DNA from: an uncultured Enterobacterales bacterium
GTDB lineage: Bacteria; Myxococcota_A; UBA796; JAFGLY01
Assembly (NCBI GenBank): GCA_964532635.1
Contig: CAZHIK010000005.1
Location: forward strand, 1-32,234
Length of the DNA stretch: 32,234 bases
Direction: 5' to 3'
Under the pieces are notes generated by a model. It had not been told where the DNA came from and made no database searches. It saw only the letters and a program-made list of their open reading frames with translations. Every line of letters begins with the position of its first letter. Position 1 is the first letter of the stretch. The translations under genes and the position numbers were made by a program. Below are positions 1-32,234 of this stretch, piece after piece.

Positions 1-59
1 GACTGGCCCTGCGATCACGCAACCAGGTGGATCCGTTCCTGGCCGGCGGGAGCAGACCG

Positions 60-1229
60 ATGCCCACATTTACCCGACAACAGCTCTACGAGGCCATCTG
101 GTCTCGACCGTTGAACGCTGTCTGCAGCGAGCACGGGGTCCACTACGGCGCGATCGTGCAAGCCTGCCAACAGATGCAGATCCCAAGGCCTCCCCCGGGG
201 TACTGGCGCCGGAGGGACGTCGCCGCTGGACCTGTCCCTGCGCCCCCACTCCCCGTCATCGAGGGCGTACCCGGCGAGGTCGAGCTCCGCTTACGCGTCG
301 CCAGACCAAAGCAGCCCGCCGCGACCGTGCCAGGCAAGGGGTCGGAGAGCGGCCCATCGAATCCGATCCTCGCAACCACCAGGTCGGTTCTGTCCAAGGC
401 CAGGGTGGATGATCGTGGTCTGCTGATCCGCCCTTGGAGACGGAAGATCCTGGCCATCCGCGTCTCTCCCTCGCAGCTCGATCGCGCGCTGGACATCTTC
501 GCGACGGTGCTGAGCTGCATCGCGAGTGTCAGGGGCAAGCTGGAGGTGAGCAGGAAGAGCAAGGACCACGCCTTCGAGACCTGGATCGAGGTCAACGGAG
601 AGCGATTCGGTGTCGAGCTGGTCGAGCGGCTCCGGGTCACCGAGCGGCAGCGGACCAAGACCGAGAGCCGCCTTCGGTCGCTCTGGAGCAACGATCCGGT
701 CAAGGCCTTCACGCCAACAGGCCGCCTGATGCTCAAGCTGGTGGGGCTCGAGGGCATGGGAACGCGTCAGCGCTGGGAAGACACGCCCAGCTGCCCCCTG
801 GAGCAAAAGCTCTCGGGCTTCTCCACCGGCTTGCTCGTGGCGGCCGAAGCACTCCGCACCAAGCGTGAGAAACACGAGCGCCAGCGCCGCGAGCTCAACG
901 AGCGCAGGCGAAGAGCTGAGGCAGCGCACCAGGAACGCCTACGGCAGGACGCGCTCGTCCTGCAGGTGCTGCAGATGCAGCGTCAGTGGAGGGCAGCAAG
1001 GGAGCTGCGCGCCTTCCTCGACGAGGTCGAGCATGTGGTCCCGGAGGAGATGCGCGACGAGGCTCTCGATGAGGCTCTCGCCCTTATCCGGCTGCACATC
1101 GAGCAGATTGATCCCCTGACCAGTGCAGAGAAGGCCCTGGAGATGCTGACCCAGCCCGACGAGAAGGAATGGACCCAGGAGATCGGGCTGGGGGTGGTGC
1201 GGCCGGTGCGGGCGCCCAGCTACCGATGA
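60..1229 (+). CDS. Hypothetical protein with a conserved-looking N-terminal module and an Arg/Glu-rich coiled-coil C-terminus
   Basis: Long ORF with normal amino-acid composition; overlapping frames are Arg/Gly/Pro junk. The track start at 27 is GTG, and the first ATG is at 60 (MPTFTRQQLYEAIWSRPL...IPRPPPGYWRR). The C-terminal third (KREKHERQRRELNERRRRAEAAHQERLRQ...) looks like coiled coil. No catalytic motif recognised. Confidence 0.55.
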   Translation: MPTFTRQQLYEAIWSRPLNAVCSEHGVHYGAIVQACQQMQIPRPPPGYWRRRDVAAGPVPAPPLPVIEGVPGEVELRLRVARPKQPAATVPGKGSESGPSNPILATTRSVLSKARVDDRGLLIRPWRRKILAIRVSPSQLDRALDIFATVLSCIASVRGKLEVSRKSKDHAFETWIEVNGERFGVELVERLRVTERQRTKTESRLRSLWSNDPVKAFTPTGRLMLKLVGLEGMGTRQRWEDTPSCPLEQKLSGFSTGLLVAAEALRTKREKHERQRRELNERRRRAEAAHQERLRQDALVLQVLQMQRQWRAARELRAFLDEVEHVVPEEMRDEALDEALALIRLHIEQIDPLTSAEKALEMLTQPDEKEWTQEIGLGVVRPVRAPSYR

Positions 1230-1260
1230 AGGACGGCCTGCACGGCATCCGCCGTCCTGC

Positions 1261-1290
1261 TTGGTCCCGCTCCCCGCCAAGGTCTATACT
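1261..1290 (+). promoter_or_regulatory. Putative sigma70-like promoter for the HNH gene, possibly giving a leaderless mRNA
   Basis: TTGGTC (1261-1266), 18-nt spacer, TATACT (1285-1290). The GTG start at 1296 lies only 5 nt after the -10 hexamer. AT-rich hexamers are rare in this GC-rich DNA. Confidence 0.35.
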
Positions 1291-1295
1291 CGCCC

Positions 1296-2213
1296 GTGTC
1301 CCTCGACTCCGCCATCGAGAAGCTCTACCACCTGAATCCCAACGTCGTGGGCCGGGGCGAGGATCGCCACGAGAGCCCCCACAAGCCCGTGATGCTGCTC
1401 GCAGTCTTGGAGCTCATGGACAAGGGGGCGGACACCCGTCGCGTGGCATGGTCCGAGGACCTCCGCGCCGCCTTCAAGCGCATCTTCCAGGTGGTGAAGA
1501 CGGGCAAGGACACGTGCTCGCCGGAGCTACCGTTCTACCACCTCCGCAGCACGGACTTCTGGTCCCCAGTGCTCATCAGTGACGGGACAACGCAGTCGCT
1601 CCGGAACACCCCCAGGGTCATGGACATCGGCGAGGCGTTCGCTGACCTGTCCTCCGAATTCGCAACCCTACTCGCGGATCGACACAACCGGCGAAGCCTT
1701 CGGGATGCCCTGATCGATCGCTACTTCTCGGAGCACCGCGAGGCATTGCTCGGGCCAGCCATGCATCCGCCTTGCGCCGCCGATGAGCCAGCGCTGTACG
1801 GAACACCCCAGCAAGGTCGGAGCGCAGCTTTCCGCAAGATCGTCATCGAGATCTACGGCTTCCGCTGCGCGGCCTGCGGCTTGGAGCTGGGCACCGGCTC
1901 CCTACCCTTGGGCCTGGTGGAGGCTGCTCACCTCGTGCCCTTCTCGGTGAGCCGAAACGACCACCCCACCAACGGTATGGCCCTCTGCAAGAACCACCAC
2001 TGGGCCATGGACAGCCATCTCATCGCCCCGAGTCCAGAAGGCATCTGGCGTCGGTCACGCAGGCTGATCCCACACCGCTCCCGTGGCGAGCAGGAGCTTG
2101 CCGAGCTGGAGGGTCGTCAGGTCATCCCTCCCGTGGAGCAGGCCTTCCGGCCGGCCAGGCGAGGGCTGGAGTGGCGCTGCGCGAAGATGGAGGAACAGGA
2201 CGCAGCGGCGTAG
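1296..2213 (+). CDS. HNH endonuclease (HNH_2-type) with an N-terminal DNA-reader-like domain; type IV (modification-dependent) restriction-like
   Basis: C-terminal motif FRCAACGLELG...LVEAAHLVPFSVSRNDHPTNGMALCKNHHWAMDSHLIA fits the HNH_2 pattern (C-x2-C ... AaH ... NG..LC..HH..fD). The N-terminal 'HESPHKPVMLLAVLEL ... LPFYHLRSTDFW' is the kind of module commonly fused to such nucleases. Confidence 0.75.
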   Translation: MSLDSAIEKLYHLNPNVVGRGEDRHESPHKPVMLLAVLELMDKGADTRRVAWSEDLRAAFKRIFQVVKTGKDTCSPELPFYHLRSTDFWSPVLISDGTTQSLRNTPRVMDIGEAFADLSSEFATLLADRHNRRSLRDALIDRYFSEHREALLGPAMHPPCAADEPALYGTPQQGRSAAFRKIVIEIYGFRCAACGLELGTGSLPLGLVEAAHLVPFSVSRNDHPTNGMALCKNHHWAMDSHLIAPSPEGIWRRSRRLIPHRSRGEQELAELEGRQVIPPVEQAFRPARRGLEWRCAKMEEQDAAA

Positions 2214-2270
2214 GAGATCGGGAACCTCAACCCGCCAAGCGGGCCCGCCTTCTACGGCTCATCCGGTGGT

Positions 2271-3473
2271 TTATCGCTCACCAAGATCCTGGAGAAGCAC
2301 CGTCAACAGGCTCTCCTCTTCGACCCGAAGCTGCCGTTCCATGGCCACACGCAACGCCGGATCCCACGGCGTCTCCGGCAACGCCTTCGGCAGCTCCACA
2401 TCCACCGGAGCCCCCACCCCGTAGGTCTCGGCATCGAACCGCCAGACTTCCCCCCCTGTGCGCTCGAGAACGTCCCGAACAATCTCCACCCCGACCTTGT
2501 CGAAGTCTGCGCGCACGCGCACCGGCCCGGGGCACCGTGCCATGAGCCGCCAAAATGCGGTGCCAGGCCGCCCTTCCGTCGCCACCAGCGGTAGGCAGCT
2601 CGCGCCGAGGCGCTCCGCAGCGATCCGCAGGATCGCCGGGTTCTCGCAGACGTAGACCGGCCCCGGCGCAAGCACGGGCGGATGGCGCATCAGCTGATGC
2701 AGCGTCACTCGGAGCGGCAGGCCGTGTGAGGCCCCCTCTGCCAGCAGTCGGTCCAACACGCCATCTCCGACCGCCGGCAGGTTCAACACGAGCACCTGGG
2801 CGGCCAGGTCATCGGGCACGACCCCGAACCGCTCCCAGAGAGCGCGCCGCGTGTCCGCACCGTCCGGGACTGGCACGCCCGCTCTGAGCGCGAGGGCCTT
2901 GAGGACGAGCCGCTCCAGTGGCGTGTCGTCGAGCACCTTGGTGTTCCCAAGGCAGTCGCTGGCGAACACGGCGATGGGCACGTCTTGAGCTGGCAGCTGC
3001 TCGAGGATTTGCACCGCAAGCTGGAGCCGCTCCAGCGCCCCTTCCCCCTCCATCCGGGTCAGCGCCGCGCCTTGAAGTCCATCGAGCCACAACTCGAAGA
3101 ACGACTCTCCGGCCAGGACACTCCTGCGCGCGCCAGAGACGGCTGCCTGGATGGCAGCCTCCCGCACCCGCTGCTCGGCAGGCTTGTCGCGCAGTGGGCC
3201 ACCCAGCCGTTCGAGCCAGTGGACGAGTCCATGCCCTGTGGCCTCGCGGAGAGCGGAATCGACGTCTTCGAAGCCCACGGTGATCGTGGCGCCACCGAAG
3301 CGCTTGCCCAGCAGGCCACCGATCGCGTCTCGCTCGACATCGCTCGGCTGGCGCAGTGACGTGCGCGCGGATGACAGAGCTTCGGGCTCCCGCTCGAGAC
3401 GGGCCCTGGTATTCTTCCACAGCCTCGCGAAGCCGGGGCCCCGCAGGTGATCGAGCTGCACCCGCTGTTTCAT
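2271..3473 (-). CDS. jetD: Wadjet JetD (TIGR02679 family; DUF3323 N-terminus plus DUF2399/Toprim-like C-terminus)
   Basis: The N-terminus (LRGPGFARLWKNTRARLERE...ERDAIGGLLGKRFGG...) matches the TIGR02679 pattern as I recall it. The C-terminus has Toprim-like VYVCENPAIL ... VRADFD. Its ATG overlaps the jetC stop (ATGA at 3470-3473). Confidence 0.85.
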   Translation of the reverse strand: MKQRVQLDHLRGPGFARLWKNTRARLEREPEALSSARTSLRQPSDVERDAIGGLLGKRFGGATITVGFEDVDSALREATGHGLVHWLERLGGPLRDKPAEQRVREAAIQAAVSGARRSVLAGESFFELWLDGLQGAALTRMEGEGALERLQLAVQILEQLPAQDVPIAVFASDCLGNTKVLDDTPLERLVLKALALRAGVPVPDGADTRRALWERFGVVPDDLAAQVLVLNLPAVGDGVLDRLLAEGASHGLPLRVTLHQLMRHPPVLAPGPVYVCENPAILRIAAERLGASCLPLVATEGRPGTAFWRLMARCPGPVRVRADFDKVGVEIVRDVLERTGGEVWRFDAETYGVGAPVDVELPKALPETPWDPALRVAMERQLRVEEESLLTVLLQDLGER

Positions 3474-6400
3474 GATGGCGCGTTCCAGGGGTCGGCGTCG
3501 CGGCCTTCGATGGTCTCGTGGCCGTTCCAGAGGATGGGCCAGGCGCTCACCGCCCGGGTCACGGGGTCGTGGACGAGGTCGTAGTGCATGACTGCGGGCA
3601 GGAAGGGCTCGGTCACCCAGAGGTCGTAGCCCGTGAGGAAGAAGTCCAGGTCGAACTCGTGAGCCAGGCGCAGCAGCTCCGGCACGCCAGTGTCGTCGAT
3701 GCCGGCGAAGGCCTCGTCCATGGCCACCAGCCGTGGACAGTCTTGGCGCGCCGCCTGGAAGTGGGCATGAGCGGCCGCGAAGAGCGGAAGGTGCAGGGTC
3801 GCAGCCTTCTCACCACCCGACAGGCGGCTGTGGCGGCTCTTGGACAGCCGGTGGCTGCTGCCATCCGGCTCGTAGAGGGTGAGCTCGAAGCGGTGCCATC
3901 GCCGGTAGTTCAGGGCATCGACCAGGATCTCGAGGTACTCGCGGTCCGGACGCTCCTGGCGCGCCGCCTGGACCTCGTCCGACAGGAGCTGTCGGATTCG
4001 CTGCAGCCGTTCCGGCCCAAGGAGCTTGGGCTCGACCTGCAGCAGCTGGAGCAGCTCCTTGCGCTCGGCCGGGGCGTCCGGGACCGGGCGCCACGCGATG
4101 CCCAGGGACTTCCGGCTCGCGAGCCGGCGTGCGCGCATGGCGCGGTCCATGGCCTGGACCAGGTTCCGGGTTTCGTCGATGCGCTCACGCATCTGGCCGC
4201 AGAGGTTGCCGAGCAGCTGGTCCTCGAAGAGCTTCTGTTCCTCCTGGTCCAGCAGCGCCTTGGCCAGCCGCAGACGATCCCCTAGCCGCCCACCGAAGGT
4301 GGACAGGCCATGCGCGCCCATCTCGTCCCGGACCTGGACGAGCGTGATGCCGTCGTCGGTCCAGCGCAACGAGTGGAACTTGCTGCCCAGCTTCTGGTCC
4401 AGCGACTCGAGGCGCTTGGCCAAGCGCGTCTCGGTGGACTTCATGTGTTCGTCCGAGAACGAGGCCCCCCGGACCGCTGCCGCCAGCCTCGCCGAGAAGT
4501 CTGCGTCGTCCTCGGCGACCTGGAGCGCGACCTGGACGTCCATCTGCTCGAAGGGGCGCAGCGCCGCTTCGGCCAGCTCGAGATCCTGCTGCTGTTGAGG
4601 GAGCTGCCTCTCGAGCACATTCTTCTCGCCGACAAAGCTCGCCTTCGCGGTCTCGGCGTCGATGCGGTCCTGGCTGGCCTCTTCGAGTGACTGCTTCTCT
4701 TGCCGCAGGCGGCCCTCGAGGGCCTCGATCTTGGCCAGGATCTGCTTGATCTCTTCGCCAAGGGTGGCTTCGATGGCCTCGAGCCTAGCCTTGCGCTTCG
4801 CGTGCTCGGCGGAGGCAACCGCCAGATCTCGCTGCGCGTCCCGCACCACCTCGTCTGCCTCGTCGCGACGAATGACAGCGTCATCGCGACTGGTCGAGTG
4901 CAGCTCCACCATCTCCGTGGCACGCAGGTAGTTCCCAAGGGCCGAGTGAGCGTCTTCGAGATGCTGCCGACGAGCACGCAGCGCCTCGGGGTCGTCGGGC
5001 ATCCCGTGTTCCGATGCCGACCGGCGCACAGCGTGGCGGGCTTGATCGCGCTCGCGCGCAGCGCGGTCCCGCTTCCCTGACGCAGCGTCCTTGTCGGCCT
5101 GTGCCCGCGAGCGAAGCGTTTCGGCCTGCAGCAGCTCCGTCCTCGCCCTGCGGGCGGGCTTGGCGGATGGAAGGGCCCGCGGGAGCTGCTCGAGCTGCGC
5201 GATGTCGGATGCGACGGAGGCGGCCTCGGCCTTCAGGCTCGCCAGTTCGGTGCCCAGGCGCTCACTCTCACGCTCGAGGTGTGCGATGCGCTCTGCCCGA
5301 TGACGCTCTCGGGCGGTGGCGCCGACGTAGCGCGCCCGTGCGGGCTGGTGGTGGCCCACGAGGGGACCGAGAGCGAAGAAGCCATCGGCTCCGACACCGA
5401 CCTGCGCCTTCCCGAGCGCGATGGAAGCGAGGATCGACTCGATCTGCGCCGCAGGAACACCAGGGGCTGGCTCGGGCTCCAGGACGGCAAGCAAGGATGG
5501 GCCATCCACGGGCCCGAGCGGACGCAGCCAGCTGTCCTCCCCGGAGAACCCATCGGCAGGCTCCGGCTCCTCCGGCGACACCCAGGCGTCCAGCAATCCC
5601 GATGCCAGCAGGGCGCCTTCGAGCCCCGCTTGTTCCTGGTCGGACAGGTCGTCACGGAAACGCACCAGACGCCACAGGGGCCCGCCCTCACGGCCCTCAC
5701 GGCTCGCCCCGCGCGTGGCGGGAGCTGGTGGGGCATCCTGGCGCTCTGCTCGAATCTCCTCGATCTCGTCCGAGCACCGTTCGATCGCGGCCTCGGCCTC
5801 CTCAGCGGCCCGGAGGAGCTCATCCCGTCGCGCGATCCACCGATCGCGCAGCGGCCGCAGTCCCGTTCGCACGTGGTCGACGAGGTCTGCAGAAGCACCC
5901 AGCTCGGGGACCAATGCCAGCAAGGGCTGGAGTTCCAACATCGCCGCAGCGTCAGCGGGAAGATCCTCGTGCCAGATCCTCAACCCTGACTCGGCCTCGG
6001 ACAGCCTCGAGGCCAGCTGTTCCTGGGCACCGCTGAGTCGCTGTTCTGCCTGTTCCAGGTCCGCGATGCCCTTCTGCAGTGCTCTCTCCGCCCTGCTCAG
6101 CGCACCTATGGCTTTCTCGAGCCGTACCACCTCTTCGAGCACCGCATCGGCGCCCGTGGTTCGCACGATGAGATCGGCCTCCAAAGCAGCGGGGTCGACA
6201 TCGCGCTCGGAGGGTAGCTCGACCAGCCGAAGCAGCGCCCGCAGCTCGCCCTGGCGCTCCTGGAGCTGCTCGTTCGCGCCATTCAGGTTCTTCTCGGCGC
6301 TCTCGAGCCCTTCCGTGGCCCTCGAGAGACGGCCCGCGGCAGCAGCGGCAGCAGCGGCAGTACGATCCCTCGCCACGGCTGCCACCCGCGCCGCATCGCG

Positions 6401-7396
6401 GGCATCCTCGAGCTGGTGCTGGTTGCGGTACGCGCTCGATCGCTTGAGCCCCTCGATGGACGCACCCAGGGTCTCGATCTCCGCCTGGTGCGCTTGCTCC
6501 CGGCGCTCCGCCGCACTGGCCTGGCGCGCCTTGCGCTCGATGTGGAGCTGTTTCTCGGCGATGCCATGCTCGGTTCGCCTGACGCGGTCCTGCATCTCCT
6601 CCACCCGAGCGACCCGCTTGGCGGCTCGGGCGCGCAGGTAGGTGCGCCAGTGGACGAGCAGCTCCTCAACCGCCTGGTGTGCCCGCTCCATCTCGCTCAA
6701 GTCTCGCTGGGCGGACTCGAGATTGTCGAAGGCCTGCGCGCTGGTGCGGAGCAGATCCTCGTCGACGGTCCGAAGCCCATCCGAGAGAACATCCGAGAGC
6801 GCGTCGGGATCGAGATCCTTGGCGAGCTGCGGCCGGCGGAGCGTGAGCACCAGCTCGAGCATGGCCTCGAAGCGATCAGGTCCGAGCCCGAAAAGGCGCT
6901 GGTCTACGGCCCGCTGGTGGTCGCTGCGGCGGTCGAAGACCCTGGCGGTACCAAGTTGACCGCGAAGCTCGCGGCGCCCCAGGGGCACCCTGTTGTCGGA
7001 CAGCAGGTGGATGTCCTCGCCCACCACGCCATCGGCCACGAAGAACCAGGTGGTCGCGCCGGTGCCCCGCTCCTGGGCCCGCATCCCCACGCCCACGGTG
7101 ACGGTCTCGTCTCCCTTGGCCAGCTCGAGCCAGCAGTAGCCATGCCCGACCTTCTGGTCGCCATAGAGCAGGTTGCTCCGCATGGTGCGCTGCTTGCTCG
7201 AGAACGGATCGAGCCGCCGGGCGTCGATGCTGCCGTCGAACACAAAGGGCACCAGGACCTCGAGCGCCTTGGTCTTGCCCGAGCCGTTTGCGCCCCTGAG
7301 CACAAGCCGCCCGCCGGCAAACCGGAAGATCTGCTCGTTGTAGTCCCAGATGCCGATGATGCCCGCACGGACCGGCTCGAACCTGTCAACTCCCAC
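3470..7396 (-). CDS. jetC: Wadjet JetC, SMC/MukB-like ABC ATPase (TIGR02680 family)
   Basis: 1308 aa. Walker A is LRGANGSGKTKALE near the N-terminus, followed by a very long Ala/Glu/Arg coiled coil. The C-terminus has the ABC signature LSGGEKAA and Walker B RLVAMDEAFAGID. The GTG start overlaps the jetB end by 11 nt. Confidence 0.9.
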   Translation of the reverse strand: MGVDRFEPVRAGIIGIWDYNEQIFRFAGGRLVLRGANGSGKTKALEVLVPFVFDGSIDARRLDPFSSKQRTMRSNLLYGDQKVGHGYCWLELAKGDETVTVGVGMRAQERGTGATTWFFVADGVVGEDIHLLSDNRVPLGRRELRGQLGTARVFDRRSDHQRAVDQRLFGLGPDRFEAMLELVLTLRRPQLAKDLDPDALSDVLSDGLRTVDEDLLRTSAQAFDNLESAQRDLSEMERAHQAVEELLVHWRTYLRARAAKRVARVEEMQDRVRRTEHGIAEKQLHIERKARQASAAERREQAHQAEIETLGASIEGLKRSSAYRNQHQLEDARDAARVAAVARDRTAAAAAAAAGRLSRATEGLESAEKNLNGANEQLQERQGELRALLRLVELPSERDVDPAALEADLIVRTTGADAVLEEVVRLEKAIGALSRAERALQKGIADLEQAEQRLSGAQEQLASRLSEAESGLRIWHEDLPADAAAMLELQPLLALVPELGASADLVDHVRTGLRPLRDRWIARRDELLRAAEEAEAAIERCSDEIEEIRAERQDAPPAPATRGASREGREGGPLWRLVRFRDDLSDQEQAGLEGALLASGLLDAWVSPEEPEPADGFSGEDSWLRPLGPVDGPSLLAVLEPEPAPGVPAAQIESILASIALGKAQVGVGADGFFALGPLVGHHQPARARYVGATARERHRAERIAHLERESERLGTELASLKAEAASVASDIAQLEQLPRALPSAKPARRARTELLQAETLRSRAQADKDAASGKRDRAARERDQARHAVRRSASEHGMPDDPEALRARRQHLEDAHSALGNYLRATEMVELHSTSRDDAVIRRDEADEVVRDAQRDLAVASAEHAKRKARLEAIEATLGEEIKQILAKIEALEGRLRQEKQSLEEASQDRIDAETAKASFVGEKNVLERQLPQQQQDLELAEAALRPFEQMDVQVALQVAEDDADFSARLAAAVRGASFSDEHMKSTETRLAKRLESLDQKLGSKFHSLRWTDDGITLVQVRDEMGAHGLSTFGGRLGDRLRLAKALLDQEEQKLFEDQLLGNLCGQMRERIDETRNLVQAMDRAMRARRLASRKSLGIAWRPVPDAPAERKELLQLLQVEPKLLGPERLQRIRQLLSDEVQAARQERPDREYLEILVDALNYRRWHRFELTLYEPDGSSHRLSKSRHSRLSGGEKAATLHLPLFAAAHAHFQAARQDCPRLVAMDEAFAGIDDTGVPELLRLAHEFDLDFFLTGYDLWVTEPFLPAVMHYDLVHDPVTRAVSAWPILWNGHETIEGRDADPWNAPS

Positions 7397-8705
7397 CGTT
7401 CCCTCCGAACAAGCTCAGCTGCGCCTCCAGCTCGTGGGACACCTCTACCCTCAGCTCGCGAAAGCGGGCCAGGGCTGGAAGAAGAGCGATGCCGCCGGGA
7501 ACCGTGCGCACGAGATCGAAGGACTCCAGCACCCCGATGGCGTCATCGAGAAAGACCATGGGATCTTCTCGGTGAGCCGCCTTGAGCGCAGGAGCGAGCG
7601 CCTCGCACAGCTCCTCGGCATGACGCTCCAGGCTCTGACGCTCCACCAGCAATGCTCGGGCTCCCACCCGCGGTGTCGCGCGGAATCCATCGGCATCGAG
7701 CGCGGCCGGCGCCGCTCCGTCCAGACTCACGGCGATGGCCTCGGCGCGCTCGGAGCCGTGGGGAGCGCGCAGCCGCGCGAGGCCTTCGACCTGTTCGCAG
7801 ATCCTCTCCGCGAGCAAGAGCGCTGCCTGCTGGTTCGCGCCTCCACGGGGGAACGCGATGTCCGAGAAGTGGCGTCCGGGATCCACCAGGGCCAGACCTT
7901 CCTTGCGCCGCTCCAAGGTCGCCCCGGTGAGCTCGTCGAGCTGCTCGGCCAGGCTCCCCGCCTCGCGATGCAGGAAGGCCAGATCCTCATCTGACAGCTC
8001 GTCGAAGTACATGACGGGCCGCTCGAGCAGGAGGCGCGCCAACCGCTGGCGACGGAGGCGCCGAGCCTCGTCCCGCCCGACCGCCGCGGGTTCCCGCACC
8101 AACAAGCCGGCCACACCACCGCAGCCCTGCAGTCCGCGCGGGAGCGGAAACAGCGCGCGACAGATCTCCCGATCGATGTCGTAGAGGGCCTCGGCCTCCT
8201 CGACCCCCTGCTCCCAGGCCTCGCGCGAGCCATCGGTCAGGCTCAACGCGCCATAGCGCTCGAGCTCCCGTACCGCGTGGCTCAACGCCAGCCGCGAAGC
8301 GTGGGCGTCGGTGTCGAAAGGCAGATCCGGGATCTGATCCACGGAGCGTCGAATGCGACGGGCGAGGTCCGTGAGCGTGGTCTGGCCACCCGACCGCTCC
8401 AGCGCCGCGAGCGTGAGCACGACCAGGGCGTAGCGCACCCGTTCGAAGGGGCGGCCACTCGGAGTGGAGAAGATGGGAACGACCTTCAGCTCGTCGGTCG
8501 CACGGACCAGACAGACTGCGCTGCGCCCACGCTCCACACGGTACCCAGCGAGCTCGAAGAAGGCTTGGTCGAGCGGCTCAGCGTACCGCCGCACGTTGCG
8601 CCACTGGGCCTCGCCGGGAACCCTGGCCGTGAGGATGCCCCTGACCAAGAGCGTCCTCGCGGCACGCTGGAAGTCACCCAGCTCCGTGTCCCGCACGCCT
8701 CTCAT
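7386..8705 (-). CDS. jetB: Wadjet JetB (TIGR02678 / DUF2398 family)
   Basis: Position between jetA and jetC. The ATG at 8705 (MRGVRDTELGDFQRAARTLLVRGIL...) overlaps the jetA stop (ATGA at 8702-8705). The track ORF's upstream extension to 8963 is out-of-frame overlap with jetA and is rejected. Confidence 0.8.
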   Translation of the reverse strand: MRGVRDTELGDFQRAARTLLVRGILTARVPGEAQWRNVRRYAEPLDQAFFELAGYRVERGRSAVCLVRATDELKVVPIFSTPSGRPFERVRYALVVLTLAALERSGGQTTLTDLARRIRRSVDQIPDLPFDTDAHASRLALSHAVRELERYGALSLTDGSREAWEQGVEEAEALYDIDREICRALFPLPRGLQGCGGVAGLLVREPAAVGRDEARRLRRQRLARLLLERPVMYFDELSDEDLAFLHREAGSLAEQLDELTGATLERRKEGLALVDPGRHFSDIAFPRGGANQQAALLLAERICEQVEGLARLRAPHGSERAEAIAVSLDGAAPAALDADGFRATPRVGARALLVERQSLERHAEELCEALAPALKAAHREDPMVFLDDAIGVLESFDLVRTVPGGIALLPALARFRELRVEVSHELEAQLSLFGGNGGS

Positions 8706-9439
8706 GGCGAAGCCTCCTGCCCCGCCTCGCTGGGCCTCGCGGTTCGGGGGGCTCCCGACTCGGTGACCTCGAGGTGATGCCCCTCGAGCAGCAGAGTGCC
8801 CCGCGTGGTTCGCACCAAGGTGTCCTGCTCCGCCGCTTCGATCCGCAGCCGCAGTCGGCCCCGGACCGTCTGGATGGTCGTCTGTGCAGGGCGGCGGGTG
8901 GTCAGAGCCCGGGAGAGCAGGCGCAGCAACACGCGCAACTCCCGCTCGTCGAGCGGTCGACACTGGGTCATCGAAGCCAACAGCGCGCGGCTCGCCTCAT
9001 CCTCTTTGCGGCGGCGGTCCTCCTGGCGGCGCCGAAGGAAGGTCTTCTCCTTGCGCCGATCCGGGACCGCCTTGGGTGTGCCGGGCGAAGCCGTGCGGCC
9101 GTAGTGGCGCAAGGTCGTGTCCACTGGTGCCGGCGGCGCACTCCACCAGCTCTCGCTGGGATCGATCTCGTCAGGCTCGAGGTCCGGCGTACCGAAGTGA
9201 CGCGCTCCCTGCAGGCCCGAGACCAGTCCCACGAGCGCATGGGCCTCGTCGTCTGTCGGACACGCCGCGATCCACCGCGCCAGATCCTCGAGCTGCGTGG
9301 CCCTGCTGACACCCCCAGCGGTCGCCTCCAGCACGCGCTTCAGCAGCACCGCCAAGTCCCGGATCGCCCTGTTGGTTCGTGCCTGGAGCAGGGTCGCTTG
9401 AGACGGCTGGTGAGGCTGATCGACGAACCAGGCCCGCAC
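8702..9439 (-). CDS. jetA: Wadjet JetA, C-terminal half (TIGR02677/DUF2397 family). Same reading frame as the N-terminal half and separated from it by one in-frame TAA.
   Basis: The frame is identical to ORF 9443..10198 (the offset of 759 nt is a multiple of 3). Only the codons TAA-GGG separate the two ORFs. The two pieces add up to about 498 aa, the usual full length of this family. Confidence 0.75.
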   Translation of the reverse strand: MRAWFVDQPHQPSQATLLQARTNRAIRDLAVLLKRVLEATAGGVSRATQLEDLARWIAACPTDDEAHALVGLVSGLQGARHFGTPDLEPDEIDPSESWWSAPPAPVDTTLRHYGRTASPGTPKAVPDRRKEKTFLRRRQEDRRRKEDEASRALLASMTQCRPLDERELRVLLRLLSRALTTRRPAQTTIQTVRGRLRLRIEAAEQDTLVRTTRGTLLLEGHHLEVTESGAPRTARPSEAGQEASP

Positions 9440-9442
9440 CCC

Positions 9443-10198
9443 TTACCAGTGGCGCTCGACCTGGGTCCGAGCCTTGTCGGGCCCCATCAAGGCCACCCTG
9501 CTGTCCGCCGCCAGACCGAGCAGAGAGTCTGCCTTCTCGTCCAGGGCCACGGTCGCGGCTGCCATGCGAGGCTGATGGGCCGTGAGCGCTGTCAGGAACC
9601 CATGCAGGTGGCCAATGAGCAGGTTCTTGTGGGCGAGAAAGGACTCCGGATCGGCCTCCCACGCCGCTGCCAGCTCGCTGGTGGCCAGGGTGAAGCGAGC
9701 GGCGTGCTCGGCCAGATTCTGAAGGGTGCCATGGATGGCCGCCAACAGATCCTCGACCCGCTCGCCGTCCTCGCTCTCGACGGCATCGGCGAGCCTGTCC
9801 AGATCGTCCTCGACCCGCGCGAGCACCAGCTTACGCAGCTCGGCCTCGCCAGGCTCGGCCTCGAGCACCTGGCCCACAGCTCGCCATGCCAGCCAGCCCA
9901 GCTCGGTCACCTGGTAGACCGACCGGCGCCGACGGTACTCGGCGATGGTGCGGACCCGGCGGTCATCCTGCAGCCGGTCGAGCAGCCCCCAGCCGTGGAG
10001 CTGATCGAGCCCGGCCAAGGCTTCGTCCTCGCTACCTGGGAGAGGATCGTCGCCGACGAGATCGGATGGAGCGAGCTGCAGTCGGCTGCGCTCACGCTCC
10101 TCGTCGAAGCGCGCCAGCATCGCCAGGTAGCGATGTCGGTGGTCGGCCTGCGTGTAGGCGAACAGGCGCAGCCTGGTGTCGTCCGTCGGGCGGGTCAT
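9443..10198 (-). CDS. jetA: Wadjet JetA, N-terminal half (TIGR02677/DUF2397 family), ended by an in-frame TAA at 9443-9445
   Basis: The N-terminus LRLFAYTQADHRHRYLAMLARFDEERERSRLQLAPSDLV fits the TIGR02677 N-terminal pattern. It is the first gene of the jetABCD operon. Confidence 0.8.
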   Translation of the reverse strand: MTRPTDDTRLRLFAYTQADHRHRYLAMLARFDEERERSRLQLAPSDLVGDDPLPGSEDEALAGLDQLHGWGLLDRLQDDRRVRTIAEYRRRRSVYQVTELGWLAWRAVGQVLEAEPGEAELRKLVLARVEDDLDRLADAVESEDGERVEDLLAAIHGTLQNLAEHAARFTLATSELAAAWEADPESFLAHKNLLIGHLHGFLTALTAHQPRMAAATVALDEKADSLLGLAADSRVALMGPDKARTQVERHW

Positions 10199-10312
10199 GG
10201 AGCATCAGGTAGCCCAGCGATGGGGGTGGCTCCATGTCGGGGAAGAACAACGAGGACAAGCAGCAAAGGGCCAGGAACACACCGGGCCTAACGGCAACTC
10301 CCGCCCGCACGG

Positions 10313-10349
10313 TTGAACATCCTGACAATACCGATTACTTTTTTGTCAG
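10313..10349 (+). promoter_or_regulatory. Putative promoter with overlapping operator for the AAA+/VWA cassette, in the divergent region shared with jetA
   Basis: TTGAAC (10313-10318), 17-nt spacer, TACTTT (10336-10341). The inverted repeat CTGACAA (10322-10328) / TTGTCAG (10343-10349) brackets the spacer and the -10 hexamer. AT-rich patch in a GC-rich genome. Confidence 0.35.
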
Positions 10350-10385
10350 CCCGTCCCACCTCACCGCTCTGCCAGGACCGCGACC

Positions 10386-11939
10386 ATGCTCGACCCCCTC
10401 GCCCTGCGGGGCGCGGCCACCGGTGCGCCCGACGCCAGCCGCGGCGCCGACGCCCAGGCACCTGCCCTCCACTTTCTCGCGCACATGGGCCTCCACGGCC
10501 TTGAGTCCCTGGAGCTGCCCCTCTCCATCCACGCCATCACCGGAGTCCCGTACTACCTCGTCGGTGATCGCGGTTCTGCAAAGTCCCGTGTCCTCGTCAG
10601 CTTCTACCGTTCCTTGAAGCTGAGCACTGGCGTCTACAACCTGGCCATGAGCACCCAGCTCGAGGATCTGGCGGGGTGGCCCAACGCCAAGGCCCTGGCC
10701 GAGGGCGAGTGGGCCTGGCAAGAGGCCCCCCATGTCATCTGGGGCAAGCAGGCCCTGGTCTTCGACGAGCTGCCGCGCGTTGTCCCCGGCCTGCAGGGCA
10801 AGCTTTTCGATGTCCTCCGGGACTTCTCGGTCATGGGCACGCCCATCGCGGGCCTGCAGCTCTGCTCCGCGACCGGGAATCCCCCCGGCCCCGGCTCGCA
10901 CCCGCTGGACGAGGCTTTGGTGGGCCGCTTCGGACTGCTGACCTTGATGCCGACCATCCAGGAGATGAGCCGCGTAGACCGCGAGCGCATCATCCGCTCC
11001 GTAGGCGAGAGCGACGCACCGCTGGCCAACGCCTTCCACAGCACGCCTCCCGACTACGACGAGGCCGGCGCCATCGCGCGAACCATCATCGACTCGGGAC
11101 GCGAGGAGCTGCCCGCGACCATCCGCGATCTGGGCCCCGCCGCCACCCGCTATGTCCTCGAGATCAGCGAGACCATCGAACAGGTCAGCCCCACCGGCTA
11201 CCTCGACGGCCGACGGCTCGGCATGGTGTGGCGCAACCTGATGACCGCCCTGGCCCTGGCTCGCCGCGGCTATCGCTGGCACGACGACGACTACCAGCTC
11301 GTCTTTCGGGTGCTCTGCCTCTCGCTGCCCTGGGTGGCGAGCGAACCGACTGTGGACTTCACGCGCCTGGCAGGCACCCACGCCGCGGCCTGGCGCGTGG
11401 CCTTCGGTGGCGCCCAGGCGCGCGACCTGGGGCTGCGCGTTCCCGACGCCGGAGAAGAGGATCTCGGCGCGCTGATCGACCGCTACGCCGAGCGCGCAGC
11501 AGACATGAGCGAGGACGAACACGGCTACCTGCTGGGCCAGGTCTTCGGACGTGCCGGGGCCGATGACACCGAACGACGCGTGGGAGCCATGGCCGAGGGA
11601 CTGCGCGTCGTGCGCTCGCTGCTGGGCCGCGAGGACGTACCCGCCGCAGTGGTGGCTCGGGCCCTGTCCTGGGCCGATCGGGTGGCAGGCATCGGTTCCC
11701 GCAGCGAGACCATGGCGATCGAGGAGCTGCTGTACACCCTGAACACCTACCAGCACGTCGTCGGCCCGCGAGATGCCCTGGCCCTGCGCCTGGCGTTGGA
11801 GGCGAGCCGCAAGGGCCATCCCGGCAGCGACACCCCCTTCGAGGCCCCGAAGGCACAGGCCGCGTTCACGCGGGCGGCCAAGGAAGCCTACCGGCTGCTC
11901 GAGACCGAGCAGCAGCACGCCCAGGATGAGGAGGAGTAG
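10386..11939 (+). CDS. RavA/MoxR-like AAA+ ATPase
   Basis: Walker A YLVGDRGSAKSRVL (compare the E. coli RavA GPPGIAKS variant). Walker B ALVFDELPRV. The downstream stretch GLQLCSATGNPPGPGSHPLDEALVGRFGLLTLM parallels RavA LLVAASNELPE..LEALYDRMLIRL. LDGRRLGMVWRNL parallels RavA SDRRWKK. The antisense 559-aa ORF is junk composition. Confidence 0.75.
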   Translation: MLDPLALRGAATGAPDASRGADAQAPALHFLAHMGLHGLESLELPLSIHAITGVPYYLVGDRGSAKSRVLVSFYRSLKLSTGVYNLAMSTQLEDLAGWPNAKALAEGEWAWQEAPHVIWGKQALVFDELPRVVPGLQGKLFDVLRDFSVMGTPIAGLQLCSATGNPPGPGSHPLDEALVGRFGLLTLMPTIQEMSRVDRERIIRSVGESDAPLANAFHSTPPDYDEAGAIARTIIDSGREELPATIRDLGPAATRYVLEISETIEQVSPTGYLDGRRLGMVWRNLMTALALARRGYRWHDDDYQLVFRVLCLSLPWVASEPTVDFTRLAGTHAAAWRVAFGGAQARDLGLRVPDAGEEDLGALIDRYAERAADMSEDEHGYLLGQVFGRAGADDTERRVGAMAEGLRVVRSLLGREDVPAAVVARALSWADRVAGIGSRSETMAIEELLYTLNTYQHVVGPRDALALRLALEASRKGHPGSDTPFEAPKAQAAFTRAAKEAYRLLETEQQHAQDEEE

Positions 11940-11941
11940 CC

Positions 11942-13021
11942 ATGGCCCGCATCCGAGGACTCGAAGTCCACGACGTATGGGAAGGTGTCCAGGTCTGGCG
12001 CCTGGGTGTCGCACAGATGCCGGTGGACGAGGCGCTGGAGAAGGATCTGATCTCCTTGGAAGGCTCGGTCGAGCTCAACCGTGGTCGCCGGTCGCCCTGG
12101 GGCCGTCGCGGGGTTCGCAGCCTGAAGCCAGCCACCCTCGACCTGGAGGGCTTCGGTCGCCTCAAGGGCCTGGTGGTCTCCAGGAGCGCGACCCGCTTGA
12201 CCCAGTACCTGCTACGGGCCGCCCGTCCCACCAAGGGCACGGTGCTGGCCACCTGGCTGCAGGGCCGCCCCTTCGACGAGGCCAGCATGGCCGAGCTGGG
12301 CGAGCTGCTGGAGCGGGCCTGGCTGATGGGCCAGGAGGTCGAGGGCATGCCTCTGGGCCGCAAGCTCCCCAATGGGGGCATGGCGCTGCTGCCGGAGGGC
12401 ACCGACATCCGGCTCGTGCGCGTCACCATCGGTGAACGCGACTGGTGGATGGACCGCATCCACCGCACCGGGGTGGTCTCGGCAGCCGTGGTGGATCGCT
12501 ACCTCACGCTCGGCCGGCACCGGGTTCCCCAGCCGCTGCACCTGCGCCGCAATCCGCCTGGCACCTGGTACGGCTGGTACGACGGATCGCAGGCGGGCTA
12601 CGCCCCATCGATCGAGGCCATCCCGGCGCGACTGCTCGACCGCGTGGAGGCCCAGGGCTGGATGCGAGCCACCACCGAGCCTCTGCGTCCCCTGGCCGAT
12701 CTCGACGTGCGCTTCCTGCTGCGGCGCCCGAGCCTCGACGATCGTCCTCGCAGGCCCGCAGCGGCGGTTCCAGCGGCCTGCACCAAGCCGGCCATCCTCA
12801 TCCCCACCACAGAGCCCGTGCCGCTGGTGGACCACGAAGGCCGCCCCCTGGACCTCCCGATGATCACCGAGCCCGCAGAAGCCCTCGCTGTGCTGGGTCG
12901 GGCGTACAACGGCCGCATCTTCGTGCCCCACGCGCACTGCCTCGATCCCTTCGACGTAAGCTGCCGCGCGGGTCGAGCCGAGTGGTTGATGGGAGTGCTT
13001 CCCCGCTGCCTGGCCGCCTGA
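11942..13021 (+). CDS. Hypothetical protein, middle gene of the AAA+/VWA cassette, no recognisable domain
   Basis: Its ATG lies 2 nt after the ATPase stop codon. Its TGA overlaps the ATG of the next gene (TGATG at 13019-13023). Amino-acid composition is normal (W/Y/D/E present). I recognise no motif. Confidence 0.65.
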   Translation: MARIRGLEVHDVWEGVQVWRLGVAQMPVDEALEKDLISLEGSVELNRGRRSPWGRRGVRSLKPATLDLEGFGRLKGLVVSRSATRLTQYLLRAARPTKGTVLATWLQGRPFDEASMAELGELLERAWLMGQEVEGMPLGRKLPNGGMALLPEGTDIRLVRVTIGERDWWMDRIHRTGVVSAAVVDRYLTLGRHRVPQPLHLRRNPPGTWYGWYDGSQAGYAPSIEAIPARLLDRVEAQGWMRATTEPLRPLADLDVRFLLRRPSLDDRPRRPAAAVPAACTKPAILIPTTEPVPLVDHEGRPLDLPMITEPAEALAVLGRAYNGRIFVPHAHCLDPFDVSCRAGRAEWLMGVLPRCLAA

Positions 13022-14448
13022 TGGACGTCCACCAACTCCTGGAGGCCGCCCTCTCGGCGCCCGTGGACGAGGATGCCCAGGGCCCCTTGGGGGTGGTGAT
13101 GGAGGTGCTGGCCCGCAGCGTCGTTCGGTCCGACCCAGATACCGCCACGCTGAGCATCACCCTCGGCAACCGACAGTGCATCCTACGCGTGAACGAGGAC
13201 TTCATCACCCGAGAGGTCCAGGACAGGATCGACGCACTGTTCGTCGCCGCGCACGAGACCCAGCATGTCATCTGCGACCACGGCAGCATCCCGCGCGTCC
13301 CCGGCGTCCCGGACGCGGTGATCAACGTCGGCATGGACCTCCAGGTCAACAGCAACATCCTGCGCGGGCTGATCGAACCGACGCCCGGCATCCTCGGACG
13401 CCTGTACCGCCACGATCGCTTCCCCGAGCTCCTGCTCCGCCCCCCGACGGACGTCATCGACCAGCTGGCGGCCGAGGATCCCGAGGCGAAGGTCTTCGCG
13501 GGTCGCACCTTGCGGCGGCTCGCAGCGGAGATCAACAGGTGCGGCATCACGCGCGCCCGGGTCGAGTCCGTCCTCCAAGCCCACTTCGCCCGCCTACCGG
13601 GCGTAGACCGCCCCGAGGCCTTCGTCCGTGCCTACCTGGACGGCTGGTGTCAGGCTCAGGAGGCTCGCTCCTGGCTGTTGCGCTTCATCCGCCTGCTGGG
13701 TCGCGACCAGCACCACGCGGGCTGGCGGCTCGTCCCCGTGATCGGCGACCACTCCCGGCGAGACCGCGCCAAGAGCAACCGCTGGTCTCGAGCGTGGGGC
13801 TGGAGCCGCAGCCGGCACCAGGACAACCTGGACCTGGACCCGGAGCCCGCCCCCGCGAAGCTGATGGAGCGCTTCCGCGCGGCAGCCCAGCGAGCGCTCC
13901 AGCCCTGGCTGGAGGACGGCGAGCCGCCACCGCCTGTCCAGGACCGAAACATCGTCCCGTCCCCCGGTCGTCGGGAGCAGATCCTGCGCGCCGCAGGCAT
14001 CACCCCCATCGTCTACGAGCATCGCCGCACACCGCCCATCGAGCCGAAGTTGATGGTCCACCTGTACCTGGACGTGTCGGGCTCCATGTCCGCCGAGCGC
14101 AACTGGTACGGCAGCCTGGTCCGCGTGCTCGGAGAGCAGCTGGCTGAACCCGTGTGGGTCTGGAGCACCCAGGTCCGCGAGGCAAGCCGAGCCGACGTGA
14201 TGAACGGCACGATGCCCACCGATGGCGGCACTCGCATCGAGCCTGTGGTCGAGCACGCTATCGCCAAGGGCTTTCGTCGTGTTCTGGTGCTCAGCGACGG
14301 GGAGTTCGGATTCGAGACCGGTCTGCTCTCCGATCGCGTGAGGGAGGCCGGGCTGGAGGTGGTGTTCCTTCTACTCCGCGGACGCGGGAGCAGGGTGCAG
14401 TGCAGCCGCTTGGAGGGATTTGCGGTGGAGGTGATGGAGTTCGATTGA
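13021..14448 (+). CDS. Putative metallopeptidase-domain / VWA-domain protein (DUF2201_N plus VWA-like, ViaA-analogous partner of the ATPase)
   Basis: HExxH in FVAAHETQHVICDHGS, followed by INVGMDLQVNSNIL (the DUF2201_N pattern HE..H....H ... N.a.D..vN). The C-terminal VWA MIDAS motif is VHLYLDVSGSMS, with a later VLVLSDGEF. The real start is the ATG at 13021; the track ORF start at 12445 is an off-frame extension over the preceding gene. Confidence 0.75.
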   Translation: MDVHQLLEAALSAPVDEDAQGPLGVVMEVLARSVVRSDPDTATLSITLGNRQCILRVNEDFITREVQDRIDALFVAAHETQHVICDHGSIPRVPGVPDAVINVGMDLQVNSNILRGLIEPTPGILGRLYRHDRFPELLLRPPTDVIDQLAAEDPEAKVFAGRTLRRLAAEINRCGITRARVESVLQAHFARLPGVDRPEAFVRAYLDGWCQAQEARSWLLRFIRLLGRDQHHAGWRLVPVIGDHSRRDRAKSNRWSRAWGWSRSRHQDNLDLDPEPAPAKLMERFRAAAQRALQPWLEDGEPPPPVQDRNIVPSPGRREQILRAAGITPIVYEHRRTPPIEPKLMVHLYLDVSGSMSAERNWYGSLVRVLGEQLAEPVWVWSTQVREASRADVMNGTMPTDGGTRIEPVVEHAIAKGFRRVLVLSDGEFGFETGLLSDRVREAGLEVVFLLLRGRGSRVQCSRLEGFAVEVMEFD

Positions 14449-14507
14449 GGAGGCCGGCATGGCGGACGGTCCGAGCGCGGTGCCCTCTGTCCCCGCCAGC
14501 CATCGAT

Positions 14508-15347
14508 TCAGTCGTCCAGTCCCCAGCCGTCGAAGAGCTTCTTCTTCGCAGGAGGCTCTGTCGGAGGCTCACCCTCGGTAGGGGCGGCTGGCTGGGGCGG
14601 CATCGCGGCGGCCTTCACCAACTTGGCGCCCATTCGCACGAGACCCTTAATCTCCTCCTCTTGCGCCTGCTGATCCGCGGGCGGGGGCGCGGTGGGCGGC
14701 GGAAAGTCGATGCTCCTGGCGACCTCGAGGGCCGACGCGGCCGCTCCCACGACGCCAGGCTGGTACATCATCATCGCCACCATGGTTTCTTCCTTGTGCC
14801 GCATCTCCTGCGCGCGAATCCGGGCCAACTCCACCTGTTCGCGGGAGCCGAGCGGCCTGGGCCGCGGGATGCCCACTGCCACGGTCACCCTGCCCTGCGT
14901 GAGCAGCTTCTGTTGAAGCGCAGCTTCGGCGTGGATGATGATGGAGCCCTGATGGGGTCGCGGGAGCCTGGACAAGCGATCGCGCGCCAGCCGCTCGAAG
15001 CTGCTGCAGCCCAGATCGGCGCGGTTGGGGTCCACGGTCCAGTGCTCGTTCGCCGCGATGCTCCCGGAGCCGTCGATGGCATGAAGCCGGTAGGAGATGG
15101 GAGAGAGGCGCGCTGGCCAGCCCTGTGGCGGCTGCGCCGCGAGGACGAGCTGAACGGCCAGCTCGTCGCCCTGTTCTGGGGGACCGCCGGCCCAGCCGTG
15201 CAGCCTGGCCAGCCCCGCGAGCGCTTCGTGATGGAGCGGCACGAGATCCCGGGCGAGCTCCTCCCGCACATCGAGCCACCGATCCCCCCGGTACTGGCGC
15301 AGGGGAGATGGGAAGGTGGGAGATCCGGATGAGTAGGAAGGCGGCAT
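14508..15347 (-). CDS. Hypothetical protein with a Pro-rich C-terminal tail ending KKKLFDGWGLDD
   Basis: It is the only frame here with protein-like composition; the overlapping 392-aa (+) and 245-aa (-) ORFs are Arg/Gly junk. It is divergent from the regulator gene across an AT-rich 76-bp spacer. No domain recognised. Confidence 0.55.
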   Translation of the reverse strand: MPPSYSSGSPTFPSPLRQYRGDRWLDVREELARDLVPLHHEALAGLARLHGWAGGPPEQGDELAVQLVLAAQPPQGWPARLSPISYRLHAIDGSGSIAANEHWTVDPNRADLGCSSFERLARDRLSRLPRPHQGSIIIHAEAALQQKLLTQGRVTVAVGIPRPRPLGSREQVELARIRAQEMRHKEETMVAMMMYQPGVVGAAASALEVARSIDFPPPTAPPPADQQAQEEEIKGLVRMGAKLVKAAAMPPQPAAPTEGEPPTEPPAKKKLFDGWGLDD

Positions 15348-15423
15348 GTTTTCGAAGAAACGGTCTAATTCGCTGTCTTAGCATAATATCTCATGTAAGC
15401 TGTCGATTGTCACCGAGGATCTC

Positions 15424-16761
15424 ATGGCAGCCATCGATCCCTTTCAGGTCATCTTGGGACTTCGAAGGCAGGAACAGCCTGGCATCGCTGTGCTCGCCGT
15501 ACCTGGCATGGGACTGACCGACTCTACCCTGCTCACCGCGAAGCTACTGGAGCGCGGTCCTCCCGCCATCGGGTTCATGGGCCTCGACCCAGGCCGTCAC
15601 TGGTACCCCTTCACACTGGATCCTGGCCTGGCGCCCACTGTCCAGGCCTGCGAGATCGAGCTGGACGGAGCCATGCTGCGGGTCGTGCCCAGCGCCAACC
15701 CACGGGACCCATGGGTCGCGCTGGTCCTGGAGTCAGCCGAGCCCGATGGATGCGAGGGCGAGATCGTCGACTACGACCAAACGCAGGGGCTCGCGGACGC
15801 GAGTCGCCTGGCCCTGGAAGGCACTGGCATCCAGCATCTGCACACAGGCCTGCTGCGCCGAGCCGGGCTGGAGGGCGCGCCGGCCCTTCGGGCGGCAGGG
15901 GTGGTGGGCGACCAGGGCGAGCTGACCCTCGGCGCCCTGCTCTGCCTCGTGCGAGGCACCTTCCCCGCCGTGCCTCCCTGTTGGACCATCGTGGTCGAGC
16001 GGTACCACGCGGACCCGCGGACCGTCGTCAGACACGACCTCGAACCTGTCGAGAGAAGGACACTGGAACCGCCGCTGCCCATCGCCATCGACGCCATCGT
16101 GGACGACCTGTCGGTGGAGCAGCCCTTCCTCCATCGGGACAGTAGCTACGCCGCCCACGCTCTCCGGGAGATCCTGGTCAACGCGGTCACGCACCGTCAC
16201 TACCCAGGCAAGGAGGACGAGCCGGTCAAGGTGTCCTGTCACCCCGACCGCATCGTCGTCACCAGCCCCGGCGCATGGGCGGGCCCCGAGGACGAGCAGG
16301 CTGACCCCACGTCCGATCCATCGGCCCGCATCCCCAACCCTGGCCTGCACGCCCTCATGGCCCGCCTTGGCCTGTGCCGACAGCAGGGCATGGGCCTGGA
16401 GAGAGCCAGGCTTCACGCGCGGGCCATCGGGATGCGATTGGAGATCGAGCGACGGGGTCTTGCCGTGCGCGCCAGCTTGATCGTCGATCGCCAGCTGAGC
16501 CTGGAGCTGGACACGCCTGGCGCGGAGCGTCAGAGCAAGACGAGAGGATCGGCAGCCGCGGTCAGAGAGGAGCGCCTGGTGGAGTACCTGCGCAGACGGG
16601 AGTCGGCGTCGAAGAAGGAGATCGCCGAAGCCTTGGGGATTCCGGAACCAACGGTCGCGGTCACGCTCAAGGAGTTGAGGGACAAGGGCCGGGTGATGAC
16701 GACCGAGCGGGCAGCGCGCTCACCGCGGCAGCGGTACCGGGTGGTGAAGGACCGGGCCTAA
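15424..16761 (+). CDS. Putative transcriptional regulator: HATPase_c_4-like domain ('RecG C-terminal-like', as found in AlbA_2/Schlafen-type regulators) plus a C-terminal winged HTH
   Basis: ALREILVNAVTHRHYPGKEDEPVKVSCHPDRIVVTSPG ... IPNPGLHALMARLGLCRQQGMGLERA fits the HATPase_c_4 pattern. The C-terminus ERLVEYLRRRESASKKEIAEALGIPEPTVAVTLKELRDKGRV is a MarR/wHTH-like motif. The N-terminal ~230 aa are unassigned. Confidence 0.6.
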   Translation: MAAIDPFQVILGLRRQEQPGIAVLAVPGMGLTDSTLLTAKLLERGPPAIGFMGLDPGRHWYPFTLDPGLAPTVQACEIELDGAMLRVVPSANPRDPWVALVLESAEPDGCEGEIVDYDQTQGLADASRLALEGTGIQHLHTGLLRRAGLEGAPALRAAGVVGDQGELTLGALLCLVRGTFPAVPPCWTIVVERYHADPRTVVRHDLEPVERRTLEPPLPIAIDAIVDDLSVEQPFLHRDSSYAAHALREILVNAVTHRHYPGKEDEPVKVSCHPDRIVVTSPGAWAGPEDEQADPTSDPSARIPNPGLHALMARLGLCRQQGMGLERARLHARAIGMRLEIERRGLAVRASLIVDRQLSLELDTPGAERQSKTRGSAAAVREERLVEYLRRRESASKKEIAEALGIPEPTVAVTLKELRDKGRVMTTERAARSPRQRYRVVKDRA

Positions 16762-16819
16762 ACCGTCGTGGATGCGCGTCCTGTTCAGCGGGAGGCGCTG
16801 ATCGACAGGGCGATCGTTC

Positions 16820-17860
16820 TCAAGAGCTGTTCTTGCGGTACCCGATCGGCCGCTCGTCATCCCTCCACCCCCCTCGCCCACGCCGCCGGACCGCAGGATC
16901 GAGCGCAGCCTTGTCCACGAGGCCGAGAACACAGAGCGTCGGAGAGAGGACCCAGCGGCCCTGTCCGTCCTGCAGGATGGACGCCGAGCCGCGCATGCCG
17001 AGCATCGCCCCAAGCCGCTTGTTGAGTCGGCTCCTGGCCTTGTCCCAGGCAGCAGTACCCGCGTCCGGGCCTACGACGAGCCGCCGAAGCTCATCGGAGG
17101 GCATGGGTCGCTCGTTCAACAAGCGCGTGAGGAGGCGAAGCCCCTGGGGGTGGCTGGGCTCGGGCTCACCACCCGCGAGGCTCATCCAGGCGGTCCCTTG
17201 TGCGGGTAGGGCGAAGTAGAGCTGCTCCGTGCCCGCCATACTCGCCTGGTACGCTTCGAACTCGGCCACGGCCAGCGAGCGCGGCAGCATAGGTGTCCGG
17301 AGACCGACTGCAGGACCCACGAGCATCCAGCGGAACTCCTCGGCCGCAGGCGCGGATGATGTCCGCCGCCGATCCCGTTCCACCTCGATGCCGATGCCGT
17401 GGCACAGCCCGTAGAACTCCAGCATCGTCTCGGCTCGCCCACCCGCGGTGGCCCCCAGCAGCCCCCACTCTCCGTGGGATCGAGCTCGGGGCTCAGCTCG
17501 GAGGAGCTGCTGAACGCGCTGCATCCCGTCCACCAAGGCCTCGCGAGACGTACCCAACCGCGACATCGCCGCCAGCCGATAGAGCGCCGGCCACGGACCC
17601 AGCATCTCAGAGCTCGCAGCCTGGTCGAGCAGCCCCAGAACCCGCTCGAGCTGTGCGGGGTCGAGGTCACGCCGCAGCTCGACGAGCGCGAGCCGGTACG
17701 CCGCCAGCGCCGACCAGGGGCCTGGCAGCGGCTCGGGCTCCAAGGACTTCCGCAGGGCGCGCTCGAGAAGCCGACCAGCCTCCAGGGTCATCCCCACCTC
17801 GAGCTTGGCGGCAGAACCCACCAACAGCAGATGGATGACCTCGTCTCTCCTCGTTCGCAT
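16820..17860 (-). CDS. Hypothetical protein: helical N-terminus and a possible OmpR/trans_reg_C-like wHTH at the C-terminus
   Basis: ATG at 17860. The C-terminal segment GLRLLTRLLNERPMPSDELRRLVVG...AAWDKARSRLNKRLG...ILQDGQGRWVL resembles an OmpR-type winged helix. This is a weak call made by eye. Confidence 0.5.
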   Translation of the reverse strand: MRTRRDEVIHLLLVGSAAKLEVGMTLEAGRLLERALRKSLEPEPLPGPWSALAAYRLALVELRRDLDPAQLERVLGLLDQAASSEMLGPWPALYRLAAMSRLGTSREALVDGMQRVQQLLRAEPRARSHGEWGLLGATAGGRAETMLEFYGLCHGIGIEVERDRRRTSSAPAAEEFRWMLVGPAVGLRTPMLPRSLAVAEFEAYQASMAGTEQLYFALPAQGTAWMSLAGGEPEPSHPQGLRLLTRLLNERPMPSDELRRLVVGPDAGTAAWDKARSRLNKRLGAMLGMRGSASILQDGQGRWVLSPTLCVLGLVDKAALDPAVRRRGRGGWRDDERPIGYRKNSS

Positions 17861-17931
17861 GACGTTCCTCGCCCTGGAGAGGCCCTCCTATCGCGAGAGA
17901 GCCCGCGAGCGTGCTTGCTGAGCCTGACGGT

Positions 17932-17949
17932 TGACAATAGATATTGTCA
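17932..17949. promoter_or_regulatory. Operator-like palindrome TGACAATA-GA-TATTGTCA, overlapping a consensus -35 hexamer TTGACA (17931-17936), upstream of xis/int
   Basis: Perfect 8-bp arms with a 2-bp spacer, read directly from the sequence. It lies in the 100-bp divergent spacer between the 346-aa gene and the excisionase-like gene. Confidence 0.45.
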
Positions 17950-17961
17950 GGACGAATCTCG

Positions 17962-18615
17962 ATGGCCCTTCACTTCACCGATCCCGACGCCCTCACCCGC
18001 AGCCTGGCGGCCGGTCTGTCCTTCAGCCGCGCGGCCTGCGGCAGGGTGCCAATCCCCGACGAGCTGACCATCAGCGTCGACAAGGTCACCTGCGGAGCTT
18101 GCCTCCTGGCGTTGCGCGGTGGGGGCCGTTCGAGCCCGGGATCGATGACGGTGGCGCCGAACAACGACGGTGTCCCACCCCCCGCGGCACCCGCTCCCTG
18201 GCTCAACCTCAAGGACGCCGCGGACCACCTGGGCATGGGCCCCGGGAAGCTCCGCACCCTCATCCGCGACGGTGTCCTCGACGGCGCCGCCTACAAGGAA
18301 GGCCGCTTCTGGCGCATCCACATCGAGCGCGCCGAGGCCGCCCTGCTCCGCACCGACGGAGGTCACCATGGCCTGGCTGGTCAAGAAGAGGCGCAAGAAC
18401 CGCGAGACCGGGCGCAAGGAGATCTACTACAGCCTGGCCTGGCGCGACGATCACGGCTGCACCCAGACCCGCAGCCTGGGCTTCGTGGGGGCCAGGGAGG
18501 CCAAGCGCCTGAAGACCGTGCTCGAGGGGGAGCACGCCCGCGGCCGGCTCGTGGAGCCGCCGCCTTCCGTGCGCTCCTCGACGCCAGCGCAGGAGCCGGC
18601 GAGCCCGAGGCGTGA
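17962..18615 (+). CDS. xis: Excisionase-family (HTH_17/MerR-like) DNA-binding protein; both ends uncertain, 3' part overlaps int
   Basis: PWLNLKDAADHLGMGPGKLRTLIRDGVLDGAAYKEGRFWRIHIERAEAALL is a typical excisionase HTH. In-frame ATGs lie at 17962 and 18145 (the track start at 17944 is TTG). There is no stop until 18615, so the ORF overlaps the integrase ATG (18368) by 248 nt; that tail may not be translated. Confidence 0.55.
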   Translation: MALHFTDPDALTRSLAAGLSFSRAACGRVPIPDELTISVDKVTCGACLLALRGGGRSSPGSMTVAPNNDGVPPPAAPAPWLNLKDAADHLGMGPGKLRTLIRDGVLDGAAYKEGRFWRIHIERAEAALLRTDGGHHGLAGQEEAQEPRDRAQGDLLQPGLARRSRLHPDPQPGLRGGQGGQAPEDRARGGARPRPARGAAAFRALLDASAGAGEPEA

Positions 18616-19639
18616 GCCCGCCACCCTGGAGCACCTGCTCCAGCAGATCTACCTCCCCATCGTCGAGCGGGACAAGGCGCCCAAGACCCACGCCGCCGCC
18701 AAGACAGCCGCGAAGAACCTCGAGGCGCGCATGGGCTCGCTGCGCCTGGACGAGATCCGTTTCATGGTCGTGGACGGCTACGTGACCGCGCGCAAGCAGG
18801 ACGGCCGCAAGACCCGCACCATCCAGCTCGAGCTGCGGCTGCTCAAGGCCGCCTTGAAGCACGCGGTGCGCTGCGAGCTGCTGGACGAGCTGCCGGACCT
18901 GCCCAGCGTGAAGGACACGGATCGCAAGGACATGAAGGCCCTGATCCGACAGCTCACGCCCGAGAAGGTGGAGGAGCTGCTCAGCGAGCTACACCCTCCC
19001 GACCAGCAGCCCCACCGGGTCACGCGCGGCAGGCCGCCGGCCCGCCGGGACCATCTGACCTACCTGGTGGTGCTCATGGCGCTGAACACCGGGATGCGGC
19101 GCAGCGAGCTGCTCACCCGCACCTGGGAAGACGTGGACTGGTACGACGGCGGCCTGGGCTCCATCCTGGTCTGCCCCCGCCCCGAGGTGGGCTTCCAGCC
19201 CAAGACCCGCCGCGACCGCCGCATCCCCCTCACCCCGGAGCTACGCCAGGAGCTGGCCGAGCTCCACCTGCGCCTCGGCCGGCCCGCCCAGGGGTGGATC
19301 TTCCCGTCCCCGCGCGACGCCAGCCAGCCGCGCAAGAGCTTCTCCAAGGCCCTGGCCCGCGCCAGCCAGGCCATCGGCCTGCCGCGCCTGCATCCCCACG
19401 CCCTCCGCCATGCCTGGGCCTCCCGCATGGCCATGGCCGGCGTGGACCGCTGGACCCTGATGGAGCTGGGCGGCTGGCAGAGCGGCGAGATGCTCGACGA
19501 GATCTACACCCACGTCACCAGCGCCCACATGCACGAGGCGATGCGGGGGACGGGGGTGGGCAGGGGGCGGCCGGAGGAGCCGGAGGCTGAGGACGGGGAC
19601 GAGGGCGAGGTCCACCAGCTGGCGCCAACGGCCTCCTGA
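18368..19639 (+). CDS. int: Site-specific tyrosine recombinase (phage-type integrase)
   Basis: ATG at 18368 (MAWLVKKRRKNRETG...). The catalytic region reads LMALNTGMRRSELLTRTWEDVDW ... HPHALRHAWASRMAMAGVDRWTLMELGGWQSGEMLDEIYTHV (R...HxxR...Y). The track ORF's upstream extension from 18170 is off-frame overlap with xis. Confidence 0.9.
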   Translation: MAWLVKKRRKNRETGRKEIYYSLAWRDDHGCTQTRSLGFVGAREAKRLKTVLEGEHARGRLVEPPPSVRSSTPAQEPASPRREPATLEHLLQQIYLPIVERDKAPKTHAAAKTAAKNLEARMGSLRLDEIRFMVVDGYVTARKQDGRKTRTIQLELRLLKAALKHAVRCELLDELPDLPSVKDTDRKDMKALIRQLTPEKVEELLSELHPPDQQPHRVTRGRPPARRDHLTYLVVLMALNTGMRRSELLTRTWEDVDWYDGGLGSILVCPRPEVGFQPKTRRDRRIPLTPELRQELAELHLRLGRPAQGWIFPSPRDASQPRKSFSKALARASQAIGLPRLHPHALRHAWASRMAMAGVDRWTLMELGGWQSGEMLDEIYTHVTSAHMHEAMRGTGVGRGRPEEPEAEDGDEGEVHQLAPTAS

Positions 19640-19658
19640 TCACGCTTGCCCTGTTCCA

Positions 19659-19758
19659 GATCTACACTCCCATCACCAGCGCCCACGTGCACGACGCGAT
19701 GCGCGGGACGGATGTGGGGAGGGGGCGGCAGGAGAAGCCGGAGGTGTACTCCGGCTAG
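19659..19758 (+). pseudogene. Remnant of the 3' end of a second, related integrase gene
   Basis: 19659-19750 aligns without gaps to int 19501-19592 at roughly 85% identity by my hand count. It translates as IYTPITSAHVHDAMRGTDVGRGRQEKPEVYSG*, compared with int IYTHVTSAHMHEAMRGTGVGRGRPEEPEAEDG. Similarity begins abruptly at the IYT codons. Confidence 0.65.
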
Positions 19759-19777
19759 TTTCCGAGCCCTCGTTCTC

Positions 19778-20653
19778 CTACGAACAGCCCACGGCCAACT
19801 CGCAGCGGCTCGGGTACACATACAGCGCAGCTCGGTACGGGCTCGGCCCCCACCCAAGCCGACCGACGGTGCCACTGGTGGCTTCCGCCCACAAGCCCAC
19901 TTCGTGGAACTCCACCCACGCATGGCCCTCGCCATTGTAGGTCCCGATCGCGAGCCGACCAGGGGGCAAGCCCACCCAGCGAGCGGCCGACCAAAGGACG
20001 AGACTCATGTCCTCGCAGTCACCAGTGCCGTCCCACAGCGTCCAGAGAGGCGATTGCCAGAAGTCGGGGCAACCCCACTTCCGATGGTCGGACTGGTAGG
20101 CGATCCGCCTCACGACCCACGTGGCGAGGCTCTCGAGCCGAAGGATCTGCGGAATGTGCGGTGCTGGCACGAGACTCGGGCGCAGGAACGGAAGCACCTG
20201 ATCGGGTCGGTACAGAGCTTTGCCAAGCCGACACCACTGCTGGACCATCTGGTTCATGACTCGCTGCTGGTCGAGGATCGCCAAGCCGGCCTGGACCGCT
20301 GCACTGGGCGAAGCTCCCGCTGCGATCTGGCTGGCAACCAGCGTGGAGAGCTGGCTGGCTTTGGGCCACTGCCCGCGGCCGACCAAATGGAAGATGTGCC
20401 GGAAGGCAGCATCGAGCACCTCGGGTTCAACGCCGCGAGGATGCGCTCGAAGGCTCCTCATGTAGAGCTGCTTCCACACCGATCCGGTCCGCCTGGACCG
20501 GGCGTTCATCCGGGCCAGGACGACCCGTGTCCCCCGCCGCAAGGCGGGTGCCATAGGACTTCCCCGCTGACGGAGGGTCAAGGCTGCGCGCAGGACTTGG
20601 TCAGAGGGAGGGATCGTCATCGGGTCCTCCAAGGGATTCCAAGGCAGCTGCAA
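19778..20653 (-). CDS. Transglutaminase-like cysteine peptidase (BTLCP / LapG-like, Peptidase_C93-like); no signal peptide seen
   Basis: DFWQSPLWTLWDGTGDCEDMSLVLWSAARWVGLPPGRLAIGTYNGEGHAWVEF matches the LapG/BTLCP hallmark (W..P.etl..G.GDCED[FY]..... then a catalytic His in 'H.W/V'). The start is uncertain: 20653, or the ATG at 20620 (MTIPPSD). Either way it overlaps the end of the upstream HTH gene. Confidence 0.6.
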   Translation of the reverse strand: MQLPWNPLEDPMTIPPSDQVLRAALTLRQRGSPMAPALRRGTRVVLARMNARSRRTGSVWKQLYMRSLRAHPRGVEPEVLDAAFRHIFHLVGRGQWPKASQLSTLVASQIAAGASPSAAVQAGLAILDQQRVMNQMVQQWCRLGKALYRPDQVLPFLRPSLVPAPHIPQILRLESLATWVVRRIAYQSDHRKWGCPDFWQSPLWTLWDGTGDCEDMSLVLWSAARWVGLPPGRLAIGTYNGEGHAWVEFHEVGLWAEATSGTVGRLGWGPSPYRAALYVYPSRCELAVGCS

Positions 20654-20876
20654 CCCGCGCGCGCCCCGTTCGTTTCACCATCAGCTCCGCGATGCGCTCT
20701 CGATTCCGTCGATGCGGCCGGCGCACGATGCCTTCGACCCACCGATAGACCGTCGCGTCATCAACCTCAGCATCCGCTGCGAGCGCAGCCTGGCTGCCCT
20801 CGTAGACATGCTTGAGCAGCCAGCTCACCTGGCTGTGGAATCCGTCGAACTTGGATGCCGTCTCGGTCATGTTCAC
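20601..20876 (-). CDS. Small HTH DNA-binding protein (Cro/CI/XRE-like)
   Basis: 91 aa. GSQAALAADAEVDDATVYRWVEG is an HTH-like segment. It is co-directional with, and overlaps, the protease gene. Confidence 0.55.
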   Translation of the reverse strand: MNMTETASKFDGFHSQVSWLLKHVYEGSQAALAADAEVDDATVYRWVEGIVRRPHRRNRERIAELMVKRTGRARVAAALESLGGPDDDPSL

Positions 20877-21067
20877 AGTCTACGGAGAGAAGACCGCTGT
20901 CGTCCTCAACTTGGGCTTGCATTTCGAGACCGTGGACAGGATCGCTGACGCGCCCCCGGTGGACGGATGGAGCTCCATCTCACCGCCTCACCAAGGTGCC
21001 GCTGCCACCGCGGCCGGCGCATCCAGGCGGAGCCTGACTAGCGCGCCGAGATCCCCGTGATCGGAAA

Positions 21068-21093
21068 TGCTAGACAGTTCTGCTAGACAGTTC
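21068..21093. repeat. Perfect tandem duplication of a 13-mer: TGCTAGACAGTTC x2
   Basis: Read directly: 21068-21080 equals 21081-21093. It is non-coding, 68 bp from the tRNA-Pro 3' end and inside the island junction. Confidence 0.9.
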
Positions 21094-21126
21094 GCCCACC
21101 GCCGACCCGACCCCCTGATAGATTAT

Positions 21127-21153
21127 CCCCGCTTCCTCAAGAAGAAAGCGGGG
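21127..21153 (-). terminator. Stem-loop directly downstream of tRNA-Pro (possible terminator)
   Basis: CCCCGCT (21127-21133) pairs with AGCGGGG (21147-21153) around a 13-nt loop, 8 nt after the tRNA CCA end on the minus strand. No clear U-tract. Confidence 0.3.
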
Positions 21154-21160
21154 AATCGCA

Positions 21161-21237
21161 TGGTCGGGGTGGGCGGATTCGAACCGCCGACTTCCTGCTC
21201 CCAAAGCAGGCGCGCTACCAGACTGCGCTACACCCCG
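21161..21237 (-). tRNA. tRNA-Pro (anticodon TGG), CCA encoded
   Basis: The reverse complement folds as a cloverleaf. Acceptor stem CGGGGTG/CACCCCG. D stem GCGC/GCGC. Anticodon stem CCTGC/GCAGG with loop TTTGGGA. T stem GGCGG/CCGCC with loop TTCGAAT. Discriminator A followed by CCA. Total 77 nt. Confidence 0.92.
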
Positions 21238-21300
21238 AAGCCCCCCCGGATTAGCCGGAGGCCCTGGAGTCGTCAAGGGCTGCTCGAGTTCTCGCCCTAC

Positions 21301-21475
21301 CGCGTGCGCAACTGGCCACCCTTGGCGTGAGGGTGCCGGGTTGCGCACGGTGATCGCGGCGAAAGCGTGCGCAAGTAGTCACCCTGGGCCCAAGGGTGCC
21401 GGGTTGCGCACGGTTCTCGCCAGGAAGGCGTGCGCAAGTGCACACCCTTGGTGTGATGGTACCGAGTTGCGCACG
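21301..21475. repeat. Three tandem ~63-nt repeat units, each a long imperfect hairpin (CGTGCGCAA ... CACCCT-loop-AGGGTG ... TTGCGCACG)
   Basis: The 5' arms CGTGCGCAA are at 21303, 21366 and 21429. The 3' arms TTGCGCACG are at 21341, 21404 and 21467, giving an exact 63-nt period. The inner stem CACCCT/AGGGTG is intact in units 1-2 and degenerate in unit 3. The repeats lie between the metallophosphoesterase stop and the tRNA-Pro 5' end. Confidence 0.85.
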
Positions 21476-21496
21476 GCCTGGACCCCGCCCCGCTCG

Positions 21497-22255
21497 CTAC
21501 TCCTCGAAGCTCGAAAGCTCCATCGGCCGGAACCCCAGCCAGTCCCCAGCGACCAGCACGTAGCGCGTACCGTCCAGCACGCAGTCGGCGCCGGTGCGGG
21601 GCAAGCGGCCCAGGGAGTGCAGGTGGCCGTAGGCGCACAGCTGGACGCCGTGGTCCCGCAGCAGGCGCGACGCCCGCGAGGGGCGACCGTCGTCGCTGAT
21701 GGGGGGATAGTGCAGCATGGCGACGCGGTGCTCCACATCCCCGGGCAACCGGCCCAGGGACAGCTCGAGGCGGTGCAGCTCGCGCTCCACGATCTTGCGG
21801 TCCTCGGCGGCCGAGGTCCGGCGCCCGCTGCGCACCCCGTCCGGCATGGGCTTGCGCTCCTGGGGCCAGACCACCTCGGGCAGGTCCCACAGCCGGGTGC
21901 CCGCCACGGCCAGGTTCCCGAAGCGGACCGCGTCGTACTGCAGAAAGTGCAGGCTCTCGAGCTCCAGCCCGCGAAGCTTGCCGATGCTGCCCCACCAGTA
22001 GTCGTGGTTGCCGCGAATCAGCACCTTGCGCCCGGGCAGACGATCGATCCATTCCAGGTCCGGCAGGGCCTCGGGCAGGCGCATGGCCCAAGAGATGTCG
22101 CCCGCCACCAGCACCAGGTCCCGCTTCCCTACCCGCTCACACCACGCCTCCTGCAGGTGCTCCACGTGGTGGGACCAGGCGTCTCCGAACACGTCCATGG
22201 GCTTGGGACGCGCGAACGACAGGTGCAGGTCGGCGATGGCGAAGAGCTTGGGCAT
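21497..22255 (-). CDS. Metallophosphoesterase (calcineurin-like phosphoesterase family)
   Basis: FAIADLHLS ... VLVAGDISWA ... LIRGNHDYWW ... AYGHLH are the classic D-x-H / GD / GNH[DE] / GH motifs. Its start overlaps the rpe stop. Confidence 0.8.
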   Translation of the reverse strand: MPKLFAIADLHLSFARPKPMDVFGDAWSHHVEHLQEAWCERVGKRDLVLVAGDISWAMRLPEALPDLEWIDRLPGRKVLIRGNHDYWWGSIGKLRGLELESLHFLQYDAVRFGNLAVAGTRLWDLPEVVWPQERKPMPDGVRSGRRTSAAEDRKIVERELHRLELSLGRLPGDVEHRVAMLHYPPISDDGRPSRASRLLRDHGVQLCAYGHLHSLGRLPRTGADCVLDGTRYVLVAGDWLGFRPMELSSFEE

Positions 22256-22911
22256 CAGCCCCTGCAGCCCACCCCGCGGATGGCGGCGGCCCGGTCGTCG
22301 GCACCGAACACGGCCGAGCCGGCCACCAGCACGTGGGCTCCGGCGTCCACCACCCGCTGGGCGTTGGCGGGCTTGACCCCGCCGTCGACCTCGATGAGGG
22401 TGGGCAGGCCCAGGGCGTCGATGCGCTCGCGGATGCGGCCGATCTTGGGCAGGGTGGCCTCGATGAAGCTCTGGCCGCCGAAACCCGGGTTGACGCTCAT
22501 CACGAGCACCAGGTCCAGGTCAGCCAGCACGTAGTCGAGCACGGACTCGGGGGTGTGAGGGTTGAGCGCCACGCCGGCCTTGACCCCCAACTGCTTGATG
22601 TACTGCACGCTGCGGTGCAGGTGAGGCACGGCTTCGGCATGGACCACCAGCCAGTCGGCGCCGGCCTCGACGAAGTCGGCCAGGTACCGGTCGGGGTGCT
22701 CGATCATCAGGTGCACGTCCAGGGGCAGGTCGGTGACCCTGCGGGCCGCAGCGACCACCAGCGGGCCGATGGTGATGTTGGGCACGAAGTGACCGTCCAT
22801 CACATCGACATGGATCCAGTCGGCTCCCTTGGCGGCGACGTCGTTGATCTCCTCGCCCAGGCGGGCGAAGTCGGCGCTCAGGATCGAGGGGGCGACGAGG
22901 GGACAGGTCAT
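22255..22911 (-). CDS. rpe: Ribulose-phosphate 3-epimerase
   Basis: [17 protein letters not shown]...[22 protein letters not shown]...DVHLMI...[14 protein letters not shown]...IEVDGGV is the canonical Rpe sequence pattern. Its ATG overlaps the fmt stop (ATGA). Confidence 0.92.
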
Positions 22912-23834
22912 GCGAACACCTCTCCGGCCGCGATGCGCTGGCCGCAGATCAAGGCCGCAGCCAGCAGGCAGCGACGGTTGGCGGGCTGGGCTTGGACGAT
23001 CTCGAGGGCGCCATCACCTGTGGCCACCAGCAGGCGCTTGCGGGCCTGGACCACGGTGCCGGGAGCGGCATCGCCCACGTCGAAGTTTTCGATCACCCGG
23101 GTCTGGTGCACCCGGATGGGCTGGCCGCGGAACTCGGCCTGGCCCATGGGCCAGGGGTTCATGCCCCGCACCAGGTCGTGGATGCGCTGGGCGGGCCAGG
23201 ACCAGTCGATGCGACCGTCGGCCTTGGTGAGGATGGGGGCCATGGTGTGGGCGCTGTGGTCCTGGGGCCGCGGCTGGATGTCGTGGAGCTGCTCGAGGGT
23301 CTCGAGCACCAGCTCGGCGGACAGCTCGGCCAGGCGCACGGCGAGCTGCGCCGCGGTCTCGTCGGGGCCGATGGGGAGGGTACGCTCGAGGAGCATGTCA
23401 CCCGTGTCGAGCCCCCGGTCCATCAGCATGGTGGTGACGCCGGTCTCGGCCTCCCCCCGGGCGATGGACCACTGGATGGGGGCGGCTCCGCGGTACTTGG
23501 GCAGCAGGCTGCCGTGGGCGTTCACGCAGCCCAGCTTGGGGGCCCCCAGCAGCGTGGGGGTGAGGATGCGGCCGTAGGCGACCACCACCGCCACGTCGGC
23601 CTCGAGGGCCACGAAGTTGGGCGGGAAGGGGCCGGAGCGCACACCCCGGGGCTGCATGGTGCGCACGCCGTGTTCCTTTGCCAGGCAGACGGTGGGGGGC
23701 GAGATGAGCTTGCGGCCACGGCCGGCACGCCGGTCAGGCTGGGCCACCACAGCGATGACCTCGTGGCGCGAGCCCAGCAGGGCCCCGAGGGTGGGCACGG
23801 CGTAGGCCGGCGTCCCCATGAACACCACGCGCAT
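22908..23834 (-). CDS. fmt: Methionyl-tRNA formyltransferase
   Basis: [20 protein letters not shown]...[15 protein letters not shown]...[25 protein letters not shown] at 23834. The track ORF extension to 24065 is off-frame overlap with def. Confidence 0.92.
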
Positions 23835-23851
23835 GGCGGGACCCCCGAAGG

Positions 23852-24382
23852 CTATGCCCCCCGCTGCCGCGCCTTCTTGCGGGCGCGCAGGTAGCGGGAG
23901 CGCTTGAAGCGGGAGACCCGCTGGAGGATGGTGACACCGTCGAGGTGGTCCATCTCGTGCTGGATGACCACGCCGGCGAAGTCCTCGAAGCGACGCTGCT
24001 GCGTCTCGCCATGTTCGTCGAGCCAGCGGACATCGACCCAGCGGGGACGGCTGAAGGTCTCCCACAGCTCGGGCACGGACAGGCAGCCTTCCTCGGCCTT
24101 GTACTGCTCCTTGGCCGAATCGACGATCTCGGGGTTGATCATGGCCAGCAGGTCCACGCCGCGCTTGCCGTCGTTGTCCTGGCCACCGGGATCGGCCACC
24201 AGGAAGCGGCGGAGGTCACCCACCTGAGGCGCGGCCAGGCCCACACCGGGCGCGGCGTACATGGTCTCGGCCATGTCGCTGACGAACGCGCGCAGCTCGT
24301 CCGTGATCTCGTCGGGCCGCACGGGGCGGCACTTCTCGGAGAGGCGAGGGTCGGGGGCGTGGATGATCTCGAGGATGGCCAT
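23852..24382 (-). CDS. def: Peptide deformylase
   Basis: GVGLAAPQVG ... EGCLSVP ... QHEMDHLDG are the three signature motifs. The likely start is the ATG at 24382 (MAILEIIHAPDPRL). Confidence 0.92.
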   Translation of the reverse strand: MAILEIIHAPDPRLSEKCRPVRPDEITDELRAFVSDMAETMYAAPGVGLAAPQVGDLRRFLVADPGGQDNDGKRGVDLLAMINPEIVDSAKEQYKAEEGCLSVPELWETFSRPRWVDVRWLDEHGETQQRRFEDFAGVVIQHEMDHLDGVTILQRVSRFKRSRYLRARKKARQRGA

Positions 24383-24471
24383 GGTGGTCTCCGGCGCAAG
24401 GGTAACCAAGGCGCTCCTAGAGGCAAGCCACGGTTGCGGGACGAGTCAAGGGGAGACCGGCCGGGATGTAG

Positions 24472-24539
24472 GGGAGCACTTCATGTGCTCCCGCCGATCG
24501 AGGGCTCGACCTCCTGACGGGCGGGGGTAAACCCCGCCC
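24472..24539 (-). terminator. Two GC-rich hairpins downstream of the repeat-protein gene (possible terminators)
   Basis: GGGCGGGG (24519-24526) pairs with CCCCGCCC (24532-24539) immediately after the stop codon. GGGAGCAC (24472-24479) pairs with GTGCTCCC (24485-24492). No U-tracts. Confidence 0.3.
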
Positions 24540-27176
24540 CTACAGACGCCTTCGCACAAGGCCGATCAATCCGCCGAGGAGGGCCAGCCAGAGGCCCGCC
24601 ACGCCCGCAGGCCCACAGCGCAACCCACCGCCCCCGACGTAGCGCCCGCCCAGCTTCTCGCCGCTGTCGCCGGGGATGAAGTCGGTGTCGCTCGGATCGT
24701 CGCTGTCGCCGGTGTCCACGACAGGATCACAGTCCTCCCAGACTGTCTCGTCGGTGTCGTCGCAGTCGCTGTCCACGGGGTGTCCGTCGCCGTCCTGGTC
24801 GTCGTCGTTGCCGTCGCAGTCCTGGTCGATGCCGTCGTACCAGACCTCGGTGCCCTCGGGGTTGACCTCGGAGCTGGCGTCGTCGCAGTCGGTGCCACCG
24901 TAGGCGTCGCTGTCGTAGCCATCGCCGTCGGCGTCGTACTCGTCGCTGGCGTCGCAGTCGTTGATCACGCCGTCGTAGGGCTCGTCGGGGGCCTCGGGGT
25001 AGACGCTGTCGTCCGCGTCGTCGCAGTCGTCGCCGTGGTGGCTGGCGCTGTCGTAGCCGTCACCGTCGTAGTCGTAGTCGGAGCCCCCGGAGCAGTCCTG
25101 GTCGACGCCGTCGTACCAGACCTCGATGGCGCCGGGGTTGATGTAGGGATTGCCCTCGTCGCAGTCGTCCTCGATGCTCCAGCCATCCTCGTCCTGGTCG
25201 TCGTCGTTGCCGTCGCAGTCCTGGTCGATGCCGTCGTACCAGGTCTCGGGGGCGCCGGGGTACACCGAGACCAGGCTGTCGTCGCAGTCGGTGGTGTCGG
25301 TGGTGGTGTTGGGGGGCTGATCGCAGGCGGTGTATGTGACGGAGGGGTCGCCGTAGCCGTCGCCGTCGCTGTCGGCGTACCAGGTGGAGGCGTCGACGGC
25401 ATCGGACTCGTCCACCCGCCCATCGCAGTCGTTGTCGTAGCCGTCGCAGTACTCGTCGGTGCCCGGGTACACGGCGGAGTCGTAGTCGTCGCAGTCCGAG
25501 CCGTCGGCGATGCTGCCGCTGGGGGCACTGCAGGCGCTGGCCGAGGTGCTGGCGTCGCCGTAGCCGTCGCCGTCTCGGTCCGGGTGCCAGGTGCTGGCGT
25601 CCACAGCGCTGTCCTCGTCCACATCTCCATCGCAGTCGTCGTCGTGGCCGTCGCAGTACTCGTCGGCGCCGGGGTAGGCCGCGGCGTCGCTGTCGTCGCA
25701 GTCGGTGGCATCCGACACGTGACCACTGGGCGCCGAGCACGCCACGGAGCTGCTCGAGGCATCGCCGTAGCCGTCGCTGTCACTGTCGGCGTACCAGGTC
25801 GCAGCGTCCACTGCGGTGCTCTCATCCACGCTGCCATCGCAGTCGTCGTCGTTGCCATCGCAGTACTCGTCGGCCCCTGGGTACGCCGCCGCGTCTCCGT
25901 CGTCACAGTCGGTGGAGCCAGAGACGTACCCGCTGGGCACCGAGCAGGCGGTCGCGGTGCTAGAGGCGTCGCCGTAGCCGTCGCCGTCACCGTCGGCGTA
26001 CCAGGTGGCGGCATCCACGGCGGTGTCTTCGTCCACGCTGCCGTCGCAGTCGTCGTCGTGGCCGTCGCAGTACTCGTCGGCGCCAGGGTAGGCGGCAGGG
26101 TCGCTGTCGTCGCAGTCGGTGGCGTCGGAGCTGTAGCCGCTGGGCAGCGAGCAAGCGGCGGTGGTGCTCGAAGCATCGCCGAAGCCATCACCATCGTCAT
26201 CCGCGTACCAGGTGCTGGCGTCTACAGCCGAGTCCTCGTCCGTGCTGCCGTCGCAGTCGTCGTCCACGCCGTTGCAGCTCTCGCTGGCCCCCGGGTGGAC
26301 CGCCGGATCGCTGTCGTCGCAGTCGCTGTCGTCGGACAGGTACCCGCTGGGCTGACTGCAGGCGGCGGTGGTGCTCGAAGCATCGCCGTAGCCGTCCCCG
26401 TCATCGTCGGCGTACCAAGTGCCAGCGTCGGCGGCGCTGTCCTCGTCCGTGCTGCCGTCGCAGTCGTTGTCGACGCCGTCGCAGTACTCGGTGGCGCCGG
26501 GAGAGAGGCTGCTGTCGGCGTCGTCACAGTCGCCGTCCACCTCGCTGTAGCCGTCGCCGTCCCCGTCGTCGCTCAGGCTCTCGGGCGGCGAGAAGCTGCC
26601 CGACGCGGTGACGGCCACCTCGTCGAAGTAGGCATAGGAGTTGGCGTACACGGTGCCGTCGGTCACGGTGCGCACGGTGATGCTGTGGGTGCCGCTGGGC
26701 ACGTAGAACTCGCAGTGGACGAACTGCCAGTCGCCGTGGCCCGAGGTGGACACGGAAGAGCAGTCGCCGCTGCCGCCGTCGGCCTGGGTGTAGCTGACGT
26801 CGGCCAAATCCAGGTAGGCGTTCCCCCCACCGTCGATGTCGTTGTAGATGTAGCCGGACAGCACGTACCAGGAGCGGTGGCTGACCGACACACTCTGGCG
26901 CGTGGCCACGCCACCGCCGGTGTTGGTCCAGGTCTGGTCCAGCAGGCCCAGGGAGCCGCTGCCAGCGTAGGCGTTCCGGCTGTCGTAGCCCTGGATCCCC
27001 CCGGTGCCGTCGGTCCAGGAGGTCAGGGCAGTGCCGCTGTAGGACTCCATGTCGCCGTTGGTCACCAGGCTGTAGGCGGCCACGCTGTCGTCGAAGGGAC
27101 CGTCCAGGCGGGTGGCGGCCTGGGCGTCGGAGGTGCCGAGGGCGGCGGCGAGGAAGAGGATGGAGAGCACGCGCAT
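24540..27176 (-). CDS. Secreted/surface repeat protein: signal peptide, CBM/galactose-binding-like N-domain, many MopE-type Cys/Asp-rich 'putative metal-binding' repeats, MYXO-CTERM-like sorting tail
   Basis: Signal peptide MRVLSILFLAAALGTSDAQA. About 6 repeats of ~70 aa (DCDD.D...YPGA.EYCDG.DDDCDG..DE..A.DA.TWYAD.DGDGYGD...), then shorter WYDG.DQDCDG repeats. The C-terminus is GGGLRCGPAGVAGLWLALLGGLIGLVRRRL. Confidence 0.8.
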   Translation of the reverse strand: MRVLSILFLAAALGTSDAQAATRLDGPFDDSVAAYSLVTNGDMESYSGTALTSWTDGTGGIQGYDSRNAYAGSGSLGLLDQTWTNTGGGVATRQSVSVSHRSWYVLSGYIYNDIDGGGNAYLDLADVSYTQADGGSGDCSSVSTSGHGDWQFVHCEFYVPSGTHSITVRTVTDGTVYANSYAYFDEVAVTASGSFSPPESLSDDGDGDGYSEVDGDCDDADSSLSPGATEYCDGVDNDCDGSTDEDSAADAGTWYADDDGDGYGDASSTTAACSQPSGYLSDDSDCDDSDPAVHPGASESCNGVDDDCDGSTDEDSAVDASTWYADDDGDGFGDASSTTAACSLPSGYSSDATDCDDSDPAAYPGADEYCDGHDDDCDGSVDEDTAVDAATWYADGDGDGYGDASSTATACSVPSGYVSGSTDCDDGDAAAYPGADEYCDGNDDDCDGSVDESTAVDAATWYADSDSDGYGDASSSSVACSAPSGHVSDATDCDDSDAAAYPGADEYCDGHDDDCDGDVDEDSAVDASTWHPDRDGDGYGDASTSASACSAPSGSIADGSDCDDYDSAVYPGTDEYCDGYDNDCDGRVDESDAVDASTWYADSDGDGYGDPSVTYTACDQPPNTTTDTTDCDDSLVSVYPGAPETWYDGIDQDCDGNDDDQDEDGWSIEDDCDEGNPYINPGAIEVWYDGVDQDCSGGSDYDYDGDGYDSASHHGDDCDDADDSVYPEAPDEPYDGVINDCDASDEYDADGDGYDSDAYGGTDCDDASSEVNPEGTEVWYDGIDQDCDGNDDDQDGDGHPVDSDCDDTDETVWEDCDPVVDTGDSDDPSDTDFIPGDSGEKLGGRYVGGGGLRCGPAGVAGLWLALLGGLIGLVRRRL

Positions 27177-27219
27177 GGGGTCCTCGAGGGGCCGAGCCCA
27201 GCGATGGTAGCACGCCGGC

Positions 27220-28482
27220 TCAGGGTTGCCCGGCCAGCCAGTCCAGCAGCTGCTCCTCGGCCTCCGCGGGCAGCGTGAGGTGAGCGCCGTCGTCGATGAC
27301 CAGGGACTCTACCGGGGAGCCTCGCTTCGCCAGGCCCACCACCAGGTCCTCCACGAGATCGGGCGGGAACAGCTCGTCCTCGCCCCCGACCACCACCAGC
27401 AGCGGGGCCTCACCGTCACCCCGGGACAAGGCCTCGTCCTCGAGCACCCCCGCCAGAGGCTCGAGGGCCTCGCGGTCCCCGTCCAGCAGGGCGTCCACCA
27501 CGGCGGGCAGGAGCAGGTCCTCGGGCTCGCCGTCGAGAGCGATCCCCAGCCAGGCCGCGCAGGAGTCGTCGATCATGCCCGGCAGGTCGGCCGCCAGCTC
27601 CGGCTGCAGCCAGGGCTCCAGCCCACCGAGATCCGGGTACCAGCGTGTCATGCCAAACAGCCCCAGCACCACAGGCGCGGTGGGGACCTCCCCCCAGGCC
27701 ATGGCCTCGGCAAGATCCAGCGGATCCGGGGGCGGCGCGATGGCCACCGCCGCCCGCAGCTCCAGCTCGGGAGCCAGCTCGGGCCAGGCCTGCCAGGCTG
27801 CGAGGGTGGCGTGGGCACCTTGGGAGTGGCCCTCGAGGATGGTCTCCGCCGAGGGAGGGTGCACCACACCCCGCCCGGCGTCACAGAAACGATGGGCCGC
27901 GTGCACGCTGTCCCACACGGCCTGGGCGGTGGGCTCGGCCACGACGTAGGGGTGCTCCCCCGGCGTGCCCAGCCCCAGGTAGTCGCTCATCACGACGATG
28001 TGCCCCTCCCCCACCAGTCGGGCCGCCAGGGGGTTGAGCAGGGACTCGAAGCCGAAGGTCAGGGACAGCTTGGAGGGCGCGCAGCGATCCCCCAGGCTCG
28101 AGGTGCCGTGCTGGTGGGCCACCACCGGGAAGCCCCCAGCGGGCGGCTCGGCGTCGGGAACCGCGATGCGGGCGCTGACCACCGCGGGTTCACCGTCGAC
28201 GCCCACGGAGCGGTACAGCAGCCGGTAGACCTGAGCGCCGTGCTCCGGTTCCACAGCGCCCGCCAGCCGCAGGGCCAGCCTGTTGGCTCGCACCACGTGC
28301 TGCACCCGCAGCACCTCCCCGGGAGGCAGGGGAACGAGATCCTCGTCCACCTCGGCCGTGTAGAAGTCGAACGGGTGCTCGTCGGACCAGTCGCAGCGGA
28401 CGTCGGGGGGGAACTCCGAGGGCTCGCTGCCGCAGGCAGAGGCGAGGGCGATCAGGGGAAGGAGCAGGGCGCGCATACCCAT
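27220..28482 (-). CDS. Lipoprotein, secretory-lipase-like alpha/beta hydrolase
   Basis: ATG at 28482 (MGMRALLLPLIALASAC has a lipobox L-A-S-A-C). Nucleophile elbow LEGHSQGAH (G-x-S-x-G). The track ORF extension to 29385 runs out of frame through the next gene. Confidence 0.65.
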   Translation of the reverse strand: MGMRALLLPLIALASACGSEPSEFPPDVRCDWSDEHPFDFYTAEVDEDLVPLPPGEVLRVQHVVRANRLALRLAGAVEPEHGAQVYRLLYRSVGVDGEPAVVSARIAVPDAEPPAGGFPVVAHQHGTSSLGDRCAPSKLSLTFGFESLLNPLAARLVGEGHIVVMSDYLGLGTPGEHPYVVAEPTAQAVWDSVHAAHRFCDAGRGVVHPPSAETILEGHSQGAHATLAAWQAWPELAPELELRAAVAIAPPPDPLDLAEAMAWGEVPTAPVVLGLFGMTRWYPDLGGLEPWLQPELAADLPGMIDDSCAAWLGIALDGEPEDLLLPAVVDALLDGDREALEPLAGVLEDEALSRGDGEAPLLVVVGGEDELFPPDLVEDLVVGLAKRGSPVESLVIDDGAHLTLPAEAEEQLLDWLAGQP

Positions 28483-28517
28483 CCGACCCGCGGGGGCGGA
28501 GGAATGGAAAGCCTGGA

Positions 28518-29354
28518 TCAGCGCCAGGAAAAGTCGGGGCGCTCCGCCAGGTCGAGCAGCTCGGGCAGGCGGTCGAGCACAGCCACCCAGGCCTGGCTCA
28601 CCTGTTGGACCATGGTGGTGAAGCCGGGCTCGTCGAACACGCCGGTGTACTCGTCCATGAAGATCTTCTTGAGCTCGAGGCTGGGCACGACCACCCGGCC
28701 CGGGTGGCGCTGCTGCAGAGCGTCGTGGATCCTGCCGCCCCCAAAGACCACGTTCTCTCCGACCGTGACGGGCCGCCCTTGCCAGCGCAGGGGCCTCAGG
28801 GCGTCCAGCAAGGCCGTGTTCAGCGCTGCGAAGCGCGGGTGCGCGCCCCGCGTGCCCAGGTTGAACACGGGACGTTCGGGCTGCTCCCACCACAGCGCAG
28901 CGGGATCCTCGCGCCGGTAGCAGTAGGAGTGGACGTCGAGCAGCACGCAGTAGCCGAAGATCTCCACGGCCTGGTCCACCAAGGCGTAGATGGCTGCACG
29001 GGCTTCGTCGTGTCGGCATCGGGAGCGCTCGAGCGCTTCGGGCGGGGGCAGCTCGCGGTACAGATCGATGCCCCAGCAGGTCTCGGGGGTGGTGTAGGCG
29101 CAGGTGTGCCGGTGCCGGTTGAGATCGACCTCGAAGCGACTGACCTCGGTCCACAGGGCCACGGGAAAGGGCTCGAGGAGCCGATCGGTGCCTGGATCCT
29201 CTTCGGTCAGCCGGGCGCCGTCGGTGGCGGCCATCAGGCTCAGCAGCTCGGGCCGGACACCATGGCCGCTGTGGGGGGCGAGGGCCAGGACGGGGGAGAG
29301 GCGATCCTGACGCGTGTGCAGGATTCCAGTGGGCTCTGATCGGTGGATCTTCAT
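28518..29354 (-). CDS. N-formylglutamate amidohydrolase (FGase) family protein
   Basis: LALAPHSGHGVRPE ... VSRFEVDLNRHR ... VLLDVHSY fit the FGase family motifs (HsG..vP / sR...D.NR / lD.HS). Confidence 0.65.
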   Translation of the reverse strand: MKIHRSEPTGILHTRQDRLSPVLALAPHSGHGVRPELLSLMAATDGARLTEEDPGTDRLLEPFPVALWTEVSRFEVDLNRHRHTCAYTTPETCWGIDLYRELPPPEALERSRCRHDEARAAIYALVDQAVEIFGYCVLLDVHSYCYRREDPAALWWEQPERPVFNLGTRGAHPRFAALNTALLDALRPLRWQGRPVTVGENVVFGGGRIHDALQQRHPGRVVVPSLELKKIFMDEYTGVFDEPGFTTMVQQVSQAWVAVLDRLPELLDLAERPDFSWR

Positions 29355-29498
29355 GGCTCCAATATGGCCCGCCCCGGGCCGACATGCACGTCTGTCACGC
29401 TATCCTGGACGACTACAGGCACACCCGGAGCGGCGCGGCGCAGCGACGTCGGCAACGCCGCCTCCCGTATGGCGCATCCCCCCGAGCGTTTCCTCGTG

Positions 29499-30917
29499 CT
29501 ACCCCTCCAGCGCTGACTTGGGAGGCAGCGTGAATATGGGGACGACACCCCCGGCGTCGGCGTCTGTGAGGGTGAAGGTCGGGACGACCGCGCCACCGGC
29601 GCTGACGTTGATGACCGAGTTGCGGGACAGGCGGACGACCGAGCCGGCGTAGCGCCCGGCGAACATGTAGGGATTGAGGTTGACCTTGAAGCTCTCGAGC
29701 CTGAAGGTCGGCGAGAAGACCGGGAAGGAGGCCTCGGGGATGGGCACGAATTCCTGGACGGTCCACCCCCCGGGCTCGCTCGCGGCGGTGTGCAGCAGGG
29801 AGTCCCAGGTCCCCGAGTCGGTCTCGGGGCCGATGGCCACCCCCTTGCCCCCGTAGGAGTAGGTGGGCTTGAGCACCAGCTTGTCCTTGTGCTTGCGCGC
29901 CAGCTCGAGCAGGTCGCCCCGATCGCCATGGAAGGTGACCGGCTGGGACTCCACCAGCTTGGTCCAGGGCACGACGTCGCGCAGGACCGCCTGCTGCTCC
30001 TTGGAGAAGTAGTGGGAGTTGCGCTCGTCCGACAGCAGCGCCATGAAAGCCTTGGAGCCCGGGATGCGGGTGCAGAACGGGTTGACCACGCAGACCAGGC
30101 CTTGCTGTGAGGCCTCGAGGAAGGCGCGCACGCCAGGCTCGTCACGCTTGCCGAGAAGCTCGCCGAGGATCACGCGGCGGTAGACGAGGTCGATGGGCTG
30201 GCCGTCGCCGTACAGCGCGCCGCCCCGGATCTCCATGTCGCGAGGATCCACGAAGCGAGCGGGCACACCGTGGGCCTCGAAGAACTCCGCCACGAGGTGG
30301 TGCTCACGGAGAGTGCTGACCTCGCGCCAGTCGACGACCGCGACACGGGGCTTGTCGTGCAGGCCCCAGCCACGCGCGGACTCGAGGACGGCGGCCAGCA
30401 GCTTGGCCCGGCAGCTCGAGCCTCGCAGGTGGCGCGTCCAGGGCAGCACGTCCATGATGGGCAGCTCGAGGAAGGCCTGCTCGAGCAGGTCGGTCCACGC
30501 CACGCCAGCAGGGCTCTCGGCGTTGAACTCGAGGTACTTGATGGAGTTGCCGACCATGAAGGCGTCGGGCCGAGCGATCACCTGCTTCCGCTTCAGGCGT
30601 GGATCGGACACCATGTAGCGAGCTTCGTCCTGATCGAGCGGGATCTGCGAGCGCAGGTCCGGATCGTCGTGGAAGCGCATCAGGACCTGCTCAGCACAGT
30701 CGAGCAGGACCTGGGAGGTGGTGGCCAGCCGCTTCTCCTGGGCCACGGACAGGAACGCGGGGCGCAGCCTCGCCGGCAGGGTCTTGGCGCCGAAGACGCA
30801 GCCGAGCTCGTGCTGACGCTCGTTGAGCTGACGAAGCAGCTCGGGGCCTCGATCCGGGTGTTCTTCCAACCAGCCAAGCCAGCTGCGTGCGGCCTCGATG
30901 GGTTGCATGGGTGGCAT
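29499..30917 (-). CDS. Circularly permuted ATP-grasp / glutathionylspermidine-synthase-like ligase (tentative)
   Basis: 472 aa. VIARPDAFMVGNSIKYLEFNAESPAGVAWTD resembles the R.D....g...k.lE.NadsP motif of GSP-synthase/CP-ATP-grasp families. An FGase-family neighbour is a known association for such amidoligases. Called by eye only. Confidence 0.45.
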   Translation of the reverse strand: MPPMQPIEAARSWLGWLEEHPDRGPELLRQLNERQHELGCVFGAKTLPARLRPAFLSVAQEKRLATTSQVLLDCAEQVLMRFHDDPDLRSQIPLDQDEARYMVSDPRLKRKQVIARPDAFMVGNSIKYLEFNAESPAGVAWTDLLEQAFLELPIMDVLPWTRHLRGSSCRAKLLAAVLESARGWGLHDKPRVAVVDWREVSTLREHHLVAEFFEAHGVPARFVDPRDMEIRGGALYGDGQPIDLVYRRVILGELLGKRDEPGVRAFLEASQQGLVCVVNPFCTRIPGSKAFMALLSDERNSHYFSKEQQAVLRDVVPWTKLVESQPVTFHGDRGDLLELARKHKDKLVLKPTYSYGGKGVAIGPETDSGTWDSLLHTAASEPGGWTVQEFVPIPEASFPVFSPTFRLESFKVNLNPYMFAGRYAGSVVRLSRNSVINVSAGGAVVPTFTLTDADAGGVVPIFTLPPKSALEG

Positions 30918-31066
30918 CCTCGCAGGGGGGGCGGGGCGGGCCCGGTGGTAGAGGGGGAGGTGAAGGGATCGGGCCCGGGGGGACAGAGCGGCTTCGACTA
31001 TCCCACGTCAAGGAGATGTCCACAGAAAAAACACCGCTCAGCCCTGGCGTTTTACCGACCCGACGC

Positions 31067-32234
31067 TCAGCGCCTGCGGCGCGAGGCCAGCAGCAGGGGC
31101 AGCAGCAGCCACGCCAGGCCCACGGCACCGCCCCCGCCGCAGGCGCAGCCACCGCCGCCCTTGAAGAAGCCGTCGTCGTCGGAGAACGGCCCGGTGTCGG
31201 TCCCCGGCCCGGTGTCGTCGCTGCCGGGTTCGCTGTCATCGGGCCCCGTGTCGCCCGTGTCCTCGACGATGGGCTCGCAGTCGTCGTCCAGCTCACCGTT
31301 GCCGGGCCAGCTGTCGGGATCGGTGTCGTCGCAGTCCTCGTCCAGAGGCCAACCGTCGCCGTCCTGGTCGTAGTCGTCGGCGCCGTCGCAGTCCTGGTCG
31401 ACCCCGTCGTACCAGGTCTCCATGGCGTCGGGGCTGACGCTGGCGTCGGTGTCGTCGCAGTCGGCGCCGCCATAGGCGTCGGAGCCGAAGCCGTCGCCAT
31501 CCTGGTCGTAGTCGTCGGCACCGTCGCAGTCGCTATCCACACCGTCGTACCAGATCTCCTCGGCCTCCGGGTTCACCGCGGGATCGGTGTCGTCGCAGTC
31601 CTCGTCCACACCGTAGCCGTCGCCGTCCTGGTCCGTGTCGTTGCCGTCGCAGTCCTGGTCCAGGCCGTCGTACCAGATCTCCTCGGCGTCGGGATTGACC
31701 GCCGAGTTGGCATCGTCGCAGTCGTCGCCTCCGTAGGCCGAGCTGTCCCAGCCGTCGCCGTCGGCGTCGTACTCGCCGGCCTCGTCGCAGTCGTTGACCA
31801 CGCCGTCGTAGGGGATGTCCGGCGCGCCCGGGTAGGTGGTGGCGTCGGCGTCGTCGCAGTCGGTGCCGCCGTAGCTGGCGCTGTCGTAGCCGTCGCCGTC
31901 GTAGTCGTAGTCGTTGGCGCCGTCGCAGTCGCTGTCCACGCCGTCGTACCAGGTCTCGATGGCGTCGGGATTCACGCTGGCGTCGTCGTCATCGCAGTCG
32001 TCGCCCCCGTAGGCGTCGCTGTCGTGCTCGTCGTAGTCGGCGTCGTAGTCGGACCAGCCGTCGCAGTCCTGGTCGAAGCCGTCGTACCAGACCTCGCTGG
32101 CCCCGGGGTTGACCGCGGCGTCCGCGTCGTCGCAGTCGGCGCCGCCGTAGCCGTCGGCCGCGTAGCCGTCACCGTCCGCGTCGTAGTCGTTGGCGCCGTC
32201 GCAGTCGCTGTCCACGCCGTCGTACCAGGTCTCG
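31067..32234 (-). CDS. Second MopE-repeat surface protein with MYXO-CTERM-like tail; partial, N-terminus lies beyond the window
   Basis: Repeats of DCDD.D..VNP.A.E.WYDG.D.DCDG.DDYD.DGDG. The frame stays open to the window edge (..ETWYDGVDSDCDG). The C-terminus is FFKGGGGCACGGGGAVGLAWLLLPLLLASRRRR. Confidence 0.8.
   Translation of the reverse strand, partial: ETWYDGVDSDCDGANDYDADGDGYAADGYGGADCDDADAAVNPGASEVWYDGFDQDCDGWSDYDADYDEHDSDAYGGDDCDDDDASVNPDAIETWYDGVDSDCDGANDYDYDGDGYDSASYGGTDCDDADATTYPGAPDIPYDGVVNDCDEAGEYDADGDGWDSSAYGGDDCDDANSAVNPDAEEIWYDGLDQDCDGNDTDQDGDGYGVDEDCDDTDPAVNPEAEEIWYDGVDSDCDGADDYDQDGDGFGSDAYGGADCDDTDASVSPDAMETWYDGVDQDCDGADDYDQDGDGWPLDEDCDDTDPDSWPGNGELDDDCEPIVEDTGDTGPDDSEPGSDDTGPGTDTGPFSDDDGFFKGGGGCACGGGGAVGLAWLLLPLLLASRRRR

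Follow-up and report, generated by a model that had tools for sequence, protein, structure and literature searches.

Three adjoining genes in the stretch of DNA analysed here (32,234 nucleotides; the window) appear to specify a single ATP-driven cytoplasmic machine that is carried on mobile elements and, as we tentatively propose, is most likely engaged in genetic conflict. Their predicted products are a MoxR/midasin-class AAA+ ATPase (g1, 10386-11939, + strand, 517 aa), a beta-rich, soluble protein that matches no family and no fold (g2, 11942-13021, + strand, 359 aa) and a protein that joins an N-terminal HExxH domain to a C-terminal VWA domain (g3, 13021-14448, + strand, 475 aa). The genes are tightly joined: the TAG stop codon of g1 (11937-11939) is separated by two nucleotides (cc, 11940-11941) from the ATG of g2 at 11942, a GGAGG-rich stretch lies directly 5' of that start, and the TGA of g2 (13019-13021) overlaps the ATG of g3 (13021-13023) in an ATGA overlap that reads TGATG at 13019-13023. 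An earlier, sequence-only reading of this DNA had described three co-directional, translationally coupled genes with precisely this gap and overlap, correctly in each particular, and had asked whether they are kept together as one unit elsewhere. They are: about 24 distinct loci, with GC contents from 0.23 to 0.72, share the order and the coupling. Because order and coupling recur in this way, and because all three genes are under purifying selection (dN/dS 0.18-0.49), the triad is not a chance arrangement. It is also compact (4 kb) and soluble, and none of its catalytic motifs is disrupted.

Profile matches place g1 in the MoxR/midasin class of AAA+ ATPases (AAA_5/helix-2-insert clade): its family profile matches midasin at 5.7e-13, MoxR (2r44) at 1.4e-6 and RavA at 1.6e-5. 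The Walker motifs noted previously are both present, GDRGSAKS at aa 60-67 (Walker A, G60-x2-G63-x2-K66-S) and LVFDELP at aa 124-130 (Walker B, D127-E128). No variation is seen at G60, G63, K66 and E128, and hardly any at D127; across 10 sequences reaching down to 30% identity, N165, R181 and R276/R277 stay unchanged. The window protein scores 17.3 bits against Pfam AAA_5, below the threshold of 22; several homologues carry PF07728, and the relative at locus L008 reaches 41.4 bits for AAA_5, 35.7 for AAA_3 and 33.9 for bpMoxR, passing the AAA_5 and bpMoxR thresholds. "RavA-type", the label first given to g1, is right as to the MoxR-class ATPase and too specific as to RavA, whose match is the weakest of the three. 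We considered RavA proper and rejected it: the alignment covers AAA core residues 44-225 only and is weaker than those to midasin and MoxR, g1 lacks the RavA-specific regions (the LARA domain), and g3 has no ViaA-like match.

The N-terminal domain of g3 is helical and zincin-like, a putative zinc protease as judged by its motifs: H78-E79-x2-H82-x4-H87 (H/D at the last position) and N102/D106/N110 are invariant, and the HExxH(x4)[H/D] pattern is kept without exception in the 27 relatives aligned across that region. Between it and the VWA domain runs a disordered linker (about 95 aa, 245-340); the MIDAS of the VWA domain is complete (D351-x-S353-x-S355, T404, D426) and is kept, with a few substitutions, in 33 relatives. 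Structure matches, NorD of the NorQD complex among them, confirm the VWA fold; the N-domain has no structural match, and the g3 model is of low confidence (pLDDT 65). Against Pfam VWA_CoxE the window protein scores 22.1 bits, below the threshold of 26.4, and against DUF2201_N and DUF2201 it gives no match at E <= 1; a 27%-identical relative, at L008, reaches E 0.011 for DUF2201 and 0.047 for DUF2201_N, both below threshold. Homology to the DUF2201-type metallopeptidase-VWA proteins is indirectly supported, because a match to the phage family phrog_1314 (2.8e-12) spans both domains. The combination of HExxH and VWA/MIDAS that had been read from HETQH (aa 78-82) and DVSGSM (aa 351-356) therefore stands, while assignment to DUF2201_N is supported only as a distant likeness, the window protein itself being unmatched.

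No match to g2, the middle protein, was found in Pfam (E <= 1), NCBIfam, PADLOC or PHROG, or among PDB sequences, and its confident AlphaFold model (pLDDT 91) has no fold match in the PDB or BFVD; beta-propeller and STAND signatures are likewise absent. The sequence-only reading was accordingly right that g2 could not be placed in a characterised family, and wrong to call it an orphan: clustered at 50% identity, its family has about 55 representatives. What this broad family retains is a [WYF]-[DE]-G beta-turn (D214-G215), FLLRxP, L318/R320 and YVP: an acidic turn is kept, and there is no conserved catalytic set. Its position is always between g1 and g3. It is not hypervariable, unlike many conflict-system sensors, and it was never found in the viral contigs, phage records or plasmids searched.

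The other two proteins have a wider life. Relatives of g1 and g3 also occur as adjacent pairs, in either order, and the single viral relative, on a 103-kb viral contig, consists of g3 followed by g1; the phage families phrog_1314 and phrog_1297 are matched as well. To our knowledge a MoxR ATPase paired with a metallopeptidase-VWA protein occurs widely in both bacteria and phages, and we know of no function for the pair. The triad derives from this widespread, DUF2201-like two-gene unit, with which it shares a MoxR-class ATPase beside a protein with N-terminal HExxH and C-terminal VWA/MIDAS. It departs from the pair in having g2 interposed and in the C-terminal helical tail of its g1, longer by about 60-100 aa than in two-gene relatives (Walker A is followed by 414-468 aa in triads and by 343-365 aa in g1-g3 pairs). 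It departs from the phage form also in that no triad was found in the viral contigs, phage records and plasmids searched, and in that the window g3 has no Pfam DUF2201 match. The MoxR plus metallopeptidase-VWA core is not itself new: the pair is already described in group 2.2 jumbo phages, with a proposed role in virion assembly and processing (Iyer et al. 2021, PMC7824862).

A MoxR-vWA core with a system-specific third protein, in mobile and patchily distributed loci, is also the plan of the ternary modules that have been framed as conflict systems, for which the described classes are VMAP, iSTAND, FtsH, beta-propeller, iSTAND2 and TERNS3 (Kaur et al. 2020, PMC7159879; 2021, PMC8195603). The g1 relative at L008 passes the bpMoxR threshold, and the P-loops (GDRGSAKS in the window's clade, GGPGCAKT at L008) are similar, though not identical, to the GxxxTAKS variant of the FtsH and beta-propeller classes (PMC7159879). 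There are also differences. None of the VMAP, iSTAND, iSTAND2, double FtsH ATPase or TPR/beta-propeller third components is matched by g2; the peptidase of g3 is N-terminal to a VWA that ends the protein, whereas effectors in the ternary systems sit C-terminal to the vWA (PMC8195603); and the triad has no beta-propeller, TPR, effector-associated adaptor (EAD) or Death-like domains. A same-clade AAA+ ring with a MIDAS-bearing VWA partner is common, too, to RavA-ViaA, NorQ-NorD, CbbQ-CbbO, CoxD-CoxE and the midasin MIDAS, and the shared principle, by analogy, is likely that the MIDAS grips an acidic residue while the ring remodels a client. Unlike those chaperone pairs, the triad has no client enzyme nearby and has acquired a zincin domain and a third protein. 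As far as we know, a conflict role is widely predicted for MoxR-vWA modules and has been validated by experiment for none of them.

In the window the triad lies on an island whose likely integration target is tRNA-Pro(TGG) (21161-21237, - strand), beyond which housekeeping genes (metallophosphoesterase, rpe, fmt) begin; an att repeat of the tRNA-Pro 3' end was not found in the window, and the left end of the island falls outside it. Between triad and tRNA, outside the triad proper, the region 14508-19639 is a conserved integrative-element backbone that travels with it: a 279-aa gene (- strand, within that region), a HATPase_c_4 + wHTH regulator (15424-16761, +), a 346-aa gene (16820-17860, -) and a tyrosine integrase (18170-19639, +). 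Throughout the window's clade the triad is fixed beside these four genes, its identities track theirs, and its divergence parallels that of the integrase and the 346-aa gene; it behaves there as element backbone rather than as swappable defence cargo. An HNH nuclease gene (HNH_2, 1296-2213) also lies in the window. The Wadjet operon on the other side, on which the sequence-only reading had laid stress, is an incidental neighbour: jet genes are absent from every other triad locus, and the window jetA carries an in-frame stop.

Elsewhere the surroundings change almost from locus to locus. The 95 neighbours of distant triads fall into 89 different Pfam families, WYL regulators accounting for 7 of the 95, and the distant triads lie in unrelated contexts without integrases. 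Defence-like or mobile neighbours include Wadjet, a DEAD/MZB helicase with an Eco57I-type methyltransferase (a DISARM-like gene pair), dynamin-like GTPase pairs, an RT-associated NERD helicase, AddAB-like nucleases and integrases. Triads are rare and patchily distributed. Chelatase or NorQ/NorD-like housekeeping loci had been named as the settings that would tell against a conflict role; the neighbours are variable instead, and what surrounds the triad looks like a mobile element or a defence island and in no case like a conserved housekeeping locus. A search with the PADLOC-DB v2.0 profiles gave no match at E <= 1 for g1, g2 or g3.

How might such a machine work? We infer complex formation, the roles of g2 and its D214, ATP gating, a proteolytic effector and the part played in conflict, and would assemble them as follows. 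A MoxR-type AAA+ ring formed by g1 would be docked by the VWA domain of g3, as NorQ is by NorD, RavA by ViaA and CbbQ by CbbO. The MIDAS site of g3 would grip g2, a non-enzymatic adaptor or sensor, for which the candidate ligand is the family-wide acidic residue of an exposed beta-turn (D214-G215); the longer tail of triad-type g1 may also grip g2. ATP hydrolysis would then remodel the complex, freeing the zincin-type peptidase of g3 (the sole effector-like activity in the triad) or directing it at a target. By regulated proteolysis the machine would protect its host or its element from phages or competing elements, a role modelled here on the "thresholding" of MoxR-vWA ternary systems. A more explicit version, which we regard as possible but doubtful, makes the triad an ATP-gated proteolytic immune module: new-fold g2 would sense an invader, the VWA MIDAS would hand it to the MoxR ring, and the zincin would cleave a host or invader target, with abortive infection or exclusion as the outcome.

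Defence is plausible rather than established, because the triad co-diverges with the integrase backbone in the window's clade and because its adjacency to Wadjet is unique. Counting against a conflict role are that co-divergence, the empty PADLOC search and the phage occurrence of the two-gene pair; also that g2 is not hypervariable and that the g3 model is of low confidence. Several of the same observations speak for a serious rival to defence, unlikely on balance, in which the triad serves its element as a chaperone-protease that matures, assembles or remodels element proteins (for replication, excision, transfer or particle assembly), with g2 as an element-specific client or adaptor. To the fixed position beside the backbone genes, the 103-kb viral contig, the phrog_1314 and phrog_1297 matches, the virion role proposed for the jumbo-phage pair (Iyer et al. 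2021, PMC7824862) and the PADLOC result may be added a 599-aa Metallophos/RNase_H_2 protein that precedes the triad at L006, L009 and L062, along with a DNA polymerase A gene upstream at L006. However, none of the triads examined had capsid, tail or conjugation genes, or other assembly genes, in its neighbourhood, g2 is missing from the viral contigs, phage records and plasmids searched, and the integrase-free settings of distant triads fit poorly.

A backbone-like position in an integrative element, amid varied host defence genes, and proteolysis as the only effector-like activity would also suit counter-defence or inter-element competition, the peptidase degrading immune proteins of the host or proteins of a rival element in an ATP-driven manner; this is improbable, no similarity to known anti-defence proteins having been found and the WYL-type regulators nearby being more typical of defence operons. 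Still another possibility would make the triad a housekeeping maturation factor, a MoxR-VWA chaperone for metal insertion or enzyme activation like CoxD/CoxE, NorQ/NorD, CbbQ/CbbO or RavA/ViaA. Every characterised MoxR-VWA pair known to us does act as a maturation or activation chaperone, and the g3 VWA is CoxE-like (sub-threshold) and structurally like NorD. But the conserved client-enzyme gene that this predicts is absent across the approximately 24 loci, where nearly every neighbourhood differs; the close clade is present in just 1 of 185,579 species representative genomes; the triad sits on integrase-bearing islands; and g3 has an extra, invariant peptidase site. We consider a housekeeping role very unlikely.

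If the immune-module reading is true, the triad would add a seventh class to the MoxR-vWA ternary systems, the first that could be approached by experiment in a tractable host; the residues singled out for mutation are K66 and E128 of g1, D214 of g2, and E79 and D351/S353 of g3. Immunity or exclusion conferred by the triad would give a first mechanistic handle on the whole MoxR-vWA class, add a new structural family (g2) and exemplify a chaperone pair turned regulated protease. If the triad serves its element instead, it would represent a new core function for a family of myxobacterial integrative elements.

The spacer between g1 and the divergent jetA (10199-10385; jetA starts at 10198) measures 187 bp, as had been reported. 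It has no DNA similarity to other triad loci, and a sigma-70 consensus scan of it returned no matches. An imperfect palindrome, TGACAA-N14-TTGTCA (approximately 10320-10350), lies in the one AT-rich stretch of the spacer, about 40 nt 5' of the g1 ATG, and this region is a candidate operator or promoter.

The three genes of the triad, g1 (10386-11939, plus strand, 517 aa; a putative MoxR-class ATPase), g2 (11942-13021, plus strand, 359 aa) and g3 (13021-14448, plus strand, 475 aa; a putative peptidase-VWA protein), are packed just as the sequence-only reading had described them: the TAG that ends g1 at 11939 is separated by a 2-base gap from the g2 ATG at 11942, a GGAGG-rich stretch lies directly 5' of that ATG, and the TGA of g2 (13019-13021) overlaps the ATG of g3 (13021-13023). 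Every motif quoted in that reading for g1 and g3 is found in the sequence. The frames of g1 and g2 have a GC3 of 0.85-0.86; pairwise comparison with four homologous loci yields dN/dS of 0.18-0.49 for g1, g2 and g3 alike, and all three are therefore functional coding genes. Scans of this region for promoters, terminators and Rfam families returned no match.

The triad is kept as a unit: each g2 homologue with enough flanking sequence sits between homologues of g1 and g3, with junctions that are likewise tight or overlapping. HMM mapping of the genes at 41 loci from a g1-seeded metagenome scan places triads in about 13 further lineages, at GC contents from 0.23 to 0.72. These loci also include plain g1-g3 pairs and reversed g3-g1 pairs, the latter present as well in a 103-kb viral contig, and at L025/L026 a g1-X-g3 arrangement is found whose middle gene (305 aa) is different from g2 or very divergent (hhalign probability 5%). 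Because all of these arrangements occur, the triad is to be regarded as a derived form of a widespread MoxR + metallopeptidase-VWA pair.

The label "RavA-type" for g1 is not borne out. In Pfam the g1 of the window scores 17.3 bits against AAA_5, below the 22-bit threshold; PF07728 is flagged in several close homologues, and the relative at the distant triad locus L008 (32% identity) is above threshold for AAA_5, AAA_3 and bpMoxR. The g1 family profile matches the AAA modules of midasin at 5.7e-13, MoxR 2r44 at 1.4e-6 and RavA at 1.6e-5, all of these matches being confined to the AAA core; the Walker A and Walker B residues do not vary, nor do several other polar positions. Judged by these profile matches and invariant motifs, g1 is a MoxR-class ATPase, not RavA, and is probably active. 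Triad-type g1 proteins have 414-468 residues after Walker A, as against 343-365 in g1-g3 pairs; the extra tail would fit an added docking region for g2.

For g3, Pfam offers VWA_CoxE alone, below threshold, and none of the DUF2201 models; the g3 relative at L008 matches DUF2201 and DUF2201_N weakly. The phage family phrog_1314 is matched at 2.8e-12 across both the N- and C-terminal parts. AlphaFold models g3 with only middling confidence (pLDDT 65): the N-domain is helical, ~95 disordered residues link it to the C-terminal domain, and the latter is Rossmann-like, with many VWA matches in Foldseek, including NorD within NorQD complexes. For the N-terminal domain Foldseek gave nothing, all its matches being to VWA, and a PDB profile search gave nothing either. 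In an alignment of up to 33 relatives, all 27 sequences that cover the region keep, without exception, HExxH followed by H or D four residues on, together with an NxxxDxxxN motif, and the MIDAS residues DxSxS, GGT and TDG are kept in 33/33, save for a few substitutions in the threonine motif. The conserved residues thus identify g3 as a zincin-like peptidase fused to a VWA domain with a functional-looking MIDAS.

What of the middle protein? It has no match in Pfam, NCBIfam, PADLOC or PHROGs and no PDB match by sequence or profile. The check on a predicted structure that the sequence-only reading had proposed leads to no characterised family: the AlphaFold model, built on a 52-sequence alignment, is confident (pLDDT 90.9, pTM 0.85), beta-rich with a few helices, and finds no counterpart by Foldseek in PDB or BFVD at E <= 1e-3; g2 has no detectable relative of known structure. 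A beta-propeller was considered and rejected (no fold match, no repeats), as was nucleic-acid binding deduced from charge (family pI runs from 5.2 to 10.6). Among 5.8 billion proteins there are no more than 12 clusters at >= 58% identity, and an exhaustive profile search of 1.84 billion gives 55 representatives, all of 340-390 aa. Across this broad family no catalytic-looking set of residues is kept; what is kept is a [WYF]-[DE]-G turn (D214-G215), FLLRxP, L318/R320 and YVP. The close triad clade was met in one of 185,579 species-representative genomes, a MAG, a count that rests on the close g2 alignment, the broad one being too divergent for pattern scanning. No relative of g2 turned up in viral contigs, in phage records or on plasmids; when g2, g3 and the g3 relative from L008 were compared by tblastn with phage and plasmid records, there was no match.

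Close relatives of the triad (58-85% identity) share one family of integrative elements, in which the triad is followed 3' by a 279-aa gene, a HATPase_c_4-wHTH regulator, a ~346-aa gene and a tyrosine integrase (L001, L002, L058-60; in part also L004 and L011/12). The integrase and the 346-aa gene show identities that run parallel to those of the triad, which accordingly behaves as element backbone within the window's clade. The 346-aa protein (16820-17860, minus strand) has no family match and accompanies triad and integrase at 53-73% identity (L001, L004, L011/12, L058-60); at L011/12 its gene is the immediate upstream neighbour of g1 and is read from the other strand. The gene could belong to the core of the element, or its product could act as a fourth partner. 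The 445-aa HATPase_c_4 + winged-helix protein (15424-16761, plus strand), likewise kept in the backbone, also matches phrog_12156, a phage family labelled "DNA helicase", and is likely an element regulator.

The flank opposite the backbone differs from locus to locus: Wadjet in this window only; elsewhere an SNF2-type helicase with a 1724-aa protein, a sigma-54 activator, at L006 alone a gene for DNA polymerase A, two paired dynamin-like GTPases, or a 1985-aa DEAD/Helicase_C/MZB helicase with a 1598-aa N6_Mtase/Eco57I-type methyltransferase (L009, 10712-19093, and L010), a giant gene pair that is DISARM-like or type ISP-like. A 598-599-aa protein with faint Metallophos and RNase_H_2 matches is encoded immediately upstream of g1 at three loci (L006, 6602-8398; L009, 3161-4960; L062, 2300-4099), two of which are paralogous triads of the same genome, GCA_016844905.1. 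At L008 the genes after the triad encode a helicase that fits a model for RT-associated NERD helicases (1.2e-66), as well as AddAB-like nucleases. The 95 neighbours of 12 distant triads carry 89 different Pfam families between them, WYL domains (7/95) being the sole recurring one; nearby there are also transposases, one resolvase and several matches to PADLOC candidate systems. In four low-GC loci (L020, L024, L029, L031) the WYL domain is that of a 97-aa stand-alone protein encoded immediately upstream of the triad, preceded by a conserved 519-aa protein of unknown function and, where the contig reaches (L020, L029, L031), a 431-aa AAA_5-like ATPase further upstream, which suggests that in this lineage the triad is part of a larger five- or six-gene system.

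The surroundings in the window are as claimed: a Wadjet operon on the minus strand, jetA (DUF2397), jetB (DUF2398), jetC (SbcC_Walker_B) and jetD (DUF3323 + DUF2399), begins at a distance of 187 bp from g1; HNH_2 is encoded at 1296-2213 and a tyrosine integrase at 18170-19639 (plus strand); tRNA-Pro occupies 21161-21237, and past it come housekeeping genes; the left end of the island is outside the window. A functional link between triad and Wadjet is rejected, there being no jet homologue near any other triad. The adjacency deserves no weight, since only this window shows it and jetA (8702-10198, minus strand) has an in-frame TAA. That single codon (9443-9445) splits jetA into two in-frame ORFs, the N-terminal one covering profile positions 1-240 and the C-terminal one 255-482, and is either a Wadjet-inactivating nonsense mutation or a sequencing error. 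The sole AT-rich part of the jetA-g1 spacer holds an imperfect palindrome, TGACAA-N14-TTGTCA (10311-10360), possibly a shared operator of the divergent operons.

In the known MoxR-VWA pairs the MIDAS grips an acidic residue of a client, which the AAA+ ring remodels, a principle established for midasin, RavA-ViaA, NorQ-NorD and CbbQ-CbbO. The triad differs from these in that its VWA protein has a conserved putative zincin site of its own, and in adding a third, non-enzymatic, co-translated protein. The triad is proposed to form a ring-adaptor-protease machine: g3 would dock onto the g1 ring, g2 would be bound by way of the g1 tail and of its own conserved acidic turn, and ATP hydrolysis would gate peptidase access or activity.

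What would such a machine be for? A role in genetic conflict is favoured, at somewhat less than even odds, because the contexts are mobile and variable, WYL regulators recur, and MoxR-vWA ternary conflict systems (PMC7159879, PMC8195603) set a precedent. Its main rival, service to the mobile element itself, is a less probable though substantial contender: the triad is backbone-like in the window's clade, and an assembly role has been proposed for the jumbo-phage pair (PMC7824862). Less likely than either are counter-defence, which is improbable, and housekeeping maturation, slightly more so. No conserved enzyme partner occurs at any triad locus examined, and the contexts are variable ones, not housekeeping loci. 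The observations of the sequence-only reading are thus confirmed and its interpretation is supported in part; defence stays a candidate function, with a role intrinsic to the element as a genuine alternative.

Comparative genomics had already brought the two-gene core to light (Iyer et al. 2021, PMC7824862; the DUF2201 families of Pfam), and ternary MoxR-vWA systems are already known as a concept. The triad matches no PADLOC model, and the literature yielded no functional study on DUF2201, COG3864, PF13203 or anti-phage MoxR; compact as it is, the triad is a good candidate for experimental test.

Several other features of the window may be recorded. The 3' end of the integrase gene (19500-19586) is duplicated 158 nt downstream (19658-19744, 87% identity), within the start of a 389-aa ORF (19646-20815) that has no homologue in any related locus; the duplication could have been left behind by a second integration, or be att-related. 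Between tRNA-Pro and a metallophosphoesterase gene lie three tandem 63-nt repeats (21302-21490; 71-79% identical), each holding an inverted repeat, GCGTGCGCAA...TTGCGCACGG. Two large Cu-binding_MopE repeat proteins, of 9 and 6 copies, which in combination with a GC of ~0.69 indicate a myxobacterial genome, are encoded at 24540-27176 and 31067-32215 (minus strand).
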